Source: Desulfosudis oleivorans
GTDB lineage: Bacteria; Desulfobacterota; Desulfobacteria; Desulfobacterales; SURF-7
Length of the DNA stretch: 64,000 bases
NCBI GenBank assembly: GCA_020723325.1
Contig: DYJD01000002.1
Span: forward strand, 159,629-223,628
Direction of reading: 5' to 3'
Shown here: piece after piece, positions 1 through 64,000 of the stretch
Layout of the letters: each line of letters starts with the position of its first letter
How positions within the stretch are numbered: the stretch's first letter is position 1
The notes under the pieces: generated by a model
The model's input: only the letters and a program-made list of their open reading frames with translations
Told to the model about the DNA's origin: nothing
Databases searched by the model: none
Translations under genes and position numbers: made by a program

Positions 1-992
1 TTTTTGATGTCGGCAAAACGCGCCAGATCCGAGGCCGGCACTTGCAGGAAGCGGTGCTTCATGGGCGGCGGCAGGGGCATGAAACCGGCTTCCTTGCTTT
101 CCAGATAAGGCTTGACCGCAGCGCGCAGCAGATTGCGTTTCCAAATCAGTTCCTCCTTGCTGTCGGCGGCAAAGGTGATGTTGATGTGCTGAAACCCCTT
201 GGCCCAGAGGGGCTTGGGAGTCATCCAGGCCGTGATGTCCTCCGCTATTTGCGCACCGGTGATGCGATAGAGAATGTCCGGCACGGTTTCCGGTTTGTCC
301 GCCACAAAAATGAGAATATCCTCGTATTTGTAGCGCGGATACAGCTTGATGGCCAATTTGGTGACAATGCCGGTGGTGCCGGCCCAGCCCAGAAACAGGC
401 CGGCCAGATCCGGCAGCGGCGCCCGGGCGAACCAGGCCGGCGACACTGCGCAGGACCCCAGGCTGGCGATTTCGCCGCTGGGCAGCACCACTTCCAGGCC
501 GTTGAGCATGTCCGAGTGGAAACCGGCGGCGTGGGACAGGTGGCCGGAGCCGTGGATCAGCACGTTGCCGGCAAGGGTGGCCATGGGCGGCGCATCCGGC
601 ATGGAATGCTTCAATCCGGGGTGATGCTTTTTCAGGTGGGCCTGCAGCATGCCCTGGGAGGCGCCGGCTTCCACCAGGGCGTAGCGGCTGATTTCATTCA
701 CTTCCAGGATCCGGTTCATGCGTTTCATGTCCAGGATGATTCCGCCTTTGAGGGCGCGGGTCAATCCGGAGAGCACCAGTCCGGCGCCCATGGGCACCAG
801 GGGGATTTTTTCCATATTGGCCAGCCGGACAATCGCCGCCACCTGGGCGGTGTTTTCCGGCAGCACCACAAAATCCGGCTTGCGCGGCGGCATGGTGCCG
901 GGGTCCATGGCATAGAGATAGCGTTCTTCCGGCTGGTCTGATACATAGTCCGGCCCGACGATTTTAGCCAGTTTGGCTTTGATGGATTCCAT
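1..992 (-). CDS. FAD-binding oxidoreductase (GlcD / D-lactate dehydrogenase-like); 3' end runs off the window
   Basis: Absent from the ORF track because it has no stop in the window. Manual minus-strand translation from ATG 992-990 (GGAGGAA RBS at 1004-998) gives MESIKAKLAKIVGPDYVSDQPEERYLYAMDPG..VVLPENTAQVAAIVRLANMEKIPLVPMGAGLVLSG, an FAD_binding_4/PCMH-type N-terminus. The frame stays open to position 1. The + strand ORF 42..941 is its antisense shadow. Confidence 0.8.
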   Translation of the reverse strand, partial: MESIKAKLAKIVGPDYVSDQPEERYLYAMDPGTMPPRKPDFVVLPENTAQVAAIVRLANMEKIPLVPMGAGLVLSGLTRALKGGIILDMKRMNRILEVNEISRYALVEAGASQGMLQAHLKKHHPGLKHSMPDAPPMATLAGNVLIHGSGHLSHAAGFHSDMLNGLEVVLPSGEIASLGSCAVSPAWFARAPLPDLAGLFLGWAGTTGIVTKLAIKLYPRYKYEDILIFVADKPETVPDILYRITGAQIAEDITAWMTPKPLWAKGFQHINITFAADSKEELIWKRNLLRAAVKPYLESKEAGFMPLPPPMKHRFLQVPASDLARFADIK

Positions 993-1004
993 GTGCCTTC
1001 CTCC

Positions 1005-2027
1005 TTATTTCCGTTCCAGGGCCTGCTGGCACAGATCACTCACCAGAATGGGGAAAAGCCCTTTTTCCGCCACGGCCTCTCCCAGGGTGAACATGCAAAA
1101 CGGGCAGTTGAAGACCGCGTATACAGCCCCGGCCGCCCGCATGTCTTCAATATTGCGCCGCTGCAGGTCATCGGCCAGATCATCCTTCTGATGCCCGCGC
1201 AAAACGCCGCCGCAACAAAGGGCGTTCTCCCGGTCATATTCCCGCACCGCCCGCTCCACACCGATCTTGCGAAAAATCTCATCCAGGAGCAGGTCGGTGT
1301 GGGGCGCCAAACGGTTGGAGCATGGCCGCTGGTAGGCCACTTTGGCGCCAAGGGGTTTGATGTTGTCTTTGAGTTCGTCCAGGCGGCGGTTCAAATATTC
1401 GAACAAATGCACCGGGCGGAACGGCACCGCCATATTGAAAGCCGCCGCCAATTGGGTGTAGGCGCCGTAGCATTCGTCATGGAAGCAGACCATTTCCTTA
1501 AGGCCGCTTTCCGCCAGAAAAAAGGTGTGCAGGCGCTCAATGCTCTGGGGGACGCGCTCCCGAATCAGCGAGTTTTTGCCGAAATGCAGCCACATGATGT
1601 TGCAAAAAATATCATTGCCGGAAACCGTGGCAGCACCCTCGAACAATTTGCCCCGGATGGAGCCGGCCAGCATGGGAAAGGCGCACAGGTTGACAAGGGG
1701 CGCACTGACTTTGGCAGGCTGCAGATTGCCCTTGGGCTGCATCATGACGATCTGCTGCCGGGTGATGGGCGCCGGGGCCGGCAAAAAGTCTTTCTTTTCC
1801 TGGAGTTCGACAATCTGATAGAAAGGATGGTTGCCGTTGGGGCAGTATTCCTCGCAGGCATAGCAGGTGACGCAATCGGCCAATACCCGGGTGTCCGCCT
1901 GTTCCAGGATGCGGTTTTTCTCTTCCCTGGCCGTCTTCAGATCAAAATGCATGTACTGACAGCGCGTCAGGCAGTCCACGCTTGAGCAGTTCTCGCAGAT
2001 ATGCGGGTCATATTGTAATGGATACAT
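1005..2027 (-). CDS. (Fe-S)-binding protein with 4Fe-4S and CCG cysteine-rich domains (GlcF/HdrD-like partner of the FAD oxidase)
   Basis: ORF 1005..2084. Likely start is MYPLQYD at 2027 (GGAGCC upstream). Motifs: CENCSSVDCLTRC and CVTCYACEEYCP (ferredoxin-type), plus CCGG and NCPFC (CCG domains). Its stop lies 12 nt upstream of the downstream FAD oxidase start. Confidence 0.8.
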   Translation of the reverse strand: MYPLQYDPHICENCSSVDCLTRCQYMHFDLKTAREEKNRILEQADTRVLADCVTCYACEEYCPNGNHPFYQIVELQEKKDFLPAPAPITRQQIVMMQPKGNLQPAKVSAPLVNLCAFPMLAGSIRGKLFEGAATVSGNDIFCNIMWLHFGKNSLIRERVPQSIERLHTFFLAESGLKEMVCFHDECYGAYTQLAAAFNMAVPFRPVHLFEYLNRRLDELKDNIKPLGAKVAYQRPCSNRLAPHTDLLLDEIFRKIGVERAVREYDRENALCCGGVLRGHQKDDLADDLQRRNIEDMRAAGAVYAVFNCPFCMFTLGEAVAEKGLFPILVSDLCQQALERK

Positions 2028-2101
2028 GTTCCCAAGGCTCCTTTCTATTCGCCCGTGCGATGCAAGGCGGCACAATTGTATCATCCAAGCGGGTTCAGCT
2101 C

Positions 2102-2443
2102 CTAATGGGCCACATTCACAGTATAAAGTGGTTTCAGGAAGTTTATATTGCGTTTCATCCTGGTCGCAAAATCATCAAATTCCAACGACGATGTGACCTT
2201 TGGAATCAGGACGATCTCCGCCATGACTGTGATGATCCAGGTAACAACCGGCCCCCAGAAACAGACAGCTCGTTCACGACCGATAAAAATGGAAAAGACT
2301 TGAATCAAGCAATAAAAGGGAAACGCAACCACAAGCCCCATCATGATGCGAAACCGATTTTTCATGCAGACTCCAATTGCTGGTATGGTGAAATTCCATG
2401 CCTCTGTTTCAGACAGATTCATTATTTTAGATGAATTTGTCAA
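2102..2443 (-). CDS. hypothetical small membrane protein
   Basis: 113-aa ORF in an AT-rich pocket. It has two or three hydrophobic helices (MMGLVVAFPFYCLIQVFSIFI, VVTWIITVMAEIVLIP) and no recognisable family motif. Confidence 0.4.
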   Translation of the reverse strand: MTNSSKIMNLSETEAWNFTIPAIGVCMKNRFRIMMGLVVAFPFYCLIQVFSIFIGRERAVCFWGPVVTWIITVMAEIVLIPKVTSSLEFDDFATRMKRNINFLKPLYTVNVAH

Positions 2444-2565
2444 TATTTTATTCCTCTTTTTTGATTATTTCACATATGCGTTGAAATATGATAATCAGCT
2501 TTTGGAATTTCATGAAAATCAATTTAATTTGCATTGAAATAAAATCGATTTCAAAGGGGGCATTC

Positions 2566-4740
2566 ATGGTATCAAAAAGCAATCCGCACGCAACCGGAAC
2601 AAAAGCGCAATGGGTAACGAGCGTACGCTCGATTTTTCCCTCCATGGAGTCGTTGGCTGATTTTGAAAAAGATAATCCCGGAATGCTCGAGCTTTTCCTT
2701 CCGTTGCTCAAAAAGCGCGGGATCATTGCGAGCAACACCAAAGCGGACCTGGAAACAGTCCTTCAACCCCTTTCCGTGCCCAAGAACGGAAACGACGATC
2801 CCGGCGCGCACAGCTTTGAAGATTTCCTCCAAAACAACATCGGGCTTTCCCTCCATGAGCTGGCCAGCCGCCTCAATCAGTTGATCGAGCAATTCCAATT
2901 GCAGCCGCTTTTCAACCATAAGAAAATCGGGACCGCCATGTTTTCGCGACTCAAATCCATGCCGGCGGATACGACCGTGAAACGAAATTATCTGCGCATC
3001 CTTGCCTTTTATATGGGCTGGCACCAAGGGGAGCCGGGTTTGAAATTTCATTATGAAAAACTGCTGGATTTATGCGCATCCGGACCTGTTGAAAAAGGCT
3101 CCCATGGGATAAGGATCGGTTTCAGCATCGATGTCATCGATATCAATGCTTTTAATCTGCTCCGCAAAACGCTCAAAACCTGCCTGGACCGAACCCCCTC
3201 CCTGGGCAAGCTCAAGATCATTACCTTGCATCTGGAGTCCATGTTCGCTGTCTATATCGATATTCCCAACGCCCTCACCAGTGACCGCATTTCCGATGTA
3301 AGCCCTTACCGGGCAGGCATCCGGGATGCGGTTGCCCTTGCCCATCAGCTCCTGATCAAATGGCAGCTCTCCCCCAGAAAGCACTTTACCCAGCCCAACC
3401 TGACCATCGGCATCATGGCCGGTAAATTTTCAGAACTTACCCATTTGCGCCAATTATTAAGTTCCAAACATCAAACCGACTATCCGCAAATCAAGCTCAC
3501 CAAGTTCACCAAAAAATGCTTGAATGAAAACAATGTGCGTGCCACCCTCAGCAGAATCCCGGACATCATTCAGATTCCCAATGAACTTCCCATCTATATC
3601 TGGACCGTGGAAGGGGTCTGGAGCTGGATCTACCTCCAATTCCCCCATGACCTGATACAAAAGCCCGAGGATGAAGCCCTGGAATCCATTTGTCTCCCCA
3701 ATCAATACCGCCCTGCCAAAGTCAACAGCACCTTTAAAACCGCTGTCCAACGTTTTTACCAAAACACCCAAAATGCCTTGCTGGGTATGGAGCTCGCCAA
3801 AGCGTTTTATTACCGTAAAGATTATGCCGAAGCCCTGGAGGTGCTCAATACCATTTTGCGGGAGGACCCCCAGCAGTTGAACGCCTTGACATTGAAAATG
3901 ACCATTCTGTTCACCCTGGCGGCTTCCGCCGATGATCCGGAAAGATCGGAGTTGCAGTTCGAAAGAGCCGAAGATATTGCCATGCGCATCCTGCAGATGG
4001 AATTCTGCCATGAAGAAGATGCTTTTACGGAAATCGGTATGGGCCGTCTGGGCAGGGCTGTGGTTTTCCTGCGCCGCTGCCGGCATGTCGCCCTGGAAAG
4101 CACCCAGGGGCGGAAGATCGTTACGGAAGAGCAGAAGCAGTTGCTGATCGGCTTGATCCGCCGGGCGGAAAAAGCATTCATTAGAGGCACCAATTCCGCC
4201 AATACCGGCCATCGCTCCCTGTACTATCTTCTGCTCACGCGGCTCCTGCTGGAACTCCTGCGCTCGGAAAAATACCGGTTCACTTCGGCAGGCATTCAAC
4301 TTGAGGACCCCTTGCTTTTTCAAACAACGGCTCTGCGCCTGTTCCAGGACTTCGGCTGGCTGCCGGACCCTGTTCCCGGAAACGGTTTCAGCAGCATTGA
4401 AAAACCGTTGATGGACGCCATTCATTCCTTTGGCGATTCAGTGCAGTTGCAGTCCTATAAAGCCAATACCTTTATCGTTTTTTCCTTTTTACTGCATGAC
4501 TTTGAACTCAACCTACAACCGACGCCGGAAAATCAAGCGCGCATAACTGCCTGGCTTGCGCAAGCGGCAACCTGGGCCGAAAAAAACAAGCTGGATGGGC
4601 TCTACATTTACACGGATACGCGACGTTGGTACGGCGAGTTGCTTACCTACGATGAATTCAAGCAGCATTTGAATATGCTTATGAATATTGTTCGCGACCA
4701 AAAAAATCAAAAACTACTATTGGCCGGCCTGTTCAACTGA
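2566..4740 (+). CDS. large hypothetical protein with C-terminal TPR-like/helical repeat region
   Basis: ORF 2488..4740. Preferred start is ATG 2566 after AAAGGGGG. It contains a TPR-like stretch (AKAFYYRKDYAEALEVLNTILREDPQQLNALTLKM). I recognise no catalytic motif. Confidence 0.6.
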   Translation: MVSKSNPHATGTKAQWVTSVRSIFPSMESLADFEKDNPGMLELFLPLLKKRGIIASNTKADLETVLQPLSVPKNGNDDPGAHSFEDFLQNNIGLSLHELASRLNQLIEQFQLQPLFNHKKIGTAMFSRLKSMPADTTVKRNYLRILAFYMGWHQGEPGLKFHYEKLLDLCASGPVEKGSHGIRIGFSIDVIDINAFNLLRKTLKTCLDRTPSLGKLKIITLHLESMFAVYIDIPNALTSDRISDVSPYRAGIRDAVALAHQLLIKWQLSPRKHFTQPNLTIGIMAGKFSELTHLRQLLSSKHQTDYPQIKLTKFTKKCLNENNVRATLSRIPDIIQIPNELPIYIWTVEGVWSWIYLQFPHDLIQKPEDEALESICLPNQYRPAKVNSTFKTAVQRFYQNTQNALLGMELAKAFYYRKDYAEALEVLNTILREDPQQLNALTLKMTILFTLAASADDPERSELQFERAEDIAMRILQMEFCHEEDAFTEIGMGRLGRAVVFLRRCRHVALESTQGRKIVTEEQKQLLIGLIRRAEKAFIRGTNSANTGHRSLYYLLLTRLLLELLRSEKYRFTSAGIQLEDPLLFQTTALRLFQDFGWLPDPVPGNGFSSIEKPLMDAIHSFGDSVQLQSYKANTFIVFSFLLHDFELNLQPTPENQARITAWLAQAATWAEKNKLDGLYIYTDTRRWYGELLTYDEFKQHLNMLMNIVRDQKNQKLLLAGLFN

Positions 4741-4768
4741 CCTTTTTCGATACCGATTAAGAAAGGTC
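4739..4768. terminator. putative bidirectional hairpin between convergent genes
   Basis: GACCTTT (4739-4745) pairs with AAAGGTC (4762-4768) and is followed by TTTATT. It sits between the stop at 4740 (+) and the stop at 4773 (-). Confidence 0.45.
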
Positions 4769-4772
4769 TTTA

Positions 4773-6926
4773 TTAAACGCGATTACCCAGGGGTGACTTA
4801 AGGGTCTCCTGAATCTTGGCGGCAAACTCCCCGACCTTGATGGGTTTTAACAGAAAATCCCGGATGCCGAATTCAAGGGCCTTTTCCCTGGTGATGCTTT
4901 CACTGTTGCCGGTGCACAACAGGATGGGCACATCCGGCCGCACTTGCAGCAATTTTTGCGCCAGGTCGACACCGCTCATTTGGGGCATGGTCATGTCGGT
5001 GATGACCAAATCAAATCCCTCCGGGTCCGAGCAAAAGATGTTGAGGGCCTGATCCGGATTGGTGATTGTAACCGCCTGGTAGCCCAACCGGCTAAGCATG
5101 GCTTCACCGAATTCCGCCAACATTTCTTCGTCGTCCACGAACAGAATCCGCTGGTTTTTTCCCAACAGCAAGGGCTGGGGGGCCAGTTTTTGTGTTTCCA
5201 CGGGCGGTTCCATTACGGGAAGAAAAATGGAAAAGCAGGTCCCTTGACCGGGTCTGCTCTCAACCGTGATCAGACCGTTATAACTTTGGACAAGGCCGTG
5301 AACCACGGATAATCCCAAACCGGTTCCCACACCTTTTTGCTTGGTGGAAAAATACGGCTCAAAAATACGCTCCAGCACTTCCGGCGGCATGCCCGCACCG
5401 GAATCGGCGATGGTGAGTTTGGCCCATGACCCGTTGGTCAGCTCGGGCACAGGGGCTGTTTGCCCAGGGGGAATATCCAGTCCTTCAAGAAGGATTTCGA
5501 TGAGGCCGCCGTCGGACCCCATGGCCTGGTGGGCGTTGGTGAGCAGATTCATCAGGATCTGATGGATGTGTACCGGATCCGCCAGCACCCATAGAGGCAC
5601 GGGCGTCATATCCCGCCGGATTTCCACATGGCCGGGTAAAGATCCTTTCAACAATTCCATGATTTCAGCGATGACGACCTGAAGGCAGACCGGTTGATGT
5701 TCCGCCCTGATCTCACGACTGACCAGGAGGATATGACGGATCAGCTCCTTGGCCCGCAAGCAGGCGGCAACGATGCTGTTCAGGCTTTGCTTTTCGGCTT
5801 TATCGGCGGCCATGTCCAGGCTCAGCAACTCCGCATGGCCCATGATGGCCGACAGGATATTGTTGAAGTCATGGGCGATGCCGCCGGCCATGGTGCCGAT
5901 GGCTTCCATGCGCTGGGACTGGCGCAATTTCATTTCCATCTGTTTTTGCCCGGTCAGGTCTATCAAAACCGCCACTCCGCCGATCATCCGGCCCTGATCA
6001 TTAATAATGCCCGCGGCTGAAAAGGAAACCGGTTTTTTCTGGCTTTTTTTATCTATAAGACAGATTTCGGCGTTGATGATTTTTTCGCCTTTTTGAATAC
6101 GCGTGATGAAATCCCGGGCCATGTGTTTATCGGATTCAGGCAGCAAATAGTTTGCAGCCACCTCCCCCAGGCTTTTTCCCAGAAAATCGATTTCCGTTTT
6201 TCCGACCCAGTCAAGAAAGACAGGGTTGATATAATGGAATTGCACCTTTTCATCGAATAACAAAATGCCGCTGGGAAGGCTGGCCAGGCTGCTCTGCAAA
6301 AAGGCCTTGGCAGCAGCAGTTGCTTCTTCCGCCCGGCGCCGTTCTTGAATATCATGTTGCGCTTTTTTCAAGGCGCGCTGATTGATGGAGAAAAAACTGT
6401 AAGAGGTCAAGCCGACAATCAGCATGGCAGTCAAATTATCCGCCCAATAATCCATGACTGCCACCCTGGATAATCCCAGCCTGTATCCATATAAAAACAT
6501 GAAACCGGTCAGAATTGCCGCATTGGCTGTAAAATAAACGATGAGGGCCCGCTTGCCGGTGGTCACCAAGGGAGTCACGCTCAGCACGGCAAAGATAAAA
6601 ACAATGGTGTCCAGTCTGATTAAAGGATCGCTGTGATCAAAAAAAATGACCAGCCAGGCTGCAATCGTACCGATGATGAGGATCAAGTTGCCTGAAATGG
6701 CGAAATGTCCTTTGACCAGCAGCCACAAGGCAAAGACGATGACCAGGGTCGCAATGATAGTCGGCGCCAGAACACCCGGCGCCGTGGTTTCCGTATAAAT
6801 AATCGTGTAGCCGATGGCCATGGGCAGGATGATCAGCATCGCCAGCCCGAGAAGGAGCACGACCCGTGCTTTCTGCTGCAGGATGAAATCCGCTTGATCA
6901 TATTTTTTGAGAAGGCGGTTCAGCAT
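4773..6926 (-). CDS. hybrid sensor histidine kinase/response regulator (multi-TM N-terminus, PAS, HisKA, HATPase_c, REC)
   Basis: 717 aa. About six N-terminal TM helices. H-box [21 protein letters not shown]. ATPase G-boxes DSGAGMPPEV and GVGTGLGLSVVHG. C-terminal receiver ILFVDDEE..DLVITDMTMPQMSG..LCTG. Confidence 0.9.
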   Translation of the reverse strand: MLNRLLKKYDQADFILQQKARVVLLLGLAMLIILPMAIGYTIIYTETTAPGVLAPTIIATLVIVFALWLLVKGHFAISGNLILIIGTIAAWLVIFFDHSDPLIRLDTIVFIFAVLSVTPLVTTGKRALIVYFTANAAILTGFMFLYGYRLGLSRVAVMDYWADNLTAMLIVGLTSYSFFSINQRALKKAQHDIQERRRAEEATAAAKAFLQSSLASLPSGILLFDEKVQFHYINPVFLDWVGKTEIDFLGKSLGEVAANYLLPESDKHMARDFITRIQKGEKIINAEICLIDKKSQKKPVSFSAAGIINDQGRMIGGVAVLIDLTGQKQMEMKLRQSQRMEAIGTMAGGIAHDFNNILSAIMGHAELLSLDMAADKAEKQSLNSIVAACLRAKELIRHILLVSREIRAEHQPVCLQVVIAEIMELLKGSLPGHVEIRRDMTPVPLWVLADPVHIHQILMNLLTNAHQAMGSDGGLIEILLEGLDIPPGQTAPVPELTNGSWAKLTIADSGAGMPPEVLERIFEPYFSTKQKGVGTGLGLSVVHGLVQSYNGLITVESRPGQGTCFSIFLPVMEPPVETQKLAPQPLLLGKNQRILFVDDEEMLAEFGEAMLSRLGYQAVTITNPDQALNIFCSDPEGFDLVITDMTMPQMSGVDLAQKLLQVRPDVPILLCTGNSESITREKALEFGIRDFLLKPIKVGEFAAKIQETLKSPLGNRV

Positions 6927-7051
6927 ATCTTAATATCTTAGAATTTTTTAATATATCCAATATTTTTCAGAATTTGTAAAGCATTTTTAGACAAATGACT
7001 TCAGACGGTGAGCAAGAGTGGGATAAAACGTATCGTAACAACTCAAGTAGA

Positions 7052-7079
7052 CAGAATCCAGGAGTCAGAATTCAGAATA
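7052..7079 (+). repeat. heptamer tandem array (CAGAATC CAGGAGT CAGAATT CAGAATA)
   Basis: Four phase-exact 7-mers read directly. A degenerate REP copy (AGGAGCGGCTTCCAGCAGAGATGC) follows at 7132-7155. Confidence 0.7.
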
Positions 7080-7194
7080 GCATGGGAATAAGCCTCGGGC
7101 AATTTACCGATTTTCGGTCAACCTCCATAGCAGGAGCGGCTTCCAGCAGAGATGCAGTAGGGCATAGCTCACAACTTTTCTTGTACTTGGATGT

Positions 7195-8007
7195 TTATGC
7201 ATTTGCTTCCGGCTCCTGAGTAGTCACGGTATATTTGCGTCCGCAAGCCATGATATGCGATGCCCCACCTCCTTCCAGGATGGCGCGCCGGGCACCAGGT
7301 ACATCCGTAATTTTCGTTGCCCCCACTGCATGAACTCCTCGCCTGAAAACCGGGTCCGGCAACCAGCCGGCCGACGGCCCCACCACACCGATGAAACACG
7401 CGGCTTTTGCAATCTCAATGACCTGATCAAAATCCGCAACGGCGGCGGATGAGCCTGTAATGATCAGTACTTCCGCATCCGCAAGATCTGCCAAATTTCT
7501 GCTGATAATGTGACCATTAGTTTGAATGCCGGCGGATAAGGCGGGATTGTCGTCAACAACTACCAGGGAAGGAGTCTTTCTCAGAAAAAAGGAAATAAAA
7601 GGTCCGATACTTCCCACCATCCCGACCTTTACAGGCATATCCAAAAAGGGCAAAATCTGTAAAAACTCCCTATCGGCAAAGCAGTAATGATTCGATTCAT
7701 GGTCCATGATGACCTGTGAAAGGGCATTGACGGCGGCGATTCCCACACTTTTTTCAAGGGGATGCGGGGAAAGCATCAATTCCGTTAATTCCAGGATATG
7801 TTTTTGCACCAAAGTCCCGGCTTTGGCGTAATGGGTGCAGGAGGCGCTTGCGGATCTGGACGTAAAGCAAACTCCCATGGTTTCATTGTCCAGTTCTACA
7901 AATGTATAGCCCAAGGATATGGCCGCCATGCGAATCCCCGGCAGATGTTCCAGTGCGGCCGAGCGCTTTTGCACTTCCTCTACAATTTCTTCACTCAAGG
8001 TGGGCAT
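7195..8007 (-). CDS. DUF364/DUF4213-type Rossmann-like protein (putative metal/cofactor chelation family)
   Basis: 270 aa. N-terminal GYTFVELDNETMGVCFT and central VGMVGSIGPF..VVVDDNP..AEVLIITGSS match my recollection of the DUF4213+DUF364 architecture. Confidence 0.65.
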   Translation of the reverse strand: MPTLSEEIVEEVQKRSAALEHLPGIRMAAISLGYTFVELDNETMGVCFTSRSASASCTHYAKAGTLVQKHILELTELMLSPHPLEKSVGIAAVNALSQVIMDHESNHYCFADREFLQILPFLDMPVKVGMVGSIGPFISFFLRKTPSLVVVDDNPALSAGIQTNGHIISRNLADLADAEVLIITGSSAAVADFDQVIEIAKAACFIGVVGPSAGWLPDPVFRRGVHAVGATKITDVPGARRAILEGGGASHIMACGRKYTVTTQEPEANA

Positions 8008-8052
8008 TTCGATCTCCCGGAGTTGCCGGTCTACAACTACCCATAGGAATAA

Positions 8053-9486
8053 CTATAGGCTTTTTCCAAACTCGCTTGCAAAAGCTTGCAGGGCTGAATA
8101 ATTGCCGGTGGCTATAAAAAGGGACAAGTCCTTCCCATCCACATCGCCATCGCCGTCCTGGTCTGCTGAAAAAGCCGTGTCTGGAAATTCAAATGCGCCG
8201 ATGTCCACAGCACCGTCCACCGGCCTTGACTCAGCGGAACCGGTGATTTCCAGACAACGCAGCGGGGGATGCATGCCTGGAGGGAATAAGGGCGCCGGGA
8301 AAGGATAGGCCGGCAGATCTGGCGGCGAAGCTGTGCCTGCATCCAGCAGCGGGCTGTTGCTTGCCGGACGCAGGTCCAGTGCCGCCGCATTCATGAAGCC
8401 CGGGTTCGCGCCGACGATGGTTCCGGTCCATTGGGCCGGCACATTCAAACTGCCGGCCTGGACCCAGTTGTGGCTGCCGGCAATGAGTTCGCCGGCGGAA
8501 GTCCATTTTGCATCCACTTTACGCAGAATGTTCACTATGCCGCCCGGACGAAAAAAAACATTATTGCTCATGCGAATGCTTTCAATGCCGTCAAATAACC
8601 GGAATACCGCCGAACTGGAGCAGATGAAAGTATTGTTCACAAAGCGATACCGGCCGTAGGTTTCACCGGTCCCGTCGCCGCCCACACGGACCACGGCAAA
8701 ATCCCGGGTTTTGACAAACACGTTGCCCACAATATCCGAATCCTCCCTGGCAAGATTGGGATTGCCGCCGTCCCCTTCATCCGGCCCTATGGCTTCAAGC
8801 TCGTGATAGTACGCCCCCTCGATCCAATTATAATATATCTCGTTACGTTCCGCCCTGGTTTTCACATTGTTCCCGCCGATACCATCGTGCACATAACAAT
8901 GCTGCATGCGAAAAACACTGCCCGGATAATGCACTTCATCCGTGGCCATATAGATTTGATGCCTTTGGGTGCCCTGTCCACAATTATATACTTCCACGTA
9001 TTCCATTAGTAACGACCCGGAGCCCTGATCCGCACCCAGGATTCCTTGGGCCGGGCAGTCATGCACCACGATATCGCGCAAGGTGAGATCATCCGCCTGA
9101 TGAAAAATTCCCCGGGACAGGCCCCCTGTGATTTCAAAGCCCTCCATCACATAATGGTCTCCACCGGGTCCGGAGTAGGGCCAATCCGTCATAAAATGCA
9201 CGGTATTGGTTCCGCCGGAAATCACCGGGCGCTTGCCGTTCCGTCGGATGCCCCGTATGGTGATTTTCTGTTCAGGGGTGCCCGGCCGGGTAAAGACCAC
9301 ATCCCCCGGATAAACAGCAGCGCCTTCCACCTCCACAATATCCCCGGGCAATAGCAGGCCGGCCACAGCCTGGAGATTCGGATAAATCTTACCTGGCCCG
9401 ACCGAATAAACAGCGGCGTGAGTCGTCCCTGTCGATAAGCAAATCAACAAAGACCAGATAGTCAAAAACCATAAACAAGCAACCAT
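8053..9486 (-). CDS. secreted right-handed parallel beta-helix protein with C-terminal dockerin/EF-hand-like Ca-binding segment
   Basis: ORF 8053..9606. Start chosen at MVACLWFLTIWSLLICLSTGTTHA (signal peptide, ATG 9486); 9537 is an alternative. It carries beta-helix style repeats and a C-terminal DQDGDGDVDGKDLSLFI. Confidence 0.7.
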   Translation of the reverse strand: MVACLWFLTIWSLLICLSTGTTHAAVYSVGPGKIYPNLQAVAGLLLPGDIVEVEGAAVYPGDVVFTRPGTPEQKITIRGIRRNGKRPVISGGTNTVHFMTDWPYSGPGGDHYVMEGFEITGGLSRGIFHQADDLTLRDIVVHDCPAQGILGADQGSGSLLMEYVEVYNCGQGTQRHQIYMATDEVHYPGSVFRMQHCYVHDGIGGNNVKTRAERNEIYYNWIEGAYYHELEAIGPDEGDGGNPNLAREDSDIVGNVFVKTRDFAVVRVGGDGTGETYGRYRFVNNTFICSSSAVFRLFDGIESIRMSNNVFFRPGGIVNILRKVDAKWTSAGELIAGSHNWVQAGSLNVPAQWTGTIVGANPGFMNAAALDLRPASNSPLLDAGTASPPDLPAYPFPAPLFPPGMHPPLRCLEITGSAESRPVDGAVDIGAFEFPDTAFSADQDGDGDVDGKDLSLFIATGNYSALQAFASEFGKSL

Positions 9487-9911
9487 TTCCCTGCCGGCTT
9501 TTAAATATTTTTGTTGGATAAAGATCATTTTTCGCATCCTGTTTTGGTTAAGGCAGTCAAAGCAAATCAAGCCCGTCAAAATCGATAGCAATTGCCATGC
9601 CAGCAAAAAGCATGCGCCTTAGAAGGATTTGTTCCACAGCTATCATCTTTTCAACCTTGAACGGTTACAGGGCGTTCATTTCCATCCCCAAAATTGCACA
9701 CACCCGCCTTAACGGTTGTTTGATCATCCCAAAGCGCCGGGAAGAATCTCATATTCCGTGATATTGGAATTACCGGCTTGAATCCGCCGTGATTGACATT
9801 TCCATTCGATTCTTTTAAAAGGCTCTAATGTGAAACAACCGTTATTTATGGACAAGGTAATCCTTTTTCCGGGGAGCGGCGGCCATCGAAATCATACCTT
9901 CTTTCAAACAA

Positions 9912-10745
9912 ATGCAGGCCAGGTCGGAAGGCCTGCGCCGACAAGGCAAGACCATTGTTTTTGTGCCCACCATGGGTTTTCTGCATGCCGGGCATGCCGC
10001 GCTGTTGCAGGAAGGCCGGGCCTTGGGGGATGATCTGGTGCTGAGCATATTCGTGAATCCCACCCAGTTCGGACCGACCGAAGATTTTGAAGCCTATCCG
10101 CGGGACATGGAACGGGATCTTGCCTTGGCCGCCCAGGCCGGCGTGGATGCGGTTTTTACACCCGATCGATCCGAGCTGTACGGAAATGATTATGAGACTT
10201 ATGTGCAACTGGAAAAGCTGCCCCAGCATTTATGCGGCCTTTCCCGGCCCACCCATTTCCGGGGGGTGGCCACGGTGGTCACCAAGCTGTTCCATATCGT
10301 CAAGCCCCATATCGCTGTTTTCGGGCAAAAGGACTATCAACAACTGGCCGTCATCCGCCGCATGGTTCGCGACCTGAATTTTGATATCGAGATCCGGGGG
10401 CTGGCCACGGTGCGGGAAGCGGACGGGCTGGCCATGAGCTCCCGGAACACCTATCTTTCACCTGCCCAGCGCCAAAGGGCCGTCTGCCTCTATCAGGCAT
10501 TGACCAATGCCGCTGAAATGGTTAAGAACGGAGAAAGATCCGCGGCAACGGTCATGGCAGCGGCCCGCAATCTGATTTCAGCCCAGGCGGAAGCCCGTAT
10601 CGATTACATTTCCATTTGCCATCCGGATTCCCTGGAAGAAATGGAAAACATCGCGGGCCCCGCACTCATGGCCCTGGCGGTTTTTTTCGGAAAAACCCGT
10701 TTGATCGACAATATGATATTGAAACCGGAAAAGGGTGCCGGCTGA
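9912..10745 (+). CDS. panC: pantoate--beta-alanine ligase
   Basis: [19 protein letters not shown] (HIGH-type motif), VNPTQFGP and GLAMSSRN. The true start may lie upstream at a near-cognate codon (see findings). Confidence 0.9.
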
Positions 10746-10786
10746 TCATTCAGTTCCTCACCCGACCAAGACCCAAAGGAGAGTTT

Positions 10787-11956
10787 ATGAACAAAGACAG
10801 TTATCTATTTACTTCAGAATCGGTCACCGAAGGCCATCCGGACAAGGTTGCCGATGCCATTTCAGACTCGATCCTGGACGCCATCATGGCCAAGGACAAG
10901 AAATGCCGCGTGGCCTGCGAAACCCTGGTCACTACCGGCATCGCCTTTATCGCCGGTGAAATATCAACGGAATGTTACGTGGATATGCCCCAGATCGTGC
11001 GGGACACCATTAAGGAAATCGGCTATCACTCCTCCCAGATGGGCTTTGACTGGCGCACCTGCTCGGTGATCACCAGTATCGACCATCAATCCGAAGACAT
11101 TGCCCAGGGGGTTGACCCCAGTCAAGGCCTTTTCAAGGAGCAAGGCGCCGGCGATCAGGGTTTGATGTTCGGTTATGCCACGGACGAAACCCCGGAATTG
11201 ATGCCCATGCCCATCATGTACGCCCATAAGCTCACCAAGCGCCTGGCCAAGGTACGCAAAAACGGGGCCCTTGATTTTCTACGGCCGGACGGCAAATCCC
11301 AGGTCACCATTCAGTATGAAGGTGACGAACCCAAACGGGTGGACACGGTGGTGGTCTCCACCCAGCATAAACCGGACATTACCTATGAAGATCTCAAGGA
11401 AGCCGTCATCGAGGAAGTCATCAAAAAAGTCATCCCGTTGGAAATGACCGACGGCGACACCCGCTATTTCATCAATCCCACCGGCCGCTTCGTCATCGGC
11501 GGCCCCATGGGCGACTGCGGTCTGACCGGCAGGAAGATCATCGTGGACACTTACGGCGGACAGGGCCGCCACGGCGGCGGGTGTTTTTCCGGCAAGGACC
11601 CTTCCAAGGTGGATCGTAGTGCCGCATACATGGGCCGTTATATCGCCAAGAACATCGTGGCAGCCGGCCTGGCCAGAAAATGCGAAATCCAGGTGGCCTA
11701 TGCCATCGGCGTGGCCCAGCCGGTTTCCATCCTGGTGAACACCATGGGCACGGAGAAAATCCCGCGGAATAAAATCGCCCAGATCGTGGGCGAGGTCTTT
11801 GACCTGCGGCCGGCGGCCATTATTGAAAAGCTAGATCTGCTGCGGCCCATCTATCGTAAAACCGCGGCTTACGGTCATTTCGGCCGTTCGGAGCCGGAAT
11901 TCACCTGGGAAAAAACCGATATGGTGGATATTCTTAAGGGGAAGGCCGGATTGTAA
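10787..11956 (+). CDS. metK: S-adenosylmethionine synthetase
   Basis: ATG 10787 after AAAGGAGAG. Motifs: [32 protein letters not shown] and [19 protein letters not shown]. Confidence 0.95.
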
Positions 11957-11963
11957 AGATATA

Positions 11964-11986
11964 GGCTGAAGACTGAAAGGCTGAAG
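11964..11986 (+). repeat. GCTGAAG-type heptamer array immediately after the metK stop
   Basis: GGCTGAA GACTGAA AGGCTGAAG, beginning 8 nt after the TAA stop. Confidence 0.7.
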
Positions 11987-12000
11987 TAAAATGGATTGGA

Positions 12001-12044
12001 GGGGCGATGAAACCGGTTTGGGTTTCTCGCCCCTTTGAATTTTT
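12001..12044 (+). terminator. putative rho-independent terminator of panC-metK
   Basis: GGGGCGA (12001-12007) pairs with TCGCCCC (12027-12033), with an inner AAACC/GGTTT pairing, and is followed by TTTGAATTTTT. Confidence 0.55.
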
Positions 12045-12159
12045 AATCATTCAGAACAAATAGTTTTTTGCGCCCCATTAAAGACCTTTGAAAACATGTC
12101 TGCGGGTTGGTCCTCATGGACGGATTTCCATTCGAGATAGCCGCCATTCTTATTGGCGA

Positions 12160-12207
12160 TATCCGTTCCCGATACCGACCCCGAAAAAAGCTACATACAA
12201 TCCCCCT
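12160..12207 (+). repeat. solo right arm of the hexamer-arm element (GATACCGACCCCGAAAAAAGCTACATACAATCCCC)
   Basis: It matches the right termini of the elements at 34031-34083 and 62317-62380 (..GACCCCGAAAAACCACATGCGATTGCC). Confidence 0.6.
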
Positions 12208-12221
12208 GAGTTGAATTCCAG

Positions 12222-12271
12222 TTGACAAAAGACCTAAGAGAATTTATCATATCAATAAATCTAGATATGAT
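12222..12271 (+). promoter_or_regulatory. sigma70-like promoter plus 8-10-8 palindromic operator upstream of sahR
   Basis: TTGACA (12222-12227), 17-nt spacer, TATCAT (12245-12250). The inverted repeat ATCATATC (12246-12253) / GATATGAT (12264-12271) overlaps the -10 and ends 3 nt before the ATG. Confidence 0.5.
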
Positions 12272-12274
12272 GAT

Positions 12275-13192
12275 ATGAAAACCATTACGTATTTAAAAGC
12301 ACTTTCCGACGAAACCCGCCTGCGGCTGGTGAATGTTCTAAGATTTCATGAGCTGAGCGTCAATGAAATGGTCAAGCTCATGGAAATGGGGCAGTCCCGC
12401 ATCTCCCGCCATCTTCAGATCTTGCTCGCAGCCGGGTTTCTACGCTGCCGCAGGGACGGGGCCTGGGCTTTTTATGGTGTGGATCCGGAGGGCGAGGCTT
12501 CCCAACTTACAACGGCCCTTGGGTTCCTGTTGAAAGACGAGCCCATGCTGCTGTCGGATTGCAGGCGGGCCGAGCGCCTGGTGGAAGACCGGCGCCTGAA
12601 GACCATTCAGTTTTTTGACACCATTGCACCGGGCTGGGACCTGCTCAAACAGGAGATCATGGGCGGCATGGATCTGAACCGGGCCATCCTGGAAGTACTT
12701 CCGGCCCGGGCCATCCTGGTGGATCTCGGCTGCGGCACCGGCGACTTTCTATGGGCAGCCGCCAAAAAGGCGCGCAAGGTCATCGGCGTGGACAGTTCCG
12801 CAAAGATGTTGGACCTGGCCCGGCGGCGCTTTCAAGGCGATAAAGGCAACACCGAATTGCGCCTGGGGGAATTGGAACACCTGCCCCTGGGGGACGGTGA
12901 GGCGGATTGCGCGGTTATTTCCATGGTGCTGCACCACGTTTCAGACCCGGTTACAGCCGTCCGGGAAATCCGGCGCATCCTTGGACCCGGCGGCCGATTG
13001 ATCATCGCCGAGCTGGACAAACACCAAAGTGAGGAAATGCGCCGGAAATACGGCGACCGCTGGCTAGGTTTCAGCCCCAAGGAAATGGAACGCTACTTAC
13101 ACGCCGGCCGTTTCAGACTGGAAAGCATGCAGGCCTTTGCCCTGCAAAAAGAGCTTGTGCTGAATTTATATCAAGCAATCAAAACCAAATGA
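12275..13192 (+). CDS. sahR: ArsR-family HTH fused to a SAM-methyltransferase-like sensor domain (SahR-type regulator of the methyl cycle)
   Basis: N-terminus [40 protein letters not shown] (ArsR wHTH). C-terminus [11 protein letters not shown] and GGRLIIAE (class I MTase fold). It sits between metK and ahcY, as described for SahR in Deltaproteobacteria. Confidence 0.75.
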
Positions 13193-13208
13193 ATTAAAGG
13201 AGAATACC

Positions 13209-14648
13209 ATGGCAACATCCCGTGAAACCTTTCAAGAACTTGATTTGTCCCTGCCCCATAAAGTGGCTGATATTTCCCTGGCGGATTTCGGCAACAAGGA
13301 AATGCAGTTGGCGGAAAATGAAATGCCCGGGCTGATGTCCGTGCGTAGCAAATATGGTCCGCAAAAGCCCCTCAAAGGCCTCAAGATCATGGGCAGTCTG
13401 CACATGACCATCCAGACCGCCATGCTCATCGAAACCCTGCGGGAATTGGGCGCCGATATCCGCTGGGCCACCTGCAACATCTTCTCCACCCAGGACCATG
13501 CCGCCGCCGCCATTGCCCATAACAAGTCCGCGGCGGTGTTCGCCTGGAAAGGCGAGACCCTGCCGGAATTCTGGTGGTGCACGGAGCAGGCCCTGCTCTG
13601 GCCCGACGGCAGTGGCCCGGACCTGATCGTGGATGACGGCGGCGACGCCACCTTGTTTGTGCATCAGGGGGTGGCGGTTGAAAATGATCCATCCCTGTTG
13701 AAGCAGGAGTATAAAAATCCGGATATGCGCTGCCTGATGGACCGGCTGGCGGCCTCGTATAAACGTGACCCCAAGTGCTGGACCAAGATTGCCGCCAAGA
13801 TCCGCGGCGTTTCCGAGGAAACCACCACCGGCGTTCACCGCCTGTATCACCTGGCCAAGGAAGGCAAGCTGCTGTTCCCGGCCATCAATGTGAACGATTC
13901 GGTCACCAAATCAAAATTCGACAATCTCTACGGCTGCCGGGAATCTTTGGCCGACGGCATCAAACGGGCGACAGACATCATGATCGCCGGCAAAGTGGCC
14001 GTGGTCTGCGGTTACGGCGATGTGGGCAAGGGCTGCGCCCAATCCATGCGCGGGTTCGGCGCCCGGGTGATCATCACCGAGGTGGACCCCATCTGCGCTC
14101 TGCAGGCCGCCATGGAAGGTTACGAGGTCTTGACCATGGACGCGGCGGCTGCTGTGGGCGACATTTTCATCACCGCCACCGGCTGCATCGACGTGATCAC
14201 CGGAGCCCATATGGAACGGATGAAAAACGAGGCCATCATCTGCAACATCGGCCATTTTGACAACGAGATCCAGATGAATTATCTCCAGGCTAATCCGGCC
14301 TGCCAGAAAATCAACATCAAACCCCAGGTGGACAAATGGATCCTGCCCTCGGGAAAAGCCCTGGTGGTCCTAGCCGAAGGCCGGCTGGTGAACCTGGGCT
14401 GCGCCACCGGCCATCCCAGCTTTGTCATGAGCAACAGCTTCACCAATCAGTGCCTGGCCCAGATGGAACTGGCGGCCAAGCAGTTGGAGAAAAAGGTCTA
14501 CACCCTGCCCAAATCCCTGGACGAGGAAGTAGCCCGACTGCACCTGGAAAGACTGGGCGCGCACCTGACCAGGCTGACCCGGTCCCAGGCGGATTACTTG
14601 GGCGTGTCGGTGGACGGACCTTTTAAGCCAGATCATTATCGCTACTAG
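13209..14648 (+). CDS. ahcY: adenosylhomocysteinase
   Basis: 479 aa. Motifs: [39 protein letters not shown] (NAD site) and HFDNEI. Confidence 0.95.
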
Positions 14649-14662
14649 CGTAATCGCCATAC

Positions 14663-14709
14663 GATGCAATATGGGATCGGGGTTACGGGATACTAGATGC
14701 AAGATACGT
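14663..14709 (+). repeat. GAT-phased heptamer array after the ahcY stop
   Basis: GAT triplets at 14675, 14689, 14696 and 14703 are spaced in multiples of 7 (GATCGGG GTTACGG GATACTA GATGCAA GATACGT). Confidence 0.6.
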
Positions 14710-14913
14710 GTACAGACCGGATTGCACCTGGACCACCGATCCCTTGTTCATGATGGTCGGGGCTGAATACTGCTTCGATTACAACTACTATCTGGGAGCA
14801 TCCCAGAAAATGACAAGCATCAAGGAGGCCGTGGTCTGGCCGGCGAAATATTCATCGTGAGGAGATCGTGATTGATAACACGACTAATTATTCAAATTAA
14901 ATGATTATTTATT

Positions 14914-15276
14914 GTGGAAACATTGAACAAAACCATCAAAAGCTTCGTAAAAAAAAGAATTAATTGGAAATGGATCCGTTGCCTGACATTAGTAGCATCA
15001 TTTTTTAGTATAGGATTAATGGTTTTTTTTGTGAATGCTATCAACAAAGTTAATACCGCAGAAGTTTATCTCGTTAATAATTTTAATATTGATGCAGTAC
15101 AGCAATATATAGATTGCAGAATAGTGTACTCACAGCTAAAAGTAAAGGCACTCATTTTCGGTATTATTTCTGGAGGTATTGGATTTTCAATGTTAATTCT
15201 TACTTTAGCAAAATGGAATAATCATTCATATACTACTAGCAAATCTGGGTTGGATCAAAAAAAAACAGAGGAATAA
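14914..15276 (+). CDS. hypothetical two-TM membrane protein (AT-rich insert)
   Basis: GTG-initiated 120-aa ORF in a markedly AT-rich stretch. It has two hydrophobic helices and no family motif. Its 3' end overlaps the decayed nuclease gene. Confidence 0.35.
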   Translation: METLNKTIKSFVKKRINWKWIRCLTLVASFFSIGLMVFFVNAINKVNTAEVYLVNNFNIDAVQQYIDCRIVYSQLKVKALIFGIISGGIGFSMLILTLAKWNNHSYTTSKSGLDQKKTEE

Positions 15277-15823
15277 AACTCGCAGCGTCCGGTGGTCGGC
15301 TGGTCGTGCCAGCACTAAGTGGTGAGTTGACCTTTGCCTCCATCGGGACGAGCGCGAGATGGCTGCTCCATGCCGAGGCGTCGAACTGCGTGTTGCCTTC
15401 TCTCGTCGAGAGTGACGGTGGCGGTGAGACGCTTGTCCAGAAATCGAGCCGGACGGCACCGTCCGGGATCTCCGCGATCAAGGCCTCGTTCACTGCCCTC
15501 TTCAAGCCATTCTCAAGCACCCGACGGAACCACCCATGTGGACCGCGACGTTCCATCGTCCTCAACGAACTCCATGTTGCGGCGTCCTCAGAGTTGGCCG
15601 ATGCCAGGCGAGGCACGTTCCCGTATAGGTTTTGAAACGATCCGATTCCGCCTTCCTGATAAGGTCGGGGTGGTGTCGATCCTCTTCGAGGACGATCATG
15701 CGATCCCCGTACTTGAGGAAGACCGGGACCGCTCCCGGCTTCAAGATCCCGACACCGTCGTCAAGCAGGATCCTCTCGCCGTCCCACTGGAACCGCGGTT
15801 TCTCCAAAGGTGAGAGACGTCAT
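15236..15823 (-). pseudogene. frameshifted PD-(D/E)XK nuclease-like gene remnant
   Basis: Three consecutive minus-strand frames join to one reading: MTSLTFG|EKPRFQWDGERILLDDG..DRFKTYTGT|..ANSEDAATWSSLRTMERRG..TQFDASAWSSHLALVPMEAKVNSP. SEDAxTW and D..EAK resemble restriction-endonuclease-like families. At least two frameshifts are needed, near 15805 and 15600. Confidence 0.45.
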
Positions 15824-15899
15824 GCCGTGCGCCTCTTGAAAGACGGCAACGATAAGTGCGCTGTACTGCAAATAGGTCTCGCAAATCAGAACAGCCTCA

Positions 15900-16187
15900 T
15901 TAGGCGAAAGCGCGGACCTGACGCTTGATTTTGTCAGCACCTCGCATTGCCTGCCAAAGATCATACTGCGCCTGCTGCATGATCCAGCTTTCAGCACTGC
16001 CACCGAACGCCGCTGACAATCGTATTGCCATTTCTGGCGATATTCCTCGGCGGCCATTTAACAACTCAGACAACGACGAGCGTGATACGCCTAAGCCTTT
16101 GGCCGCCTCGGTGACCGACAACCCTAAAGGTTCTATACAAAATTCCCGAACGGCTTCTCCGGGGTGTGGTGGATTATGCATAACCAT
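15900..16187 (-). CDS. higA: HigA-family antitoxin (XRE-type HTH)
   Basis: [55 protein letters not shown] is the classic HigA/VapI HTH. It lies 11 nt downstream of higB. Confidence 0.85.
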
Positions 16188-16198
16188 AATGTTGCTCC

Positions 16199-16477
16199 TT
16201 AATGGTAATCCAAATAATCTACGTCTATGGCATGGCCGTTATCAAACCGGAATATAACCCGCCAGTTGCCGGATACAGACACGCTCCAAAAGCCTTTTAA
16301 TGAACCTTTCAACGGATGCAGTTCAAGACCGGGAAGGTTCATATCCTCGATGGCGGCACAGGCATCAAGCCTTGCCAATATCAAACGAAGCCTGGCGGCA
16401 TGTTCCGGCTTAACGCCTTGCTTGCTTCCCGTCTCATAAAGTTTCTTCAGCCCCTTGTGCTTGAAGTTTTTAATCAT
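16199..16477 (-). CDS. higB: HigB-type toxin (RelE/ParE superfamily, killer protein)
   Basis: 92 aa: [43 protein letters not shown]. The order is toxin first, antitoxin second. Confidence 0.85.
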
Positions 16478-16482
16478 AACCT

Positions 16483-16511
16483 ATTGTAGCCAGTAGCGCG
16501 ACACATGTCAA
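16483..16511 (-). promoter_or_regulatory. sigma70-like promoter of higBA (near-leaderless)
   Basis: On the minus strand: TTGACA (16511-16506), 17-nt spacer, TACAAT (16488-16483), with only 5 nt between the -10 and the ATG at 16477. The 11-bp direct repeat ATGTCAATCTG occurs at 16505-16515 and 16551-16561. Confidence 0.5.
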
Positions 16512-16588
16512 TCTGTTTTTTAATAAGTCCGTTGAAATCAGATGTCAATCTGAGACGGATCTGAGTCCTAAGGGAGCTTGAAAATTTT

Positions 16589-16738
16589 AATTTACCGTTT
16601 TAGTCAATGTCGTGCTCGTGCTCGTGCTCAGCGAAGCGGTACTCGTAATCGAACGGCAAATTTGAATAACACATAAGGAGCCGATTACGAGTACGAGTAC
16701 GAGCACGAGCACGAGCACGAGCACAAAAACGGTAAATT
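16589..16738. repeat. 150-bp hairpin element with (GAGCAC)n/(GAGTAC)n hexamer arms
   Basis: Left arm AATTTACCGTTTT..GTCGTGCTCGTGCTCGTGCTC..GTACTCGTAATCG. Right arm CGATTACGAGTACGAGTACGAGCACGAGCACGAGCACGAGCACAAAAACGGTAAATT. The termini are exact reverse complements. Confidence 0.8.
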
Positions 16739-16783
16739 GGATTTTCCCACATCCCTAGGGACAATGACACGAAAAAGCCTAAC

Positions 16784-16915
16784 ATCCATATCCCGTATCT
16801 ATCCTTTCTTATTTCGCCCCCGATCCCGTTAGCTTTCCCGTATCTTCAGTATCTTCTCTCGACCCCGATACCGATAGCGACCCCGACCCCGATGGTCTCC
16901 CCGCAACCCGCATCC
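16784..16915 (-). repeat. composite heptamer/hexamer element, C-rich orientation (copy 1)
   Basis: ATC-phased heptamers flank GACCCCGATACCGATAGCGACCCCGACCCCGA (16861-16892). The architecture matches 19392-19535 and is the reverse of 18481-18600. Confidence 0.75.
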
Positions 16916-17021
16916 CCTTCCTAATCCGGATTGACTTCCCCCCATAAGCACTTATTTTCAAGTAAATGTTCCATGACGATTGCTGCTGGAATGCTGGTCG
17001 GTTACAAAAGGAGGTGTGATC

Positions 17022-18482
17022 ATGGAAGCGCTGATTAAATTTGAAGAAGTTCAAAAACAAAAAAGCCAGAACGAGCAACTTGAATATCTGGATCGTATAT
17101 TTGCCGCGCAACAAGCCGCCTTTGCCAAAAACCCCATGCCCGGCGCTGATGAACGCATCCGGCTGCTTACTTCTCTGAAACAGGCCCTGCTGAATCATCG
17201 TGAGGCCATCATCGAGGCCATTGACCAGGATTTCGGCGGCCGATCCCGGGATGAAACCTTGCTGGCCGAGATCCTGCCCAGTGTGGAGGGTATCCGCTAT
17301 GCTGTCAAAAATGTCAAAAAATGGATGAAGCCGGCCCGGCGTAAGACCGGCTTAATTTTCCAACCTGCCAAGGTCGGCGTGATTTACCAGCCCCTGGGCG
17401 TGGTGGGCATTATTGTGCCCTGGAATTATCCGGTTTACCTGGCGCTGGGACCTTTGACCTATGCCCTGGCGGCCGGCAACCGCGCCATGATCAAAATGAG
17501 CGAGTTTACCCCTCGCACTGCGGCTGTGATGAAAAAACTGCTGTACAATGCTTTTGAAGAGGAGCAGGTGGCTGTTGTAACCGGCGAAGCCGAAGTGGGG
17601 GCCGCTTTTTCCCAGAAGCCCTGGGATCACCTGCTGTTCACCGGCTCCACCACCGTGGGAAGGCATGTCATGCGGGCCGCGGCGGACAACCTCACCCCCG
17701 TGACCTTGGAACTGGGTGGCAAATCACCGGCCATCATCGGCCCGGATATCCCCTTGAAGGATGCGGCCGAGCGCATCGCCTTCGGCAAGGCTCTCAATGC
17801 GGGCCAGACCTGTGTGGCTCCGGATTATGTCCTGTGCCCCCGCAGCCGCTTGGATGCTTTTGTGGAGGAGTTCAGGGCCGCCTTTAGTCGGATGCATCCG
17901 CAGGTCAAAAACAGCCCCCATTACACCGCCGTGGTGAACCAGCGCCAGCATGAACGTCTGCTGGCCTTGCTCAAGGACGCGGAAACCAAAGGCGCCCGCA
18001 TCGTCAAGCTCGACCCGCCCGCCGAAGATTTCAACATCAACCGCAAAATGCCCATCCATTTACTGATGGGCGTGAACGAATCCATGCGGGTCATGCAGGA
18101 GGAGATCTTCGGCCCGTTGTTGCCCATAATCCCCTACGACACCCTTAAGGATGCCGTGACTTACGTGAATGAGCATCCCCGGCCCCTGGCCCTGTATTAT
18201 TTTGATTACAACCGCGAAAACACGGATTATGTTCTTTCCCGGACCGTTTCCGGCGGCGCGATAGTCAACGACACCCTGGCCCACGTGGCCCAGGACGACT
18301 TGCCCTTTGGCGGCGTCGGACCCTCCGGCATGGGCCAATACCACGGCCATGAAGGCTTCCTGACCTTTTCAAAAGCCAAGGGCGTGATGTACCAGCGGGC
18401 CTTCAACACCACCCGTTTCATCTATCCGCCCTATGGCCGGTTGATCCATCGGTTGATTTATTGGTTGTTTTTAAGAAATTGA
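17022..18482 (+). CDS. NAD(P)-dependent aldehyde dehydrogenase (coniferyl-aldehyde-DH-like subfamily)
   Basis: ATG 17022 after AAAGGAGG. Motifs: LELGGKSP (catalytic Glu), NAGQTCVAPDY (catalytic Cys), EEIFGPLLP and FGGVGPSGMGQYHG. Confidence 0.9.
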   Translation: MEALIKFEEVQKQKSQNEQLEYLDRIFAAQQAAFAKNPMPGADERIRLLTSLKQALLNHREAIIEAIDQDFGGRSRDETLLAEILPSVEGIRYAVKNVKKWMKPARRKTGLIFQPAKVGVIYQPLGVVGIIVPWNYPVYLALGPLTYALAAGNRAMIKMSEFTPRTAAVMKKLLYNAFEEEQVAVVTGEAEVGAAFSQKPWDHLLFTGSTTVGRHVMRAAADNLTPVTLELGGKSPAIIGPDIPLKDAAERIAFGKALNAGQTCVAPDYVLCPRSRLDAFVEEFRAAFSRMHPQVKNSPHYTAVVNQRQHERLLALLKDAETKGARIVKLDPPAEDFNINRKMPIHLLMGVNESMRVMQEEIFGPLLPIIPYDTLKDAVTYVNEHPRPLALYYFDYNRENTDYVLSRTVSGGAIVNDTLAHVAQDDLPFGGVGPSGMGQYHGHEGFLTFSKAKGVMYQRAFNTTRFIYPPYGRLIHRLIYWLFLRN

Positions 18483-18600
18483 TGCGGGATACGAGATCCG
18501 TGATGCGAGATGCGCGGGATTCATCGGGGTCGGGGTCGCTATCGGTATCGGGGTCGAATGCGGGATGCGAGTTACGGGATACGAGATCTGGGATAGTAAA
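18481..18600 (+). repeat. composite heptamer/hexamer element, G-rich orientation (copy 2)
   Basis: GATGCGG GATACGA GATCCGT GATGCGA GATGCGC (18481-18515), then TCGGGGTCGGGGTCGCTATCGGTATCGGGGTCG (18524-18556), then AATGCGG GATGCGA GTTACGG GATACGA GATCTGG GATAG (18557-18596). The first heptamer contains the aldehyde dehydrogenase TGA stop. Confidence 0.8.
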
Positions 18601-18610
18601 CTCAAATCGC

Positions 18611-19375
18611 ATGGAGAAAACATGTCAGACCGATATGGAATCTAAAAAAGAATTTCACCAAACAGATTATATTTTTCGCCCCATTGGTTTCATCCGCTCC
18701 TGCTTCAAGGAGAAATTCGGCATTCCGCGCCAGCCCGGACTGCTTGAGGCCGCCACTGGCCAGCTTGTCCTGTTGCCGCCATATAACAGCAAGGAGGCCG
18801 TGCGCGCCCTGGAGGAGTTCTCCCATGTCTGGATCGTGTTCGTGTTTCACGCCCTGGCGCCGCCCAAACAAAAGACCACTGTGCGCCCCCCGCGCCTGGG
18901 GGGCAACCGCCGCCTGGGTGTGTTCGCCACCCGTTCCGGCTTCCGGCCCAACCCCATCGGTCTTTCCGTGGTGAAATTGGAGCGGATTTCCCATGGCAAT
19001 GCAGGCTGCACCCTGCATTTGAAAGGCCTCGATCTGTTGGACGGCACACCGGTGCTGGATGTCAAACCCTATCTGCCCTATACCGACTGCTTAACCACCG
19101 CCGCCGGTGGTTTTGCCCAGGAGGCACCGTGCGACCGGAACCCATTGCCGGTGGAATTCGATTCGCCTGCTCTCGAATACTGCCTGGCCAGGGAAGCCGC
19201 CGATCTCCCCGGCCTGCGGGCCTTCATCACCGCCATGCTCACCAGCGACCCCCGGCCGGCTTATTACAAAAAAACCTCCCGCCGGAAACGATTCGGTGTC
19301 AAGGTTTTTGATCTGGAAGTCAAATGGGAGGTTGCGGATGAGCAGATACGAGTTACGGAGGTTTATAGAGTATAA
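18611..19375 (+). CDS. trmO: tRNA (t6A37-N6)-methyltransferase TrmO (YaeB family)
   Basis: IGFIRSCFKEKFGIPRQPG, RPPRLGGN..GVFATRSGFRPNPIG and LLDGTPVLDVKPYLPYTD. The N-terminal part of ORF 18461 is repeat-derived, so the start is taken at ATG 18611. Confidence 0.85.
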   Translation: MEKTCQTDMESKKEFHQTDYIFRPIGFIRSCFKEKFGIPRQPGLLEAATGQLVLLPPYNSKEAVRALEEFSHVWIVFVFHALAPPKQKTTVRPPRLGGNRRLGVFATRSGFRPNPIGLSVVKLERISHGNAGCTLHLKGLDLLDGTPVLDVKPYLPYTDCLTTAAGGFAQEAPCDRNPLPVEFDSPALEYCLAREAADLPGLRAFITAMLTSDPRPAYYKKTSRRKRFGVKVFDLEVKWEVADEQIRVTEVYRV

Positions 19376-19391
19376 GGCAATGAATTCCTTG

Positions 19392-19535
19392 TTTCCCGCA
19401 TCTCGTCTCTCGTATCCCGAATCCTTTATCTCATTTCTACCGCCGACCCCGATACCGATAGCGACCCCGACCCCGACAAACTCGCCCGTATCTCGCATCA
19501 CGAATCTCGTATCCAGTAACCCATATCCCGCATCC
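19392..19535 (-). repeat. composite heptamer/hexamer element, C-rich orientation (copy 3)
   Basis: Its reverse complement aligns along its length with 18481-18600, including CGACCCCGATACCGATAGCGACCCCGACCCCGA at 19446-19478. Confidence 0.8.
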
Positions 19536-19546
19536 TGAAAAAAAGC

Positions 19547-19575
19547 TTGCATTCATAGACGACCGGTCGTATATT
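19547..19575 (+). promoter_or_regulatory. sigma70-like promoter with embedded 12-bp perfect palindrome (probable TetR operator)
   Basis: TTGCAT (19547-19552), 17-nt spacer, TATATT (19570-19575). ACGACCGGTCGT (19559-19570) is a perfect palindrome. The ATG at 19583 lies 7 nt after the -10. Confidence 0.55.
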
Positions 19576-19582
19576 TAACCCC

Positions 19583-20170
19583 ATGTCACGACCGCGACGC
19601 AGCGAGCATTTACGGGAAGACCTTTTGGAACGGGGCATTGAACTGCTCTCGGAATCCGGCTATCACGGCACGGGCCTGCAGCAGATCCTGGGCGCGGTGA
19701 ACATTCCCAAGGGCTCTTTTTACAATTATTTCCAAAGCAAGGAACAGTTTGTGGCCGAGGTCATCACGCGCTACAATCAAAAGATCGAGGAGCAGTTGGA
19801 CCGCTACTTGATCCAAACCAAGGATGATCCCGTAACCGCCATCCGCAATATCCACGCCTACATGATCAAACTTTTGGAAAAGGACCCCAAAGGGTGCTTG
19901 ATCGGCAATCTTTCCGCGGAAATCGGCAATGCCAGCAACGAATGCCGGATCGCCATGCAGCACGGCATGCAGGCCTGGAAACGGCGGTTTGAAAAATTAA
20001 TGCAAGCGGCCCAGTCCAAGCGCCTGCTGCGCCGGGATGTCCCAGCCGCGACCCTGGCCGATATCCTCTGGAACACCTGGCAGGGCGGCTTGCTGCGCAT
20101 GAAAATCGAAGGCAATACCATGCATTTGAAGCAAACACTAGAAGTTTTGTTGGATGTGCTTTTCCGGTAA
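19583..20170 (+). CDS. TetR/AcrR-family transcriptional regulator
   Basis: N-terminal HTH GYHGTGLQQILGAVNIPKGSFYNYFQSKEQF. 195 aa, the typical length. Confidence 0.85.
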   Translation: MSRPRRSEHLREDLLERGIELLSESGYHGTGLQQILGAVNIPKGSFYNYFQSKEQFVAEVITRYNQKIEEQLDRYLIQTKDDPVTAIRNIHAYMIKLLEKDPKGCLIGNLSAEIGNASNECRIAMQHGMQAWKRRFEKLMQAAQSKRLLRRDVPAATLADILWNTWQGGLLRMKIEGNTMHLKQTLEVLLDVLFR

Positions 20171-20191
20171 AAATTTTTTGAAGGAGAGAGT

Positions 20192-21319
20192 ATGCAATCA
20201 AAAGCGTTTCAACCGGCGATTGTCGGCGGCATCCAGATGCGAAACAGAATCGTACGTTCCGCCACCCATGAGGGCACGGCAGTGAAGGGTGCCGTGAGTC
20301 CCGCCATCTTGAAAATGCATCAGGACCTGGCCCAGGGCCAAGTGGGCCTGATCATCACAGGCTATATGTGGTTTTCGGAAAGCGATCATCCCACGGGCAG
20401 AACCGTGGCCCTGAACAGTGATGCGGCCCTGCCGGGGCTGCGGCAACTGGCGGACAACGCCCATAAGCACGGCGCCAAAATCATGGCCCAGATTTCCCAC
20501 CAGAGCAGCCAACTGTTCCATGCGCCCAAGGGAACGGTTTTCGGTCCATCGGATGTACCTGACCCCATGACCGGCATTATACCGACACCCCTCAGCCAGG
20601 AACAGATCCATACGATGGTCAAGGAATTCGCCGCCGCCGCCGGTCGCGCCAAGGCGGCCGGCTTTGACGGGGTTGAGATCCATGGGGCCCACGGCTATTT
20701 CCTCAGCAAGTTCTTGAGCCCGGTCTACAATCGGCGTACGGATGAATACGGCGGCGGCACTTTGCAACGGGCGCGAATCGTCCTTGAAATTCTGCAGGAA
20801 ACCAAAAAGGTCTGCGGCCGGGAGTTTCCCGTCTGGATCAAATTGAACTGTTCGGATTTTGACCGGAACGAAAACGGCCTGGATGAGGCCGATTTCATGA
20901 TCATTGCCAAGGAAATCGCCCGCCACGGCATCGACGCCATTGAAGTCAGCGGCGGCACTATGGCCGGTCGCCATACACCCTGCCGGTCCAAGAAGCATGA
21001 AGCCTATCACCTGGAAGCGGCCCGCAATCTGGCCGGAGAAATCAAGGTCCCGATTGTTCTGGTCGGCGGAATCCGGAATCCGGCCACCATTGAAAAAATT
21101 CTTTCCGAAACCGAAATCGCCGCCGTTGCCATGGCGCGGCCCCTGATCCGCGAGCCAGGCCTGGTCAAGCGCTGGATGGACGGCGACCGAAAAGAAGCCG
21201 CCTGCATTGCCTGCAACGGCTGCTTCAATCCGGAAGGCACTGTCTGCTTTCATGAGCTGACCGGCGAAAAAAAGGAGCGCCAAAAAGAAATCATGCAACT
21301 GATGAACCCCAAAAATTGA
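20192..21319 (+). CDS. NADH:flavin oxidoreductase (Old Yellow Enzyme family)
   Basis: RNRIVRSATHEG, GFDGVEIHGAHGYFLSKFLSP..NRRTDEYGG and VGGIRNP. The C-terminal CIACNGC motif resembles the 2,4-dienoyl-CoA reductase group. Confidence 0.85.
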   Translation: MQSKAFQPAIVGGIQMRNRIVRSATHEGTAVKGAVSPAILKMHQDLAQGQVGLIITGYMWFSESDHPTGRTVALNSDAALPGLRQLADNAHKHGAKIMAQISHQSSQLFHAPKGTVFGPSDVPDPMTGIIPTPLSQEQIHTMVKEFAAAAGRAKAAGFDGVEIHGAHGYFLSKFLSPVYNRRTDEYGGGTLQRARIVLEILQETKKVCGREFPVWIKLNCSDFDRNENGLDEADFMIIAKEIARHGIDAIEVSGGTMAGRHTPCRSKKHEAYHLEAARNLAGEIKVPIVLVGGIRNPATIEKILSETEIAAVAMARPLIREPGLVKRWMDGDRKEAACIACNGCFNPEGTVCFHELTGEKKERQKEIMQLMNPKN

Positions 21320-21328
21320 TCACCCTGT

Positions 21329-21413
21329 GGGGTCAAACCTTGATTATTGCATTAACTGCAACCTGCTTGATGTCAACACGAAAAAATAAAATCAAAAATC
21401 AAGGTTTGACCCC
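21329..21413. repeat. 17-bp perfect inverted repeat with 51-nt AT-rich spacer
   Basis: GGGGTCAAACCTTGATT (21329-21345) and AATCAAGGTTTGACCCC (21397-21413), lying between the flavoreductase stop and the OmpA-family gene start. Confidence 0.8.
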
Positions 21414-21433
21414 AATACCAAAGGAGATTTACT

Positions 21434-22288
21434 ATGAAATCCTGCCGTCCCTTCGTACTGCTGAGTGCCGCTGTTCTTCTAATAATAGCCTCCATCCTCC
21501 CGGTTAGCGCCGCCACACCGGCCAAGGAGCCGGATGCCGCGGGCTGTTCCGATCACCCGCTCTTCACGCGCATGCTGAACATGCGCCTGGTGCAATGCAA
21601 GATCCTCCCATTCGACAGCTTCAAATTCAAAACCGGCAAGGGCACAGACACCCCGGTGGAAGGAAAGCGCTTTGATATCAAATACCAGATCCTGCCGGGC
21701 AATGAATATCCGGGTCCGCTGGCCATTATCCGTAACCATCAGCAGGCCGTCACCGCCATCGGTGGCACGGTTTTATTTGAAGATCAGCGCTACACCTGGT
21801 TGAAGGTGGCCAAAGACGGAAAGGAAATCTGGGCCCAGGTGGATACAGCCTGGAACAAAGGGTACCTGCTGACCATTATAGAAAAACAGGCCATGGCCCA
21901 GGAAGTGGTGGCCAGCGCCGAGCTATTCCAAACCGGGCTGAACACCAGCGGCCATGTGGAAGTGCCGGGCATCTTCTTTGACACGGGCAAGTCCGTGTTG
22001 AAACCCGAGTCGGAAGCGGCTGTGGGTGAAATCGCCAAGCTGCTGAAAGCCGATCCAAGCCTGAAAGTATATGTGGTGGGGCATACTGACAATGTCGCCG
22101 CCCTGGATTTGAACCTGAAGCTGTCCCAGGCCCGGGCCGAAGCCGTGGTCCAGGCCCTGATGAGCAAGCATGGGATTGCCCCGGGCCGTCTGACCGGTCA
22201 GGGCGTGGGCCCCCTGGCCCCGGTGGCCAGCAACTCCGACGAAGCCGGCCGCGCCAAAAACCGCCGGGTGGAGTTGGTCAAACAATAA
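21434..22288 (+). CDS. OmpA-family periplasmic/outer-membrane protein
   Basis: Signal peptide MKSCRPFVLLSAAVLLIIASILPVSAA. C-terminal OmpA_C domain FDTGKSVLKPES..VVGHTDNV..NLKLSQARAEAV..NRRVELV. Confidence 0.85.
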   Translation: MKSCRPFVLLSAAVLLIIASILPVSAATPAKEPDAAGCSDHPLFTRMLNMRLVQCKILPFDSFKFKTGKGTDTPVEGKRFDIKYQILPGNEYPGPLAIIRNHQQAVTAIGGTVLFEDQRYTWLKVAKDGKEIWAQVDTAWNKGYLLTIIEKQAMAQEVVASAELFQTGLNTSGHVEVPGIFFDTGKSVLKPESEAAVGEIAKLLKADPSLKVYVVGHTDNVAALDLNLKLSQARAEAVVQALMSKHGIAPGRLTGQGVGPLAPVASNSDEAGRAKNRRVELVKQ

Positions 22289-22294
22289 AACACC

Positions 22295-23173
22295 CTATAG
22301 AATTTGCTTGTCCCTTGCATAGGAGCAAATGATTTCCACCGTCTCGCCCGGCCGCTCCATGGGGACAAAATGGCCGGTGTTTTCAAGGGCCGCAAATACT
22401 GCCGCAGGGGCATCCTTGTGGAAGCGCGCTACCGCCCTGGGCAGAAACGTATCGGATTCAGCTCCGTAAACCACCAGTGTCGGCTGCCGCAATTGGGGAA
22501 CAAATCGCCAGACATCATGGGGGCAAGTGGCAAAGCATTTGGATTCCCAGGCCGGCGCGCAGGTCAGTTGAATGGTTCCGTTGCCGTTTGTTTCGGTTCC
22601 GTCTGCAATATAGGCTTCCAGAAATCCGTCCTGCCAGGCGCGGAACATTCCTTTGCCCTTATAGGCCTTGAGAATGGTTTCCCTATCCGGCCAAACGCGT
22701 TTGCGTTTGGCGGCCCTGGCGGCGATGGGCACATGTTTTGCGAGGCCCACCATTTTCAGGAGACGCCACATCCCCATCCAGGACGGCGGCAGAAAGGTCG
22801 GATCAATCAGGATCAGCGCCCGGATCAAATCCGGCCGTTTGATGGCCAGCAGCAGGTTGACCACTCCGCCGCGGGAATGCCCCATGGCGATCACCGGCCG
22901 GTTGAGATGCTCCAGAAAACGCTCCAGATCCGCCACAAAGATATTCCAATCCTTGAGCTTTCGCGGATCCGCCAGCGCCCTGGTCTGGCCGTGCCCCCGG
23001 TCATCCATGCCGATGACATGAAAATGCCGCCGCAGTTTTTCCGCAAAAGGCGAATACAGACCGGCGCACAGCCCGGTTGCATGGGATATATGCAGCAAGG
23101 GCCCGTTCCCGCCCCAGTCGATATAATGAAAATCGCCTTTTGATCCTTTGAACCAATGATCTTTTCGTTGCAT
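22295..23173 (-). CDS. alpha/beta-fold hydrolase
   Basis: Start at ATG 23173 (GAGGTGG RBS). HISHATG oxyanion region, nucleophile elbow GHSRGG and C-terminal GHFVPMERP. Confidence 0.8.
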   Translation of the reverse strand: MQRKDHWFKGSKGDFHYIDWGGNGPLLHISHATGLCAGLYSPFAEKLRRHFHVIGMDDRGHGQTRALADPRKLKDWNIFVADLERFLEHLNRPVIAMGHSRGGVVNLLLAIKRPDLIRALILIDPTFLPPSWMGMWRLLKMVGLAKHVPIAARAAKRKRVWPDRETILKAYKGKGMFRAWQDGFLEAYIADGTETNGNGTIQLTCAPAWESKCFATCPHDVWRFVPQLRQPTLVVYGAESDTFLPRAVARFHKDAPAAVFAALENTGHFVPMERPGETVEIICSYARDKQIL

Positions 23174-23311
23174 TGAGCCACCTCGCGCGCTGAAACCATA
23201 GAGCATGCCGTCGGGATGTGTGTCAAGAAATTATACGGCGGGTTTGGGGCTGGAATTTGTCGGGCAATTTCCAGCCTGGGCGGTGCCCGCAGCCGGATAG
23301 CTTCACATGGA

Positions 23312-23340
23312 TTGACAGCTCTAAAATCATTCGGTATACT
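23312..23340 (+). promoter_or_regulatory. strong sigma70-like promoter for the binding-protein/kinase operon
   Basis: TTGACA (23312-23317), 17-nt spacer, TATACT (23335-23340). Confidence 0.55.
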
Positions 23341-23446
23341 TGCAGCATAAAATCATTTTCAGTCAACTATTTTCCCATCTTTTTTCTAATCGTTCCGACT
23401 GCGGCAATTATTCAAGCTGCTGCTGCCAATTTTTTATTGGAGGTGG

Positions 23447-24541
23447 ATGATGCGCCCCACAAGCCCATGGATTGTTTTTCTTCTTTTGTGCGCCGTGACA
23501 GGTTGCGGCAAAGACGAAAATATCGATCCTAAAAAGCTGACGCCGGTCACCCTGCGGATCCATGCCTGGAACGGTTACGTGTTGGAATACCAGGAGGAAT
23601 TTAAAAACCATGCAAAAACCGCCCTGGGAATGGAGCTTACCATTGTTTACACCTCCACTGCCGGCTATGATTCCAATGTTGAAAACATCAAGGGCGGGGC
23701 CAATGCCCACCTGGTTTCACCGGCCAACGACCTTCTGGCCCCGCTGGTGCGTGAAGGTTTGCTGCAGCCGCTGGATTCGGCGCGGCTTTCCAATTACAAG
23801 CAGATCAATCCAGTGGTGCTGGAAACCAGATGCAATGAGGTGAACGGCAAAGTCTATGCCGCGCCCTTCAATTTCGGTCCCTATGCCATTGCCTATAACA
23901 AGGATAAACTGCCGGCGCCCACCTCCTACAAGATTTTATGGGACAGCAAGTATGCCAAACGGGTTGCCATTCCCGGTGAATATGACACCATCAACATATA
24001 CATGGCGGCCCTCATGCTGGGATTGCCCAAAAGCGATCTGTTTCACCTGAATGAAGAGCAGCTTGTGGCGGTGGAAGCCTTGCTGCGGGAACTCTGCCAA
24101 AAACAAGTGGGCGACTTCTGGCGGGACAATCTGGACCCGGAAAGCCGCGACCGGGTGGATGTGGGCATGGACTGGGGCATCGGCGTGAATCAGATCAACC
24201 AGCGCTTCCAAGGCAATTGGGGCTTTGCCATTCCTGATGAAGGCGCCACGGGCTGGATCGACACCTGGGCCATCACCCGCAATGCCGTTGACCCCAAGGT
24301 GCTGGAAGCCGCCTATGCCTGGATCGATTTCATGATCAGCCCCGAACGTCAGGCCCAGATGGCCAGGATCACCTCCTATGGACCGATCAATCCCTATGCC
24401 GGCAGATACCTGTCGGCCGAGGAAAAGAAGCTGTATTATCTGAATTATCCCAATTTTATGAAAAACCTGATTTTATGGCAGCCCCTGGAAGCGGATGTTC
24501 TGAAACGCTACCAGGAAACATGGAAACGCGCCAGGCAATGA
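23447..24541 (+). CDS. periplasmic solute-binding lipoprotein (PotD/extracellular solute-binding family 1-like)
   Basis: Lipobox LLCAVTGC. The length and the WNGY..Y..F and GWIDTWAI motifs are PotD/PotF-like. Its stop overlaps the kinase start (ATGA). Confidence 0.75.
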   Translation: MMRPTSPWIVFLLLCAVTGCGKDENIDPKKLTPVTLRIHAWNGYVLEYQEEFKNHAKTALGMELTIVYTSTAGYDSNVENIKGGANAHLVSPANDLLAPLVREGLLQPLDSARLSNYKQINPVVLETRCNEVNGKVYAAPFNFGPYAIAYNKDKLPAPTSYKILWDSKYAKRVAIPGEYDTINIYMAALMLGLPKSDLFHLNEEQLVAVEALLRELCQKQVGDFWRDNLDPESRDRVDVGMDWGIGVNQINQRFQGNWGFAIPDEGATGWIDTWAITRNAVDPKVLEAAYAWIDFMISPERQAQMARITSYGPINPYAGRYLSAEEKKLYYLNYPNFMKNLILWQPLEADVLKRYQETWKRARQ

Positions 24542-26799
24542 ACTTAAAACCCGCAAGCATTTACGGCCGGATCCTTTCCCTGTCTGTGGGCTCCGTGCTC
24601 TTGGCGGCACTGGTCTTTGCCATTTTGTTCATTTTCATCACCTGGCAGGCCCTGCGGACCCACATCCATACCAAAATCGAACATAGCCTGGGCAAGCTGG
24701 GACACATTCTTTCCGTGCCGTTGATCAACCAGGATTATGTTCAGATTGTCAATATCATCGATGAGGAGTCCAAAGGCGGCGATATCCGTTTTATCTGGCT
24801 GACCGGCCAAGATGGCCGGGTGATGGTCTGCAATGATGAAAAGCAGTTGCTGGCGCCCATCGCCCCCTTTTACCGGAAAATGGACGGCTTTCGCCAAAAG
24901 GGGATGACCGACGGCTGGTCCCTGGCCGCCATTCCCAATTACGGCATCATGAATTCAATTCTCGCCCTGGTGGCACCCTGGAGCCTGCTGATTCTCATTG
25001 TTGTTGTGGCCGCAAGCACCTACTTGTTTATCCGCCTGATCAAGAACATAACCGTGCCGCTTTCCCATGCCATTCAAGCTTCCGCCGGCATGGCGGGCGG
25101 CAATTTTTTACTGGAATTGACCGATTCCGGCATCCTGGAAATCGACACCCTGAACCGTTCCCTGGTGGATACCGGCCGCAAACTGGATGAGCTCACCCTG
25201 CGCCTGCGCACCGAACGGGACGAACTGGAACACAACCGCGAAGAAATCCGGAACTTGTCCGAATTCAGGGAAAGTATTATCGATAATGCCACTGTCTGGC
25301 TGAATGTTTTGGATCAGGATGCCCGGGTGCTTGTTTGGAACAAAGCCGCGGAAGACATCAGCGGTTACAGCCGGGAAGAAGTCATAGGCAATGATGACAT
25401 CTGGCAATTGCTGTATCCGGATGCCGAATACCGGAACCAAATTTTTTCAAAGGCAGCCGACATTATCCACAAAGGTATGGTGGTTGAGGACCTGGTCACG
25501 GTCATCCGCACCAAGACCGGCGTCAGCCGAACCATATCCTGGTATTCCAAAAATCTGAAATCCGCCGCCGGCGTTACCATGGGCTCGATTGCCCTGGGCA
25601 TCGACATCACTGAAAAGAAGCGCGTGGAAGAATCCCTGCGCCAGGCCCAAAAAATGGAGACCGTGGGGGCTCTGGCCGGGGGCATTGCCCACGATTTCAA
25701 CAACGTGCTCATGGGAATTGTGGGCGCCATTTCCCTGGTGGAATTTGAATTGGACCGCAAAGAAGGAATATCCAAGGAAGCTGTTCACAGATATTTGACC
25801 ACCATGCGCAACGCGGCCGAGCGGGCCAGCGATGTGGTCAGGCATTTGCTGGCCATTTCCAGAAAGCAGGAGCTGGAACTCACGGTGGTGGATTTGAACC
25901 TGGCAGTGCGCAATATCAGCAAAATATGCAGGAGCAGCTTTGACAAAAGCATCAAGATCAAGGCCGGCGACAATTCCAGGCCTGCCGCGGCCCTGGCCGA
26001 TCTCACCCAGATCGAACAAGTACTGTTGAACCTCTGCATCAACGCGGCCCATGCCATGACCATCATGCGGCCGGAGGGGCAAAAATGGGGCGGCCTGCTC
26101 ACCATTGCCGTTGAAGCCGCGGATGATTCCCAGGCCGGCCCGGCAACCGGCACTTCCATGGAAAAGTATTGGAAATTGTCCGTGAGCGACACGGGCGTGG
26201 GCATGGCAATGGACATCCTTCAAAACATTTTCGACCCGTTCTTTACCACCAAGGAAAAGGGGGTGGGCACGGGCCTCGGCCTTTCCATGACTTACAGCAT
26301 CGTACAAGCCCATAACGGCTTCATCCGGGTATATTCAGAGCCCGGACAGGGCAGTGTCTTCAACCTCTTCCTGCCCATGGCCGAGGAGGATGCGGCAGGC
26401 GAGGCCAAGGTCGGCGTTCATGAAATCGCCATGGGCAGCGGCCTCATCCTGTTTGTGGATGATGAAAACATCAACCGGGAACTGGCCAGGGTCATGCTGG
26501 AAGGTTGCGGGTATGAGGTCGTGCTGGCGGAAGACGGTGAACACGCGGTAAAACTTTATGCAGAGCTGTCCGGTAAAATCCGGGCCGTGATTCTGGACAT
26601 TGTCATGCCCAAAATGTCCGGCGATGAAGCCTGCGCCCGCATCCTGGCCATGGATCCCCAGGCCAGGATCATCATTTCATCCGGATTTTGCGAAGACACC
26701 CGGGTGAAAAGAGCCCTCGCCAGCGGCGCCAAGCTGTTTGTGCCCAAACCCTATTCCTTGAAAGGGCTTTCATCTGCGGTAAAATCGGCGCTGGAATGA
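24538..26799 (+). CDS. hybrid sensor histidine kinase (2 TM + periplasmic domain, HAMP, PAS, HisKA, HATPase_c, REC)
   Basis: H-box [19 protein letters not shown]-boxes DTGVGMAMD and GVGTGLGLS, and receiver ILFVDDENI..VILDIVMPKMSG. It is translationally coupled to the binding protein. Confidence 0.9.
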   Translation: MNLKPASIYGRILSLSVGSVLLAALVFAILFIFITWQALRTHIHTKIEHSLGKLGHILSVPLINQDYVQIVNIIDEESKGGDIRFIWLTGQDGRVMVCNDEKQLLAPIAPFYRKMDGFRQKGMTDGWSLAAIPNYGIMNSILALVAPWSLLILIVVVAASTYLFIRLIKNITVPLSHAIQASAGMAGGNFLLELTDSGILEIDTLNRSLVDTGRKLDELTLRLRTERDELEHNREEIRNLSEFRESIIDNATVWLNVLDQDARVLVWNKAAEDISGYSREEVIGNDDIWQLLYPDAEYRNQIFSKAADIIHKGMVVEDLVTVIRTKTGVSRTISWYSKNLKSAAGVTMGSIALGIDITEKKRVEESLRQAQKMETVGALAGGIAHDFNNVLMGIVGAISLVEFELDRKEGISKEAVHRYLTTMRNAAERASDVVRHLLAISRKQELELTVVDLNLAVRNISKICRSSFDKSIKIKAGDNSRPAAALADLTQIEQVLLNLCINAAHAMTIMRPEGQKWGGLLTIAVEAADDSQAGPATGTSMEKYWKLSVSDTGVGMAMDILQNIFDPFFTTKEKGVGTGLGLSMTYSIVQAHNGFIRVYSEPGQGSVFNLFLPMAEEDAAGEAKVGVHEIAMGSGLILFVDDENINRELARVMLEGCGYEVVLAEDGEHAVKLYAELSGKIRAVILDIVMPKMSGDEACARILAMDPQARIIISSGFCEDTRVKRALASGAKLFVPKPYSLKGLSSAVKSALE

Positions 26800-26824
26800 T
26801 ACGGCCGTATAACCGGATCCAATT

Positions 26825-27424
26825 TTAAGGCCTGCTTTGATACTCAGCCTTCAGCTCGGATTTGGTAAAAAGGGCTTCCACCTCATAGCCACGCGCCAGG
26901 ATGTTTTCCCGGCCGCCCTCTTCCCGGTCCACCAGGACAATGGTCTTCAGGATGGTCAGACCGGCTTCCTCGGCCCGGTCAATGGCCTGGATGGCTGACC
27001 CGCCGGTGGTGATGACATCGTCCAGTATCACCACCCGGTCCCCGGCTTTGACATCGCCTTCGATCCATTTCATGGTGCCATGGGATTTGGCCTGTTTGCG
27101 GATCACAAAGGCGATCATTTCCCTGCCATGCAATCCGGCCACAAAGGCCACGGCATCGGCAATGGGATCAGAACCCAGGGTCAACCCGCCGATGCCCTTG
27201 ATGTTCAAATCCTCGACCATTGCAAAAATGATTTCACCCATGAGCACCTTGCCGTGGGACAGCAGGGTGGTCATCTTGCAATCCACATAATACTGACTGA
27301 CGGCACCCGACACCAGCTTGAATTTGGGTGTCTCACTGTACTGAAAGGATTTTTCCGTCAGAAGTCTGCGCAGTTTGTCTTTTTTTTGCAGCAAATCCGA
27401 ATTCATCATTGTGTTTTTTTCCAT
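26825..27424 (-). CDS. pyrE: orotate phosphoribosyltransferase
   Basis: FKLVSGAVSQYYVDC and the PRPP-binding motif VVILDDVITTGGSAI. The start could be ATG 27409 instead. Confidence 0.9.
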   Translation of the reverse strand: MEKNTMMNSDLLQKKDKLRRLLTEKSFQYSETPKFKLVSGAVSQYYVDCKMTTLLSHGKVLMGEIIFAMVEDLNIKGIGGLTLGSDPIADAVAFVAGLHGREMIAFVIRKQAKSHGTMKWIEGDVKAGDRVVILDDVITTGGSAIQAIDRAEEAGLTILKTIVLVDREEGGRENILARGYEVEALFTKSELKAEYQSRP

Positions 27425-27547
27425 GCCGGCTGTGGACTATTGATATTCGATGAATATCCTTGTAAAAAATGGTTTAATTGAAATTCACTGGCTTCCTAAA
27501 TCAATATGGCGCTATATTGTCAAGAAGCATTTCAGCAAGGAGAGGGC

Positions 27548-28654
27548 ATGGCCGCCATGGGTCGCAGAAAATTCTTACAAAGGTTGATCAAGGGCTTGGC
27601 AGCCTGGCCCCTGATGAATCTTTTATCCACATCCATGGGCAGAGCCGAGGAACAGGTCCTGGAAAATGATTTGTTTTATCGGCCGTTGAACGGGGCTGTC
27701 CTGCGGGAGATCGCCGGCCGCAAGCTGCATCATGACGGCAATCGTTTCATCAATCCGGTGGGGTTGTCCCAAAACGGACGCTTCATAGATCTCATGCGTT
27801 GGAAATTTTTCAGCCTCAACGCCTTCAGCTCCTATCTTGGGGATCAGCCGGTTCTGCCCATCACCATTGATTGGGCGGCATTAAAAAATCCATCCGGACT
27901 TTCCATCACCTTCCTGAAACACGCCGGCCTGCTTATCCAGGATCAGGACCGGACCTTGCTGGTGGATCCCATTGTGGACAACATTTTCTGGTTTATCAAG
28001 GATTACAACCCACCGGCCTTTGGGGTGAGCAACCTGCCCAAACCGGATCATATCCTCATCACCCACGGGCATTACGACCACCTGGATCTTCCCACCCTGA
28101 GCGCCTTTTCCAAAGACACCCATGTGATCAGCCCCCTGGGCTATGAAAGCGAATTCGAATCCCTTGCCATGCACCGGCGCACCCAATTGGACTGGTTCGA
28201 CACCTATGCGGAGAAGGGCCGGGACATTATCCTGCTGCCGTGCAATCACTGGACCATGCGCAGCCCCCTGGAAGGGCCGAATACTTCCTTATGGGGCTCC
28301 TATCTGATCCGCACCCGTGAAGGTTACAGCATTTATGTTTCCGGCGACACCGCCTATTTTGACGGATTTGAGCAAATCGGCGCGAATTACAACATTGACC
28401 TGGCCGTCATCAATCTGGGCGCCTACGAGCCCCGCTGGTTCATGGGTCAGAGCCACATCAACCCAAGGGAAACCGTCCGGGCCTTTCAGGAGCTTAAGGC
28501 CAAGAAGCTGATGATCGTCCACTGGGGGGCCTTCCAGCTCGGTGATGAGCCGGTGCATTTCCCGCCCTTGCATATCCGCGAGGAGCTGGGCAAGGCCGGT
28601 TTGCTGGACCGACTGGTGGAATTACGCAGCGGGGAGACTTATATTCCAGTGTAA
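27548..28654 (+). CDS. Tat-exported MBL-fold metallo-hydrolase (NAPE-PLD/beta-lactamase-fold family)
   Basis: ATG 27548 after AAGGAGAGG. Twin-arginine MGRRKFLQRL. HILITHGHYDHLD is the HxHxDH zinc motif. Confidence 0.8.
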   Translation: MAAMGRRKFLQRLIKGLAAWPLMNLLSTSMGRAEEQVLENDLFYRPLNGAVLREIAGRKLHHDGNRFINPVGLSQNGRFIDLMRWKFFSLNAFSSYLGDQPVLPITIDWAALKNPSGLSITFLKHAGLLIQDQDRTLLVDPIVDNIFWFIKDYNPPAFGVSNLPKPDHILITHGHYDHLDLPTLSAFSKDTHVISPLGYESEFESLAMHRRTQLDWFDTYAEKGRDIILLPCNHWTMRSPLEGPNTSLWGSYLIRTREGYSIYVSGDTAYFDGFEQIGANYNIDLAVINLGAYEPRWFMGQSHINPRETVRAFQELKAKKLMIVHWGAFQLGDEPVHFPPLHIREELGKAGLLDRLVELRSGETYIPV

Positions 28655-28657
28655 GAG

Positions 28658-29647
28658 TCATTCTCCCAAAACCGACACGACCTTGTCGGCCAGGGTCTCC
28701 GCCAGGCTTTCCACCGCATTGCGCACGGCCTCCCGGCGATTCGGGTGGCCCTTGCGCACCGCCTCCCTTACTTCACCCACTTGTTGATTGGTTGTGCGCT
28801 CAAGAAAACGGATGGTCACCGTGGCCCGGATAAAACGGACTTCCGGGTTCTGCAGGTTCACGTCTTCCAAATGCATGTCGCCCTGGAGCATGAGCCGGCC
28901 GTCCTTTTGGTTCAGGACTAGACTATAGCCGTTTTCCGTCAAACGCCGGCCCACGGCGCTGATCACCGTATCGCTCCCCTCGCCGTCAATGGCCATAAAT
29001 ATCGTCAAACGGCGACGCAATTCCCGAAGGTTTCCTGCCAGCAGGAGGAATTCGTCGGTATCATTCACCGCCGTGACCGGTTGGATCACATGCAGATGGC
29101 TGCGTATTGCTTCACGCTTCAGCCAAAGGGCCATAAGTCCATTCAGGGTCTGCAGCCTGCGAAAATCATTGGGGGACTCCCCCAGCACGTTTTTCAGGCC
29201 GGTCATGGCTGTGGCAATGCTATCAATTTCTTTTTCCCAGGCACGCCTGGCCGCGGCTTTATCCAGCACTGCCAGAGCGTAATAGCCCCCGGAAGCCTCA
29301 TCCTTTTTGCGGAAGCCCATGCGGGCATCGGCCAGGCCCAGGGGGGCAACGGTTTCCACGGCTTTTTCCACCTGCCTTTTAAGGCTTTCCGGATCTTTCT
29401 CCGGGATAATGGCTTGAACCTTGGCCAGGGTTTCCGCGGATACCTTGGGCTGAAAAAGGGCTTTCAGGGCCGCCATGGCCGCCCGGCGGGCCTCGGCTTC
29501 GCTTTGGCCGAACCCCTTGGCCGTTAAATTACTATCAGCCGGGAAATCCTGGGCCTCGGTCAGGGGCGGCGGCGCCTGGACCGGAGCAGCGCACGCGGCT
29601 ATCAGCAACAGGATCATCATTGCCGGAAAATATTTTGTCATTTCCAT
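28658..29647 (-). CDS. lipoprotein with LPP20-like N-terminal region
   Basis: Lipobox LLIAAC. GFGQSEAEARRAAMAALKALF resembles LPP20/FlgP-type lipoproteins. It is co-oriented with the two upstream lipoprotein genes. Confidence 0.55.
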   Translation of the reverse strand: MEMTKYFPAMMILLLIAACAAPVQAPPPLTEAQDFPADSNLTAKGFGQSEAEARRAAMAALKALFQPKVSAETLAKVQAIIPEKDPESLKRQVEKAVETVAPLGLADARMGFRKKDEASGGYYALAVLDKAAARRAWEKEIDSIATAMTGLKNVLGESPNDFRRLQTLNGLMALWLKREAIRSHLHVIQPVTAVNDTDEFLLLAGNLRELRRRLTIFMAIDGEGSDTVISAVGRRLTENGYSLVLNQKDGRLMLQGDMHLEDVNLQNPEVRFIRATVTIRFLERTTNQQVGEVREAVRKGHPNRREAVRNAVESLAETLADKVVSVLGE

Positions 29648-29689
29648 GAAGGGTTCCTCCCAAGGCTGAGGTGGCTAAAAATATAGTAT

Positions 29690-31015
29690 CTATGGTGCTG
29701 CTTTTTTTCCGTCATACACGATAAAACGCGTTTCGCCGGCAGCCACCTTTACGGTTTGCAAGGGAATATCGTCCCGGCAGGCGGTCACTTCCACCTGGTA
29801 GGTCCCGGCCGGCACATACATACGGGTCATGTAGATCTCGCCGGGCAGACTGCGCCAGGAGCGCGTATCGGCCTGCTCCACCAGCATATTTATCAAATTG
29901 AAAAGCGTGATCAAGAGATCCCGGTTGCCCCGGTTTTTGCCGGCATTGGCGATCTGATGGATGGCCACTTGTTTGGCCACGGCCCGGGCCATGGTTTTGG
30001 CAATAATCCGGCCCTTGCGGTCATCCAGGTCCTTGACCGCGATGCGATTGATGTCTTCTGCCAGAAAGCCCTCGGACGCAATGTGTTCGCCCTCCTCGGA
30101 AATCAGCGCAACAATCGTCTTGCGGCACGCCGGCGGGATGATTTCCATTCTGGGAAAGGCAATGGTCAGTGGGCCGTATCCCAGGGTGGGAAGGAAGATG
30201 CGATCCTCGGTCTTTTCCGGAGCCTCGCCGTTCAAATGAATGAACACGATGCGGCCCAGGGCCTGGGTATCTTCATGGCGCAAGGGCGGCTGCCCCCCGG
30301 CCTGCTCGGCGATTTCCGCCACCTCATCCAGGCGATCCACTTTGGCGGCCAGGCGCAGCAGATCTTCCACCAGAAAAGGCGGCATGGGCGTGTCGTAGGC
30401 TTTATGATAATCATTATAAATGCGATGGGCCTTGGCATAATCTATATACGCGTCGTCCAGGGCATTGTCCACCTCGTGGAGCATGCCGCTCAGATAGCGG
30501 GCAAAGGCATCTTCCTTGTAGACGTTCTCCTGGTCGTATTTTGAATTGTAAAGGTTCAGCAGGCTGTCCAGCCGGCGGCATTCCACCAGGGCCTCGTCGG
30601 TCTGGCCGGCTTTCAGATAGGAAAGGGCCGCGAACAGGTTGATCAGCACCCGTTCAAAATCCTCACCGGCATAGGGTAGTAAATAGTCATTGGTTACCAG
30701 GGCCAGGGTGTTGGCGGTCAGGCTTTCCGTCCACAGTTTTTCCGCCAGTTGCTCGGCGGCCTGGAATTTCTGTTGGGCCGCGGCATTTTCGCCGCACCGG
30801 AAATTGGCCATGGCACTGTCCAGCAGATACAAAAGCTCGGCGTTGGAACCATAGTCGGCCCGGTTTTCCTCCACCAGCTCCAAGGCCGCGCGGCACTCCC
30901 CGGCCGCCAGATGGTCAGCCAACCGGTAATGATATTCACGGGTCGGACCGCAGCCGCAGGCCCACAGCAACATCACAAAGCCCACCAGCAGCGGCCATAT
31001 TGGAAATCGTCCCAT
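29690..31015 (-). CDS. TPR-like lipoprotein (COG3014-like, uncharacterised)
   Basis: Start taken at MGRFPIWPLLVGFVMLLWACGC (ATG 31015). It has a helical repeat N-half and a beta-rich C-half. My recollection is that such proteins neighbour LpoB-like genes. Confidence 0.55.
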   Translation of the reverse strand: MGRFPIWPLLVGFVMLLWACGCGPTREYHYRLADHLAAGECRAALELVEENRADYGSNAELLYLLDSAMANFRCGENAAAQQKFQAAEQLAEKLWTESLTANTLALVTNDYLLPYAGEDFERVLINLFAALSYLKAGQTDEALVECRRLDSLLNLYNSKYDQENVYKEDAFARYLSGMLHEVDNALDDAYIDYAKAHRIYNDYHKAYDTPMPPFLVEDLLRLAAKVDRLDEVAEIAEQAGGQPPLRHEDTQALGRIVFIHLNGEAPEKTEDRIFLPTLGYGPLTIAFPRMEIIPPACRKTIVALISEEGEHIASEGFLAEDINRIAVKDLDDRKGRIIAKTMARAVAKQVAIHQIANAGKNRGNRDLLITLFNLINMLVEQADTRSWRSLPGEIYMTRMYVPAGTYQVEVTACRDDIPLQTVKVAAGETRFIVYDGKKAAP

Positions 31016-31056
31016 GGGATCAGGGTTTCCCGGTGATCGGTTGCAGCAGAGGTCGG

Positions 31057-31668
31057 CTACATACCGACGCTGCTTCTTTCGACCAGTTTTTTGATCTTCT
31101 TTTCCCCGATCCATACTTTTTTATGACTCTTGATATCGATCAATTCCAGATTGACCTGATAAAAGCGCACTTGTCTGTCTTCCAATCGATCCGTGATGGT
31201 GTTGATGGAGCCTTGCAGCATGAAATCAGCGCCGAGCTCCTGGCCCTCCTCCTTGGCAGTGGCTTCCGAGGAATGGGCCGCCTGATCCTTTCGTTCTTCG
31301 CGGACTTCCTGACGCTCCGCCTGATCCGCCACGAATTCCACCTGACCGGAATTAATCAGGGAACGCTCCAGGTCCTTGACAAAGGTGCGCGTATTGATAT
31401 GTTCGTCGCTGCGGTTGCGGACAGTGCCCACGATCACCGTGGGGGCCTTGCCCTGGTGACTGTTTTTATAGGTATCCAGCCAGGGGCGGCTCAAGACATC
31501 CGCGATCATTTCCTCAGATACCATGCGGGAATCACTGTCATTCCAACCGCCGCTGACATCCACGGTTTCCCCCACCTCAATGCGTTGAACCCGCGGAGTT
31601 TCACAGGCCACCAGCAGCACCCCTGCAATCCATATGCAACCGATCAATTCAATTATCTTTTTCATCAT
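31057..31668 (-). CDS. lpoB: penicillin-binding protein activator LpoB-like lipoprotein
   Basis: Lipobox VLLVAC. VIVGTVRNRSDEHINTRTFVKDLERSLINSG and ADFMLQGSINTI..Y.VNLELIDI match the LpoB/YcfM fold signature. Confidence 0.7.
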   Translation of the reverse strand: MMKKIIELIGCIWIAGVLLVACETPRVQRIEVGETVDVSGGWNDSDSRMVSEEMIADVLSRPWLDTYKNSHQGKAPTVIVGTVRNRSDEHINTRTFVKDLERSLINSGQVEFVADQAERQEVREERKDQAAHSSEATAKEEGQELGADFMLQGSINTITDRLEDRQVRFYQVNLELIDIKSHKKVWIGEKKIKKLVERSSVGM

Positions 31669-31744
31669 GATGATATGCTCCTTGTAAGTTTGGCTTTATT
31701 CGTGGCTATACTTGGCATGTTTTCAAGGAAAAGACAACTGCCAG

Positions 31745-31833
31745 AAGCGGGCAGCCATTCGCCAGCAGGACGGGTCCGGGCGTCCCGCCGGTGGGTAGGG
31801 GCGGTTCACGAACCGCCCCTACGGCAAGGCCAT
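31745..31833 (+). repeat. partial copy of the composite element core with 28-bp palindrome
   Basis: GTAGGGGCGGTTCACGAACCGCCCCTAC (31795-31822) plus GGCAAGGCCAT. The upstream ~50 nt align with 33876-33920 of the full copy. Confidence 0.7.
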
Positions 31834-33144
31834 CATCTGTTTCCACAACCGTAAAAAACCCGCGGCAGAGGCTTTTTCCAGAAAGTCTTCACTGCATCCA
31901 AGATGGATGGTCGTTACGTTTTTGTAGGTGGTAATGGTGTATATCGTACATCCACCGGGAAATGTGGGGGCCAGAAAAGAATAGTCCATGGCTTTGGTAT
32001 GGCCGAAATCACCAGCCTCCGCGAATACGATGCCGATATTGGTCATGGCATGGCAGTTTTTCAGGAAAGCAGTCAGTTTCTTTTTAAGCCACACAGACAG
32101 GGGATTGAAAAGAAAATTGGGCATCATTTTCAGTTGCATCAGGATAAGAAAAGCATCCAGTCCGATAAAAGTTTTTACACCATCGATTTTTCGTTTTGTG
32201 CAAGCAAGTGCTGTTGCCGGCGTCTGTAAATTTTCACGGGCTTCTTCATGAAGTAATACAACGCTGAAATTTCCAAAGGTCCCCGGCGGCTCCCCCCACC
32301 AGCGACGCAAATTCGCCGTATAGCCAAAGCCCAGCCATTCCGGGTTGTCGCCGCGAGCTTGATTCCATTTCCGCATGGCCAGGCCGAGTGACGACATAAA
32401 GATGTCATTCACCGTAACCCCTCGGTCCTTGGCAAAGGCCTTCAACTTCAACATGGATTGCGCATCCACCTGGATGCTCTCAAAGTAAAGGGGGCCCGGG
32501 GGGCTGATTCCTGCACTGGTGTTGTTATCCCCCATGAGATGTAAGCGTGTGTGATGGCGCAGGTTGAAGTTGACTATTCGGCAGATGTTGATCATGCCGG
32601 CTTTGAGGATCAGCCATAAGTGGCGGGCATGGAAGTTTCTCGCGATTTGCCACCAACTTCTGCCTGGATCGAGTGCTTCAGAAGGCTTCCAGTCCTGATT
32701 GTAATATAATCTCTGATAAATTTCAGCGAACTTGACGCAGATCCTTTTCAGGCCTTCACCATCAACAACCAGGTGATGGACCTGAATCACGAAAAAATGT
32801 TTCATGGGGCCATCGATTGAAATAATGCGGATCATGGAAAAAGCGGTGGCATCGATGGGATTCAAAAAGACTTGTTTTAGCTGTTCGTGAGCCGCTTCAT
32901 CGGTTTGAGAATTGATCCGGGTGATTAAATCTTCGACATTTTCTTTTTCAAGAAACTGCCATTTCCCGGACAGCCAATTAACAATGGGTTTGCTGTTCAG
33001 GATCGGAATGATTTTAATCAGGTATTCCAGGGTCTTTATGATAAGATCATCTTTCAACGGCTCTTCAAGGGTTGCCAATCCCCAGATGCAGAACAGATCT
33101 TCATCTCTGGTCAAATTCCATACGACCTGATCCATACCCGTCAT
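31819..33144 (-). CDS. condensation-domain/WS-DGAT-like acyltransferase (HHxxxDG)
   Basis: VIQVHHLVVDGEGL is the catalytic HHxxxDG motif. About 440 aa and lower GC than the surroundings. The last codons (..MALP-stop) lie inside the repeat. Start taken at ATG 33144 (TTG 33168 is possible). Confidence 0.7.
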   Translation of the reverse strand: MTGMDQVVWNLTRDEDLFCIWGLATLEEPLKDDLIIKTLEYLIKIIPILNSKPIVNWLSGKWQFLEKENVEDLITRINSQTDEAAHEQLKQVFLNPIDATAFSMIRIISIDGPMKHFFVIQVHHLVVDGEGLKRICVKFAEIYQRLYYNQDWKPSEALDPGRSWWQIARNFHARHLWLILKAGMINICRIVNFNLRHHTRLHLMGDNNTSAGISPPGPLYFESIQVDAQSMLKLKAFAKDRGVTVNDIFMSSLGLAMRKWNQARGDNPEWLGFGYTANLRRWWGEPPGTFGNFSVVLLHEEARENLQTPATALACTKRKIDGVKTFIGLDAFLILMQLKMMPNFLFNPLSVWLKKKLTAFLKNCHAMTNIGIVFAEAGDFGHTKAMDYSFLAPTFPGGCTIYTITTYKNVTTIHLGCSEDFLEKASAAGFLRLWKQMMALP

Positions 33145-33164
33145 TCTTGTAGTGTTTTGCTTGT

Positions 33165-33536
33165 TCAAGAGTATTTTCGATGTAGCACCAAACCGATTAA
33201 GCCACCAACAATTGCAGCTACCGCCTGATATACAGGTAAAAATAAAAATACAAGTCCACTTTGAGCGTCTGTATGGATGAAAAAGGCATCCAATAGAAGT
33301 AATACTGAAAAACCTGTGACCACGCTGGCAGTGATCAATAAAACCAAATTTTTCTTAAAATTCCCGCGATGTATGTTGTTAAAAAATAACAATATTCCAT
33401 ACGGCAAACACGCCCATCCGAAAAATTCAGGGATTCCTATCCACCAATCTGCAGACGAAGGGTCGCCAGCATGAAGCATTATCAAAGCTGTGAACAAGAC
33501 GGAAAATACCAAGATAATATTCGTGCACTTTATCAT
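33165..33536 (-). CDS. hypothetical 4-TM membrane protein
   Basis: MIKCTNIILVFSVLFTALIM.. with four hydrophobic helices. Its stop lies about 20 nt upstream of the acyltransferase start, on the same strand. Confidence 0.5.
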   Translation of the reverse strand: MIKCTNIILVFSVLFTALIMLHAGDPSSADWWIGIPEFFGWACLPYGILLFFNNIHRGNFKKNLVLLITASVVTGFSVLLLLDAFFIHTDAQSGLVFLFLPVYQAVAAIVGGLIGLVLHRKYS

Positions 33537-33770
33537 CGTGCTTGTATGCCCAACGAAAAGTTTGGGTGAGGCCAAATGCGAATAACCGTGAACTTCAAAA
33601 AGATATATAATTTTAAATATCTAATCCCGTAAGGTCAAAATACTATTTACCCCATTTGCACCGCCGAATCAACCGGTTGTGATGAAAACAACAGGGGAAT
33701 CGCATGTAAACTTGGCGCGGAATGTGCCTCCAATAATTACCAACATTTTATCCAGCGAATACCATTGTCC

Positions 33771-34083
33771 GCCAAGACAAAGCGATTCGTGGGTGCTTGG
33801 GTTTTGTCTCTGCCATCCAACCTCTCGGGGTCGGGGTCGGTATCGGAATCGGTATCGAGTTTTTTCTTTTCCCCCAAAGGCAATTCGCCAACGGGACGGA
33901 ACGGTGTGCCCTGCCGATATGTAGGGGCGGTTCGCGAACCGCCCTTACGGCAAGGCCATTGTGTTGGGTCTTGGGGTCAGCAGTGAAAACGGCCCTGGTT
34001 TTTCAGAGTCAGGGGAGCTCAAATATTTTTTCGATCCCGATGCCGATAGCGACCCCGACCCCGAAAAACCACATGCGATTGCC
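33771..34083 (+). repeat. 313-bp composite hairpin element, full copy A
   Basis: Left arm TCGGGGTCGGGGTCGGTATCGGAATCGGTATCGA (33826-33857). Core with palindrome GTAGGGGCGGTTCGCGAACCGCCCTTAC (33921-33948). Right arm TCGATCCCGATGCCGATAGCGACCCCGACCCCGA (34031-34064). Terminus ACATGCGATTGCC. It aligns end-to-end with the reverse complement of 50951-51266. Confidence 0.85.
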
Positions 34084-34242
34084 CCAATGAAAACAAAACG
34101 AAAACCATCCGTTTCGAATATTTTGCTGCGATAATAGCACTGCGACTTCCAACCGCGATCCGGCCGAAACGATGACCAAGGCCAAACAGCATTTAGGCAG
34201 CCGAATACGAGCACGAAAAACGGATACTTAAATTTCTTCATA

Positions 34243-34509
34243 CTATGGTGCCGCTTTGCGCCTCCGCACGATTCCGCGCAGGAATTCCATCACAAAAGCG
34301 CAAACCAGCATTGCCACGGTTGCCGTGAAATTCCAGAGCCAGTCGTACATATGATAACCGGGGTTGTGAATGAGTTCGGCATATAAAAAAGTGTGGCTGA
34401 AATACCAGTAGGAAAAATTGGAAAGGCCGAAAAACAAGCCGGCATATACCAGGGCAAATAAAAAAGAAAAACCAGCGACTGAAAAAACGGAAACCCGGTT
34501 TGAAGACAT
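34243..34509 (-). CDS. hypothetical 3-TM membrane protein
   Basis: ATG 34509 after GGAAGGAGAG. MSSNRVSVFSVAGFSFLFALVYAGLFFGL.. with no family motif. Confidence 0.45.
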   Translation of the reverse strand: MSSNRVSVFSVAGFSFLFALVYAGLFFGLSNFSYWYFSHTFLYAELIHNPGYHMYDWLWNFTATVAMLVCAFVMEFLRGIVRRRKAAP

Positions 34510-34720
34510 GGTGCTCTCCTTCCAGATAGCAGTGGCAAAAAAAATAATGGTATTGTTGACCATTTCATAATATTAAATAGTATACATGTCAACTTTGATA
34601 TTATCGTCCCCTCCTTCAATACGGTCCAAGAATATTGCAATCATTTAATATTAAAATAAATTAATCATATAATCGCCCAATCGTCATTTTTTTCTTGACA
34701 ATTTACAGGGGGCTGTTCTA

Positions 34721-34748
34721 TTGACAAAGTTAATAGTTATACTATTTA
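34721..34748 (+). promoter_or_regulatory. candidate sigma70-like promoter of the Rieske/Mo-enzyme operon
   Basis: TTGACA (34721-34726), 16-nt spacer, TATTTA (34743-34748), in an AT-rich 220-nt spacer. A second TTGACA lies at 34695-34700. Confidence 0.35.
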
Positions 34749-34782
34749 CTTTTTACACCGGCCTTTGCCAAAGGTGAAATGA

Positions 34783-35388
34783 ATGAAAAGTAAGGCAACC
34801 TGTAATTCAGCGGATTTTGAATCCCAGGATCTGATCCGGTCGGCGGTTCGATCCAATGCGGAGCTGGAACCTTCTGCCAGACGGGAGTTTCTGCATAAAT
34901 GCATCACCGTCGGTGGCTGGGGGGCCATGCTCCTGTGCACCGGGGCAGGCATGTATGAAACCGTTAAATTCTTTTTTCCGTCCGTGGTGTTTCAACCCCC
35001 CAGCCAGTTTAAAATCGGCTCCCCGGCCGACTTCACCAAGCCAGGTTCGCAGGACGCTTTCGGCGTGATCGCGGTGGATGACCGCTTCAAAACCGATCAC
35101 CGCTTTTTCATCATCCGGGAACCGGCCCGCATCTATGCCCTGTATGCCCGCTGCACCCACCTGGGCTGCACTATCAACTGGTTTCCCGGCATCCAAACCT
35201 TCAAATGCCCGTGCCACGGTAGCGAATTTCACTCCAATGGACGACAATTCGCCGGACCGGCTCCGCGGCCCCTGGACCGTTTAAGGATCAACCTGGATGC
35301 CCAAGGCAGCCTGGTGGTGGACACCCGCACGGTTTTTTCCGCCGCGGAATTTGAGGAAAAACAAATCTACATCAAGGTGACGACCTAG
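34783..35388 (+). CDS. Tat-dependent Rieske [2Fe-2S] subunit of a cytochrome bc/b6f-type complex
   Basis: Twin-arginine SARREFLHK followed by a TM helix. Rieske boxes CTHLGCTINW and CPCHGSEFHSNG. Confidence 0.9.
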   Translation: MKSKATCNSADFESQDLIRSAVRSNAELEPSARREFLHKCITVGGWGAMLLCTGAGMYETVKFFFPSVVFQPPSQFKIGSPADFTKPGSQDAFGVIAVDDRFKTDHRFFIIREPARIYALYARCTHLGCTINWFPGIQTFKCPCHGSEFHSNGRQFAGPAPRPLDRLRINLDAQGSLVVDTRTVFSAAEFEEKQIYIKVTT

Positions 35389-35685
35389 ATGCTGGCCCCA
35401 TCGGATCATAGTCAAAGGACCCGTTTGCGAAAAAGGCGCATTGCCCGGGTGACAGCAAGCTGCACTGGCTGTGCCGGCAGTCCCATTTGCCGGATTTTCT
35501 GCAGCCGGGCGGCTCTGACACTGGTGGATGACCCGGAAAATCATCCCTTTAAACGTATCCGGGTGGATTCATCCCGTTGTAACGGCTGCGGGAACTGTGC
35601 GGCCCGCGGACCGGGCAACACCCATCTAAGCGGATGTCCCTGGAATGCCATCCGCCTTGTTGCCATTGCGGAATTGAAAAATTAA
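35389..35685 (+). CDS. small 2x[4Fe-4S] ferredoxin-domain protein
   Basis: Its ATG abuts the Rieske TAG stop. It has CTGCAGSPICRIFC and CNGCGNC..(13)..CP cysteine patterns and a very basic N-terminus (RTRLRKRRIAR). Confidence 0.65.
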   Translation: MLAPSDHSQRTRLRKRRIARVTASCTGCAGSPICRIFCSRAALTLVDDPENHPFKRIRVDSSRCNGCGNCAARGPGNTHLSGCPWNAIRLVAIAELKN

Positions 35686-35704
35686 ACCAAATCAGGAGGG
35701 GGAA

Positions 35705-38638
35705 ATGGACCATTTTGCAGTGAACCGGCGGGACTTCCTGCGGATCAGCGGGGCCTCGGCCCTGATGCTTTCCTTGAACTCACTGGGTTTCCTCGGCGGG
35801 AACGCCCAGGCGGCTGAAAAAATATTGAATGAATGGGATTACGGGCGCTGGGAGGATCTGCACCGCAAGGAATGGACCTGGGACAAGGTCACCTTCGGCA
35901 CCCACCTGGTGGATTGCTATCCCGGCAATTGTTTGTGGCGGGTTTATTCCAAGGACGGAGTCGTCTTTCGCGAAGAACAGGCCGCCAAATACCCGGTGGT
36001 GGACCCCACCGGCCCGGATTTCAATCCCCGCGGCTGTCAGAAGGGCGCTTCCTACAGCCTGATGATGTACAATCCGGACCGCCTCAAATACCCCATGAAA
36101 CGGGTGGGCGAGCGCGGCTCCGGCAAATGGAAAAAAATCAGTTGGGACGAGGCCCTGGGTGAAATCGCCGAAGGCATTCTGGATGCCATGGAAAAGGAAG
36201 GGCCGGAATCCATCATCAATGAAAACGGGCCCGGCAACGGCGGTTATCTGCATATCATCGCCGTGCATCGCCTGGCCAAACTGCTGGGCGCTGTTTCCCT
36301 GGACACCAACACCACCATCGGTGATTTCAACCGCGGTGTTTATGAGACCATGGGCAAATTCCAATTCATGGATTCCGCCGACGGCTGGTTCTTCGGCAAA
36401 CTATTGCTCATCTGGCACATGAATCCGGTATACACCAGAATCCCGTGCTACCATTTCATTGCCGAAGCGCGTTACAACGGCGCCGAAGTCGTCACCATCG
36501 CGCCGGACTACTCCCCCAGCGCCATGCATGCCGATGAATGGGTGCCGGTGAACACCGGCGGCGACGCGGCCCTGGGGCTGGCCGTCTGCCAGGTGCTTAT
36601 TGAAAAAAATTGGCTGGATACGGCCTTTGTCAAGGAGCAGACCGATCTGCCTTTGTTGGTGCGCACGGACAATCAGCGATTCCTGCGGGCCGCGGACATG
36701 GAGGCGGACGGAAGAGACGATCAGTTTTACTACTGGGATACTGCCGGAAATAAACCGGTAAAGGCGCCCCTGGACACCTTGAAATTGCCCTGTGATCCGG
36801 CCCTTACCGGAACCCATGCGGTGACCCTGAAAAGCGGGGCCCAGATCAAGGTGCAGCCGAGCTTCAACGAGCTGAAAGAGTCACTGAACCGCGACTACCC
36901 GCCGGAAAAGGCCGCCAAGTTATGCGGCACCCATCCGGACACCATCCGGCGCTTGGCCCAGAAATGCGCCGAGGCCAAAGGCCATGTCCAGGTCATGGTG
37001 GGCTGGAATTCCCCCAAATACTACCATGGTGATCTCATCGAGCGCAGCATGTGCCTGGTGCTGGCCCTCACCGGCAGTTTCGGCAAAAAAGGCAGCGGCA
37101 TCCGCGGCTGGAACGAATCCCTTTTTGAAGGCGCCCTGCTCCAGATCATGAAACCCACCATCGGCAAAATGGCCACCATTCAACACCTGCCCAAGGACAA
37201 AAAAATCATGGCGGAGTTCAAGCGCAAGGACCCCACCCTCACCGATGAAATGCTTTCCATTCATCTGGAGCGGGAGCGCGATCGGCAGGAATTGAATTGG
37301 ACCGTGCCGAATTTTCTCTGGTATTTTCATTCCGATTACAAAATCGCCTGGGACCGTAGGGAATGGCATTGCCCCACCATGAAACGGGAATTCCCCCAAT
37401 ACATGCAGGAAGCCATCGACAAAGGCTGGTGGGACGGCTTTGTCAAACCGGCCAAGGATCAGAAACCCCTGGTCTATTTTTACATGGGCACCAATCCGGC
37501 CCGGAAAAACCGCGGCTGGAACAAAAACGTGCTGACCTCCCTGTGGCCCAAATTCAACCTCATCTTCGGCTTTGAGACCCGCTGGAGCACCACCCTCTTG
37601 TATTCGGACTATGCCCTGCCCGGCGCCGGCTTTTATGAAAAACTGGACACCCGCTTCCCCACCCCCCATGTGCCCTGGCTGACCTTAACGGATCAGGCGG
37701 TCAAACCCGTCGGCGAGTCCAAGCCCGAATGGGACATCGCCCGCCTGCTGGCGGAAAAAATCGAGGCGGCGGCCAAAAAGCGCGGGAAAACCGAATTCAA
37801 GCTGCGGGACGGCCGGGAAATCAGCCTGAAAAATTTCGGCCGGGTCCAGGCCATGGAAGCTGACAATTTTGAAGCCATCATGGAGGATGCCCTGGAATCC
37901 AGCGTCCTTTTGGGCAACCTGCCCAAGGGTACGGACCTGAACTTCATGCGCAAGGAAGGCATTGTCCGTTTTGTGGGGGTTTCGCCCTTTGACGCGGTGA
38001 GCATGAACCTGGCCACGGACATCAAGCCGGAAGAACCCATCGTGCCCCTCACCTGGCACACCGGCAAGAAGATTCCCTACCCCACTTACAACCGCCGGAT
38101 TCAATTTTACATCGACCATCCCTGGTTTGTGGAAGCCAAGGAGCAGTTGCCGGTTCACAAGCCCAATCCCAACATCGGCGGAAAATATCCCCTGACCATG
38201 ACCAGCGGGCACCAGCGCTGGAGCATTCATTCCATCTGGGTCACGGGCCAGCAACTGCTGCGCACCCACCAGGGCCGGCCTTTCATGTTCATGAATCCCG
38301 AGGACGCGGAAAAACGCGGGATCAAGAACGATGACTATGTCCATGTGTATAACGATTTCGATGATTTCTACATTCATGTGAAGCTGACCGCCTCAGCCAA
38401 ACCCGGCAAGGAGGCCCAGCCCGGCCAGGTGATTGTTTACCATGCCTGGGAACCCTTCATGTTCAAGAAATGGAAAAGCTACGACGCCGCCATTCCCGGC
38501 ATGATCAAATGGCTGGACCTGGCCGGCGGATACGGGCACCTTAATTATTGGCGCTGGAACTGGTGCCTGCAGCCGGTGGACCGCGCCATTGCAGTGGAGG
38601 TTGAAAAAATAAAGGAGAAAAACCATGAGCAACAATGA
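35705..38638 (+). CDS. Tat-exported bis-MGD molybdopterin oxidoreductase alpha subunit, type II DMSO-reductase family (ethylbenzene dehydrogenase/Nar-like)
   Basis: Tat signal NRRDFLRISGASALMLSL..AQA. FS0 motif H67-x3-C71-x4-C76-x34-C111 (THLVDCYPGNC..NPRGCQKGASYS). Candidate Mo-ligand Asp in TTIGDFNRG. 977 aa. WEDLHRKEWTWDKV, REEQAAKYP and QTDLPLLVR recall EbdA-type proteins. Confidence 0.9.
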   Translation: MDHFAVNRRDFLRISGASALMLSLNSLGFLGGNAQAAEKILNEWDYGRWEDLHRKEWTWDKVTFGTHLVDCYPGNCLWRVYSKDGVVFREEQAAKYPVVDPTGPDFNPRGCQKGASYSLMMYNPDRLKYPMKRVGERGSGKWKKISWDEALGEIAEGILDAMEKEGPESIINENGPGNGGYLHIIAVHRLAKLLGAVSLDTNTTIGDFNRGVYETMGKFQFMDSADGWFFGKLLLIWHMNPVYTRIPCYHFIAEARYNGAEVVTIAPDYSPSAMHADEWVPVNTGGDAALGLAVCQVLIEKNWLDTAFVKEQTDLPLLVRTDNQRFLRAADMEADGRDDQFYYWDTAGNKPVKAPLDTLKLPCDPALTGTHAVTLKSGAQIKVQPSFNELKESLNRDYPPEKAAKLCGTHPDTIRRLAQKCAEAKGHVQVMVGWNSPKYYHGDLIERSMCLVLALTGSFGKKGSGIRGWNESLFEGALLQIMKPTIGKMATIQHLPKDKKIMAEFKRKDPTLTDEMLSIHLERERDRQELNWTVPNFLWYFHSDYKIAWDRREWHCPTMKREFPQYMQEAIDKGWWDGFVKPAKDQKPLVYFYMGTNPARKNRGWNKNVLTSLWPKFNLIFGFETRWSTTLLYSDYALPGAGFYEKLDTRFPTPHVPWLTLTDQAVKPVGESKPEWDIARLLAEKIEAAAKKRGKTEFKLRDGREISLKNFGRVQAMEADNFEAIMEDALESSVLLGNLPKGTDLNFMRKEGIVRFVGVSPFDAVSMNLATDIKPEEPIVPLTWHTGKKIPYPTYNRRIQFYIDHPWFVEAKEQLPVHKPNPNIGGKYPLTMTSGHQRWSIHSIWVTGQQLLRTHQGRPFMFMNPEDAEKRGIKNDDYVHVYNDFDDFYIHVKLTASAKPGKEAQPGQVIVYHAWEPFMFKKWKSYDAAIPGMIKWLDLAGGYGHLNYWRWNWCLQPVDRAIAVEVEKIKEKNHEQQ

Positions 38639-39302
38639 TCAAAGCCAGCAAATAACCGCATCCAAGCTGTCGGCCTCCCGCAAGGAGCTGCTGGACCTTG
38701 GCGCCGCGGCCTGGACCAGACTGAAAAGCTTGCGGGTCGAAACCACCGCCACCCCCCTGGCCAACCAGCCATCGCCATACATCAAGGCCACCTTTGATGA
38801 AAAAGTCATCGGCGCTGTCAAGGAATTACAGGTAAAAGCTGTCCATAACGGCCAGGACATTTTCTTTTATTTTGAATGGGGCAGTGAAAATCCGAATTAC
38901 ACCATCGGCGATGTGGGCACTTTTCCCGACGGTGTGGCTCTGTTGCTGCCGTTTAAAGGGCCGGATCAGACCCCCATCAAGGAGATGGGGTCAAAGGATT
39001 TTGCCACCAACAGTTGGTATTGGCGCCCGGATTTTGAGGAAAAGCCCAAGAACCAGATCGCCCACGGCCTTTCCACCAGCCTGTACACCCAGGAGACCTC
39101 CCTGGTTTCCGTTTCCAAATGGGAAAAAGGAACCTGGCGGGTGGTGCTGGCGCGGCCTTTAACGGTCAAGGAAGAAGCCGTTAATCTCACCCCCGGCACG
39201 GAAACCGCCATCGGATTTGCGGTCTGGGAAGGCGGCAACGGCGAGCGGGGCGGCGTGAAAGCCTTTAGCAAGGAATGGCGCAAACTGATGCTGGAGGCCT
39301 GA
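38625..39302 (+). CDS. heme b-binding gamma subunit (EB_dh / EbdC-SerC-DdhC family)
   Basis: 225 aa. LQVKAVHNGQDIFFYFEW, DGVALLLPF and AIGFAVWEG.NGERGG.KA are typical of the ethylbenzene-dehydrogenase gamma fold. It overlaps the alpha stop by 14 nt. Confidence 0.8.
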   Translation: MSNNDQSQQITASKLSASRKELLDLGAAAWTRLKSLRVETTATPLANQPSPYIKATFDEKVIGAVKELQVKAVHNGQDIFFYFEWGSENPNYTIGDVGTFPDGVALLLPFKGPDQTPIKEMGSKDFATNSWYWRPDFEEKPKNQIAHGLSTSLYTQETSLVSVSKWEKGTWRVVLARPLTVKEEAVNLTPGTETAIGFAVWEGGNGERGGVKAFSKEWRKLMLEA

Positions 39303-39336
39303 TTCCGATTTGCATTCATATCAAAGGAGAGGACAT

Positions 39337-40470
39337 ATGCCGGTTGATCAAAAACAGTTGACGGATCGCGAGAAAGAATTGGCCAATGAATTGCAGGCTG
39401 TAAAAGACAGGTTGCGGACCTGTAAAAAGCAGGTGGCCATGGTCATGGATCTGAATAAATGCATCGGCTGCCAGCTCTGCTCCATGGCCTGCAAAACCCT
39501 CTGGACCCAGATCGAGGGCCGGGAGTACATGTGGTGGAACAAGGTGAACACCCAGCCGGGCAAGGGTTCCCCCAAGGACTGGGAAAGGATGGGCGGGGGT
39601 TACAAGGTGCTCTTCGGCGGCAAGGTGCGTGATCCGGTGCGCGGCCAACTGCCCACCCGCACGGATTTCGGGGACAACTGGAAATTCAATTTCGAAGAAG
39701 TCTTTGCTTCCAAGGCCGGGGGCAAGCATCTCGTGGCCAGCAACCCGGACGGCTCCGCGCCCAACTGGGCCATGAACTGGGACGAGGACCAGGGCGGCGG
39801 CAAATATCCCAATGCCTTTTATTTTTATCTGCCGCGGATCTGCAACCACTGCTCCTACCCGGCCTGTGTGGACGCCTGCCCGCGCAATGCCCTGTACAAA
39901 AGGGATTCCGACGGCGCGGTGGTGGTGGACCAGGAGCGCTGCAAGGGCTACCGCTTCTGTCTGGAAGCCTGTCCCTATAAGGTCATCTACTTCAACTTCA
40001 TCAAAAAAACCAGCATGAAATGTATTTTCTGCTACCCCCGGTTGGAAGAAAAAGTGGCCAATGCCTGTGCGCGCCAATGCACCGGCCGGGTGCGTTTTGT
40101 GGGGTTTTTGGATGACAAGGCCGGCATCATTCACAAACTCGTCAATGTCTGGAAAGTGGCCCTGCCCCTTCATCCGGAATACGGCACCGAACCCAACGTC
40201 TATTATGTTCCGCCCCTTTCGCCGCCCGCCCTGGATGAGCAAGGCCGCATCGATCCTCAAAAAGAACGCATTCCCATGGCCTACCTGCGTTTCCTGTTCG
40301 GTCCGGAAGTGGAGGGCGCCTTGCGCACCCTCAAGCAGGAACTGGAAAAAGTGCGCAAGGGCGGCAAATCCGAATTGATGGAAATCTTGATCGCCCGGGA
40401 ATGGAAGGCCATGTTCGGGCCGTTTGCCGCCGATCCGGCCCAATTGCAGCGCGCCCCCAGCAAAGGATGA
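39337..40470 (+). CDS. four-cluster Fe-S beta subunit (NarH/EbdB-like)
   Basis: ATG 39337 after AAAGGAGAGG. Motifs: CIGCQLCSMACK, CNHCSYPACVDACP, CKGYRFCLEACPYKV and CIFCYPRLE..CARQC. Confidence 0.9.
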   Translation: MPVDQKQLTDREKELANELQAVKDRLRTCKKQVAMVMDLNKCIGCQLCSMACKTLWTQIEGREYMWWNKVNTQPGKGSPKDWERMGGGYKVLFGGKVRDPVRGQLPTRTDFGDNWKFNFEEVFASKAGGKHLVASNPDGSAPNWAMNWDEDQGGGKYPNAFYFYLPRICNHCSYPACVDACPRNALYKRDSDGAVVVDQERCKGYRFCLEACPYKVIYFNFIKKTSMKCIFCYPRLEEKVANACARQCTGRVRFVGFLDDKAGIIHKLVNVWKVALPLHPEYGTEPNVYYVPPLSPPALDEQGRIDPQKERIPMAYLRFLFGPEVEGALRTLKQELEKVRKGGKSELMEILIAREWKAMFGPFAADPAQLQRAPSKG

Positions 40471-40474
40471 GTCC

Positions 40475-41182
40475 ATGGAAGCCATTATCAGTGAACAATT
40501 GCAGAACCATTTTGAAATCGCCACGGCCAACCGCAGCCGCATGTATGCCGTCATCGCCGAGATCTTCCGGTATCCGGCTGCGGATTTCCGCAAGCAGGCC
40601 CGCAACGGCGACCTGGAACAAGCTCTGCGCCGCCTCACCGACAACCTGCCCTATCCTTTTGAATGGAGCGAGACGGAAAAAAAGAACCTGCGCGCCGTTG
40701 CCCGGGTCCCGGATGAGGACCTGGAGGTGGAATTCATCCGCCTGTTCGAAGCCGGTCCTGGTCAGCCGCCCCTGCCCTTGCTGGAAGGACTGTTCCGGGA
40801 AGACCGCCAGGCGATTTTCAAGGAACTCATCCTGTTCTACAACCATTTCGGCCTGAGCTATGCCGAGGGCAGCATGGAAGACCGGCCCGACCATCTTTGC
40901 TACCAGGTGGAATTCCTGCATTTCCTGGTTTTCAAGGAACTCAAGGCCTTGCAGGCCGGCCGTGACCAAGGCCCCTATCTGCGAGCCCAAAAGGATTTTC
41001 TGGAACGCCATCCCCTGCCCTGGCTGGACCTGCTGCTGGCCAAAGTCAGTCAGATGGAACAAAAACTCCCGCCACCGGAAGAAGCCTGCCTGGAAGTGTT
41101 CCACTTCTATGCAGCCCTGCTTTCACTAACACACCGGTTTTTACATGCGGAAGGACGGTATCTTGGGGGATGCGGGATATGA
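40475..41182 (+). CDS. TorD/NarJ-family redox-enzyme maturation chaperone (delta subunit)
   Basis: Motifs RSRMYAVIAEIFRYP, EVEFIRLFE.GPG and PDHLCYQVEFLHFL are DmsD/NarJ-like. The start lies 4 nt after the beta stop. Its last codons and stop fall inside a heptamer array. Confidence 0.75.
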   Translation: MEAIISEQLQNHFEIATANRSRMYAVIAEIFRYPAADFRKQARNGDLEQALRRLTDNLPYPFEWSETEKKNLRAVARVPDEDLEVEFIRLFEAGPGQPPLPLLEGLFREDRQAIFKELILFYNHFGLSYAEGSMEDRPDHLCYQVEFLHFLVFKELKALQAGRDQGPYLRAQKDFLERHPLPWLDLLLAKVSQMEQKLPPPEEACLEVFHFYAALLSLTHRFLHAEGRYLGGCGI

Positions 41183-41210
41183 GATATACGATATGGGATG
41201 TGGGATAAGG
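41169..41210 (+). repeat. six phase-exact GAT-heptamers forming the delta/cytochrome b intercistronic spacer
   Basis: GATGCGG GATATGA GATATAC GATATGG GATGTGG GATAAGG, with GAT at 41169 and every 7 nt thereafter. The TGA stop of the chaperone gene is at 41180-41182. GATAAGGAAAAG sits just upstream of the ATG at 41222. Confidence 0.85.
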
Positions 41211-41221
41211 AAAAGACCTGA

Positions 41222-41968
41222 ATGAAACTAACCGACACCCAAATCTGGCGGTCCATATTCCGCCACCGTTTCAAAGATACGGAGCGCAACCGTTCCCTGA
41301 CGATTTCCTCCAATGTCTTTTTGCACCTGCATCCGGTGACCATTCCGGCAAAAGCGGCCCGGGTGCGCTTCACCTTCTGCCTGGGGGGGCTTACCTTTCT
41401 CATGTTCATAGTGGAGACGGTCACCGGCGTTTTGTTGATGTTTTACTACCGCCCCCTCCCGGAATACGCCTATGTGGACATAAAACTCATGGAGCACACC
41501 GTGCGCTTCGGACTTTTGCTGCGCAACATGCATCGCTGGGCGGCCCATGCCATGGTGATGCTGGTGATGCTGCACATGTTGCGGGTATTTTTGACCGGTT
41601 CCTATAAACCCCCGCGGGAGTTCAACTGGGTGGTGGGCGTGCTCCTGCTGGTGACCACCTTTCTGCTCAGCTTCACGGGCTACCTGCTCCCCTGGGACCA
41701 GCTCGCCTTCTGGGCCATCACCGTAGGATCAAAAATGGCGGCGGCCACGCCGTTTTTCGGGGTGGAGGGACCTTTTCATGAATGGCTGGGAATTCACAGT
41801 CAAAACGACATGAAATTTCTGCTGCTGGGTGACAGCGAAGTGGGCGGCAATGCCTTGCTGCGCTTCTATGTGTTGCATTGCGTGCTGCTGCCCCTGGGCT
41901 GCGCCTTGCTGATGCTGGTGCATTTCTGGCGCGTGCGCAAGGACGGGGGCATATCGCGGCCGTTGTGA
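41222..41968 (+). CDS. cytochrome b (b6-like, N-terminal four-helix subunit)
   Basis: [57 protein letters not shown] and [28 protein letters not shown]. The four heme-ligating His residues have the expected spacing. Confidence 0.9.
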
Positions 41969-41985
41969 GATAATTGCTTAAAACT

Positions 41986-42013
41986 CAGGAGTCAGGAGTC
42001 AGAAGATAGGAGA
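41986..42013 (+). repeat. CAGGAGT-type heptamer array supplying the Shine-Dalgarno of the subunit IV gene
   Basis: CAGGAGT CAGGAGT CAGAAGA TAGGAGA. The last unit (AGGAGA) ends 6 nt before the TTG start at 42020. Confidence 0.85.
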
Positions 42014-42019
42014 CCACTG

Positions 42020-42751
42020 TTGAACGAGCTGAAAACCATCGATGAACTCGAAAAAGACAAGACGGGCGAACAGGAGCTTTTCGCCTTTCCGGAGCTGGTG
42101 TTCAAGGAATTTCTAGCCATCCTGGCGGCCATGATCGTCCTGGGCCTATGGTCACTACTGATGGATGCACCATTAAAGGAAGTCGCCGATCCCAACTGGA
42201 CGGAAAACCCGGCCAAGGCCCCCTGGTATTTTGTCGGTCTCCAGGAAGTTTTGGTGTATTTCGATCCCTGGATCGCCGGTGTCTGTCTGCCCCTCTTGAT
42301 CATCCTGGGCCTTGCGGCTTTGCCCTACATGGATCCCAATCCCCAAGGGGTCGGCAAGTATGGGTTCCGGGGACGCCGTCTGGCCATATCCGTTTTTCTG
42401 AGCGGCTATATCTTCTGGTTTGCCCTGATTCTCATCGGCCAGTTCCTGCGCGGCCCGAGCTGGCATTTTTACTGGCCCTGGGAAGACTGGTCGATTGTGA
42501 AGGCGGCGGAGCCGGCCTTGACCAACCTGCCCAACCCCCTGGGCCTCGCGCTGATTGCCGGGTATTTGGGTTTGGGGATAGCGGTTACAGCCCGGACGGC
42601 ACGCCGGCGGCGGCTGGGGCGATCCGCTCAAATCAAATTCATTTGCGCCTGGATATTGATCCTGCTCATGTTCGGGGTCATGGGCAAAATGGCTTTGCGG
42701 ATTTTTTTGCATATTAAGTATATTGTATCAACCCCTTATTTTTCGATTTGA
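42020..42751 (+). CDS. cytochrome b C-terminal / b6f subunit IV-like protein (extended)
   Basis: TTG start. PNWTENPAKAPWYFVGLQEVLVYF is the PEWY-region equivalent. It has extra C-terminal TM helices. Confidence 0.8.
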   Translation: MNELKTIDELEKDKTGEQELFAFPELVFKEFLAILAAMIVLGLWSLLMDAPLKEVADPNWTENPAKAPWYFVGLQEVLVYFDPWIAGVCLPLLIILGLAALPYMDPNPQGVGKYGFRGRRLAISVFLSGYIFWFALILIGQFLRGPSWHFYWPWEDWSIVKAAEPALTNLPNPLGLALIAGYLGLGIAVTARTARRRRLGRSAQIKFICAWILILLMFGVMGKMALRIFLHIKYIVSTPYFSI

Positions 42752-42757
42752 CACGCC

Positions 42758-45004
42758 ATGGCCTTGATCCGCTCCAAATTTTCCCAACGCATGGTCTTCC
42801 TATCCTTTGCCGGTCTGTTGCTGCTCCTGACCCTGGCCGCCATTAAATCCGAAGACACCCCGGGCTGGAAAGCAATCCAGGAAACCTATCAGCGGCATTA
42901 TCAAACCAAAATTTTGGAACAGGCCCGGGCCGCCGAGGCTGCCGGGAATTCCGCTGATCTGGCCAAGTGGCAACTGCTTTTGCGCGAAAACCAAGCCGGC
43001 CGGACCGGCGAAATCCGCCAGATTTTTCTGCCGGATGCAGGGGTGCGCGACCTTTGCGGCACCTGCCATTTGGCCATGGAAAATCCGCTTTTCAAAGACT
43101 CCCCGAATCCTTTGCGGGCCCACCCCCCTGACCTGCTGAAGCACCATCCCCTGAATCGCTTTGGATGCAGCCTCTGCCATCACGGCCAGGGGACCGCCCT
43201 TTCCGCTGATAAAGCCCATGGCTTTGAAAAAAACTGGCCCAAGCCCCGGGTGCCGCTGAAATTTGTCCAGGGTCTGTGCTTCGGCTGCCATGCCAGCGCC
43301 TTTGGACTCAGCGGCGCGGAAAAAGCGGCTGAAGGCGAGGGCCTTTTTGTGGACCATGGCTGCTACGGCTGCCATTCAACCCCGGCCACGGACAAACTGC
43401 CAGCCATGGCCACCCCCCTTGACAATATCGGCGCCAAGGTTCAAACCCCGGCCTGGCTGTTCCATTGGATTCAAGATCCGGCTTCCATCCGGCCGCGGAC
43501 ACGCATGCCGGCTTTTCAATTGGAACCCGCCGCGGCCCGGCACATCACGGCCTTTCTGGTCACTCAGCAACAATCCGCCACTGCAGCGTCAACCGGAAAC
43601 CCCGGTCAAGGGAAAAAGTCACAAGGTCAATCCCTGTTTACGGAAAAAGGCTGTATCGCCTGCCACGCGGTTGCGCCGGAACAGGCCGCCCTTACCGACC
43701 GGGTGCCCAATCTTGCGGATGCGGGTTTGAAGCTGAGCCCCCAATGGACCGCTGCCTGGCTGGCCAAGCCTGCCGGGCTCATCCCCCGCACCTCCATGCC
43801 GCGCGTGCCCCTTTCAGACGAGGAGATCGCTCACCTGGGTGCTTATCTGGTCAGCCTACAGGCCCGGTCCGTGGCGGATAAACTGAGCAACACAGGAACC
43901 GACGACCCGGCCGGCGGCGATGCGGCCGAAGGGAAAAAATTGATTCAGGTTTTCGGCTGCTATGGCTGTCATCCCATTGAAGCCCTTGCCGATCCGCCCA
44001 AGGTCGGCCTGGAAGTGGCCGCCGTGGCCCGCAAACGACTGGAAGAGCTGCCCTTCGGCCACAATACCAGCGTGCCCCGTACCAAATGGGATTGGCTGCT
44101 GGCCAAGATCAAGCAACCGGATCTTTTCAAGACCGAAGACATGCCCCTGCGGATGCCTAATTATTTGCGCCCATTGGTGTTCAATGAAGCCCAGGCCGAG
44201 GCCTTGACGGTTTTTTATCTGAATCAAGGTGCCAATCTGCCTGAAAACTACCATCACAAACCCCGGCAAGAAACCGCGGTCAATATGCAAGGCAGCTTTT
44301 TGACGACCCATTACAACTGCCTGGGCTGCCATCAACTTGCCGAAGAGCAAAAACCCCGGATCGCCGAACATCTGGCCTTGAAATCCATGATTCCGCCCCG
44401 TCTTATCGGCGAAGGCCAGCGGGTCCAGCCCCAGTGGTTCTTCCAATTCCTGAGCCGTCCCGGGGAAATGCGGCCCTGGCTGAAAATGCGCATGCCGGAA
44501 TTCGCCTTTACCTATGCTGAAAAAACCGCATTGATCGACTATTTTATCTGGCAGTCCGCTGCTCCGGGAAAGGACCGGCCCGAGGCCCCTTACGTACTGC
44601 TGCCGGTGCAGAGCGATTTTGAGGCGGAAAGCCTGCAAATGGGCGAATATCGCCTGGTCACGGATAAATGCATGCAGTGTCATCCGGTCAACCAGGAGGC
44701 CGCTTTGCCCCAGGATGTGAAGGTGGAGGACTTGTCCATCAACCTCATGCTGGCCAAATCCCGGTTGCGGTTTGAATGGATCAAGAACTTCCTGCGGAAT
44801 CCGGATCAATATTCCGGCAAGGACACCAAAATGCCCTTTGTTTACTACACCCCGGACAAGGTGCCGCGCATTCCCGACCCGGAGATGTGGATCGAATACA
44901 CCGCCCGCTTCCTGATGTTCATGGACCGGACACCTGAAATCAAACAAGCCAAACAGGTGGAAGCGCTTCGCCCGGGCAGCGAAGTGGATTGGACGAGTTA
45001 TTGA
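42758..45004 (+). CDS. membrane-anchored octaheme c-type cytochrome
   Basis: N-terminal TM helix MVFLSFAGLLLLLTLAAI. Eight CxxCH motifs: CGTCH, CSLCH, CFGCH, CYGCH, CIACH, CYGCH, CLGCH and CMQCH. Confidence 0.85.
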   Translation: MALIRSKFSQRMVFLSFAGLLLLLTLAAIKSEDTPGWKAIQETYQRHYQTKILEQARAAEAAGNSADLAKWQLLLRENQAGRTGEIRQIFLPDAGVRDLCGTCHLAMENPLFKDSPNPLRAHPPDLLKHHPLNRFGCSLCHHGQGTALSADKAHGFEKNWPKPRVPLKFVQGLCFGCHASAFGLSGAEKAAEGEGLFVDHGCYGCHSTPATDKLPAMATPLDNIGAKVQTPAWLFHWIQDPASIRPRTRMPAFQLEPAAARHITAFLVTQQQSATAASTGNPGQGKKSQGQSLFTEKGCIACHAVAPEQAALTDRVPNLADAGLKLSPQWTAAWLAKPAGLIPRTSMPRVPLSDEEIAHLGAYLVSLQARSVADKLSNTGTDDPAGGDAAEGKKLIQVFGCYGCHPIEALADPPKVGLEVAAVARKRLEELPFGHNTSVPRTKWDWLLAKIKQPDLFKTEDMPLRMPNYLRPLVFNEAQAEALTVFYLNQGANLPENYHHKPRQETAVNMQGSFLTTHYNCLGCHQLAEEQKPRIAEHLALKSMIPPRLIGEGQRVQPQWFFQFLSRPGEMRPWLKMRMPEFAFTYAEKTALIDYFIWQSAAPGKDRPEAPYVLLPVQSDFEAESLQMGEYRLVTDKCMQCHPVNQEAALPQDVKVEDLSINLMLAKSRLRFEWIKNFLRNPDQYSGKDTKMPFVYYTPDKVPRIPDPEMWIEYTARFLMFMDRTPEIKQAKQVEALRPGSEVDWTSY

Positions 45005-45012
45005 TGTTGTTT

Positions 45013-45058
45013 TATTGGTCCTATTAGTCTTATTGGTCCTATTGGTTCAAACCAATAG
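45013..45058 (+). repeat. nonamer array (TATTGGTCC x4 variants) ending in a hairpin
   Basis: TATTGGTCC TATTAGTCT TATTGGTCC TATTGGTTC (45013-45048). TATTGG (45040-45045) pairs with CCAATA (45052-45057). Confidence 0.8.
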
Positions 45059-45082
45059 AACCATTTTTCCCGAGGTCTAACA

Positions 45083-47662
45083 ATGTGGAAACCCAAATGG
45101 ACACTATTATCGGCCTTCCTGGCCCTGGCCCTGGTTCTATCGGGCACCGCCTGCCGGCAATTGCTGCTGCAGCACATCAAGCCTTTGGAAATTCTCGGAT
45201 TCAAAACCGTTCTGATGGCGGATACGGTCTGGTCCAAGGCCGACAGCCCCCACCAGGTCCTGGAGAATGTTTTTATTTTACCGGAAGTGACCCTCTGCAT
45301 TGAACCCGGCGCGGAAGTTTTGCTGGCCCCCGGCGTGCAGATCAAAAGCCAGGGCCGGATCATCGCCGTTGGCACGGAAGCCGCGCCCATCCGCATCGGG
45401 CCTTTGCAGGACGCCCCCTGGGACCGCATTGAATGCTTCGGCGGCTGGTTTCTGGAAGACGGCAGCCTGCCGGTCAATGAATTCCGGCACTGCCGGATCC
45501 AGGGCGGCCGGGGCATCACCATCCGGTCGGCGGCGGTGCACATGCAGGACTGTATCATGCATGACAACCTCTCCACGGCCCTGCGGATCGAATTCGGCGC
45601 CGGCAAAGTCGTTTCCAACCGGATTCACGACAACAGTACCCGGCAGGAAACCGCTTCCGGCAACGGCGCCGGCATCATGGTCTATACGGACAAATCCGTC
45701 CTGATCGAGGACAACCAGATTTACGGGAACCAGTCCTGGGGCGGCAGGGACGGCGGCGGCGGCATTTACGCCTTTGCCTATGATACCGGTCAAATCGCGG
45801 TGAAGGGCAACCGCGTTGAAAAGAACCGCAGCGACCGGCACGGCGGCGGCCTGGTGGTCTATGCCTGCCGGGTGGAAGACAATGAAATCGCGGACAATCA
45901 AGCGGCCGATAACGGCGGCGGCATTTACGCCATCCGCTCCGTCCTGAAAAACAACCGCATTCGGCAAAACCGCGCCGCTTGCGGCGGCGGCATTTTTGCC
46001 GACAACGCCCGCATCCAGGGCAATGCCGTTACCTGCAACCAGGCGGCTCCGGAAAAAGGCAGCGGCCTGTTCTATTTCGGCGAGGGCCGCATTGAAGCCA
46101 ATTCCTTTGTCCGCAATGCTCCGGCAACGGGTGCGGGCGGTGAAACCATCATCGTTTCCGGCAATCCCACCCTGGCACGCAACAACATCATCGCCGAAAG
46201 CGGTTATGCCCTGCGGGTCCACACCCACCAGCTTGCCGTTGATCTGAATGCCCAAGGCAATTATTGGGGCAGTATTGAGCCGGCCGTCATCGACAGTCTG
46301 ATCTATGATTGGCTCAAGGACTCCAGCGTGGGCCTTACGGATCGGCAAGCCCCGGCGCCGGCTTGGATTTCCGGCACCCCCCCGCCCCCCCAGGATGCAG
46401 CCGCCACCGTCACCCGCCTTCTTCCGGAACCCCAGGCCGGCAGTCTGTCCGGCGCGGTTCTTTCCAGCCAAGTGATCGGGTCTTCAACGGCAGCCATAGT
46501 AAACATCAACGGCAATCTGCTCATCGCCGAAGGCGCCGACCTTAAAATTCTGCCGGGCACCACCATCAACCTTTCACCGGGGGCCACTATTCGAACCCGC
46601 GGCCGCCTGTTGGCTGAGGGTGAACCCTCCCGACCCATCCGCTTTACCACAAGCGCTGAGAGTCCCTGGGGGCAATTGTTGTTTGAAAAAAAAAGCCTTG
46701 CCGGCCTAGCGAAGGCGGCGGAGGAGGAGCAAGAGGAGTCGCCGGCAGACCAAAGCGGCGTCCTGCGGCATTGCCTTGTTGAGAAAGGCCTGGGCATCGT
46801 CATGGAGGAAACCGGGCCGCGCATTGAAAACTGCCGGATCCAGAACAATCTTGGTAGCGGCATCACCATCCGCAATGCCGGCGTCACCATCGCCGGGAAT
46901 ACCATCGTGAAAAATCAAAGCCCGGGCAACGGCGGCGGCATTTATGCCTACGGCAGCCGGCCCATCCATATCCGGAACAATGCCATTGCCGACAATCGGG
47001 CTGCGGAGGACGGCGGCGGGGTGTTTGCCTATGGCTATCGTTCCAATACGGCCGTCAATTTAGCGGGTAATCTCATCGAGAACAACCACTGCGGCAATGA
47101 CGGCGGCGGCCTCTGGGCTTCCCGGGCCGGGGTTCTTTCAAACCGCATCCAGCACAATCAAGCCCGGGGCAACGGCGGCGGGGTGTTTGCCACATTCGCC
47201 CTTGTGGAAAAAAATGAGATCGATTACAACCAGGCAGAACAGGGCGGCGGGGTGTTTGCCGAGGCCAACAGCTCGTTGACCGGCAATCGCATCAGCGGAA
47301 ACAACATCAAGGGAAAATACGGCGGGGCCGTATATTTGAATTTTTGGGGGGTCAGCATCAAAAATGAAACTTTTTCCCACAACCAGGTGTCGGCCAATCA
47401 TTCCCAAGACCAAACCGGTGTGGGCGGCATTTATTTGAACGGGGTCATGATTTTTGATTATAACGATATATATGACAATAGCGGCTTTCAATTGCAGAAC
47501 GGCAATCCCGCGGGACAACCGGCCCTGGAGGCCGTGCAGTGTTATTGGGGGGACCAGGGGCAAGCGGATAAAGACGCGCTGATTTTCGATGGCAAGGATG
47601 ACCCCGCCCTGGCCATGGTGCGCTATCAACCTTGCCGGACACAGCCCTTGGAAACCGACTGA
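45083..47662 (+). CDS. exported right-handed parallel beta-helix repeat protein (NosD/CASH-like), two helix domains
   Basis: Signal/lipoprotein-like N-terminus LLSAFLALALVLSGTAC. It contains many N.GGGIYA / GGG(V/I)FA turns and an acidic linker AAEEEQEESPADQSG. Confidence 0.8.
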   Translation: MWKPKWTLLSAFLALALVLSGTACRQLLLQHIKPLEILGFKTVLMADTVWSKADSPHQVLENVFILPEVTLCIEPGAEVLLAPGVQIKSQGRIIAVGTEAAPIRIGPLQDAPWDRIECFGGWFLEDGSLPVNEFRHCRIQGGRGITIRSAAVHMQDCIMHDNLSTALRIEFGAGKVVSNRIHDNSTRQETASGNGAGIMVYTDKSVLIEDNQIYGNQSWGGRDGGGGIYAFAYDTGQIAVKGNRVEKNRSDRHGGGLVVYACRVEDNEIADNQAADNGGGIYAIRSVLKNNRIRQNRAACGGGIFADNARIQGNAVTCNQAAPEKGSGLFYFGEGRIEANSFVRNAPATGAGGETIIVSGNPTLARNNIIAESGYALRVHTHQLAVDLNAQGNYWGSIEPAVIDSLIYDWLKDSSVGLTDRQAPAPAWISGTPPPPQDAAATVTRLLPEPQAGSLSGAVLSSQVIGSSTAAIVNINGNLLIAEGADLKILPGTTINLSPGATIRTRGRLLAEGEPSRPIRFTTSAESPWGQLLFEKKSLAGLAKAAEEEQEESPADQSGVLRHCLVEKGLGIVMEETGPRIENCRIQNNLGSGITIRNAGVTIAGNTIVKNQSPGNGGGIYAYGSRPIHIRNNAIADNRAAEDGGGVFAYGYRSNTAVNLAGNLIENNHCGNDGGGLWASRAGVLSNRIQHNQARGNGGGVFATFALVEKNEIDYNQAEQGGGVFAEANSSLTGNRISGNNIKGKYGGAVYLNFWGVSIKNETFSHNQVSANHSQDQTGVGGIYLNGVMIFDYNDIYDNSGFQLQNGNPAGQPALEAVQCYWGDQGQADKDALIFDGKDDPALAMVRYQPCRTQPLETD

Positions 47663-47734
47663 CAAAACATGGGCCCAGGTTGAAGATAGGAAAAAGAACG
47701 TCCTGGGCAAGTTTATAACGACGCGAGTGCGGAT

Positions 47735-48763
47735 ATGTTAAAGACCATTAAAACCGAAGAGGCTGTGGGCCACATCCTGGCCCACGATATCACTGAGATC
47801 AGGCCCGGGGAATTCAAGGGCCGCGCTTTTCAAAAAGGACATCGCATTTGTGAAGAGGACCTTTGCCATTTGCAGCGGCTGGGCAAACGGCATATTTATG
47901 TCATTGACCGGACCGACGACTACCTGCATGAAGACGACGCCGTGAAGCTCATGGCCCAGGCCTTTTGCGGCCATGGCGTGGGCTGGCACGGGGAGCCGGT
48001 GGAGGGCAAACTGAAACTGTGCGCCCTGGCAGACGGTCTGCTTACAGTGGACATCAGGGCCTTGACCTGCGTCAACCTTTTGGGGGAAGTCATGTGCGCC
48101 AGCCGGCACAATCATACGGTGGTCCAAAAGGGGGCCGTGGTGGCCGCCACCCGGGCCATCCCCCTCCTGGTTCAAAAAGAAATCGTGGAAAAAGCCGTGG
48201 CCGCCGCCCATGATTGTCCTGAAGGAATTCTCAGTGTCAAGCCTTTGCGCAAAGCCCGGGTGGGCATCTTGATCACCGGCAGTGAAATTGCCGCAGGTCT
48301 CATCGAGGATCGTTTTGAAGGCATCCTGCGCCAAAAATTGAAGCGCCTGGGTTCCCAGGTCTTGCGGGTGGAAATCGCCACGGACGACGCGGCCCTCATT
48401 TGCAAAAAACTCTTGTCCTATTTGGAGGACGGCCTGGATTTGATTCTGACCACGGGCGGCATGTCCGTGGATCCGGACGACGTCACCCGCACGGCGGTTC
48501 AGCAGGCTGGGGGCCGTGATGTCCTGTACGGCGCGCCCATCCTGCCCGGTGCCATGTTCATGCTGGCCCACATCGGCCCTGTGCCTGTGCTGGGCGTGCC
48601 GGCCTGCGGCATCTACCATCAAACCACCATCCTGGATCTCCTGCTGCCGCGGATTCTGGCCGGGGATACCATTACCAGGGCGGATCTGGCGGTAATGGGC
48701 CACGGCGGGCTGTGCCTGGACTGCCCGGAGTGTCGTTATCCGGTTTGCCCCTTCGGCAAATAG
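47735..48763 (+). CDS. MoeA-like molybdopterin-binding (MoCF_biosynth domain) protein with C-terminal Cys cluster
   Basis: VGILITGSEI..LILTTGGMSVDPDDVT is the MoaB/MogA/MoeA-type MPT-binding fold. C-terminal CLDCPECRYPVCPFGK. Confidence 0.65.
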   Translation: MLKTIKTEEAVGHILAHDITEIRPGEFKGRAFQKGHRICEEDLCHLQRLGKRHIYVIDRTDDYLHEDDAVKLMAQAFCGHGVGWHGEPVEGKLKLCALADGLLTVDIRALTCVNLLGEVMCASRHNHTVVQKGAVVAATRAIPLLVQKEIVEKAVAAAHDCPEGILSVKPLRKARVGILITGSEIAAGLIEDRFEGILRQKLKRLGSQVLRVEIATDDAALICKKLLSYLEDGLDLILTTGGMSVDPDDVTRTAVQQAGGRDVLYGAPILPGAMFMLAHIGPVPVLGVPACGIYHQTTILDLLLPRILAGDTITRADLAVMGHGGLCLDCPECRYPVCPFGK

Positions 48764-48823
48764 CCCGGCTATTCTGTTTGACGAAAACCCTTGTTTCTGG
48801 AATAACAGGAACTGAATTGGCCT

Positions 48824-48893
48824 TAATCATCGCTACGGCCGCATCGCGGCTGGAAGCCGCTCCCACAACCGGGGGGGATCAAGGCCACCAAAT
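48824..48893 (+). repeat. REP-like module (CGGCCGCATCGCGGCTGGAAGCCGCTCCCAC)
   Basis: The core at 48836-48866 is identical to 50883-50908 and to the reverse complement of 51291-51316. The flanks align with the reverse complement of 51266-51340. Confidence 0.8.
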
Positions 48894-48906
48894 CATACTG
48901 CTTGCC

Positions 48907-49614
48907 ATGAAGAAATCGAAATTGCTCAAAATGAAAGAACTGGCGGAGGTCACCGGCGTGAGCGGCGGCACCATCCGCTATTATATTCAGCAGGGGGTGT
49001 TGCCCCAGCCGGTGAAAACCCACAAAAACATGGCCTATTACGATGAAGGCTATATCCGGCGCATCCGCATGATCAAGGAGCTGCAAAAAAGCCGTTTTCT
49101 GCCCCTGGATATCATCCGGACCATGCTGGCGGATATGGATTTTTCAAGGGAAGGGGATTACAAAGCCCTGGTGCGGGAAATCGATAAACCTCTTCTGGAA
49201 AACGGTCACGGTCATGGAGCGGCGACGGCCATGAGCCCGGCGGAGCTCTCGGCCCATACCGGCCTTAGCCCGGAAGAAATTACTAGCCTGGTGCGGCTGG
49301 ATATGATTCTGCCCGATGCCGAAGGCCGTTTTGACCCGGAAAGCATCCGCCTCACTGAAATCGTGGCGGAACTGCGTAAGGTGGGTCTGAGTCAGGATCT
49401 CGACTTTCAGGTGGAGCACCTGCGCATCCACATGGATTTGATTGAATTCCTGGCCCGCAAGGAATTGGATCTGTTCAGTAAACGCATAGCCGGCAAAGGC
49501 CTGGATCGCCATTCGGCCTCCAAGCTTGCCAAAGACGCCATCAGCGTGATCAACAAACTGTTGCCCATTCTGCATTTGCGCATGATCCAAAAAATATTCG
49601 AGGAAGCGGAATGA
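48907..49614 (+). CDS. MerR-family transcriptional regulator
   Basis: ATG 48907. MKELAEVTGVSGGTIRYYIQQGVLPQP..YYDEGYIRRIRMIKELQ is the MerR HTH. Its stop overlaps the moeA start (ATGA). Confidence 0.8.
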   Translation: MKKSKLLKMKELAEVTGVSGGTIRYYIQQGVLPQPVKTHKNMAYYDEGYIRRIRMIKELQKSRFLPLDIIRTMLADMDFSREGDYKALVREIDKPLLENGHGHGAATAMSPAELSAHTGLSPEEITSLVRLDMILPDAEGRFDPESIRLTEIVAELRKVGLSQDLDFQVEHLRIHMDLIEFLARKELDLFSKRIAGKGLDRHSASKLAKDAISVINKLLPILHLRMIQKIFEEAE

Positions 49615-50855
49615 AAAAATACGACATCGGCTTTCAGCAGGCCCTGCATTTGGCCTTGGAGCATATGCCCGAACCCCGCCGGGAAACCATGCCTATTCTG
49701 GCAGCCTGCGGCCGCATTTGCGCCGGGCCGGTGCAGGCCCTGGTGGACTCTCCGTCCGTGGATGCTTCCATCAAGGACGGCTACGCGGTGGTATCCGCCG
49801 ATCTGGCCCAGGCCGCGGCGACAAGACCGGTGCGCTTGGAACTGATCGGCCATGTGGCTGCCGGCGAAACAGCCGTTCAAAGTGTCCGAAGCGGAACCGC
49901 CCTGCGCATCCTAAGCGGCGCGCCTATTCCTTCAGGAGCGGATGCCGTGCTGGCCGAAGAGTTTGCCGATATCCAAGACGGCGGCGTGCTGGCCTCTGCC
50001 GATGCCGCCCATGGCCGCAACATCCTGCCCCAGGGCGCGGATGTGGCGGTTGGGGAATTGCTGGCGGAAACCGGCATGGAGCTCACGCCGCCCCTCATCG
50101 GACTTCTGACCGCCGGCGGCATTGCCGAGCTTACGGTATTTGCCCGGCCCAGAGTCGGGCTGTTGGCCACGGGCAGTGAAGTGCTCTTGCCCGGCCGCCC
50201 CCTGGGAAAGGGCCAATTGTTTGCCAGCAATGTGGCTCTTCAGGAAAGCTGGTTGCGCGCCATGCGCCTTGAAAGCAGCCTGTTGCACGCTGTTGATGAT
50301 TTTGCGACCATTCAGACGGCGGTGGCGGAACTGTTGACCCACAATGATGTGGTCATCACTTCCGGCGGGGCCTGGAAAGGCGACCGGGACATGATCGTCA
50401 AGGTCCTGGCCGCCCTGGGGGCCGACCAAATTTTTCACCGTGTGCGCATGGGCCCCGGCAAGGCCGTGGGTTTGGCCATGGTGGCCGGCAAGCCGGTATT
50501 CTGCCTGCCCGGCGGCCCCACTTCCAATGAAATGGCCTTTCTCATGATCGCCCTGCCGGCTGTTTTAAAAATGGCCGGCCATGGCCGTTTCCCTTACCTG
50601 CGTCTTTCGGCCGAACTGGAAACCGGCATCAGCGGCCAGAGCGACTGGACCCAATTTGTCCAATGCCGGATCATTCACAAGGACGGAAAAATTTTCCTCA
50701 GACCGGAAAAACTCAAAAGCCGCCTGGCAGCCATGTTCCGCACCCAGGCCCTGGTGGAAATCCCCGAAGGCGTCACCACCTTGCCCGCCGGCCGGACCGT
50801 GCCCTATTGGTGTCTGGACCACGGGGTCTTTTCCGTTCCCTTTAACGGTTCCTAA
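49611..50855 (+). CDS. moeA: molybdopterin molybdenumtransferase
   Basis: SPSVDASIKDGYAV, RILSGAPIPSGADAV, VGLLATGSEV, VITSGGAW.GDRD and FCLPGGPTS. Confidence 0.9.
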   Translation: MKKYDIGFQQALHLALEHMPEPRRETMPILAACGRICAGPVQALVDSPSVDASIKDGYAVVSADLAQAAATRPVRLELIGHVAAGETAVQSVRSGTALRILSGAPIPSGADAVLAEEFADIQDGGVLASADAAHGRNILPQGADVAVGELLAETGMELTPPLIGLLTAGGIAELTVFARPRVGLLATGSEVLLPGRPLGKGQLFASNVALQESWLRAMRLESSLLHAVDDFATIQTAVAELLTHNDVVITSGGAWKGDRDMIVKVLAALGADQIFHRVRMGPGKAVGLAMVAGKPVFCLPGGPTSNEMAFLMIALPAVLKMAGHGRFPYLRLSAELETGISGQSDWTQFVQCRIIHKDGKIFLRPEKLKSRLAAMFRTQALVEIPEGVTTLPAGRTVPYWCLDHGVFSVPFNGS

Positions 50856-50877
50856 ACAGGGGCCTTAACCTTCATTT

Positions 50878-51320
50878 CAGCAGCATCGCGGCTGGAAGCC
50901 GCTCCCACTGCGGCGGGAATACCCAAGGCGTAAACGTGATCTCCATGCATGGCAATCGCATGTAGTTTTTTTCGGGGTCGGGGTCGGTATCAGGATCGGT
51001 ATCGAAAAATAATTTGATGGCCCCCGCTCCTGAAAAACCAGCTCGTTTTCCCTGCTGACCCCAAGACCCAACACCATGGACTTTCCGTTGGGGCGGTTCG
51101 CGAACCGCCCCTGCACATCGGCAGGGCGCCCCATCCCGTCCCGTTGGCGAATTGCCTTTGGGGAGTAAAAAAAAACTCGATACCGATTCCGATGCCGACC
51201 CCGACCCCGAGAGGTTGGATGGCAGAGACAAAACCCAAGCATTCACGAATCGCTTTGTGGCCTTGGTCATCATTTCGGTCATCCTCCACGGTGGGAGCGG
51301 CTTCCAGCCGCGATGCGGCC
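50878..51320 (-). repeat. nested palindromic element: REP inverted arms enclosing composite element copy B (50951-51266)
   Basis: Outer arms GCATCGCGGCTGGAAGCCGCTCCCAC (50883-50908) and its reverse complement (51291-51316). The inner 316-bp copy is the reverse complement of 33771-34083 and carries the palindrome GGGGCGGTTCGCGAACCGCCCC (51090-51111). Confidence 0.85.
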
Positions 51321-51441
51321 GAAACTATGATCAAGTTCCGTTTTGTCTTGGCGGGCAATAGTATTGGCTGGGTGAAATGTTGGCAATTAATGTCTGCACA
51401 TTCCACGCCAAGTTTACATGCGATTCCCCTGAATTTCTCTG

Positions 51442-51840
51442 TCACAGGGATTGCAGAATTTTTTGAACCAAATTTCCGTCCGCGGAAGCGCCGAAATGGG
51501 CCATGATGGGCCGCATGGCCTGCATCTTATTTTTAAATTGTGAAAAATCAATATGCTGCTCGATCCAGGCGCGGATCTCGGGTTCGCCGGCCATATGCGG
51601 CAGATAGCTCTCAATAATGCGGATATAATCCGAGTCAGCGGCCCCGCCGGAATGCTCCAGGGCTTCCTTTTCGGATTTGATCAGTTTTTTTAATACCTTG
51701 ATCACCTCATCATCCGCCAGCTCCTTGCGCTCCAAGCGACCCAATTCCCCCAAAATCACCCGAATGGTTTCACGCCGGGTCTCATCTTTGGCCTTGATGG
51801 CTGCGGTCAAATCCTTTTTGATGGTCTCTTGCAGTGTCAT
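51442..51840 (-). CDS. GatB/YqeY-domain protein
   Basis: MTLQETIKKDLTAAIKAKDETRRETIRVILGEL is the typical YqeY N-terminus. 132 aa. Confidence 0.8.
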   Translation of the reverse strand: MTLQETIKKDLTAAIKAKDETRRETIRVILGELGRLERKELADDEVIKVLKKLIKSEKEALEHSGGAADSDYIRIIESYLPHMAGEPEIRAWIEQHIDFSQFKNKMQAMRPIMAHFGASADGNLVQKILQSL

Positions 51841-51954
51841 GGTCCCTCCCTAAAAATAGATAACATATTTAATTTCTTGACCCAATCAGCTAAAAAGCGT
51901 ATTCTGCCATAAAATGTCGCATGCATCCTTCTGAAAAACAACCAACAGCAAAAT

Positions 51955-54771
51955 ATGTCCTTTTTTACTATACTAAAGGCCCGTTACTTTTTTCTGTTGC
52001 CCCTCTTGTCTTTTCTGCTGGCCTGGGCCGGCCGGCCTTGCGCCTTTGAGGCCATTGAAATAAATCGCGATTTTCAAAAAACAGCCATCAACCGACAGTT
52101 GTCCTATTGGATTGACCCCACCAATTCGCTGGATATCAGCACTATATCCTCCCCAGCCTTCAACCATCGTTTTACACCGGTCGATCAAAAAACCAGCTTT
52201 GGATATTCCCGGGCAACCTTCTGGTTTCAATTTACGACAAATAATTCGACTGTTGAGAACCAGCTCTGGTATTTGGAACACCAATATCCGGTTATTGACG
52301 AAATCGACTTTTTCCAACCAGCCCCAGGCGGCTTTGAGGTTTTTCACAGCGGTGATCAGCGCCGGTTTTCGCAACGTCCCATCCAATATCGCACAACGGT
52401 TTTCCCCGTCAATAACCCCCCCGGACGCCAGACGTATTTTATCCGCATGAAATCAGGCGGCACCATGGCCATTCCGTTAACCGCCTGGCCGGCCGCGGCC
52501 TTTGAGCGCCACAAGAATTTCGACACGGCCTTCCAGTGGATCTACTATGGTATCATGCTGGCAACGATTTTTTACAACCTATTTATCTTTCTTTCCGTGC
52601 GGGAGGCAAGCTATCTTTATTTAATCTGGTTTATCATCTGCTCCTCCTTTTTTACCATGGCCCACAACGGTCTGGCCTATCAGCAATTCTGGCCGGACTC
52701 ACCGTATTGGGCCAATGTCTGTCATCCTTTTTTTGGTTTCGGTACCATTATCGGCCAGATATTTTTTGCGCGCGCATTCTTGGCGACCCGCCAAAATGCG
52801 CCGGTCTTCCACCGCTTGTTTCAACTCCTGGTTATGATCGGAAGCCTTCTGATCTTCACGCCTTTTGTGCTGGAGTATCGCTTTGCCACGCAATTTTCCG
52901 TCATCTATGCCGCCTTATGTTCCATATCCATGATCGTCGGCGGTGTTACCTTGCTGTTTAAGGGTTTGCGGCAGGCCCGCTTTTTCATTTCCGCCTGGTC
53001 AGCTTATTTTTGCGGAACCATCCTAATTGCTTTGAAAGCGTATGGGCTCTTACCCAATAATATCTTCACCGATTCCGGCATCCAACTTGGAATCGGATTA
53101 CTGGTTATCATTCTGTCCTTTGGTTTGGCGGATAGGATCAACACCATTCGGAAAGAGCGGGAAAAAGCCCTTGACAGTGTCCGGGTATCGGAAAGCCGCT
53201 ACCGCTTGCTGGCTGAGAACGTCCAGGACGTGATTTGGACAATGAATCTGCAAACCATGGGGATTGACTATATCTCGCCTTCGGTTACCCGTTTCCGCGG
53301 ATTCACGCCCCAGGAAGCCATGCAATTGAGTCTGGATGAAACCTTGACGCCGGAATCCAAGGCGATTGCGCTGGAAGTAATTGCAAAAGAAATCAACGCA
53401 GATCCTTCCGGCCAGGCAGATGGCAATCGTTCGCATACATTGGAATTGGAATATTATCATAAAAACGGTTCAACCTTATGGGCTGAGGTGACTACCAGTT
53501 TTTTGCGGGATCAAAACGGCTGTCTGACAGGCCTGGTGGGGGTTTCCCGGGATATTTCCGCCCGCAAAAAAGCGGAACATGAAAGAGCCCGGCTGGAATC
53601 CCAACTGCGCCAGGCCAGCAAGATGGAGGCCATCGGCACTTTGGCCGGCGGTATCGCCCATGATTTTAATAATATTTTATCCGCAATCATGGGTTATGTG
53701 GAAATTTGCCTGTATGAATCCGACCGGAAAAGCAAAACCGCCTTTCGGCTCCAGCGCGTGTTGTCGGCTTGCGAACGGGCCAAAGACCTTGTGCGCCAGA
53801 TTTTGACCTTCAGCCGCCAGGATGAACAAACCAGAAAGCCGGTTCATTTGAATTTGATCCTACGGGAAGTCCTAAAACTGATCAAAGCATCCTTGCCCGC
53901 CACCATCACCATCCGCAAGAAAATTGCCGGCGAACGTTTCATCGTCATGGCTGATCCCACCCATCTCCATCAAGTCATCATGAACTTATGCACCAATGCC
54001 GCCGATGCCATGGCAAAAAACGGCGGGATTTTGAGCATAGCCCTTGATTCAGTGGAAATCGACACTGAAACCGCTGCCCGGTATATGAAAGCCAACGCCG
54101 GGTTTTATGCCCGTCTGTCGATAAGCGATACCGGGCACGGTATTAAGCCGGATATAATAGAACGAATTTTTGAACCCTTTTTCACAACAAAAGAGCCGGG
54201 CAGAGGTACGGGTATGGGCCTGGCGATGGTACACGGCATCGTGACCAATCTGGGGGGAGTCATTTATGCCTATAGTGAACCGGACAAGGGTTCCACTTTT
54301 CACGTGCTTCTGCCGAAAATCATGGAGCCGCCGCCCCTTGAAAATTCCATGGAGATCTTGTTTGAAAAAGGGAGTGAACGCATCCTGTATGTTGACGATG
54401 AAAAATTCATTATCGACATGGCCGAAGAAATGCTCGGCAGCCTGGGATACCGCGTCACCATCACCCAAAGCAGCCTGGAAGCCCTTTCGATCTTTCGGCA
54501 AAACATGAATGGCTTCGACTTGATCATCACCGATCAAACCATGCCGGATCTCACCGGCATAAACTTGGCAAAGGCGATTGTTGCCGAGCGTCCGGATATT
54601 CCCATTATTTTATGCACCGGCTTCACGGATTTGATTGAACTTGAAAAAGTACAATCCATGGGTATCCGTTGCTATATTATGAAGCCCTACAGCAAAGCGG
54701 ATATTTCCAAGACCATCCGCCAGGTCTTGGATCATCGCCGCCTGGGAAACCCTGGGCACTTGGAATCCTGA
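51955..54771 (+). CDS. 7TMR-DISM-type hybrid sensor histidine kinase (extracellular DISMED2, 7 TM, PAS, HisKA, HATPase_c, REC)
   Basis: Signal sequence plus an extracellular beta-rich domain of about 170 aa, then seven TM helices, a PAS domain, H-box [41 protein letters not shown], and receiver [23 protein letters not shown]. Confidence 0.9.
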
Positions 54772-54865
54772 CTTTATTAACAAACTATGGGGAGAAGAAA
54801 TGATAAAAATTAAAGCTTGTTCAAATTTTATAATCTAATAGGCTCGCTGAGAAAGGATATTGGCT

Positions 54866-55612
54866 ATGGCGCACACCATTCTATTGATATTGAATTGTCT
54901 ATTACTACTAACCGCCTGTTCCGGGCCGGGAGTCCTTCCGCAAAATCCCGGCAAAGGCCTGATTCCTTCCCAGGCCTTGATCGACATGCGCGGAAAAAAA
55001 ATCACGACGTTTATTGTGTTTGCGGCTGCCAAGGAATTTAAACAGCTCATCCCAGGAGAGACACTTGAAATTGTGACCGATCCATTTGCGGGCCTGGAAT
55101 CCGACCTGCAGGCCTGGTGCCGGATGGCCGGGCACAAATTCATTTCAGCGAAGAACGATGGCGTGTTCCAGCGGATTTATCTTCAAAAATCCGACAACCG
55201 ACCCAGGGCCAAACGTATGGCCTGGATCATATCCAATCCAGGCCTGGGCGAGCTATTGTCGCCCCTGGGTTTTGCATTGGCGGCGGCCTTGAGTGATTAT
55301 GAGGTCTGCCTCTTTTTCCAGGGGCCGGGTGTAAGAGTGCTGCAAAAAGGCTTTGAGGAAAAGCTGCCCGGCATCAATTACTTTTTCAGCGGGCTGGCCA
55401 GGGCGCAATTATCGGACATGGGTCATATCCCTCCGCAACAAAAACTGCAACAGTTGCGGGAACTCGGTGCAACCATCTACATTTGCGGGCCGTCCATGGA
55501 GGCTTTTGGCGTAGGGAAAAATGAATTGATCTTTGATGATATCATCATTGCGGAATATTTTACATTTATGGAAACGCTGGACCGTTCGGATATACAGTTT
55601 TACGTTCAATAA
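54866..55612 (+). CDS. lipoprotein fusing a Cys-less TusA/SirA-like domain to a DsrE/DsrF-like domain
   Basis: ATG 54866 (GAAAGGA RBS). Lipobox LLLLTACSG. LIDMRGKKITTFIV..GETLEIVTD..DLQAWCRMAGHKF is a TusA fold with the CPxP cysteine replaced. The C-terminal half (VCLFFQGPGV, IYICGPSM) is DsrE-like. Confidence 0.65.
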   Translation: MAHTILLILNCLLLLTACSGPGVLPQNPGKGLIPSQALIDMRGKKITTFIVFAAAKEFKQLIPGETLEIVTDPFAGLESDLQAWCRMAGHKFISAKNDGVFQRIYLQKSDNRPRAKRMAWIISNPGLGELLSPLGFALAAALSDYEVCLFFQGPGVRVLQKGFEEKLPGINYFFSGLARAQLSDMGHIPPQQKLQQLRELGATIYICGPSMEAFGVGKNELIFDDIIIAEYFTFMETLDRSDIQFYVQ

Positions 55613-55680
55613 AGTTTATATACTACAAACCAAGGCCTGACCATCAACCCAAATTACCGGAGCGCAGCGCCCCCTCCTCC

Positions 55681-55708
55681 CTTCGGTCTTCAGCCTTCAG
55701 CCTTCAGT
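55681..55708 (-). repeat. GCTGAAG-type heptamer array immediately after the FecR-domain gene stop
   Basis: The plus strand reads CTTCGGT CTTCAGC CTTCAGC CTTCAGT, which is ACTGAAG GCTGAAG GCTGAAG ACCGAAG on the coding (minus) strand. It lies 7 nt downstream of the stop. Confidence 0.8.
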
Positions 55709-55714
55709 CTTTTT

Positions 55715-56557
55715 TTATTCTTTCCCCACCGCCTCCACCTGGCTTTTAATCTTCTCATCCCGCAGTTTGTTCCAGCGCACCCAGTCGTTGTCATCTTCCT
55801 GATGAGAAAAATTAAAGGGCTTGCTTGGCGTTCCATCCGGCCGGATGTTGATCTGCTGCATGGATTTTAGGATCTGGTGCCATTCTTCGACCGACACGGG
55901 ACGAGGGCCGGGAATGGGACGAGGGCCGGAAATTGCTTGGGGGCCAGAACCCGGCTCAGCGCCCGCAGCCGGCTTGGCGTCCTTTAATTTCCGGAAGGCA
56001 TTGGTGGTTTCCTCGGCCTGGGCTTTGCTTTGCACCACAACTTCACCCAAATAGACCTTTACCACCGCCGAATTGTCCTGGTTGACATTCATGCGGTATA
56101 CCGTGCCGCGCACGCCGGCCACGGCGGTCTTGGTGCTGAGGGAAAAATGCCCGCGGTTGGAGAACAGGCGCGACACCTTGGCCCAGGCTTTTCCCAGAAT
56201 GACCCGCACCCGGATATCGCGCTTGCGGTCGGCCTTGTCCAGACTCACAGCTTCCAATTCAAAGGAGGTCTCTTCATCAAAGCGGATAAAACTGCTGTCC
56301 GGCAAGCGGATCTCAATACGCGCGCCTTTACCGGTGCGGATGCGCTCCCCTTGCTCCAGGGTGTCCCCCTGGGCCAGGTTGCGCAGGGTCTTACCCTCCT
56401 TTGATACGAGGGTCACCGGTCCGGATAGAAACGTAATCTCCGCCTTGCCGCCGGCCATCTTGACCACGGCGGTCTGATTGACCGCATTAATATTATACGG
56501 AATCAGGCTGAATACAATCACCCAGAATGCCGCGATCCATCCGTTTTTGCGATTCAT
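55715..56557 (-). CDS. FecR-domain periplasmic protein
   Basis: N-terminal TM/signal sequence. The FecR domain reads GKAEITFLSGPV..L.QGDTLEQGERIRTGKGARIEIRLPDSSFIRFDEETSFEL. Confidence 0.75.
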   Translation of the reverse strand: MNRKNGWIAAFWVIVFSLIPYNINAVNQTAVVKMAGGKAEITFLSGPVTLVSKEGKTLRNLAQGDTLEQGERIRTGKGARIEIRLPDSSFIRFDEETSFELEAVSLDKADRKRDIRVRVILGKAWAKVSRLFSNRGHFSLSTKTAVAGVRGTVYRMNVNQDNSAVVKVYLGEVVVQSKAQAEETTNAFRKLKDAKPAAGAEPGSGPQAISGPRPIPGPRPVSVEEWHQILKSMQQINIRPDGTPSKPFNFSHQEDDNDWVRWNKLRDEKIKSQVEAVGKE

Positions 56558-56575
56558 TCATTTCCTCCTTGGAAA

Positions 56576-57421
56576 TCAATCCATGGCGATCATTACTTTG
56601 CATTTTTTCAGAAAGGCCAGGTTTTCGGAAGTGCTGCGCAATTTGGCTGCGTCGGCATTGCTGATGACGATATCCGCCTTGCCGCTGCCTTCGGCCCGCA
56701 GGCCCTTGACCAATAACGGGTTATTGGCCACCCGGGTGTTTTCCATGGCGCCTTTCACATCCTTGGAATAACCCACCATGCCCTGTTGGACCGCGTTTTC
56801 CCGGCTGACATAGGTGGCGCCGTAGACTTCCTGACCGCCTTCATCCAGGATGCGCGGTGACATGGCCGGTTTGGCGTTCAATCCGCGGGCATCCACCACC
56901 AGCCCAGTATATGTGCCGGCCGACGCTGTTTCACCTGCGGGTATGGGGGGCGGCTCGGTTTTAATGGGTTCCACCTGTTTGATGTCCGTGGGCAACACTA
57001 GTTGGGAAAAGCCGCCGCCCATGTTCATTTCCATATAAACTTCTACTGTGCCGTCCTCCATGTATTGCGTCTTGGTGACCTGGGCGCCCCGGATCATGCC
57101 CTCCACCTGGGAATGGATGGTATCGTTGGTGAGCATGAAATTTTCCACGGTGGTACTGGATTGGATCTGAACACCCTTGACGATTTCCAGGAGATTTCGA
57201 AAAGCCACCACCCGGGCCGCGGTGATGGCCATGGGCCGGGCCTGGGGTTTGCCGTAGGACCATTCCGGCGGCGCGCCGATACCCACGGTGCGAATTATGC
57301 CGCTGCTCCAGTTGATGCTGCCGTTGTCCCTGTTCTCCACCAACTGGTCTTCTTCCGCGCAAATGCCGAGACCGGCGACTCCCAGCCACAAGGCAACGGC
57401 GATGATAACGAGACGTTTCAT
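56576..57421 (-). CDS. LPP20/FlgP-like exported protein
   Basis: Signal peptide MKRLVIIAVALWLGVAGLGICA. GIGAPP..ARPMAITAARVVAFRNLLEIVKGVQIQSSTTVENF is LPP20-like. Confidence 0.6.
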   Translation of the reverse strand: MKRLVIIAVALWLGVAGLGICAEEDQLVENRDNGSINWSSGIIRTVGIGAPPEWSYGKPQARPMAITAARVVAFRNLLEIVKGVQIQSSTTVENFMLTNDTIHSQVEGMIRGAQVTKTQYMEDGTVEVYMEMNMGGGFSQLVLPTDIKQVEPIKTEPPPIPAGETASAGTYTGLVVDARGLNAKPAMSPRILDEGGQEVYGATYVSRENAVQQGMVGYSKDVKGAMENTRVANNPLLVKGLRAEGSGKADIVISNADAAKLRSTSENLAFLKKCKVMIAMD

Positions 57422-57457
57422 ATCCTTCCCCTCCTTTGGTATATGCCCATGATTCGA

Positions 57458-58147
57458 TCAAACCGAGGCATTGAATTTGCGTTTTAATTTTTGCAGATCC
57501 AGAATTTGAATATGGTTGCCCGTCATCTGGATGATTTGCTTTTCCTTTAAAGTGCGCAGTTCCTTGTTAATGGACTCCCGGGTGGCGCCCACCATATCCC
57601 CCAGTTCCTTTTGGGTCAGGGGCAGATCGATATGGATGCCGTCCTCTGCTTTGCGGCCGTGGGAAATGGCCAGTTCCACCAGTTTTTTAGCCAGCCGGAT
57701 GGAGATGTTCAGGAAACAGGTGTCTTCCAGCATCTCGTCCGTGGAGCGCAAGCGCTTGGACAGCAGCGACAGGATGGCCTTGATGGCATTGATGTTGGAT
57801 TGCAGAAAGTGCAAAAAGTCCGTTCTGCGCAGCACCAACACTTCCGAGGCGTCTATTGCAATGGCGTCCGCCGACCGCGGCTCGCCGTCCAGCAGCGACA
57901 TTTCGCCGAAAAACTCCCCTTCCGGCAGGATGGTAACGATGATTTCATCCCCGATGCGGGATGGCAATACAATTTTAATGGTCCCGCGCCGGACAATATA
58001 CAGCGCCGTGCCCTCATCCCCTTTATGAAACAGGGTCTGGCCGGGTTTGAGGGACATGAGCCGTGTGGAGGCGCTGAGGGTGGTCAGGTCCGATTCCTCT
58101 AAATCAGCAAATATGGGTATTTGTTTGATGAGTTCAATGTTGCTCAC
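57458..58147 (-). CDS. Crp/Fnr-family cyclic-nucleotide-binding transcriptional regulator
   Basis: cNMP domain LFHKGDEGTALYIVRRGTIKI..GEFFGEMSLLDGEPRSADA. C-terminal HTH TQKELGDMVGATRESINKELRTLKEKQII. Confidence 0.9.
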   Translation of the reverse strand: MSNIELIKQIPIFADLEESDLTTLSASTRLMSLKPGQTLFHKGDEGTALYIVRRGTIKIVLPSRIGDEIIVTILPEGEFFGEMSLLDGEPRSADAIAIDASEVLVLRRTDFLHFLQSNINAIKAILSLLSKRLRSTDEMLEDTCFLNISIRLAKKLVELAISHGRKAEDGIHIDLPLTQKELGDMVGATRESINKELRTLKEKQIIQMTGNHIQILDLQKLKRKFNASV

Positions 58148-58220
58148 GGTCTTTAACCTCCGTTACGAATTTTAAGGCAGATCTCCCGCAAGTCTTCTTT
58201 AGCCTCTTTTTATAAAACCA

Positions 58221-59840
58221 TCAACTACGGAGCGCAACGATTTGAACCCCATAATAATAATATCTTAAAATTTCTCGATAATTCGACCCAAGTCCGGCCA
58301 TGTGTTTGGCCCCCCACTGGCTCATGCCCACCCCATGTCCGTATCCGCGACCCCTTAAAAGTATTCCTTTGCGATAGGGAATCATCTGAAACAAGGTGCT
58401 TTTCAATTTGGTTTCGCCCATGGTCATCCGGAATTGGCTGCCGGTAAACGGCCTCACGCCTTTATCCGAGACCACCAGAACCTTCATGTTTCGCCCTGAG
58501 CGCGACTTTCCCTGGGTCTTGAGCTGCGCCACTTGTCCTATTCGCAGCCCGCATTGGCGCAGGCGCCGGGCGACCTCATCATAGGACAGGAAATATTCCC
58601 AATCACCATTCAAAGCCGTAGCGCTGTACTGATCCGGAATGCCGCGCAGATAGGGGATCCGGGCGTTCCAGACATCGCCCGGATCTTCGGTGTGTCCGCC
58701 GCTGTTGGAATGATAATAGGCCGCGATCAAGCGGCCTTCATGGGTTATGACCTGGCCGCGGGTCTGATCCACGGCCTTACTGGTGCGCCGGTTCTCCATG
58801 GCCAGCCCGCCATAAACCTGGGAAGCCGTATCCGCCTCCAGATCGTAGGTTTTCTCGAAATTTCTTTCGCGCATATACAGGGCATAGGTCCGCGCCGCCA
58901 CAGCCTGGGCCATGAGGGCCTCCATGGGCCAATCCGCCGGCATTTCCGCCGGCATGACCCCGTAAAGATATTGTTCGGTGGAAATATGGTTGACGGCTGT
59001 CAGGCCGTTGTTTTCCACGGCGATCACAAAGGCCCCCCGAAAGGCGCGGCCGTTTACTTCCAAAACACTATTCGTTGATTCCAACCGAAAAGCGGCAGCA
59101 TTCATGATTTTTCCATTCACCGTCACCTGGCGGGCTTTAATGGAAAACAAAAGCGGTCCGCCACCCACATGAATCCGCTGCCGGTTTTCCTCCTGGGTGA
59201 CCGTGATGGTTTGCGCTGAACGGATTTTTATTTGATTCAAATTCCTGTGGGTCAGCACACGCAGAATGGCATCCGCCGTGGACATAGTCAAGGGTGTTTC
59301 CGGCACCGGCGCTGCAGGGGGCGGTACAACGGCAATGGCTTCTTGAGCCGGCGCGGCCATCAGCGGCGCGGCAATGTCGGCCCAGGCTGCCGCGGATTTA
59401 TAGCGGATGCTCTGGGGATAGGCCTGCATGTAACGTTTGAAAATTCCATGGGCTTTGGAATAGTCCTTTTGGTCAAAATAAATCACGCCGCTGCTTAAAA
59501 GCGCGTCCGCCGCGGCCGCGCTTTGGGGAAAATCCGCAAGCACGTTCTCATAATAAGTCAGGGCGATCTCTTTCTGATCCAGATAGGCTTCATAGGTCTG
59601 GCCGATGATGAGCAAGGCCCGGGCCTTGACTTCGGAATCCCGCTCATGTTCCACAATATCCTGTAGCCGGCCCAGGGCCTCCATGTACCAGCACTTGTTC
59701 AGCAGGGCCTCCGCCCGCCCCAGGGCCTCTGAATCATTGCCGGCCAGGGCAATCTCCGTACCCGCGCTGACGAACAACAGCCAAAGCGCTGCCTGAAAAC
59801 AAAGCGCCCGGACTGTTGTTGATGAATTAGGGCCGATCAT
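58221..59840 (-). CDS. SpoIID/LytB-domain protein with N-terminal TPR region
   Basis: Start ATG 59840 (TTG 59855 is possible), with a signal peptide. The N-half has TPR-like repeats. The SpoIID core reads LMAQAVAARTYAL and YHSNSGGHTEDPGDVW. Confidence 0.8.
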   Translation of the reverse strand: MIGPNSSTTVRALCFQAALWLLFVSAGTEIALAGNDSEALGRAEALLNKCWYMEALGRLQDIVEHERDSEVKARALLIIGQTYEAYLDQKEIALTYYENVLADFPQSAAAADALLSSGVIYFDQKDYSKAHGIFKRYMQAYPQSIRYKSAAAWADIAAPLMAAPAQEAIAVVPPPAAPVPETPLTMSTADAILRVLTHRNLNQIKIRSAQTITVTQEENRQRIHVGGGPLLFSIKARQVTVNGKIMNAAAFRLESTNSVLEVNGRAFRGAFVIAVENNGLTAVNHISTEQYLYGVMPAEMPADWPMEALMAQAVAARTYALYMRERNFEKTYDLEADTASQVYGGLAMENRRTSKAVDQTRGQVITHEGRLIAAYYHSNSGGHTEDPGDVWNARIPYLRGIPDQYSATALNGDWEYFLSYDEVARRLRQCGLRIGQVAQLKTQGKSRSGRNMKVLVVSDKGVRPFTGSQFRMTMGETKLKSTLFQMIPYRKGILLRGRGYGHGVGMSQWGAKHMAGLGSNYREILRYYYYGVQIVALRS

Positions 59841-59861
59841 GTGGACTCGCTTCAATCCCCA

Positions 59862-62147
59862 TCATTTGCTGCTCATGGTAAAGGCGCCGTTCCAATCCGG
59901 CGGCGGGGGATTCTGTTGATATTCTTCCACCCGCTTCAGCATGGTTTTACTGGGACCGTCGTCCGGTGTCATATCCAGGGCCTGTTTGAAATGATCAGCG
60001 GCGTTAGACCAGTCCCGTGAACGGTAGGCTGCCAGCCCTTTTGCATATTGGGCCACGGTCTCCAGTTTTTCCGCACTCACCGCCTCCTGAAGTCCGAGGG
60101 GTTCAAAAATGGTTATGGCCGTCAACTTGCCCACCACATTGATACTGTCGATTTCCCGGCAGACAATGTTGCTGTCCAGCCGGCTGCGCGTGGATTCGCC
60201 GATCAGGAGATAAACCCCGTAAACCTTGTTGACGCCTTCCAGGCGGGCCGCGGTATTGACCGTATCCCCCATCATGGTATAGCTCATCCGGCTCTTGGAG
60301 CCCATGTTGCCCACTACCGCCGGTCCGGTGTTCAAGCCCACGCGCATGCGCAGTTCCGGCCAGCCTCTTTCCTGCCAGCGCTCCCGCAGCGTAATCAAGC
60401 GGGTTTGCATTTCCAGGGAGGCGCTGACCGCTGTCTGGGCATTGTTCGGCAGAACATTGGGCGCACCGAAAAAAGCGATGATGGCATCGCCCTCGAATTT
60501 GTCCACCAGGCCCTCATGCTTTAAAATGATATCGGTCATTTCCGTTAAAAACTCATTCAGCAACTCCACCAGGGCCGGCGGCGACATTTTTTCCGATATG
60601 GTGGTGAATCCCTGGACATCCGAAAAAAAGGCGGTGATGTCGCGCTGCTCGCCACCCAATACAACCTTATCCGGCGAGTCGATGAGCTGCTTCACCACCG
60701 TGGGGGCCAGGTATTTGGAAAAGGTGTTCTGGATAAATCTTTTTTTGGCGGTCTCGCCGAAATATTGGTAGGCGGTTATGCTGATGTATATCAAGACAAT
60801 TGTGAGAATGGGATAGACGACACTGAGGACATAACCGAAGTTGACGAACAGCTTTTGACAGAAATATAGATATCCTCCCATCAATAGAATACTGGAAATT
60901 GCGCCAGGAATCATTCCCACCCGAGACAAGATCAGGCCTAGAGCCAAGCCGCAAAACAGAATAATGAAAAGATCAATTAATCGGAAATAGTCCGCAGGAT
61001 CCAGAAAATCTTCCCGCAAAATACTGTCGATCACATTGGCATGGATACAGGGGCCGGGAAAAACAGGAGAAAAGGGCGTGGCTACCAAGTCAAAGGTGCC
61101 GATGGCGGTGGCGCCCACGATGACAATTCTATCTTTCAATTCATCCGCAGGCACTTTATCGTTGAGGATATCGGTTACGGAAAATTGAGGGAACAGGCGG
61201 TCCTCCCCCCTGTAGTTGATCATCATGCGCCCTTTTTCATCAGTGGGTATGCAAATCCGATCACCGATACAAGTGAACAATGTTCGACCGTCGTCGCCGA
61301 TTTCTAGATAAAGCGGCTTGTCAAAATAAGCGGACAGCGCCTTTAGGGATAAAGGGGCATACAATTGGCCGTTGTATGCAAGAACCGTCTCCAGCCAGCG
61401 GACGAGGCCATCCTCGTCTGGACGGAAATTAAAATAGCCGGTGTGCCCGGCTGCGTCCGATAGCATTGCAAGCACCGGTTCCGGAAAAATTTCCACAATA
61501 TATTTAAGGTTCGGCTCAATATTGGGATTGGCCAAATGGGTGTAGGCATACTTGGAAAAACGGATATCCTCCTGTTTTTGTTTTTTCTCAGATTCATTAA
61601 GGTAAGCAAGTTTATTTACATCTTCACCCACGTGAAAAAACCAGCCGAGTACGACTTTGGCCTTGGCTTGCTTGATGGCAGTTGCTAGCAGGCGATCATT
61701 GTCTGCCTCTGACTTTAATTTTTCCAGAAACGGGTGGAACTGATCTTTGCAATGGGCCAGGCCTGCACATTTTTTTTGAATCTGCTCAATGGCCTGAACA
61801 ACCCGCTGATCCTCCGGTTCATGAAACCCGATATCAAAGGCGATCACCTTTGCCCCGGCTGCGGACAGCTTGTCCACAAGTGCGGCAATCTTGGAACGCG
61901 GCCAAGCCCAGCGGCCTTCTTTATCGATGCTTTTTTCATCAATGACCGCCATCACTACTTCCGGGCCTGGGATGATATCTCCCCTGATTAAAAAACGCGA
62001 ATCAATGGTCTTCAAATCCATGATCCGGAAAAAATTAAAAGAATCAACACGTAAAGATAAGATATAAATGATCGCGATTACCGAGCTGATGACTCCGGCG
62101 ATCAAAACAACCGTATTGCGAACAAAAAATTTGGGCAAAAGAGCCAT
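59862..62147 (-). CDS. CHASE2-sensor class III adenylate/guanylate cyclase with C-terminal TPR-like tail
   Basis: Start taken at MALLPKFFVRNTVVLIAGVISS (ATG 62147; 62177 is possible), because the upstream part of ORF 59862..62252 is repeat-derived (DTDSDPDTDPE). A periplasmic CHASE2 domain is followed by 3 TM helices. Cyclase motifs: FFSDVQGFT, KFEGDAIIAFFGAP and GDTVNTAARLEG. Confidence 0.9.
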   Translation of the reverse strand: MALLPKFFVRNTVVLIAGVISSVIAIIYILSLRVDSFNFFRIMDLKTIDSRFLIRGDIIPGPEVVMAVIDEKSIDKEGRWAWPRSKIAALVDKLSAAGAKVIAFDIGFHEPEDQRVVQAIEQIQKKCAGLAHCKDQFHPFLEKLKSEADNDRLLATAIKQAKAKVVLGWFFHVGEDVNKLAYLNESEKKQKQEDIRFSKYAYTHLANPNIEPNLKYIVEIFPEPVLAMLSDAAGHTGYFNFRPDEDGLVRWLETVLAYNGQLYAPLSLKALSAYFDKPLYLEIGDDGRTLFTCIGDRICIPTDEKGRMMINYRGEDRLFPQFSVTDILNDKVPADELKDRIVIVGATAIGTFDLVATPFSPVFPGPCIHANVIDSILREDFLDPADYFRLIDLFIILFCGLALGLILSRVGMIPGAISSILLMGGYLYFCQKLFVNFGYVLSVVYPILTIVLIYISITAYQYFGETAKKRFIQNTFSKYLAPTVVKQLIDSPDKVVLGGEQRDITAFFSDVQGFTTISEKMSPPALVELLNEFLTEMTDIILKHEGLVDKFEGDAIIAFFGAPNVLPNNAQTAVSASLEMQTRLITLRERWQERGWPELRMRVGLNTGPAVVGNMGSKSRMSYTMMGDTVNTAARLEGVNKVYGVYLLIGESTRSRLDSNIVCREIDSINVVGKLTAITIFEPLGLQEAVSAEKLETVAQYAKGLAAYRSRDWSNAADHFKQALDMTPDDGPSKTMLKRVEEYQQNPPPPDWNGAFTMSSK

Positions 62148-62180
62148 ATGTTCCTTATCTTCGGACGATGATGTCATCAA

Positions 62181-62380
62181 GGGAATTGCATGCGTTTTTT
62201 CGGGGTCGGTATCGGGGTCGGAATCGGTATCGAATTCAATCCCCTTTTTCAATACACCAAGAAGGCAAGTGGTTCATGACAGCAAGCGCCTTGACTTGTC
62301 TAAACGATTACCATTTCGACCCCGATACCGATAGCGACCCCGACCCCGACCCCGACCCCGAAAACCAAATGCGATTGCCC
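62181..62380. repeat. 200-bp hexamer-arm hairpin element with a (GACCCC)4 run
   Basis: Left arm GGGAATTGCATGCGTTTTTTCGGGGTCGGTATCGGGGTCGGAATCGGTATCGA. Right arm TCGACCCCGATACCGATAGCGACCCCGACCCCGACCCCGACCCCGAAAACCAAATGCGATTGCCC. The core differs from copies A and B. Confidence 0.85.
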
Positions 62381-62536
62381 TGGGAATGTCGTATGATCCA
62401 GTTGACCTGACTATTTTTTATAGTGTAAGATAGGTATTAAGTCAACCGTTCCATTGCTGCTTTTCAGTGTCAAAACAGGATGGTATTCAAAAACAGGCAA
62501 CCCATTTTTTCAATGATATTCTGGAATCAATAAAAT

Positions 62537-62938
62537 ATGAATGTCATGTATGCCAGCATCGCCGCCGGCTTTTTGCTGGGTTCCGGCGGCTATATTCTTT
62601 TTCATTTCTGGTTGCGTCCGATTCTCAAGTACCGCTCCATCAAACACCGGGTGGTCAAGGACATTACCGCCTATCTGAATTCCATCCATGCGGAGGTGGA
62701 AGGGGTTTTTCTCAGCAACACGGCCATTGAAAAAGTCACCTCCATGCGCCGGCATGCCACGGCCCTAACGGATTGTTACCAGGGCGCCCTGCCGGAATGG
62801 TATCGATTGTTGCTGAACAGCCGCGGTGAATCCCCGGTGGACGCGGCCAAGCATCTCCTGGGGCTGTCCAACACCCGGGATTATGAACACGCCAAAAACC
62901 GCATCAGCAAAATCAAACACACCCTGAAAATCGGCTGA
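62537..62938 (+). CDS. hypothetical N-terminally anchored protein
   Basis: 133 aa. One TM helix (ASIAAGFLLGSGGYILFHFWL) followed by a helical soluble part, with no family motif. Confidence 0.45.
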   Translation: MNVMYASIAAGFLLGSGGYILFHFWLRPILKYRSIKHRVVKDITAYLNSIHAEVEGVFLSNTAIEKVTSMRRHATALTDCYQGALPEWYRLLLNSRGESPVDAAKHLLGLSNTRDYEHAKNRISKIKHTLKIG

Positions 62939-62942
62939 TAAA

Positions 62943-64000
62943 TCAAGCCAGTTCCATTGCCGCCTCCCGCATCAGGCGGCCGATGGCCATCTTGCGGGGG
63001 CAGTGCCGCTCGGCCGCGGCATAATCCATACCGGGAATCCTGGCGCGCATTTCCACCGGGATGGCGCGGAACAATTCCCTGGCCCGCTCTTGATCGCCGT
63101 AGCTCCGGGCATACATCAGATAGCGCATGACATCCGCAACAGGTACGCAGCCGCCCAGCGGACCTTCGCAAAGCTGCGCACAGCCCGCGCAATAATCCGC
63201 CGCGGTTTCCGCCGCATATTGCTCCAGCAGGCGCCGCTCCACGGCGGCCAGACTGGTCTTGTCCAGGGCCGCGGCGATGTTGGCCATCAGAATGGTGAGG
63301 TTGGGCATCTGGGAGCAAATGCTGGCAATATTGGGGTTTTCCCAAACCGCTTTCAGCTTGGCCTGCTTATCGCTGAAGCCGCGCTGAAGGAAACGGCCGG
63401 CCAGTTGAAGCTCCGTTTCAGTGGTCGTGCCCACAGCGCCGCCCCCCTGGGTTTTCATGGCCGTCAAACCGATTCCGGCCGCCACGCAGGCATCCACGGC
63501 CTTTTTCATGGCATCGGTATGCATCAGCCGGAAGTTATAGGTCATCATGATACCGTCGATCCAGCCCAGCTTTGCCGCCGCCGCCAGACAGCTTTCCATG
63601 TTGCGGTGGGTGCTGAAACCGAACAGCCGGATTTTGCCCTTGGCCTTGGCCGCCTCGGCCCATTTGCGGGTATTTTCATTCAAATCATCGCTACTGCTGA
63701 TGCCGTGGACAAAATAAAGATCGATATAGGTGGTATTCAGACGTTCCAAGGACTGATCCAACAGCCGGCTCAGGCCCTCAGGACCTTTTTCATCTGATTT
63801 GGTCACCAGAAAAACCTTGGAACGGTCATCCGGATATTTTTTAAAATGCTGGCCCATGCCCTGCTCGCTGGCGCCGCCGCCGTAGCAATCGGCCGTGTCC
63901 CAATAGGTCACCCCCCAGCGCAGGGCTTGCTTTAATATAAGCTGGTTGGAAGGAATATCGAACATGCCCCCCAGGGAAAGGATCGAAACCTTTCTGCCGC
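62943..64000 (-). CDS. aldo/keto reductase with C-terminal Fe-S cysteine motif; 5' end runs off the window
   Basis: WGVTYWDTADCYGGGASEQGMG, LVTKS and a C-terminal CAGCAQLCEGPLGGC. The frame stays open upstream of M63965 (..GRKVSILSLGG-MFDIP), so the true start lies beyond 64000. Confidence 0.85.
   Translation of the reverse strand, partial: GRKVSILSLGGMFDIPSNQLILKQALRWGVTYWDTADCYGGGASEQGMGQHFKKYPDDRSKVFLVTKSDEKGPEGLSRLLDQSLERLNTTYIDLYFVHGISSSDDLNENTRKWAEAAKAKGKIRLFGFSTHRNMESCLAAAAKLGWIDGIMMTYNFRLMHTDAMKKAVDACVAAGIGLTAMKTQGGGAVGTTTETELQLAGRFLQRGFSDKQAKLKAVWENPNIASICSQMPNLTILMANIAAALDKTSLAAVERRLLEQYAAETAADYCAGCAQLCEGPLGGCVPVADVMRYLMYARSYGDQERARELFRAIPVEMRARIPGMDYAAAERHCPRKMAIGRLMREAAMELA

Follow-up and report, generated by a model that had tools for sequence, protein, structure and literature searches.

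For 16S and 23S rRNA, complementary sequences 1-3 kb apart close the unit into a loop, and RNase III cuts the stem. In Coxiella, the terminal inverted repeats of the 23S rRNA intervening sequence (IVS) form a 28-bp stem that RNase III cuts; its loop carries an S23p ORF, and tandem GACAGAT heptamers, variable in number, lie between the stem and the ATG (PMC4990558). ORF-bearing 23S rRNA IVS of this kind (Leptospira, Coxiella, Brucella, Xanthomonas) are deemed selfish and horizontally moved, with an unknown origin, and how rRNA intervening sequences arose and spread has been an open question for more than 30 years (PMC4990558). Here, we analysed a 64-kb stretch of DNA from Desulfosudis oleivorans (hereafter the window), in which three copies of a composite repeat surround an aldehyde dehydrogenase gene (ALDH) and trmO. 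We think it probable, with some reservation, that these copies are stray arms of an IVS-like cassette inserted into an ancestral operon, and that the second and third copies may form a putative RNase III substrate around trmO.

The sequence-only reading of this locus had described three composite repeats in the orientations C-rich, G-rich and C-rich. This is confirmed by an exact 33-nt core, CGACCCCGATACCGATAGCGACCCCGACCCCGA, shared by all three (Table), and by the identity over some 110 aligned nucleotides, which is 76% between copy 1 and the reverse complement of copy 2, 84% between the latter and copy 3, and 79% between copies 1 and 3. It was also right that copy 2 aligns with the reverse complement of copy 3 and that each of the two genes, ALDH and trmO, has long inverted repeats on its two sides; the longest exact inverted match is 36 nt for copies 1 and 2 and 33 nt for copies 2 and 3. 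Dinucleotide shuffles give 0 expected matches to the 33-mer core, against 5 in the window. Each core is flanked on both sides by 7-nt phased units (CNCGNAT, or GATNCGN on the other strand). These flanks are degenerate arrays, and a set of four heptamers beside the core is kept in the same order only in copies 2 and 3. Copy 2 begins inside the ALDH stop codon and ends 10 nt 5' of the trmO ATG. Rfam gave no match at gathering thresholds in the window or at 26 loci, and none at E<=1 within 16400-19700. The core sequence was not found in the literature searched, and searches on the protein family names discussed below returned nothing describing such arms.

Table. Repeats, genes and neighbouring features of the window (positions counted from its first nucleotide).
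Feature	Position	Strand	Context
Copy 1, C-rich: heptamer array, core 16860-16892, heptamer array	16784..16925	+	between divergent higBA promoter region and ALDH promoter
Copy 2, G-rich on + strand: core 18524-18556	18481..18600	-	fills 128-nt ALDH-trmO spacer
Copy 3, C-rich: core 19444-19476	19392..19535	+	between trmO stop and TetR-family gene
ALDH, coniferyl-aldehyde-dehydrogenase type, PF00171	17022..18482	+	ancestral at position
trmO (tRNA m6t6A37 methyltransferase), PF01980+PF18389	18611..19375	+	ancestral; in predicted RNA, inside copy 2:copy 3 duplex
ALDH promoter-like site, TTGACT-16-TATTTT	16931..16958	+	downstream of copy 1
Heptamer array, NNGRGAT type, G-orientation, without hexamer core	14660..14712	-	directly after AdoHcyase stop
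Inserted island, not in relatives	14713..16783	.	AT-rich membrane ORF, HigA, HigB, hexamer hairpin
HigA	15900-16187	-	in inserted island
HigB	16199-16477	-	in inserted island
TCGTGC/GAGCAC hexamer hairpin	16565-16762		in inserted island
Solo C-arm, A-run, outer motif GCTACATACAATCCCCC	12163..12207	+	between metK and ArsR-methyltransferase gene
Hairpin-type element: G-arm 33825-33857, 174-nt loop, C-arm 34032-34064, A-run, outer motif ACATGCGATTGCC	33692..34095	.	
Second copy of the 33692..34095 element, inverted orientation: G-arm 50972-51005, C-arm 51177-51210	50930..51431	.	
Hairpin-type element: G-arm 62197-62232, 84-nt loop, C-arm 62317-62361	62176..62381	.	
G-orientation heptamer array (GGGATNN), without hexamer core	41167..41207	-	15 nt upstream of cytochrome b gene start (41222)

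Two relatives (L098 and L100) keep the order MTase-AdoHcyase-ALDH-TrmO in a compact form, with the ALDH stop overlapping the trmO start (ATGA), and such arrays are absent from 21 kb of their sequence. Here an array stands at every junction of the syntenic block, from the solo C-arm at its left-hand end to copy 3 at its right-hand end, and in a closer relative (L143) an (ACGGGAT)n run directly follows the ALDH stop. Protein identities to the relatives fit vertical descent, and horizontal replacement of trmO was rejected, as its identity to the relatives rises and falls with the identities of ALDH and AdoHcyase. The comparison indicates that ALDH and trmO are ancestral and that the repeats are the newcomers, which bears out the earlier view that neither gene is mobile cargo; the synteny check proposed with that view does find the genes without the repeats. 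The heptamer array after AdoHcyase is the left border of a 2.3-kb insertion of which copy 1 is the other end; its pairing with copy 1 is weak (-47 vs -37+-4 kcal/mol) and was not retained. Proteins identical to ALDH and TrmO occur in SRR13164373; they are recorded only on Logan contigs, 1686 and 943 nt long, that end inside the repeats. Short-read assemblies break at these repeats.

The three copies are not alone in the window. The exact 33-nt core recurs at 62317, a core with 2 mismatches lies at 34032, and related hexamer arms start at 12163, 33825, 50972, 51177 and 62197; further, period-7 arrays are found at 7052-7078, 18481-18514, 41174-41207 and 55680-55711. All 12 arrays fall within the 10.5% of the window that is non-coding. 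Three elements are of hairpin type and the hairpin units fold at -63 to -72 kcal/mol; the one holding the exact 33-mer in its C-arm is flanked by GGGAATTGCATGCG and CAAATGCGATTGCCC, and a different small repeat is nested at about 51259-51338 inside another. Beyond this genome, the core was found in at least 8 phyla. The 148 core sites in public contigs comprise 56 hairpins, 16 sites with the cassette gene described below or a remnant of it, 52 solo arms and 23 sites at contig ends, and hairpins with a loop of at most 60 nt account for 39 core sites. The heptamer sequences vary between phyla while the core is constant, and the outer inverted flanks are genome-specific. Viral contigs hold 0 matches to the 21-mer, and there is thus no evidence for a phage vehicle.

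The likely source of the core is seen at five related loci (L021, L052, L115, L144 and L148), where intact ORFs beside it match PF05635 and TIGR02436, i.e. the 23S rRNA intervening-sequence protein (Pfam 23S_rRNA_IVP), a four-helix bundle. In these intact units, the 5'UTR contains a G-rich hexamer arm 12-20 nt ahead of the start codon. The four-helix-bundle gene comes next, and the acidic Asp-X tail of its own protein (...DPDTDSDPDTD...) is encoded by the C-rich arm, read as ...IDPDTDSDPDTD...; the window core translates as DPDTDSDPDP. Hence, the 6-nt period corresponds to two codons and the G-arm to their antisense copy. A (D/E-x)>=4 tail occurs in 117 of the 120 nearest homologue clusters and the pattern D-x-D-x-D-x-D-x-D in 96 of them. 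In 40 cases the G-arm precedes the C-arm and in 2 it follows it, a polarity that fits an origin of the arms from the 5'UTR and the 3' codons. The full-length unit encodes the four-helix-bundle protein only, with no recognisable transposase, and at one locus (L148) a 48-nt direct repeat flanks the unit. L144 and L148 hint that spread may proceed by recombination or duplication. On the strength of the shared core, gene-less hairpins and solo arms appear to be derivatives of the intact cassette. Searches by tblastn found no four-helix-bundle gene or remnant in the 64-kb window (nothing better than E=0.5), nor any remnant in the 84-174-nt loops of its three hairpin units, so that for this genome the derivation rests on the identity of the core sequence and not on a local intact element.

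The idea that the three copies form a dedicated gene-bracketing device did not hold: they are members of a genome-wide, cross-phylum repeat family. With consecutive arms no more than 300 nt apart, 72 pairs run from G to C. At gene scale (601-4000 nt) there are 13 C-to-G, 5 G-G, 5 C-C and 1 G-to-C pairs, and the last is the trmO case, the sole one of the 24 in which a host gene is enclosed by a G-to-C pair. General bracketing was therefore rejected, such enclosure being exceptional, and that of trmO by a G-arm and a C-arm could be fortuitous, with a probability of about 1/4 given two solo arms.

Stems of more than 100 nt had been proposed around each cistron, and this stands in prediction for trmO and probably not for ALDH. 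The minimum-free-energy fold of 16965-19560 has 105 pairs between copies 2 and 3, enclosing trmO; their duplex is predicted at -174 kcal/mol, compared with -77+-6 for shuffles, and the interval from copy 2 to trmO has no promoter-like site. The ALDH promoter-like site, whose TTGACTT is conserved in L098 and L143, lies downstream of copy 1, so that this copy is probably untranscribed and outside the ALDH mRNA, and a stem around ALDH is unlikely. Were copy 1 transcribed, copy 2 would still be predicted to pair with copy 3 (102 pairs) over copy 1 (6). By analogy with IVS excision, the stem of copies 2 and 3 in the predicted ALDH-trmO transcript is a plausible substrate of RNase III.

Put together, these observations suggest the following course of events. 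The 33-nt core would be a terminal arm of an IVS-like selfish cassette that spreads horizontally, and copies 1-3 would have arisen by recent duplication, in one orientation or the other, of a composite of some 110-140 nt. Such arms, set in heptamer arrays, would have been inserted at the junctions of the ancestral MTase-AdoHcyase-ALDH-trmO cluster, and would persist only where no gene is broken. Copy 2 would be co-transcribed with ALDH and trmO and, together with copy 3, might form a duplex of some 105 bp, interrupted and with a perfect core of 33 bp, closing trmO into a loop. RNase III may then cut this duplex, as it does in IVS excision and in the 16S and 23S processing stems, and the cleavage would uncouple trmO from ALDH.

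The same data can be read in other ways. The repeats might be of REP/REPIN or MITE type, moved in trans by a transposase whose gene lies elsewhere in the genome, with the four-helix-bundle genes as a favoured insertion neighbourhood and RNA pairing of no consequence. The family is indeed dispersed and strictly intergenic, with inverted arms and short loops at 56 of the 148 sites, genome-specific outer flanks reminiscent of MITE terminal repeats, a different small repeat nested in one element, and assemblies that break at its members. The arms also show no covariation: a unit's own arms match at 0.66 of the variable positions, compared with 0.71 for arms taken from different loci, and pair at -1.58 vs -1.66 kcal/mol per nt. 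Own arms being no more complementary than cross-locus ones, covariation was rejected as evidence for a selected stem, and the stem seems generic, not tuned for each unit. Yet, a single arm is not a palindrome; its hexamers and heptamers are direct repeats, and the C-form copies, 142-151 nt in length, reach no more than -10 to -13 kcal/mol when folded alone. Nor would this explanation account for a C-arm that is in frame as a conserved protein tail, or for the strict G-to-C polarity. No transposase was found among the neighbours examined, in particular no RAYT (Y1 transposase) gene among the annotated ones over the 64 kb of genome covered, and the single filled/empty comparison available (copy 2 against L098 and L100) shows no clear target-site duplication. 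We regard this explanation as rather unlikely. Binding platforms for a putative post-transcriptional regulator of CsrA, S1 or Csp type, acting on GGGAU/GAGAU heptamers near start codons with an incidental hexamer core, would fit the G-orientation arrays that end just before the trmO and cytochrome b start codons, as well as the frequency of heptamer arrays at gene ends in the window; in Beggiatoaceae, comparable TAACTGA heptamers that precede start codons have been proposed as binding sites of such regulators (PMC4679880). This is improbable to us, because in copies 1 and 3 the sense strand shows the complementary, C-rich form, and the heptamers are degenerate and differ between phyla while the core does not.

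RecA-dependent inversion of ALDH or trmO was among the proposals made from the sequence. For an inversion switch, RecA-dependent or site-specific, that changes their expression, the exact inverted tracts and the wider identity between copies might speak; flipping 18557-19443 would disconnect trmO from the ALDH promoter. Yet, these tracts are barely above the minimum length for homologous recombination established from E. coli, and no recombinase or invertase gene occurs among the annotated neighbours in the window. Moreover, the ALDH promoter-like site is inside the segment between copies 1 and 2, so that inversion would carry the promoter along with the gene without separating them, and the same arms stand at hundreds of places with no enclosed gene. 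An invertible switch is thus very improbable. We give still less credence to small peptides encoded by the repeats, which would consist of Arg-X repeats (G strand) or Asp-X repeats (C strand). Open frames do run through several arms (e.g. MAIACSFFRGRGRYQDRYRKII at 50942), and in intact cassettes the Asp frame does code for protein, but the A-run between arm and outer motif is 4, 5 or 7 nt long, which shifts the frame between copies, and the heptamer flanks are not multiples of three. On these grounds peptide coding by the window copies was rejected; there is no conserved start codon or ribosome-binding site either, and copies 1-3 have no such ORF intact, bar extensions of real genes.

The IVS-like arm reading of the locus invites a much broader conjecture, which we put forward with considerable doubt. 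IVS-type cassettes might be a free-living selfish element spread across phyla and not confined to rRNA, with a 5'UTR antisense to its own Asp-X tail codons, so that host read-through transcripts would fold the cistron into a loop excisable by RNase III; its arms would have seeded thousands of hairpins and solo copies, and here two of them would have put trmO in the place of the cassette gene. If the pairing and cleavage at trmO are true, rRNA-like excision would have been imposed on an mRNA and a formerly translationally coupled operon uncoupled. The open question on the rRNA elements would also gain material, as members of the same gene family, with inverted arms and heptamers, are located between ordinary genes of no fewer than 8 phyla, together with hundreds of solo arms and of hairpins lacking the gene that the family has left behind. 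The 21-33-nt core provides a sequence handle to trace the element and its filled and empty sites, and makes it testable whether RNase III excision from host transcripts belongs to the element's lifestyle. For annotation, it would account for a class of intergenic hexamer and heptamer repeats at which, in Desulfobacterota, the PVC group and Chromatiaceae, short-read assemblies break and synteny breakpoints fall.

How, then, does this family stand among known systems? The elements have inverted ends, and they differ from MITEs in that the full-length unit carries a four-helix-bundle gene in place of one for a transposase. Like REP/REPIN sequences with their RAYT, they are short, intergenic, highly repeated and typically between operon genes, and like them they form hairpins as inverted doublets with short spacers, singlets being decayed forms (PMC3116915). 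A REP unit is, however, a small lineage-specific palindrome (PMC3116915), whereas the arm here is a non-palindromic hexamer array, present as the same 21-33-mer across phyla and associated with a gene other than that of a Y1 transposase. The cyanobacterial STRR and the TAACTGA repeats of Beggiatoaceae are, as the arrays of the window, tandem 7-nt intergenic units, often a few nucleotides ahead of a start codon or right behind a stop codon, patchy across phyla and of unknown mechanism (PMC4679880). They differ from the arrays here, whose units are degenerate (NNGRGAT) and surround a conserved hexamer core, and which occur in both orientations and pair with each other.

The rRNA processing stems offer the parallel of distant complementary sequences that enclose a whole functional unit, yet those are conserved parts of the rRNA operon, whereas here recently inserted repeats surround an mRNA cistron and cleavage is predicted. 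The closest likeness is with the 23S rRNA IVS themselves, in which terminal inverted repeats of some 28-35 bp close a loop that contains a PF05635 four-helix-bundle ORF, and tandem heptamers stand between the 5' stem and the ATG. In the window, the perfect 33-bp core within the 105 predicted pairs of copies 2 and 3 is in the range of such stems (about 20-30 bp or more), whereas the PF05635/TIGR02436 ORF is missing here and present at the five related loci. Unlike the rRNA elements, those described here lie between protein-coding genes and not in helix 9, 25 or 45 of the 23S rRNA; the cassette arms are hexamer-phased, with a 3' arm made of Asp-X tail codons, and the cassettes have given rise to many solo arms and hairpins without a gene. 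All that the window contains are derivatives of this kind, one pair of which encloses a host gene.

The three composite repeats at the aldehyde dehydrogenase (ALDH) and trmO genes are real and far from chance. Each holds an exact copy of the 33-mer core CGACCCCGATACCGATAGCGACCCCGACCCCGA, to which dinucleotide-preserving shuffles gave no match, and every core has on both sides units phased at 7 nt, of type CNCGNAT in one orientation. Over about 110 aligned nt, the reverse complement of copy 2 is 76% identical to copy 1 and 84% to copy 3, and copies 1 and 3 are 79% identical; the longest exact inverted tract is 36 nt for copies 1 and 2 and 33 nt for copies 2 and 3. Since four core-adjacent heptamers follow in identical order in copies 2 and 3, these are duplicates of one composite unit, not independent arrays. 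The sequence-only reading, in which three inverted repeats enclose two whole genes, thus described the locus correctly.

Positions of features in the window and, where named, in loci of other genomes
Feature	Position	Remarks
Copy 1, C-rich	16784-16925	core 16860-16892 (+)
Copy 2, G-rich	18481-18600	core 18524-18556 (-); ALDH-trmO junction, splits the former stop/start overlap
Copy 3, C-rich	19392-19535	core 19444-19476 (+); right-hand breakpoint of the shared block
ALDH gene	17022-18482	
trmO	18611-19375	
Promoter-like site	16931-16958	TTGACT-16-TATTTT, just downstream of copy 1
2.3-kb island	between AdoHcyase and ALDH	membrane ORF, HigBA, another hexamer hairpin; borders are the 14660 array and copy 1
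Core-less heptamer arrays	14660-14712; 41167-41207	type as around copies 1-3
Further core matches	62317; 34032	exact; two mismatches
Related hexamer arms	12163; 33825; 50972; 51177; 62197	TCGGGG, TCGGTA, TCGGAA types or complements; 12163 is a solo arm on the left side of the shared block
Second hexamer hairpin	16565-16762	outer inverted flanks 16565-16604 and 16723-16762
GGGAGCGGCTTCCAGCCGCGATGC repeat	7112-7155; 48819-48875; 50861-50917; 51273-51344	about 45-60 nt, short palindrome
GTAGGGGCGGTTCGCGAACCGCCCCTAC palindrome repeat	31754-31833; 33880-33959; 51087-51112	
Other heptamer arrays	7052-7078; 11960-11985; 55680-55711	at gene ends
Mechanical ORF	33945-34241 (-)	
Coding-like intergenic stretches	10230-10615; 40645-41221	intergenic on a crude ORF map
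Large ORF	45083-47662	
C-arm triplication, L144	3384-3720	also in L145
48-nt direct repeats, L148	2866-2915; 3417-3465	tcaaccagaaacaaactgaatggcaacgggcgtgtgcgcgggatggc
Tandem units, Kiritimatiellia	2960-3420 (L036); 4700-5100 (L029)	single orientation
In-frame TAA, L143	1795-1810	GGGACTAATCG

Relatives tell the genes from the repeats. Two of them, L098 and L100 (ALDH 76% and 72% identical), have the gene order of the window (ArsR-methyltransferase, AdoHcyase, ALDH, TrmO), with the trmO start overlapping the ALDH stop (ATGA), an AdoHcyase-ALDH gap of just 113 nt, and no hexamer or heptamer array across 21 kb. Hence the synteny comparison proposed in the sequence-only reading finds both genes without the repeats. 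These four genes are the only ones common to the window and these relatives, and in the window an array is present at every junction of the block. A closer relative, L143 (ALDH about 80% identical), carries (ACGGGAT)n immediately past the ALDH stop, where its contig stops, and is free of repeats ahead of the conserved promoter box TTGACTT. ALDH and trmO are ancestral and the repeats newcomers. We rejected an import of trmO from elsewhere because the identities between window and relatives (AdoHcyase 89%, ALDH 76%, TrmO 64%) scale as those between the two relatives (ALDH 80%, TrmO 74%). Short-read assemblies are interrupted within the repeats, and the exact ALDH and TrmO proteins are recorded solely on two contigs, 1686 and 943 nt long. 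In L143 an in-frame stop splits the ALDH gene call into products of 77 and 405 aa, which points to a pseudogene or to a fault in the assembly.

The copies belong to a family dispersed over the window. All 12 arrays lie inside the 10.5% that is non-coding on a crude gene map. Three sites hold hairpin-type units, bounded by a T/A run and the outer inverted motif GGCAATCGCATGT, in which 84-174 nt of loop separate the G-rich arm from the C-rich arm that follows it. The six solo arrays are oriented C, G, C, G, C, G; such perfect alternation (P about 0.03 if orientation were random) is suggestive but weak.

The window has other repeats too. The second hexamer hairpin has the architecture of the core hairpins with another unit, with arms of (TCGTGC)3-4 plus (GAGTAC/GAGCAC)6 and a loop of 57 nt; its right arm reads as Glu-Tyr/Glu-His repeats, so that the hairpin may represent a sister family to the Asp-X arms described below. 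In a Lentisphaerales locus (L002), CACGAAGAG-type arrays adjoin the core. One copy of the GGGAGCGGCTTCCAGCCGCGATGC repeat is nested within the hairpin element at 50930-51431, and the GTAGGGGCGGTTCGCGAACCGCCCCTAC repeat occurs in the loops of both large hairpin elements and once solo, on the 3' side of a gene ending at 31819. The other heptamer arrays are built of CAGAATN, of GGCTGAA immediately behind the metK stop codon, and of CCTTCAG, the complement of GGCTGAA, between convergent genes; this genome seems generally prone to carry short tandem arrays where genes begin or end. The mechanical ORF has a lipoprotein-like signal at its start (MKKFKYPFFVLVFGC...) and continues into a hairpin element, whose insertion may have truncated a gene start. 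The two coding-like stretches, the first resembling part of pantoate-beta-alanine ligase, may be frameshifted genes or pseudogenes. The large ORF has many internal repeats of 27-46 nt encoding ...NGGGGIYA/GGGVFA..., typical of a beta-helix repeat protein and unrelated to the copies.

The core is widespread. Among GTDB representative genomes, at least 96 stretches contain its 21-mer CGATAGCGACCCCGACCCCGA, from Lentisphaerae/Victivallales, Verrucomicrobiota, Kiritimatiellia, Desulfobacteraceae, Desulfatiglandaceae and Desulfobulbaceae to Chromatiaceae (Thiohalocapsa, Thiorhodococcus), Calditrichaceae, Acidobacteriota and Binatia; the full 33-mer has matches in 41 JGI metagenome contigs and none among viral contigs. 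Flanks beyond the core are genome-specific. A census of 148 core sites gave 56 hairpins, 52 solo arms, 23 sites at contig ends and 16 with a gene or gene remnant, where the arms are 407-477 nt apart. The G-arm (G-rich hexamer array) lies at most 300 nt upstream of the C-arm (its C-rich counterpart) in 40 of 94 cases; the reverse order occurs just twice.

What the arms belong to is seen in Thiohalocapsa, where the core forms an arm of a unit with an interior of about 430 nt that encodes a protein of Pfam PF05635 (23S rRNA intervening-sequence protein). Intact cassettes of this kind were found in Lentisphaerae (L021), a Thiorhodococcus isolate (L052), a metagenome (L115), a MAG (L144) and Verrucomicrobiota (L148). 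All five match PF05635, and both of those scanned against NCBIfam (L021, L052) match TIGR02436 (four helix bundle protein). Their layout does not vary: 12-20 nt lie between the G-arm and the ATG, and the protein opens M-G/A-F-G-H-E-K-L-D-V-Y. The C-arm is part of the ORF, at its 3' end, where it encodes an acidic tail, ...GIDPDTDSDPDTD... in L021, ...VDADADADADTN in L052 and ...FDPDTDTDADPDKKD in L086; given this Asp-X frame, the 6-nt period is a codon pair. The core of the window reads DPDTDSDPDP in the same frame. The G-arm is an antisense copy of these codons sited in the 5'UTR, and the strict G-to-C polarity fits such an origin from 5'UTR and 3' codons. Homologues of the protein number at least 5265 at E<=1e-20 among the matches listed, mostly on short contigs; in the nearest 120 clusters, 117 have a (D/E-x)>=4 tail and 96 have D-x-D-x-D-x-D-x-D. 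The cassettes of L052, L144 and L148 are on the strand of the upstream host gene. An Rfam scan of the window and the examined loci placed none in rRNA genes, and the window holds no four-helix-bundle gene or remnant.

Derivatives suggest how arms become solitary. In L144 and L145, an intact cassette is followed by three tandem copies of the C-arm with about 77 nt of its 3' flank, which is a way to solo C-arms without transposition. The intact cassette of L148 stands between the 48-nt direct repeats, one upstream of the G-arm side and one directly after the C-arm; the upstream copy is preceded by a degenerate C-arm end (CCCCTCCGA), and CGCAGAGAT 9-mers lie downstream. The triplication and the direct repeat hint at duplication or recombination, not classical transposition. 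In each tandem Kiritimatiellia unit a hexamer block is joined to TTTGGATGAAACC, to an array of GAAACCN heptamers/octamers and to a terminator-like hairpin (AAAGAGCGTTG...CTCTTTTT); these units show the core-plus-heptamer architecture of the window with different heptamers. In a Verrucomicrobia MAG (CALLYA01), L013, L035, L057 and about 30 other loci carry an arm and only the first seven cassette codons (ATGGGATTCGGACACGAGAAA, MGFGHEK), then unrelated sequence; this high-copy family is an internally deleted and multiplied derivative.

Could the copies nevertheless act on the genes they enclose? The TTGACTT of the promoter-like site is kept in L098 and L143; the interval from copy 2 to trmO has no such site, nor does a terminator-like site separate trmO from copy 3. 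The transcript hence probably begins past copy 1 and spans ALDH, copy 2, trmO and copy 3. In its minimum-free-energy fold copy 2 pairs with copy 3 over 105 bp (18483:19518 to 18600:19392), and does so still when copy 1 is added (102 pairs versus 6); the duplex energies are -174 kcal/mol for copies 2 and 3, -146 for copies 1 and 2, and about -75+-6 for shuffles. The 2:3 duplex, with a perfect helix of 33 bp, is a predicted textbook RNase III substrate, and the read-through transcript would be cut there. The RNase III stems proposed in the sequence-only reading are thus plausible for trmO, where the order G-arm, heptamers, ATG and C-arm is that of the cassette and of 23S rRNA intervening sequences (IVS), and unlikely for ALDH, since copy 1 lies upstream of the promoter-like site and copy 2 prefers copy 3. 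The stem is generic and without the covariation sign of selection: complementarity within a unit is no higher than between arms taken from different loci. The trmO case is the single G-to-C pair among successive arms spaced at gene scale (against 13 C-to-G, five G-G and five C-C); enclosure of a host gene is an exception, and two solo insertions could yield the same by chance. The RecA-mediated inversion also proposed in the sequence-only reading is possible in principle, as an idea without support; no recombinase gene lies nearby.

Hence, the best reading of the repeats is as solo arms of a cross-phylum, IVS-like four-helix-bundle cassette family; these arms were duplicated recently, sit in heptamer arrays specific to the lineage and are tolerated only at the gene boundaries of a once-compact operon. 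The ALDH-trmO locus itself is ordinary repeat biology. The cassette family appears undescribed outside rRNA, and literature searches by core sequence and protein family names found no published description of the hexamer arms. Cyanobacterial STRR and, in Beggiatoaceae, the TAACTGA repeats (PMC4679880) are similar to the heptamer arrays. The hairpin derivatives are like REPINs (PMC3116915), but a single arm is not palindromic, and there is no sign of a RAYT. The best-studied relatives of the cassette units are the ORF-bearing 23S rRNA IVS. That of Coxiella, described as a selfish element whose origin and function are unclear, has 28-bp terminal inverted repeats forming a stem cut by RNase III, an S23p (four-helix-bundle) ORF in the loop, and three to four tandem GACAGAT heptamers, variable in number among strains, between the 5' stem and the ATG (PMC4990558). 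The cassette family is relevant to the long-standing problem of IVS origin: like IVS elements, its units have a gene of this family, a closing stem and heptamers close by, but they lie between ordinary genes, with hexamer-phased arms, a coding 3' arm and many gene-less derivatives.

What the first reader, a model, noticed from the sequence alone, without database searches (positions are those of the whole stretch)
34783..45004. EBDH/Nar-type periplasmic molybdoenzyme genes embedded inside a complete Rieske/cytochrome b complex with an octaheme cytochrome c
Nine co-directional genes are packed tightly: a TAG-ATG abutment at 35388/35389, a 14-nt overlap at 38625-38638, and other gaps of about 5-50 nt. 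In order they encode a Tat-Rieske protein (CTHLGC..CPCHGS) and a 98-aa 2x[4Fe-4S]-type protein. Next is a Tat-signal (NRRDFL) 977-aa bis-MGD alpha subunit with FS0 motif H67-x3-C71-x4-C76-x34-C111 and a candidate Mo-ligand Asp207. Then come an EB_dh-type heme b gamma, a NarH/EbdB-type four-cluster beta and a TorD/NarJ-type chaperone. The last three are a b6-like cytochrome b with four His ligands, a subunit IV-like protein, and a TM-anchored cytochrome with eight CxxCH motifs. From memory, the alpha N-terminus (WEDLHRKEWTWDKV, REEQAAKYP, QTDLPLLVR) resembles ethylbenzene-dehydrogenase-clade hydroxylases more than NarG. As far as I know, characterised type II enzymes (Ebd, Ser, Clr, Ddh, Pcr) are stand-alone alpha-beta-gamma(-delta) operons that exchange electrons with soluble cytochromes c. 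Here the enzyme genes sit physically between the Rieske gene and the cytochrome b gene of a bc-type complex. Two readings seem possible. (i) A dedicated supercomplex drives electrons from a relatively high-potential periplasmic substrate oxidation (hydrocarbon, sterol or alkyl hydroxylation) uphill into the menaquinone pool through a pmf-driven reversed Rieske/cyt b complex, which would solve the redox mismatch for a low-potential respirer. (ii) A quinol-oxidising bc module feeds an oxyanion reductase. An EBDH-like complex has been proposed in the literature for alkane activation in Desulfococcus oleovorans. Whether this locus is that complex or a homologue, and whether the bc linkage has been described, I cannot verify.
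Basis: partly seen in the sequence, partly recalled or inferred. Interest (0 to 1): 0.85.

Follow-up and report, generated by a model that had tools for sequence, protein, structure and literature searches.

The report
Alkane-hydroxylase-type molybdoenzyme wired to Rieske/cytochrome b
This is the counterpart, in an uncultured sulfate-reducer-type bacterium, of the putative oxygen-independent alkane hydroxylase locus of Desulfococcus oleovorans Hxd3, and its conserved linkage to a private Rieske/cytochrome b6/octaheme complex suggests how electrons from such a high-potential enzyme could reach the quinone pool.

Summary
Nine tightly packed co-directional genes at 34783-45004 encode a Tat-Rieske protein, a small 2x[4Fe-4S] protein, a type II Mo-bisMGD alpha/gamma/beta/delta set, a b6-type cytochrome b, a subunit-IV-like protein and a membrane-anchored octaheme cytochrome c. 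A tenth co-conserved gene (beta-helix protein, 45083-47662) and Moco/MerR genes follow.

The locus is not an orphan. It is syntenic, gene for gene, with Dole_0194 (AhyA, WP_012173623.1) and its neighbours in D. oleovorans Hxd3. Alpha identity is 70.7%, against 39.8% to EbdA, 36.6% to ClrA and 34.7% to haloarchaeal NarG. The same gene set occurs in 16 other loci. In other lineages it occurs in at least three other gene orders, which argues for functional coupling.

Supporting features are a conserved Met/Lys-ligated gamma heme (+256 mV in EbDH), an S-F type Rieske motif, the heme-ci cysteine and eight invariant CxxCH motifs. The best reading is substrate hydroxylation feeding electrons through the octaheme and Rieske proteins into a reverse-operating b6-type complex that reduces menaquinone. 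The direction of flow is inferred, not shown.

The claim that type II enzymes are always stand-alone is wrong: haloarchaeal Rieske/cyt b-NarGH operons are a published precedent. I rate this a new member of a known kind. The bc linkage is under-described in the papers I could search.

The parts
34645..34673 (+). sigma-70-like promoter candidate upstream of the Rieske gene (TTAATA-17-TATAAT)
   Evidence: Consensus scan only, 10 of 12 matches. It lies in an AT-rich gap bracketed by a 29-nt inverted repeat at 34569-34597 / 34725-34753. Not evidence of function.
34783..35388 (+). Rieske [2Fe-2S] protein, 201 aa, with a Tat-type RR anchor
   Evidence: Pfam PF00355; closest NCBIfam families are b6f PetC-type, below their cut-offs. 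Motifs CTHLGC and CPCHGSEF. The 'S-F' pair is conserved in 19 of 20 orthologues, with S-Y in one. That pair correlates with about 200-230 mV in PMC3509893.
35389..35685 (+). 98-aa 2x[4Fe-4S]-type ferredoxin-like protein with no signal peptide or TM helix (presumed cytoplasmic)
   Evidence: Pfam Fer4_7. Eight conserved Cys: CxxCx5Cx3C ... CxxCxxCx12-13CP. Found by tblastn in 15 of the 16 other syntenic loci. In L039, L044, L045 and L056 it lies between the Rieske and cyt b genes, so it belongs to the Rieske/cyt b module.
35705..38638 (+). Mo-bisMGD catalytic alpha subunit, 977 aa, Tat signal, AhyA-type
   Evidence: Pfam PF00384 + PF01568. EbdA 2ivf_A is the best solved relative at 732 bits, full length. 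Identity: 70.7% to Hxd3 AhyA, 39.8% to EbdA. In a 100%-bootstrap clade with AhyA_Hxd3 and OQX63933.1. D207 and K438 align with EbdA D223 and K450. EbdA H192 is Pro here.
38625..39302 (+). heme b gamma subunit (EB_dh family), 225 aa, no signal peptide
   Evidence: Pfam PF09459 at 119.7 bits. Best PDB hit is 2ivf_C, E 5e-27. M121 and K212 align with the EbdC heme ligands M108 and K201.
39337..40470 (+). iron-sulfur beta subunit, 377 aa (ORF opens at TTG 39310)
   Evidence: TIGR03478 DMSO_red_II_bet at 500.4 bits, above the 480.7 cut-off. Cys groups 42/45/48/52, 169/172/177/181, 202/208/212 and 229/232/244/248 fit three [4Fe-4S] plus one [3Fe-4S].
40475..41182 (+). NarJ/TorD-type assembly chaperone (delta), 235 aa (ORF opens at TTG 40424)
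   Evidence: Pfam PF02613 at 67 bits. TIGR03482 at 144.9 bits, just under its 152.3 cut-off.
41222..41968 (+). b6-type cytochrome b, 248 aa, four TM helices, with the heme-ci cysteine
   Evidence: Pfam PF00033. PDB cytochrome b6 163 bits against bc1 cyt b 86 bits; the His ligands align. FCLGG is invariant in orthologues. NCBIfam ExtP 276.6 bits, cut-off 290.
42020..42751 (+). subunit IV-like membrane protein, 243 aa, about five TM helices, Qo-motif variant APWY
   Evidence: NCBIfam ExtQ, E 4.7e-12. All four PDB hits are b6f subunit IV (E 0.4-1.3), with PEWY aligned to APWY. AKAPWYFVGLQ is invariant in the 17 syntenic loci, the window included. TM scan. A profile search gave only a weak hit to the C-terminal half of cyt b.
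42758..45004 (+). membrane-anchored octaheme cytochrome c, 748 aa
   Evidence: Eight CxxCH at 100, 137, 174, 202, 299, 401, 521 and 638, conserved in number and spacing in every orthologue. One N-terminal TM helix. The first four motifs give only sub-threshold multiheme hits; class I cytochrome c hits begin at residue 288.
45083..47662 (+). co-conserved secreted beta-helix / NosD-like protein, 859 aa, role unknown
   Evidence: Pfam Beta_helix and NosD. N-terminal hydrophobic helix. Present directly after the octaheme gene in Hxd3 and in most syntenic loci.
47735..50855 (+). accessory genes: MoCF_biosynth-domain protein, MerR-family regulator and MoeA (molybdenum cofactor supply, probable regulation)
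   Evidence: Pfam. Hxd3 has MoeA downstream and MerR x2, MoaA-like, TatA and FmdE genes upstream of its locus.

Best explanation
The region is the orthologue of the ahy locus of Desulfococcus (Desulfosudis) oleovorans Hxd3, which the literature proposes encodes an oxygen-independent alkane C2-methylene hydroxylase.

Shown here: the genes encode a periplasmic, Tat-exported Mo-bisMGD enzyme of the EBDH type (alpha, Fe-S beta, heme b gamma, delta chaperone). Beside it sits a dedicated membrane module made of a Rieske protein, a small cytoplasmic 2x[4Fe-4S] protein, a b6-type cytochrome b with the heme-ci cysteine, a subunit-IV-like protein and a membrane-anchored octaheme cytochrome c. The two modules stay linked across many genomes despite gene-order changes.

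Inferred:
1. The Mo enzyme hydroxylates an unactivated aliphatic C-H bond with water. The substrate is probably an n-alkane or a related alkyl chain.
2. The two electrons leave through the Fe-S chain and the Met/Lys-ligated, presumably high-potential gamma heme.
3. They pass to the octaheme cytochrome c and then to the Rieske cluster.
4. The b6-type complex runs its Q cycle backwards, at the expense of proton-motive force, so that menaquinone is reduced. Alternatively, the second electron comes from the module's own ferredoxin through heme ci.

This would let an organism without a high-potential electron acceptor re-oxidise a hydroxylase that otherwise needs one.
For: Identity of the locus:
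- Hxd3 CP000859.1:200524-223505 has the same order: Rieske, Fer4, alpha (993 aa, WP_012173623.1/ABW66004.1), EB_dh, beta, delta, cyt b, a 247-aa protein, a 743-aa multiheme protein, beta-helix, MoeA.
- Alpha identity to AhyA is 70.7%, and the shared clade has 100% bootstrap support.
- AhyABC is described as a putative alkane hydroxylase and reported as implicated by alkane-grown-cell proteomics (PMC3653055, PMC7803848).

Coupling of the two modules:
- The full set from Rieske to octaheme is present in 16 other fetched loci, one of them a second Hxd3-derived contig.
- The same genes occur in other orders. L039: alpha-gamma-beta-delta-Rieske-Fdx-cyt b-suIV-octaheme-beta-helix. L044, Binatia: Rieske/cyt b module, then gamma-beta-delta. 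P0260 contig: three alphas, then the Rieske/cyt b module. L056: Rieske/cyt b module, then alpha.
- More distant Rieske/cyt b loci (cyt b 52-64% identical) lack the ferredoxin gene and mostly lack Mo genes nearby.

Direction of electron flow:
- The alpha subunit lies in the hydroxylase group.
- The gamma heme ligands Met and Lys are conserved. In EbDH that heme is +256 mV, Mo(VI/V) is +259 mV, the ethylbenzene/1-phenylethanol couple is +30 mV, and only high-potential acceptors work (PMC8840923).
- The Rieske motif is S-F or S-Y, correlating with 200-350 mV, rather than the 120-160 mV types that PMC3509893 lists for A-Y, G-Y and G-F motifs.
- The nearest relatives are Desulfobacterales/Thermodesulfobacteriota MAGs.
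- From established values, recalled rather than checked here: menaquinone about -74 mV, APS/sulfite -60 mV, sulfite/sulfide -116 mV. All lie below the substrate couple, so an energy input is needed.
Against: - Nothing here is experimental. The direction of catalysis of a type II Mo enzyme cannot be read from sequence, and the family mixes reductases and dehydrogenases.
- The alkane hydroxylase activity of AhyABC has itself never been shown with purified enzyme in the papers I could read. The proteomic evidence is cited from a meeting abstract.
- The one published precedent for a Rieske/cyt b + type II enzyme operon, haloarchaeal pNar, is proposed to run forward, from quinol to reductase.
- AhyA-type alphas lack EbdA His192, which is Pro here, so the chemistry may differ from EbDH.
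- The Qo motif is APWY, not PEWY.
- L045 carries the Rieske/Fdx/b6/octaheme module with no Mo gene within about 3.5 kb upstream or 6.9 kb downstream.
- Orphan alpha paralogues occur away from any Rieske/cyt b genes.
- The Rieske potential is predicted from a two-residue correlation only.
Confidence: 0.55

Rival explanations
1. Forward operation. Menaquinol is oxidised by the Rieske/b6 complex, and electrons flow through the octaheme cytochrome and the gamma heme into the Mo enzyme, which reduces a periplasmic acceptor such as an oxyanion. This would be analogous to the haloarchaeal Rieske/cyt b-pNar chain. The low-potential branch might then reduce the small ferredoxin.
For: - Published precedent and the same operon logic in Haloferax mediterranei pHME322: Rieske-cyt b-narG-narH-EB_dh-TorD (PMC3509893).
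- Metagenomic loci L080 and L117 place related Rieske/cyt b genes beside Nar-like alpha and beta genes.
- Forward quinol oxidation is the normal mode of Rieske/cyt b complexes.
- Type II enzymes with the same cofactor set work as reductases (ClrABDC; PcrA).
Against: - The alpha subunit groups with EbdA, apart from ClrA and pNarG, with 100% bootstrap, and scores 732 bits to EbdA against 471 to PcrA and 191 to NarG.
- Its closest named relative is the AhyA of an alkane-degrading sulfate reducer that lacks alkylsuccinate synthase.
- No chlorite dismutase or comparable detoxifying partner lies in the cluster, unlike the clr locus.
- The tree lacks SerA, DdhA, S25dA and CmdA, so placement among all subgroups is incomplete.
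Confidence: 0.2
2. The Mo enzyme is a hydroxylase or dehydrogenase and is coupled to the Rieske/b6 module as proposed, but its substrate is not an n-alkane. It could be an isoprenoid or steroid side chain, an alkyl-aromatic, or another alkyl compound.
For: - Related genomes carry several alpha paralogues that apparently share one beta/gamma set (L020, L040, L041, the P0260 contig). From memory, this pattern is known for steroid C25 dehydrogenases.
- In L040 the orphan alphas sit beside thiolase, ChsH2-type, MaoC and acyl-CoA dehydrogenase genes.
- No alkane-pathway gene, such as a ketone carboxylase, was found in the 64-kb window.
- The source organism is an uncultured MAG.
Against: The window alpha is in the same well-supported clade and the same synteny as the Hxd3 protein, and Hxd3 grows on alkanes. 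ahyA-type amplicons co-occurred with 2-acetylalkanoate metabolites in one oil-reservoir sample (PMC7803848).
Confidence: 0.2
3. The adjacency is circumstantial. The Rieske/b6/octaheme complex is a general respiratory complex of these bacteria, and the Mo enzyme hands its electrons to some other carrier.
For: - Rieske/cyt b/multiheme loci of the wider family mostly stand alone.
- L045 has the module without nearby Mo genes.
- A weak hairpin and repeats follow the octaheme gene.
Against: - The Mo genes lie between the Rieske/ferredoxin genes and the cyt b gene, with gaps of 0-51 nt, and no strong terminator-like hairpin falls in any gap between the nine genes.
- Linkage survives at least four different gene orders and spans several phyla.
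- The ferredoxin-containing subfamily of the module is the one that travels with EBDH-type genes.
Confidence: 0.05

Closest known systems
[quoted passage not shown]
   Same: Identical gene content and order from the Rieske gene to the beta-helix gene, with MoeA and MerR genes nearby. Alpha is 70.7% identical and shares a 100%-bootstrap clade. The Rieske S-F motif, FCLGG, APWY and eight CxxCH motifs are all shared.
   Different: A different lineage: the nearest MAGs are 91-92% identical in alpha, Hxd3 only 70.7%. The alpha is shorter (977 against 993 aa) and so is the ferredoxin (98 against 121 aa). The flanking regulators are arranged differently. The papers I could search name only AhyABC and do not discuss the Rieske/cyt b genes.
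Ethylbenzene dehydrogenase EbdABCD of Aromatoleum aromaticum (PDB 2IVF)
   Same: Same subunit types and cofactor motifs: Tat alpha with the His/Cys3 FS0 motif, an Asp Mo ligand, a Lys equivalent to K450, a four-cluster beta, a Met/Lys heme b gamma, and a delta chaperone.
   Different: Only 39.8% alpha identity. NCBIfam EbdA/B/C/D equivalog cut-offs are not reached. Gene order is alpha-gamma-beta-delta. His192 and His194 are replaced by Pro and Asn. From memory, EbDH is a soluble enzyme of a denitrifier, encoded without Rieske/cyt b genes and thought to reduce a soluble cytochrome c.
Haloarchaeal Rieske/cyt b-pNar operon (e.g. Haloferax mediterranei pHME322)
   Same: A Rieske/cytochrome b complex is encoded in one cluster with a Tat-exported type II Mo enzyme, an EB_dh-family heme b subunit and a TorD-type chaperone (PMC3509893). 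This is the published precedent for the architecture.
   Different: - The alpha is a nitrate reductase, 34.7% identical and outside the hydroxylase group.
- The cytochrome b is unsplit (485 aa).
- There is no c-type cytochrome and no ferredoxin gene.
- The Rieske motif is of the low-potential type.
- Electron flow is proposed from quinol to nitrate.
b6f-like 'green-type' Rieske/cyt b complexes of Geobacter, Planctomycetes and Acidobacteria (group A2 of Baymann et al. 2012; NCBIfam ExtP/ExtQ of the Geobacter ext operon)
   Same: Split cytochrome b (b6 + subunit IV-like), the heme-ci cysteine and a multiheme cytochrome c partner. D. oleovorans sequences are listed in group A2.
   Different: ExtP and ExtQ cut-offs are not reached (276.6 against 290 bits; 46 against 150 bits). 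This subfamily carries an extra ferredoxin gene and travels with EBDH-type genes.
Reverse-operating bc1 complex of Acidithiobacillus ferrooxidans (petI operon); recalled from memory, not checked here
   Same: The proposed principle is the same: a proton-motive-force-driven uphill transfer of electrons from a high-potential periplasmic donor, through cytochrome c and Rieske, into the quinone pool.
   Different: That complex is a classical proteobacterial bc1 with ubiquinone, and its donor is Fe(II) via cytochromes and rusticyanin. There is no Mo enzyme, no b6-type split, no heme ci and no ferredoxin.

Membership tests
DMSO reductase family, type II (Nar/EBDH-type) enzyme | Tat signal on the alpha subunit and the N-terminal FS0 motif H-x3-C-x(3-4)-C-x(n)-C | tested here: met
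   NRRDFL; H67, C71, C76 and C111. The motif aligns with the EbdA FS0 region.
DMSO reductase family, type II (Nar/EBDH-type) enzyme | Aspartate ligand to Mo | tested here: met
   D207 aligns with EbdA D223. The column is Asp in all 47 aligned sequences, including ClrA and pNarG.
DMSO reductase family, type II (Nar/EBDH-type) enzyme | Curated family models for alpha, beta, gamma and delta (TIGR03479, TIGR03478, TIGR03477, TIGR03482) | tested here: inconclusive
   Beta is above its cut-off (500.4 > 480.7). Alpha (921.6 < 984.75), gamma (132.3 < 169.85) and delta (144.9 < 152.3) each hit that model best but fall just below the cut-off.
Ethylbenzene dehydrogenase EbdABCD (equivalog) | NCBIfam equivalog scores for EbdA, EbdB, EbdC and EbdD | tested here: not met
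   790 against 2000, 453 against 740, 119 against 400 and 110 against 360 bits. Alpha identity is 39.8%.
Ethylbenzene dehydrogenase EbdABCD (equivalog) | Active-site His192 (its role recalled from the EbDH literature, not checked here) | tested here: not met
   Pro176 in the window, and Pro in all 21 AhyA-clade sequences.
AhyABC-type putative anaerobic alkane hydroxylase (D. oleovorans Hxd3) | Alpha subunit in the clade of WP_012173623.1 and OQX63933.1, distinct from EbdA | tested here: met
   70.7% and 72.1% identity. A 21-sequence clade has 100/100 bootstrap support, and EbdA lies outside it. The tree is NJ, without S25dA or CmdA references.
AhyABC-type putative anaerobic alkane hydroxylase (D. 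oleovorans Hxd3) | Same gene neighbourhood as Dole_0194 in Hxd3 | tested here: met
   Ten-gene synteny with CP000859.1:200524-223505.
AhyABC-type putative anaerobic alkane hydroxylase (D. oleovorans Hxd3) | Alkane-dependent expression and alkane C2 hydroxylation activity | not testable with these tools
   Needs culture, proteomics or enzyme assays. In the literature this rests on a meeting abstract and on metabolite patterns.
Rieske/cytochrome b complex, b6f-like type | Rieske cluster-binding boxes CxHxGC and CxCHxS | tested here: met
   CTHLGC and CPCHGS; Pfam Rieske.
Rieske/cytochrome b complex, b6f-like type | Four-helix cytochrome b6 with four His heme ligands and the CxGG cysteine for heme ci | tested here: met
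   Full-length alignment to cytochrome b6 (7r0w_I, 163 bits) with the His positions and YCLGG/FCLGG aligned. Invariant in orthologues. Actual heme ci binding cannot be tested here.
Rieske/cytochrome b complex, b6f-like type | Separate subunit IV carrying the Qo-site PEWY motif | tested here: inconclusive
   - The gene position is right.
- NCBIfam ExtQ matches at E 4.7e-12.
- The only PDB hits are b6f subunit IV, at E 0.4-1.3.
- The motif is APWY, not PEWY, and there are about five TM helices, not three.
- The profile search is weak.
- The AF2 model is unusable.
Haloarchaeal-type Rieske/cyt b-pNar respiratory cluster | Alpha subunit is a NarG-clade nitrate reductase | tested here: not met
   34.7% identity to H. 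mediterranei NarG, which served as the tree's outgroup; ClrA also falls outside the group holding EbdA and the window in 100/100 bootstraps.
Geobacter Ext operon Rieske/cyt b (ExtP, ExtQ, ExtS) | NCBIfam equivalog cut-offs | tested here: not met
   ExtP 276.6 < 290, ExtQ 46.3 < 150, ExtS 40.3 < 100.

The most novel reading that the evidence does not exclude
The Rieske / ferredoxin / b6 / subunit-IV-like / octaheme module is a distinct, widely distributed bioenergetic device dedicated to EBDH-type hydroxylases. I saw it in Desulfobacterota, Abyssubacteria, Binatia and unclassified lineages. Together with the Mo enzyme it would form a 'hydroxylase:menaquinone oxidoreductase' supercomplex. That complex would lift electrons from a roughly +250 mV heme b to menaquinone in one of two ways. 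One is a proton-motive-force-driven reverse Q cycle. The other is electron confurcation at the Qo site: one electron from the high-potential Rieske cluster, and one low-potential electron delivered from the cytoplasm by the module's own 2x[4Fe-4S] protein through heme ci and the b hemes. This would explain how strict anaerobes without high-potential acceptors can use oxygen-independent C-H hydroxylation.
Probability: 0.3. Interest if true: 0.85.

Novelty: new member of a known kind. Interest (0 to 1): 0.55.

Why it matters
Oxygen-independent hydroxylation of hydrocarbons by EBDH-type enzymes needs an acceptor near +250 mV (PMC8840923). How a sulfate reducer, whose respiratory chain works below 0 mV, could use such an enzyme is an unresolved objection to the proposed 'hydroxylation' route of anaerobic alkane degradation.

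This locus and its relatives show that the putative alkane hydroxylase genes always travel with a private Rieske/b6/octaheme complex that has unusual features: an S-F/S-Y Rieske motif, the heme-ci cysteine and its own ferredoxin. That turns the objection into a concrete, testable electron-transfer scheme.

It also matters for metagenomic surveys, in which ahyA is used as a marker gene. The Rieske/cyt b genes give an independent synteny criterion for telling genuine ahy-type loci from orphan alpha paralogues.

Tried and rejected
- Literature. None found an open-access paper that links ahy genes with Rieske/cyt b genes. The reviews most likely to mention the link (Heider et al. 2016, 10.1159/000441357; Rabus et al. 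2016, 10.1159/000443997; Pereira et al. 2011) are not held, so prior description cannot be excluded. From memory, 'Dole_0194-0200' has been quoted as the EBDH-like complex. By position that range would run from alpha to the octaheme gene.
- Structure. A single-sequence AlphaFold2 model of the subunit-IV-like protein was unusable (pLDDT 52.3, pTM 0.30), so no fold search was run. A profile of 17 orthologues against the PDB gave only a weak hit to the C-terminal half of cytochrome b (E 0.037).
- Octaheme cytochrome. Its only PDB sequence hit was a cytochrome c domain of a caa3 subunit II (E 7e-4), which is not informative.
- Regulation. No sigma-54 consensus lies upstream of the operon, and window-wide matches were fewer than chance expectation.
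- RNA. No Rfam family and no tRNA were found in the window.
- Pathway genes. I looked in the 64-kb window for downstream alkane-pathway genes such as a ketone carboxylase or a secondary alcohol dehydrogenase cluster and found none.
- Orphan alphas. I considered whether the loci with an alpha but no neighbours were masked or truncated. There are no N runs, so they are real orphan paralogues in varied contexts.
- Rejected idea. The ferredoxin does not belong to the Mo enzyme: in four other arrangements it sits between the Rieske and cyt b genes.

Full report
**1.

- The + strand between 34783 and 45004 carries nine ORFs with the stated coordinates.
- TAG 35386-35388 abuts ATG 35389. The alpha and gamma genes overlap by 14 nt (38625-38638).
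- The remaining gaps are 4-51 nt once beta is started at ATG 39337 and delta at ATG 40475. Both have purine-rich ribosome-binding runs. The purely mechanical ORFs open at TTG 39310 and TTG 40424.
  - CTHLGC and CPCHGS in a 201-aa protein with an RR anchor.
  - NRRDFL and H67-x3-C71-x4-C76-x34-C111 in the 977-aa alpha.
  - Eight CxxCH motifs in the 748-aa protein.
- Family searches give:
  - Rieske, Fer4_7, Molybdopterin + Molydop_binding, EB_dh and Nitrate_red_del.
  - Fer4_11 / TIGR03478, at 500 bits, above its cut-off.
  - Cytochrome_B, with cytochrome b6 as the closest solved relative (163 bits against 86 for bc1 cytochrome b).
Asp207 aligns with the EbdA Mo ligand Asp223.
- Beta has the Cys pattern for three [4Fe-4S] clusters plus one [3Fe-4S] cluster.
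- The 243-aa protein is the least certain part:
  - It has no Pfam hit.
  - It matches NCBIfam ExtQ at E 4.7e-12.
  - Its only PDB hits are b6f subunit IV, and they are weak. They align the PEWY motif to an invariant APWY.

**2. What the locus is**

- The window's alpha and cytochrome b are identical to proteins from an NCBI metagenome-assembled contig of 398 kb (P0199, P0201). The nearest relatives (91-92% alpha identity) are Thermodesulfobacteriota/Desulfobacterales MAGs.
- Cluster look-up shows that the published AhyA of Desulfococcus (Desulfosudis) oleovorans Hxd3 is a 70.7%-identical homologue. That protein is WP_012173623.1 / ABW66004.1. The second published reference, OQX63933.1, is 72.1% identical. 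My alignment reproduces the published 84.7% identity between those two references.
- The Hxd3 chromosome (CP000859.1:200524-223505) has exactly the same gene order. It runs Rieske, Fer4, alpha, EB_dh gamma, beta, delta, cytochrome b, a 247-aa protein, a 743-aa multiheme cytochrome, a beta-helix protein and MoeA.
- In an NJ tree with 100 bootstraps, the window alpha sits in a 100%-supported 21-sequence clade with both AhyA references.
  - EbdA, together with a Rugosibacter sequence, lies outside that clade.
  - The group holding EbdA and the window separates from chlorate reductase ClrA and haloarchaeal NarG in 100% of replicates.
  - PDB scores tell the same story: EbdA 732 bits, PcrA 471, NarG 191, NxrA 138.
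- The locus is therefore an orthologue of the Hxd3 ahy locus. It is not EbdABCD itself:
  - The NCBIfam equivalog cut-offs are missed by a wide margin.
  - The gene order is alpha-gamma-beta-delta.
  - The AhyA clade carries an invariant E-x-G-P-G-N-G-G where EbdA has D-A-P-His192-V-His194-A-G.

**3. The linkage to the Rieske/cytochrome b module is conserved and modular**

- tblastn of the window proteins against fetched loci finds the full set, from Rieske to octaheme, in 16 other loci. One of them is a second Hxd3-derived contig. In 15 of the 16 the ferredoxin gene is also found, and most have the beta-helix gene.
- The same genes also occur in other orders:
  - L039, a complete 3.4-Mb genome with 58% alpha identity: alpha-gamma-beta-delta-Rieske-Fdx-cyt b-suIV-octaheme-beta-helix.
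  - L044, a Binatia contig: Rieske-Fdx-cyt b-suIV-octaheme, then two unrelated genes, then gamma-beta-delta.
  - A 254-kb contig carrying P0260: three tandem alphas, then Rieske, a 128-aa protein, cyt b, suIV and the octaheme protein.
  - L056: the Rieske/cyt b module, then an alpha.
  - L043, an Abyssubacteria contig: the window's order.
- Linkage that survives such rearrangements across phyla is strong comparative evidence for a functional unit. It also assigns the small ferredoxin to the Rieske/cyt b module, because elsewhere it lies between the Rieske and cyt b genes.
- The wider cytochrome b family behaves differently. At 52-64% cyt b identity (80 metagenomic loci), tblastn found no ferredoxin gene. 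The complexes are mostly stand-alone Rieske/cyt b/multiheme loci. Only 4 of the 15 loci with at least 6 kb of flank on both sides have any Mo-type gene nearby.
- Exceptions exist:
  - L045 has the ferredoxin-containing module without Mo genes in the available flanks.
  - Several genomes carry orphan alpha paralogues far from any beta, gamma or Rieske/cyt b gene.

**4. Features that bear on the mechanism**

- The gamma subunit keeps the unusual Met/Lys heme ligands of EbdC (M121 and K212). PMC8840923 reports these values for EbDH:
  - That heme is +256 mV.
  - Mo(VI/V) is +259 mV.
  - The substrate couple is +30 mV.
  - Only high-potential acceptors work.
- The Rieske box II reads CPCHGSEF. The S-F pair is conserved in 19 of 20 orthologues, and S-Y appears in other arrangements. 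Baymann et al. correlate S-F with 200-230 mV and S-Y with 300-350 mV, against 120-160 mV for the A-Y, G-Y and G-F motifs.
- The cytochrome b has the four His ligands and the CxGG cysteine that binds heme ci in b6f complexes.
- The octaheme protein has one N-terminal anchor helix. Its first four heme motifs are closely spaced. The last four are more widely spaced, and class I cytochrome c Pfam hits begin at the fifth.
- The ferredoxin has no export signal, so it is presumably cytoplasmic.
- The gamma subunit has no signal peptide, so it probably rides out with the Tat-exported alpha.

**5. Most likely mechanism**

- Shown: the parts list and the conserved linkage.
- Inferred:
  - The periplasmic Mo enzyme hydroxylates an aliphatic C-H bond.
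  - Electrons leave via the high-potential gamma heme to the octaheme cytochrome and the Rieske cluster.
  - The b6-type complex then works in reverse, so that menaquinone is reduced.
- The thermodynamic need follows from the +30 mV couple measured for the EbDH reaction, set against standard values recalled from memory. Those values are menaquinone at about -74 mV, APS/sulfite at -60 mV and sulfite/sulfide at -116 mV.
- A pmf-driven reverse Q cycle is thermodynamically adequate. From memory, it has a precedent in Acidithiobacillus ferrooxidans.
- The module-specific ferredoxin and the heme-ci cysteine permit a second, more novel variant. In it, the second electron needed at the Qo site arrives from the cytoplasmic side (confurcation).
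- Confidence by level:
  - About 0.9 that this is an ahy orthologue.
  - About 0.75 that the two modules work together.
  - About 0.55 for the stated direction of electron flow.

**6. Rivals**

- Forward operation, with quinol feeding a periplasmic reductase, has a real precedent. Haloferax mediterranei pHME322 encodes Rieske-cyt b-NarG-NarH-EB_dh-TorD. The literature proposes that this Rieske/cyt b complex feeds the periplasmic nitrate reductase. Two metagenomic loci also pair related Rieske/cyt b genes with Nar-like subunits.
- The substrate may not be an alkane. This too gets about 0.2. It is compatible with the same wiring, so these figures are not meant to sum to one.
- Pure coincidence of adjacency is unlikely (0.05).

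**7. Novelty**

- The Mo-enzyme part is known and named, and ahyA is already used as a metagenomic marker.
- D. oleovorans Rieske/cyt b sequences appear in a published phylogeny (group A2), with no mention of their context.
- In the searchable open-access literature I found no description of the ahy-Rieske/cyt b linkage. The subscription reviews most likely to mention it are not held, so prior description cannot be excluded.
- The window is therefore a new member of a known kind. The cross-phylum, order-independent linkage and the module's ferredoxin are the parts that may be new.

Noticed in passing
window 45083-47662 (+): An 859-aa secreted right-handed beta-helix / NosD-like protein directly follows the octaheme gene. 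It is co-conserved in Hxd3 and in most syntenic loci, with 1031-aa versions in L039 and L043. Its role is unknown; it could handle substrate at the cell surface or help assembly.
   Followed up: partly
window 47735-50855 (+): A MoCF_biosynth-domain gene, a MerR-family regulator and MoeA lie directly downstream. Hxd3 has MoeA downstream and two MerR genes, a MoaA-like gene, TatA and FmdE upstream of its locus. This suggests a self-contained cofactor, export and regulation island.
   Followed up: partly
window 33825-34064: A 34-nt inverted repeat (91% complementary) at 33825-33858 / 34031-34064 encloses 172 nt with a central palindrome (33921-33948). It lies in the low-GC gap upstream of the operon. 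There is no Rfam match. It could be a small mobile-element remnant or a structured element.
   Followed up: no
window 34569-34753: A 29-nt inverted repeat (79%) at 34569-34597 / 34725-34753 brackets the AT-rich promoter-like region just upstream of the Rieske start codon. It may be a regulator binding site; a MerR-type regulator is encoded nearby.
   Followed up: no
window 45009-45063: Three overlapping 18-nt direct repeats with 9-nt spacing and a 14-nt hairpin followed by a T-rich run lie between the octaheme and beta-helix genes. This may be a partial terminator or a processing site.
   Followed up: no
L007, L008, L012, L016, L018-L021, L040; also L020, L041 and the P0260 contig: AhyA-like alpha paralogues (62-75% identical) occur without beta or gamma genes, sometimes in tandem. 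Some sit in the same MAG as a complete locus (L007 with L023; L008 with L004). This suggests several catalytic subunits share one beta/gamma/Rieske-b6 set. In L040 the neighbours are thiolase, ChsH2-like, MaoC and acyl-CoA dehydrogenase genes.
   Followed up: partly
L080 and L117 (metagenome contigs): More distant Rieske/cyt b/suIV loci (cyt b 53-57% identical) lie next to Nar-like alpha (25-28%) and beta (32-37%) genes; L080 also carries a multiheme gene. Rieske/cyt b-molybdoenzyme gene linkage therefore recurs outside haloarchaea and outside the ahy type.
   Followed up: no
window alpha residues 173-180 and 206-209 (35705-38638): AhyA-type alphas, their sister clade and most of a Chloroflexi-type group share E-x-G-P-G-N-G-G and G-D-F-N where EbdA has D-A-P-H192-V-H194-A-G and G-D223-T-Y. 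This is a clade signature next to the Mo site and could serve as a diagnostic motif.
   Followed up: partly
window 51955-55612 (+): A 7TMR-DISM hybrid histidine kinase/response regulator (938 aa) and a TusA-DsrE fusion protein follow the Moco genes. A DUF4213/DUF364 protein lies at 7195-8007 (-), and the same domain pair occurs upstream of the Hxd3 locus.
   Followed up: no

Follow-up and report, generated by a model that had tools for sequence, protein, structure and literature searches.

Two heptanucleotide tracts occupy successive intercistronic junctions of one respiratory operon in the 64,000-nucleotide stretch of DNA analyzed here (the window), one between the genes for a chaperone and a cytochrome b (junction 1) and one between cytochrome b and a subunit-IV-like membrane protein (junction 2). 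The reading that we favor, with a probability of roughly 0.6, is that each tract is a solo copy of a dispersed heptanucleotide family (GGGATRY and TCAGRAK, respectively), recently inserted and tolerated as selfish or neutral DNA, rather than an element that punctuates the operon. Comparison with orthologous operons shows both junction arrays to be lineage-specific relative to the closest relatives. Features of the window are listed in Table 1.

An earlier note on this DNA described six phased units between the chaperone and cytochrome b genes, GATGCGG GATATGA GATATAC GATATGG GATGTGG GATAAGG (41169-41210), with the chaperone's TGA inside the repeat. Sequence and coordinates are both correct, and the TGA (41180-41182, in unit 2) is in frame with the open reading frame 40424/40475-41182. 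In protein alignments, orthologues of the chaperone run five or six codons past the position of this TGA, and the C-terminus reads RYL-GGCGI* in the window versus xTLLAx* in the orthologues. The alignment shows the array to have overwritten these last five to six chaperone codons: 18 nt are replaced (in L084, for example, AAAACCCTGCTGGCCCCC), and the replaced bases have no similarity to the array. The array amounts to a net insertion of ~23 nt, which shifted the chaperone frame, and translation therefore now stops at the in-repeat TGA, 24 nt upstream of the old TAA. The distance from stop codon to ATG has consequently increased from 12-13 to 39 nt. The units themselves match at only 72-74%, and because no two adjacent units are identical the array should slip poorly. 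It can be aligned over its full length with the arms of both A and B, two composite repeats described below (z of ~8 versus shuffles), and shares with them the start GGATGCGGGATAYG.

The arrays were also thought to donate a Shine-Dalgarno sequence, and the alignments speak against this. The AAGGAA at junction 1, 9-10 nt upstream of the cytochrome b ATG, lies in a segment (41206-41221) that aligns with the array-less relatives L082 (TAAGGGAAGAACGTTT-ATG) and L084 (TAACGGAAAGCGCCC-ATG). At junction 2 the reported repeat is present, as TCAGGAG TCAGGAG TCAGAAG ATAGGAG at 41985-42012, although its fourth unit is the ancestral Shine-Dalgarno region (42006 onward), leaving three clean units. The AGGA core and its spacing are conserved in relatives without arrays (L082, AAAGGAAGACATTC-GTG; L084, CAAGGAAGGCGCTC-GTG), and the AGGAG is 7 nt upstream of the TTG at 42020, which is the start in the source gene call and aligns with the GTG starts of relatives. 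Because the cores at both junctions align with those of relatives, they are ancestral. Junction 2 has three AGGAG motifs in all, and shuffled windows are expected to contain 0.027 arrays each that equal this one in quality (TRF score of at least 36).

Table 1. Repeat arrays and associated genes in the window
Feature	Position	Strand	Remarks
Second TCAGRAK array	7051..7078	+	Four units; reverse complement ATTCTGA ATTCTGA CTCCTGG ATTCTGT
ARRCTGA heptamer array	11963..11990	+	6 nt past metK stop
GAT-type tract D	14649..14716	+	Starts right after ahcY stop; left end of 2.28-kb insertion
Composite repeat C	16785..16930	-	Upstream of aldh, at right end of 2.28-kb insertion
Composite repeat A: GAT heptamers, 33-nt hexamer core TCGGGGTCGGGGTCGCTATCGGTATCGGGGTCG, GAT heptamers	18481..18603	+	At formerly overlapping aldh/trmO junction
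Composite repeat B, inverted copy of A	19390..19545	-	~15-20 nt past trmO stop
NarJ/TorD-like chaperone gene (PF02613)	40475..41182	+	Last 5 codons (GGCGI) repeat-encoded
Junction 1 array: GGGG and six GATNNNN units (GGGATRY type)	41165..41210	+	Solo copy of GAT-type heptamer family
Chaperone stop codon TGA	41180..41182	+	Inside array unit 2; in frame with 40475-41182
Ancestral TAA stop (out of frame by 2) and ancestral 13-nt spacer with SD-like AAGGAA	41206..41221	+	From alignment
Cytochrome b gene (PF00033)	41222..41968	+	ATG at 41222
Junction 2 array TCAGGAG TCAGGAG TCAGAAG	41985..42005	+	Reverse complement CTTCTGA CTCCTGA CTCCTGA, of the MTYCTGA family
ATAGGAG ACCACTG, ancestral Shine-Dalgarno region	42006..42019	+	AGGA core and spacing kept in relatives
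Subunit-IV-like membrane protein gene, TTG start	42020..42751	+	From ORF and alignment; no Pfam match
Repeat at a third junction of this operon, TATTGGTCC x3.8	45013..45058	+	Runs into hairpin, then TTTTT; fold z -2.7
ARRCTGA heptamer array	55680..55711	-	3 nt past stop of FecR-like gene

The proposal that the arrays punctuate the operon fares poorly against its orthologues. Five relatives, including the two closest (whose cytochrome b proteins are 88-90% identical to that of the window), have a chaperone-cytochrome b gap of 11-13 nt and no array. A metagenome search with the chaperone yielded just four loci in which cytochrome b is encoded as well, and among three more distant metagenome operons this spacing is 7 nt in one and 19 nt in another, the third (L092) having a different heptamer array; overall, the gap is 7-19 nt in L082, L084, L086, L088, L090/L091, and L093. 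Seven of the eight orthologous junctions thus lack the array, and L092, the eighth, bears another heptamer family. In the five relatives and the two metagenome operons without arrays the operon is intact, the exception to unchanged gene structure being the small difference at the chaperone C-terminus. Other heptamer families are found in further spacers of the same operon, between the alpha and EB_dh genes in L088 and at both the beta|chaperone and chaperone|cytochrome b junctions in L092; these spacers have been colonized independently by different heptamer families. The four unit families of the window do not occur in 1.33 Mb of other loci, ~100 kb of which are from Desulfosudaceae. The operon and proteins of the window place it in the Desulfosudaceae; its cytochrome b shares 79% identity with the Desulfosudis oleivorans protein, and the relative P0003, at 88%, carries the annotation of a Thermodesulfobacteriota metagenome-assembled genome. 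An assembly artifact is ruled out, as no array exceeds 46 nt and the identical sequence was obtained with a second assembly pipeline. The independent Logan assembly L001 (a 9-kb contig, the sole match in an exact-protein look-up of the window's cytochrome b) shows 100% identity to the window across 8,446 nt and is therefore the same strain.

The survey of repeats covers 64 kb of this genome. There are four period-7 arrays with at least 3.8 copies (0.017 expected) and seven period-6 arrays (0.017 expected), and the arrays of four to six units, for which 0.00-0.03 are expected per shuffled window, qualify as long simple sequence repeats. All of the ~14 short-period sites are intergenic, in a window that is ~93% coding. 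The claim that arrays sit at gene boundaries is supported: seven of the nine in long spacers begin within 15 nt past the upstream stop codon (P of ~4e-5, for a threshold picked after inspection of the data), showing that the arrays are preferentially located a few bases from a stop codon, and two stop codons (those of the chaperone and the aldehyde dehydrogenase) are literally repeat-derived. The arrays adjoining gene 3' ends are imperfect, with about 72-80% unit matches; phase-variation (contingency) repeats are perfect ones in a promoter or 5' coding region, with copy numbers that vary between isolates. The contexts of these families within the window do not support operon punctuation: the families lie antisense as well as sense, and also outside operons, between convergent genes, on the promoter side of genes, and in 3'-UTRs. 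Period 7 recurs in this clade with many unrelated units (GAT, TCAGRAK, ARRCTGA, ACAGTGG, AATTAAT, TCAGGGA, GCTAACA, and TGGTTAT).

The GAT type of junction 1 resembles the arms of a composite repeat, which is present in three copies in the window; five phased GAT units are matched three times, versus 0.00 expected. The 33-nt hexamer core is identical across the three copies, and the order of multiple units is common to arrays at different loci. The aldehyde dehydrogenase TGA (18480-18482) had been attributed to a GAT array as well, and it does share 2 nt with the first GAT unit. In relatives this protein ends in LFLR* and its gene overlaps trmO in an ATGA, whereas in the window it ends in LFLRN* and trmO is ~150 nt away. 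The spacer between ahcY and aldh is similarly enlarged, from 110-113 nt in relatives to 2,373 nt, with the stop codon and a conserved GGTTGACTT as the boundaries of the insertion. Inverted GAT and hexamer tracts bound both the 2.28-kb insertion and ~240-bp units, and every hexamer array of the window belongs to a pair. The ahcY-aldh-trmO regions of L217 and L219 contain no arrays; in L217 the ancestral aldh/trmO junction is GATGACCGATACC, which is a possible proto-repeat. By this comparison, a GAT-type element is shown to have separated the once overlapping aldh and trmO genes, and further copies flank the 2.28 kb of foreign DNA that lie directly past the ahcY stop codon.

The two junction arrays are unstructured. 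Folding of the RNA at junctions 1 and 2 gave no structure above that of shuffled sequences (z of -0.33 and +0.63), and a REP- or BIME-like stem-loop is accordingly lacking from both regions. Neither array has a terminator, or an inverted partner within 600 nt, and no inverted partner was seen in the 6927-7194 spacer around the 7051-7078 array. The whole window has no Rfam match at the gathering threshold. A G-quadruplex at the junction arrays was considered and rejected, the central loop at junction 1 being 18 nt; canonical G4 motifs in the window are confined to a hexamer array (62338-62359) and a few coding sites. The ~30 window proteins scanned include no transposase, RAYT, or reverse transcriptase, and no target-site duplication is visible at the insertions. 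In MITEs and transposon termini, terminal inverted repeats are accompanied by a target-site duplication and a cognate transposase. The REP/BIME sequences of enterobacteria are the best-studied repeats that act as operon punctuation; they are imperfect palindromes that fold, they affect mRNA stability, and REPs are mobilized by RAYT transposases. Like the window arrays they are short and dispersed, and lie within operons and at the 3' ends of genes, but the window arrays are direct repeats, unstructured, and without a RAYT in view.

Other known heptamer systems offer closer parallels. The STRR sequences of cyanobacteria have the canonical units CCCCAGT (STRR1), TTGGTCA (STRR2), and CAACAGT (STRR3), none of which occurs in tandem on either strand of the window. 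STRR and the window arrays are alike in being dispersed, intergenic tandem 7-nt units, some of them within one operon, and intercistronic STRR heptamers, such as those of hupS-hupL, have been proposed to aid transcript stability and translational coupling (PMC2670836). They differ in that STRR tracts often form hairpins and that their hosts are heterocyst-forming cyanobacteria, a different phylum from the Desulfosudaceae. The suggestion that such arrays were undescribed outside heterocystous cyanobacteria is not supported, since TAACTGA heptamers have been reported in marine Beggiatoaceae, cyanobacteria, and Bacteroidetes (MacGregor 2015, PMC4679880). These also have period 7, with two to six units, lie overwhelmingly in intergenic DNA at gene boundaries, are patchily distributed across phyla, and have a CTGA core in common with MTYCTGA and ARRCTGA. 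TAACTGA itself does not occur in the window, and it is placed in the sense orientation just upstream of start codons, where it replaces the Shine-Dalgarno sequence; the window arrays are near stop codons, in both orientations, and beside an ancestral Shine-Dalgarno sequence. Long simple sequence repeats with units of 5-11 nt, the general class, are described as mostly noncoding and sporadic across phyla, with heptanucleotides the commonest (Mrazek et al. 2007, as cited in PMC4679880). That is a statistical description in which slippage is assumed, whereas copies in the window share multi-unit order and some of them end inserted DNA.

The claim of novelty also overlooked Geobacter metallireducens, a member of the Desulfobacterota with published heptanucleotide families, including intra-operon MTYCTGA (PMC2700814). 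Its 'class 3' multicopy elements consist of five tandem heptanucleotides with the consensus MTYCTGA, and are absent from G. sulfurreducens (Aklujkar et al. 2009, PMC2700814); binding of IHF/HU or a 'global regulator' was hypothesized for them (PMC2700814). The class 3 units ATTCTGA, CTCCTGA, and CTTCTGA are the reverse complement of the TCAGRAK arrays in the window, and both the junction 2 array and that at 7051-7078 conform to the class 3 unit consensus of supplement Figure S5; the reverse complement of 7051-7078 agrees with Gmet_I301A in 27 of 28 positions and with Gmet_I303A in 21 of 21. Like the window arrays, and in the same phylum, the Geobacter elements are intergenic, lineage-specific, and also found between co-operonic genes, with MTYCTGA arrays separating moaA|mosC and proB|proA. 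They differ in forming opposite-strand pairs ~75-115 nt apart, whereas the window copies are solo; the Geobacter sites have about five units each, the window copies three or four. G. metallireducens has another heptanucleotide family, GGGACCG x4, in 49 copies (PMC2700814), and the GAT-type family of the window is not among the families described for it.

Both families extend to viral contigs, where MTYCTGA x4 occurs in 64 stretches and GGGATRC x3 in 11; the same unit set is found in Geobacter and viral contigs far above chance. Proximity to stop codons is again evident (28-34% of arrays versus 8.6% of random positions), whereas positions before start codons are not enriched (15% versus 23% at random), and there is no orientation preference at gene ends. 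We note that in the viral contigs L171, L200, and L193 a TCAGRAK array fills the stop-to-ATG spacer and is the sole source of AGGAG, and for this reason the TCAGRAK family as a whole may have a translational role. In L204 a stop codon is followed by a GGATGCG array, a loop, GCATCC x4, and TTTTTT, and in L214 and L216 (GGGATGC)3 arrays adjoin the cyanobacterial HIP1 palindrome.

If the junction tracts are tolerated insertions, as we favor, both families would recently have invaded the intergenic DNA of this Desulfosudaceae lineage. The copies would probably have spread by transposition or an illegitimate-recombination process, local slippage alone being insufficient, because the inserted sequence is unlike what it replaced yet like other genomic copies. 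Their position at stop codons could reflect either a target preference or the least constrained DNA, and any effect on expression would presumably go no further than a weakening of termination-reinitiation coupling at junction 1 and, at junction 2, the addition of two SD-like AGGAG motifs. It is rather improbable that the arrays instead grew in place by replication slippage in a 7-nt register, without dispersal and with convergent units. Such growth would fit the recurrence of period 7 with many unrelated units in this clade, the reported prevalence of heptanucleotides among long prokaryotic repeats (Mrazek 2007, as summarized in PMC4679880), and the possible proto-repeat in L217, but it does not account for the 18 dissimilar nucleotides replaced at junction 1, for the multi-unit order and identical 33-nt hexamer core common to separate loci, or for the same unit set recurring in Geobacter and viral contigs. 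Very improbable is the derivation of solo arrays from paired inverted arrays that once formed 3'-end hairpins (terminators, or REP-like mRNA stabilizers) and have since lost one half. This would explain the proximity to stop codons, and paired configurations are indeed seen at L204, at Geobacter class 1-3 sites (mostly opposite-strand pairs), in the forward and inverted-like arrays at junction 1 of L092, and in the window's hexamer arrays; against it, neither junction array has a partner remnant within 600 nt, relatives have no ancestral hairpin at these junctions, and a terminator within a conserved operon would be disruptive.

A function in mRNA, which broadens the idea of the earlier note, is unlikely. 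The arrays could be cis-elements (standby or multiple Shine-Dalgarno sites, or CsrA-, Csp-, or S1-like binding arrays) that tune the coupling of cistrons or the stability of transcript segments, and it is suggestive that both junction arrays are sense, unstructured, and purine-rich, and that junction 2 has three AGGAG motifs. GGGAUGU resembles the CsrA SELEX core, ARGGAUGU. Similar roles have been proposed for STRR (PMC2670836) and TAACTGA (PMC4679880). However, the closest relatives do without the arrays in intact operons, the working Shine-Dalgarno cores are ancestral, the units are decaying (72% matches), and the same families lie antisense and outside operons; and although some viral-contig arrays occupy complete stop-to-ATG spacers, those arrays as a set show neither start-codon enrichment nor a preferred orientation. 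Heptamer arrays do recur in this operon in L088 and L092, and this independent colonization, taken with the tight proximity to stop codons, could also stem from selection for a function at intercistronic sites. A broader and doubtful idea is that TCAG/CTGA-core arrays (TCAGRAK=MTYCTGA, ARRCTGA, TCAGGGA, TCAGTGG, and TAACTGA) and GGGATRC arrays are horizontally mobile 3'-end-targeting elements, shared across phyla and with phage-like contigs, with dedicated placement at stop codons in lieu of slippage. If so, they could re-terminate genes, split overlapping pairs, and admit foreign DNA, and would constitute a general, unrecognized kind of element.

Returning to the reading of tolerated insertions, the arrays belong to repeat families already known in Geobacter and many environmental sequences, and are not a new form of operon punctuation. 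A Desulfosudaceae lineage is thereby added to those in which heptanucleotide repeats are known to abound. That the window shares the Geobacter unit set, that this set and the GGGATRC type occur in dozens of viral contigs, and that the arrays lie near stop codons suggest movement of the repeats from genome to genome, with a favored landing site. The operon provides a comparative example of heptamers entering a tightly packed transcription unit, in which a C-terminus was rewritten and a stop codon moved while the operon remained unbroken, and in which, as at aldh/trmO, junctions of 13 nt or overlapping genes became spacers of 40-150 nt after repeat insertion.

The two arrays, one between the chaperone and cytochrome b genes (junction 1) and one between cytochrome b and the subunit-IV-like gene (junction 2), are best explained as solo members of dispersed heptanucleotide families, recent arrivals in the intergenic DNA of this lineage. 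Re-reading of the sequence confirmed both the phased heptamers and the position of the chaperone TGA reported in the earlier note. Neither tract is attributable to chance, since counts are far above shuffled or expected values: five phased GAT units are found three times in the window (0.00 expected), period-7 arrays of at least 3.8 copies four times and period-6 arrays seven times (0.017 expected for each), and an array equal in quality to that of junction 2 is expected only 0.027 times per shuffled window. The same sequence is present in a Logan assembly (L001), which is 100% identical across 8.4 kb and thus represents the same strain and is uninformative on copy-number variation.

Coordinates of the repeat arrays and associated features (window positions, except for L092, a JGI metagenome relative)
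Feature	Position	Strand	Details
Operon	34783-47662		Rieske, ferredoxin, molybdopterin oxidoreductase, EB_dh haem subunit, 4Fe-4S subunit, chaperone, cytochrome b, subunit-IV-like protein, multihaem cytochrome c, NosD-like protein
Junction 1 array	41169-41210	+	GATGCGG GATATGA GATATAC GATATGG GATGTGG GATAAGG
Chaperone stop TGA	41180-41182	+	closes ORF of NarJ/TorD-like chaperone (PF02613)
Cytochrome b start ATG	41222	+	
Junction 2 tract	41985-42012	+	TCAGGAG TCAGGAG TCAGAAG ATAGGAG; 7 nt 5' of subunit-IV-like TTG start
GAT-type heptamers	14649-14716 (D), 18481-18603 (A), 41165-41210	+	
GAT-type heptamers	19390-19545 (B), 16785-16930 (C)	reverse	
TCAGRAK heptamers	7051-7078 and 41985-42005		
ARRCTGA heptamers	11963-11990 and 55680-55711 (reverse)		
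TCGGGG/TCGGTA hexamers			occur as inverted pairs
2.28-kb insertion	14649-16928		relative to L217, L219; begins exactly after ahcY stop
Membrane-protein ORF	14914-15276		30% GC; in 2.28-kb insertion
HigA-like HTH gene	15900-16187	minus	in 2.28-kb insertion
HigB toxin gene (PF05015)	16199-16477	minus	in 2.28-kb insertion; higBA-like toxin-antitoxin pair
L092 arrays	361-408, 1153-1186, 1211-1243		

The operon containing both junctions is kept gene for gene in Desulfosudis oleivorans and several Desulfosudaceae MAGs, and the window is therefore assigned to that family. Its genes pair a type II molybdoenzyme resembling ethylbenzene dehydrogenase with a Rieske/cytochrome b/subunit IV module, and it also encodes a multihaem cytochrome c of 748 aa and a beta-helix NosD-like protein. 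The spacer between these last two genes (45005-45082) is a third repeat junction, 78 nt long versus 14-32 nt in the closest relatives, in which TATTGGTCC x3.8 leads into a hairpin (CTATTGGTT-CAA-AACCAATAG; fold z-score -2.7) and then TTTTT; the hairpin may be an internal terminator or attenuator.

Approximately 14 intergenic sites in the window have short-period arrays, and there are none in coding sequence. They sort into four families, GAT-type, TCAGRAK, and ARRCTGA heptamers and TCGGGG/TCGGTA hexamers, and are found in both orientations at intra-operon junctions, at convergent gene ends, and in promoter-side DNA. GAT-type sites A, B, and C are copies of one composite element in which heptamers lie on both sides of an identical 33-nt hexamer core (TCGGGGTCGGGGTCGCTATCGGTATCGGGGTCG), and the junction 1 array aligns over its full length with the heptamer arms of this element, with a common start, GGATGCGGGATAYG. 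The composite copies alternate in orientation, placing the aldehyde dehydrogenase gene (aldh) and trmO each between inverted copies, and recombination between these could invert or excise either gene.

At junction 1, the gap between the chaperone and cytochrome b genes is 39 nt in the window versus 11-13 nt in L082, L084, L086, and L088 (cytochrome b 90, 88, 79, and 78% identical, respectively; L082 and L084 are the two closest relatives, and L088 is a more distant Desulfosudaceae MAG), 19 nt at loci L090/L091, and 7 nt at L093. The chaperone sequences align collinearly as far as an invariant tyrosine (…RYL); beyond it, the orthologues end with xTLLAx* and the window protein with GGCGI*. The window has a net 23 nt more DNA here, and its TAA-GGAAAAGACCTGA-ATG aligns with TAA-GGGAAGAACGTTT-ATG of L082; the old chaperone TAA no longer lies in frame, being off by 2 nt, and translation is ended by the TGA inside the array. 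The changed C terminus, the additional DNA, and the displaced TAA together show that the array was inserted into the chaperone 3' end, overwriting five or six codons. At junction 2, the spacer varies from 22 to 70 nt in relatives and is conserved only in an AGGA core and in how far this lies from the start codon; the start is preceded by ATAGGAGACCACTG in the window (TTG start), AAAGGAAGACATTC in L082 (GTG), and CAAGGAAGGCGCTC in L084 (GTG). The array proper is the three units 5' of this motif, and it is missing from the two nearest genomes. The proposal that the arrays donate Shine-Dalgarno sequences is thus not supported at either junction: the AAGGAA located 9-10 nt before the cytochrome b ATG sits in the ancestral segment, and the conserved core and start spacing show the junction 2 Shine-Dalgarno to be ancestral.

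Comparison of the ahcY-aldh-trmO region with the corresponding loci of the two closest genomes (L217 and L219) reveals further insertions. In L217 and L219, the aldehyde dehydrogenase terminates in …LFLR* and its gene overlaps trmO at an ATGA; the window protein terminates in …LFLRN*, and the two genes are kept apart by ~150 nt of repeat. As the earlier note had proposed, the GAT array provides this stop codon, which is formed by a T and the first GA of composite element A. The ahcY-aldh spacer is 2,373 nt in the window versus 110-113 nt in L217/L219, with homology ending exactly at the ahcY stop and returning at a conserved GGTTGACTT near 16929; the edges of the 2.28-kb insertion are GAT tracts D and C, inverted to each other. 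No transposase-like gene was found among the window proteins scanned. Each of the three GAT-type sites that could be tested is an insertion when set against the two nearest genomes, and the junction 2 array is missing from them as well: a burst of repeat activity confined to the lineage of the window.

The four window families have no occurrences in the other loci compared, which total 1.33 Mb, ~100 kb of it from Desulfosudaceae. Other heptamers are present in the operons of relatives. The alpha|EB_dh spacer of L088 has TCAGGGA-type and GCTAACA arrays (7192-7230 and 7332-7360), the first beginning directly after the stop codon, and L092 (cytochrome b identity 83%) has, within 2 kb of operon, three or four arrays of other families. 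These include AATTAAT x6.9 between the beta subunit and chaperone genes, and ACAGTGG/TCAGTGT x4.9 with an inverted-like partner in a 117-nt spacer at junction 1, beginning 3 nt after the chaperone stop. Period-7 arrays are therefore recurrent in the intergenic DNA of the clade, and they turn over rapidly.

The main rival explanation is that the arrays have a regulatory role, and it draws on the recurrence of heptamer arrays in operon spacers and on viral contigs (L171, L200, L193, and L153) in which an array makes up the complete stop-to-ATG spacer. RNA folding of the two junction arrays predicts no structure (z -0.33 and +0.63), no inverted partner was found for either, and neither matches any Rfam family. 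The proximity of arrays to gene 3' ends is real: in spacers long enough for free placement, seven of nine window arrays begin no more than 15 nt past the stop codon of the preceding gene (P ~4e-5 under uniform placement, with the threshold picked after the data were seen). Similarly, the ends of long ORFs lie within 25 nt of 28% (sense) and 34% (antisense) of 61 viral TCAGRAK arrays, versus 8.6% at random; downstream ORF starts are not enriched (15% versus 23% at random), and Shine-Dalgarno donation is thus not the general role of the arrays. The ARRCTGA arrays at 11963-11990 and 55680-55711 lie 6 and 3 nt after the metK and FecR-like gene stops, both sense, and because a period of 7 puts the unit TGA in all three frames within three units, such an array stops any frame. 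A TCAG/CTGA core is over-represented among the period-7 families seen in this analysis (6/15 arrays, P ~9e-5; 4/12 distinct families, P ~3e-3), and this, with the sharing of units across phyla, leaves room for the more speculative idea that these arrays are mobile elements targeting gene 3' ends.

Heptamers of this kind have been described elsewhere. Multicopy tandem-repeat elements are abundant in Geobacter metallireducens, also of the Desulfobacterota. Among them are 49 that consist of four GGGACCG heptamers, and 'class 3' sites, each with five MTYCTGA heptamers, that lie between moaA|mosC and proB|proA, with the units ATTCTGA, CTCCTGA, and CTTCTGA in Figure S5 (Aklujkar et al. 2009; PMC2700814). 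The reverse complement of window 7051-7078 matches Geobacter Gmet_I301A at 27/28 positions, and that of junction 2, CTTCTGA CTCCTGA CTCCTGA, consists of units in that figure. TAACTGA heptamers adjoin gene starts in Beggiatoaceae, cyanobacteria, and Bacteroidetes (MacGregor 2015; PMC4679880), and Mrazek, as cited there, found heptanucleotides to be the most frequent class of long simple repeat in prokaryotes. Cyanobacterial STRRs between hupS and hupL have been proposed to act in transcript stability and translational coupling (PMC2670836). MTYCTGA x4, which reads as TCAGRAK on the complementary strand, is present in 64 IMG/VR viral-contig stretches (L138-L201) versus ~1e-3 expected by our own estimate from information content, in arrays of 4-12 units, and GGGATRC x3 is present in 11, adjoining the cyanobacterial HIP1 palindrome in some contigs. 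Given these reports and matches, the earlier note's view of an undescribed system does not hold; its observation stands and its interpretation is partly supported, but novelty and Shine-Dalgarno donation fall away.

On the TCAGRAK strand, 27 of the 61 viral arrays evaluated fall within an open frame, and these might code for repeat peptides; a single contig (L150) contains five arrays. At locus L204 (~3419-3500, minus strand), inverted heptamer arrays make up an intrinsic terminator immediately after a stop codon: a GGATGCG-type array and GCATCC x4 are separated by a loop, and TTTTTT follows. At L202 (9228-9400), a GGGATRC array comes first, then a CGCCGT hexamer array, and then one of ACTGGGA heptamers, so heptamers and hexamers are combined just as they are in the window.

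Other repeats accompany these families in the window. Inverted repeats of ~400 nt with 85% identity (33692-34095 and 50930-51431) lie 17 kb apart, each containing a ~240 bp unit whose hexamer-array arms (TCGGGG TCGGGG TCGGTA… / …CGACCC CGACCC) surround a palindrome, GGGGCGGTTCGCGAACCGCCCC, with a third copy of the palindrome region at 31754-31833; the repeat looks MITE-like, and neither a target duplication nor a transposase was seen for it. An inverted hexamer-array pair (62200-62232 / 62317-62361) surrounds 85 nt 5' of a CHASE2-adenylate cyclase gene, and its right arm includes a canonical G-quadruplex motif, (GGGGTC)4 (62338-62359, minus strand). In a third hexamer family (16610-16724), TCGTGC x3 faces ACGAGC x6 across ~57 nt, a potential long hairpin. 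GGCCTTAAYC…GCATCGCGGCTGGAAGCCGCTCCCAC, a small dispersed repeat that contains a palindrome, has three copies around molybdenum-cofactor genes (48819-48875, 50861-50917, and 51291-51335 [reverse]).

We favor recent colonisation over a regulatory role as the explanation of both junction tracts. Dispersed heptamer families would have settled in the intergenic DNA of this lineage. At junction 1 an insertion struck the last codons of the chaperone gene, giving rise to the in-array TGA; this stop codon does lie in the array, as had been claimed, but its 'donation' is a by-product. The arrays would be tolerated because the ORF end is preserved and the ancestral ribosome-binding sites are left in place. 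The likely consequences are weaker termination-reinitiation coupling at junction 1 and, at junction 2, two added SD-like motifs, located 21 and 28 nt before the start codon.
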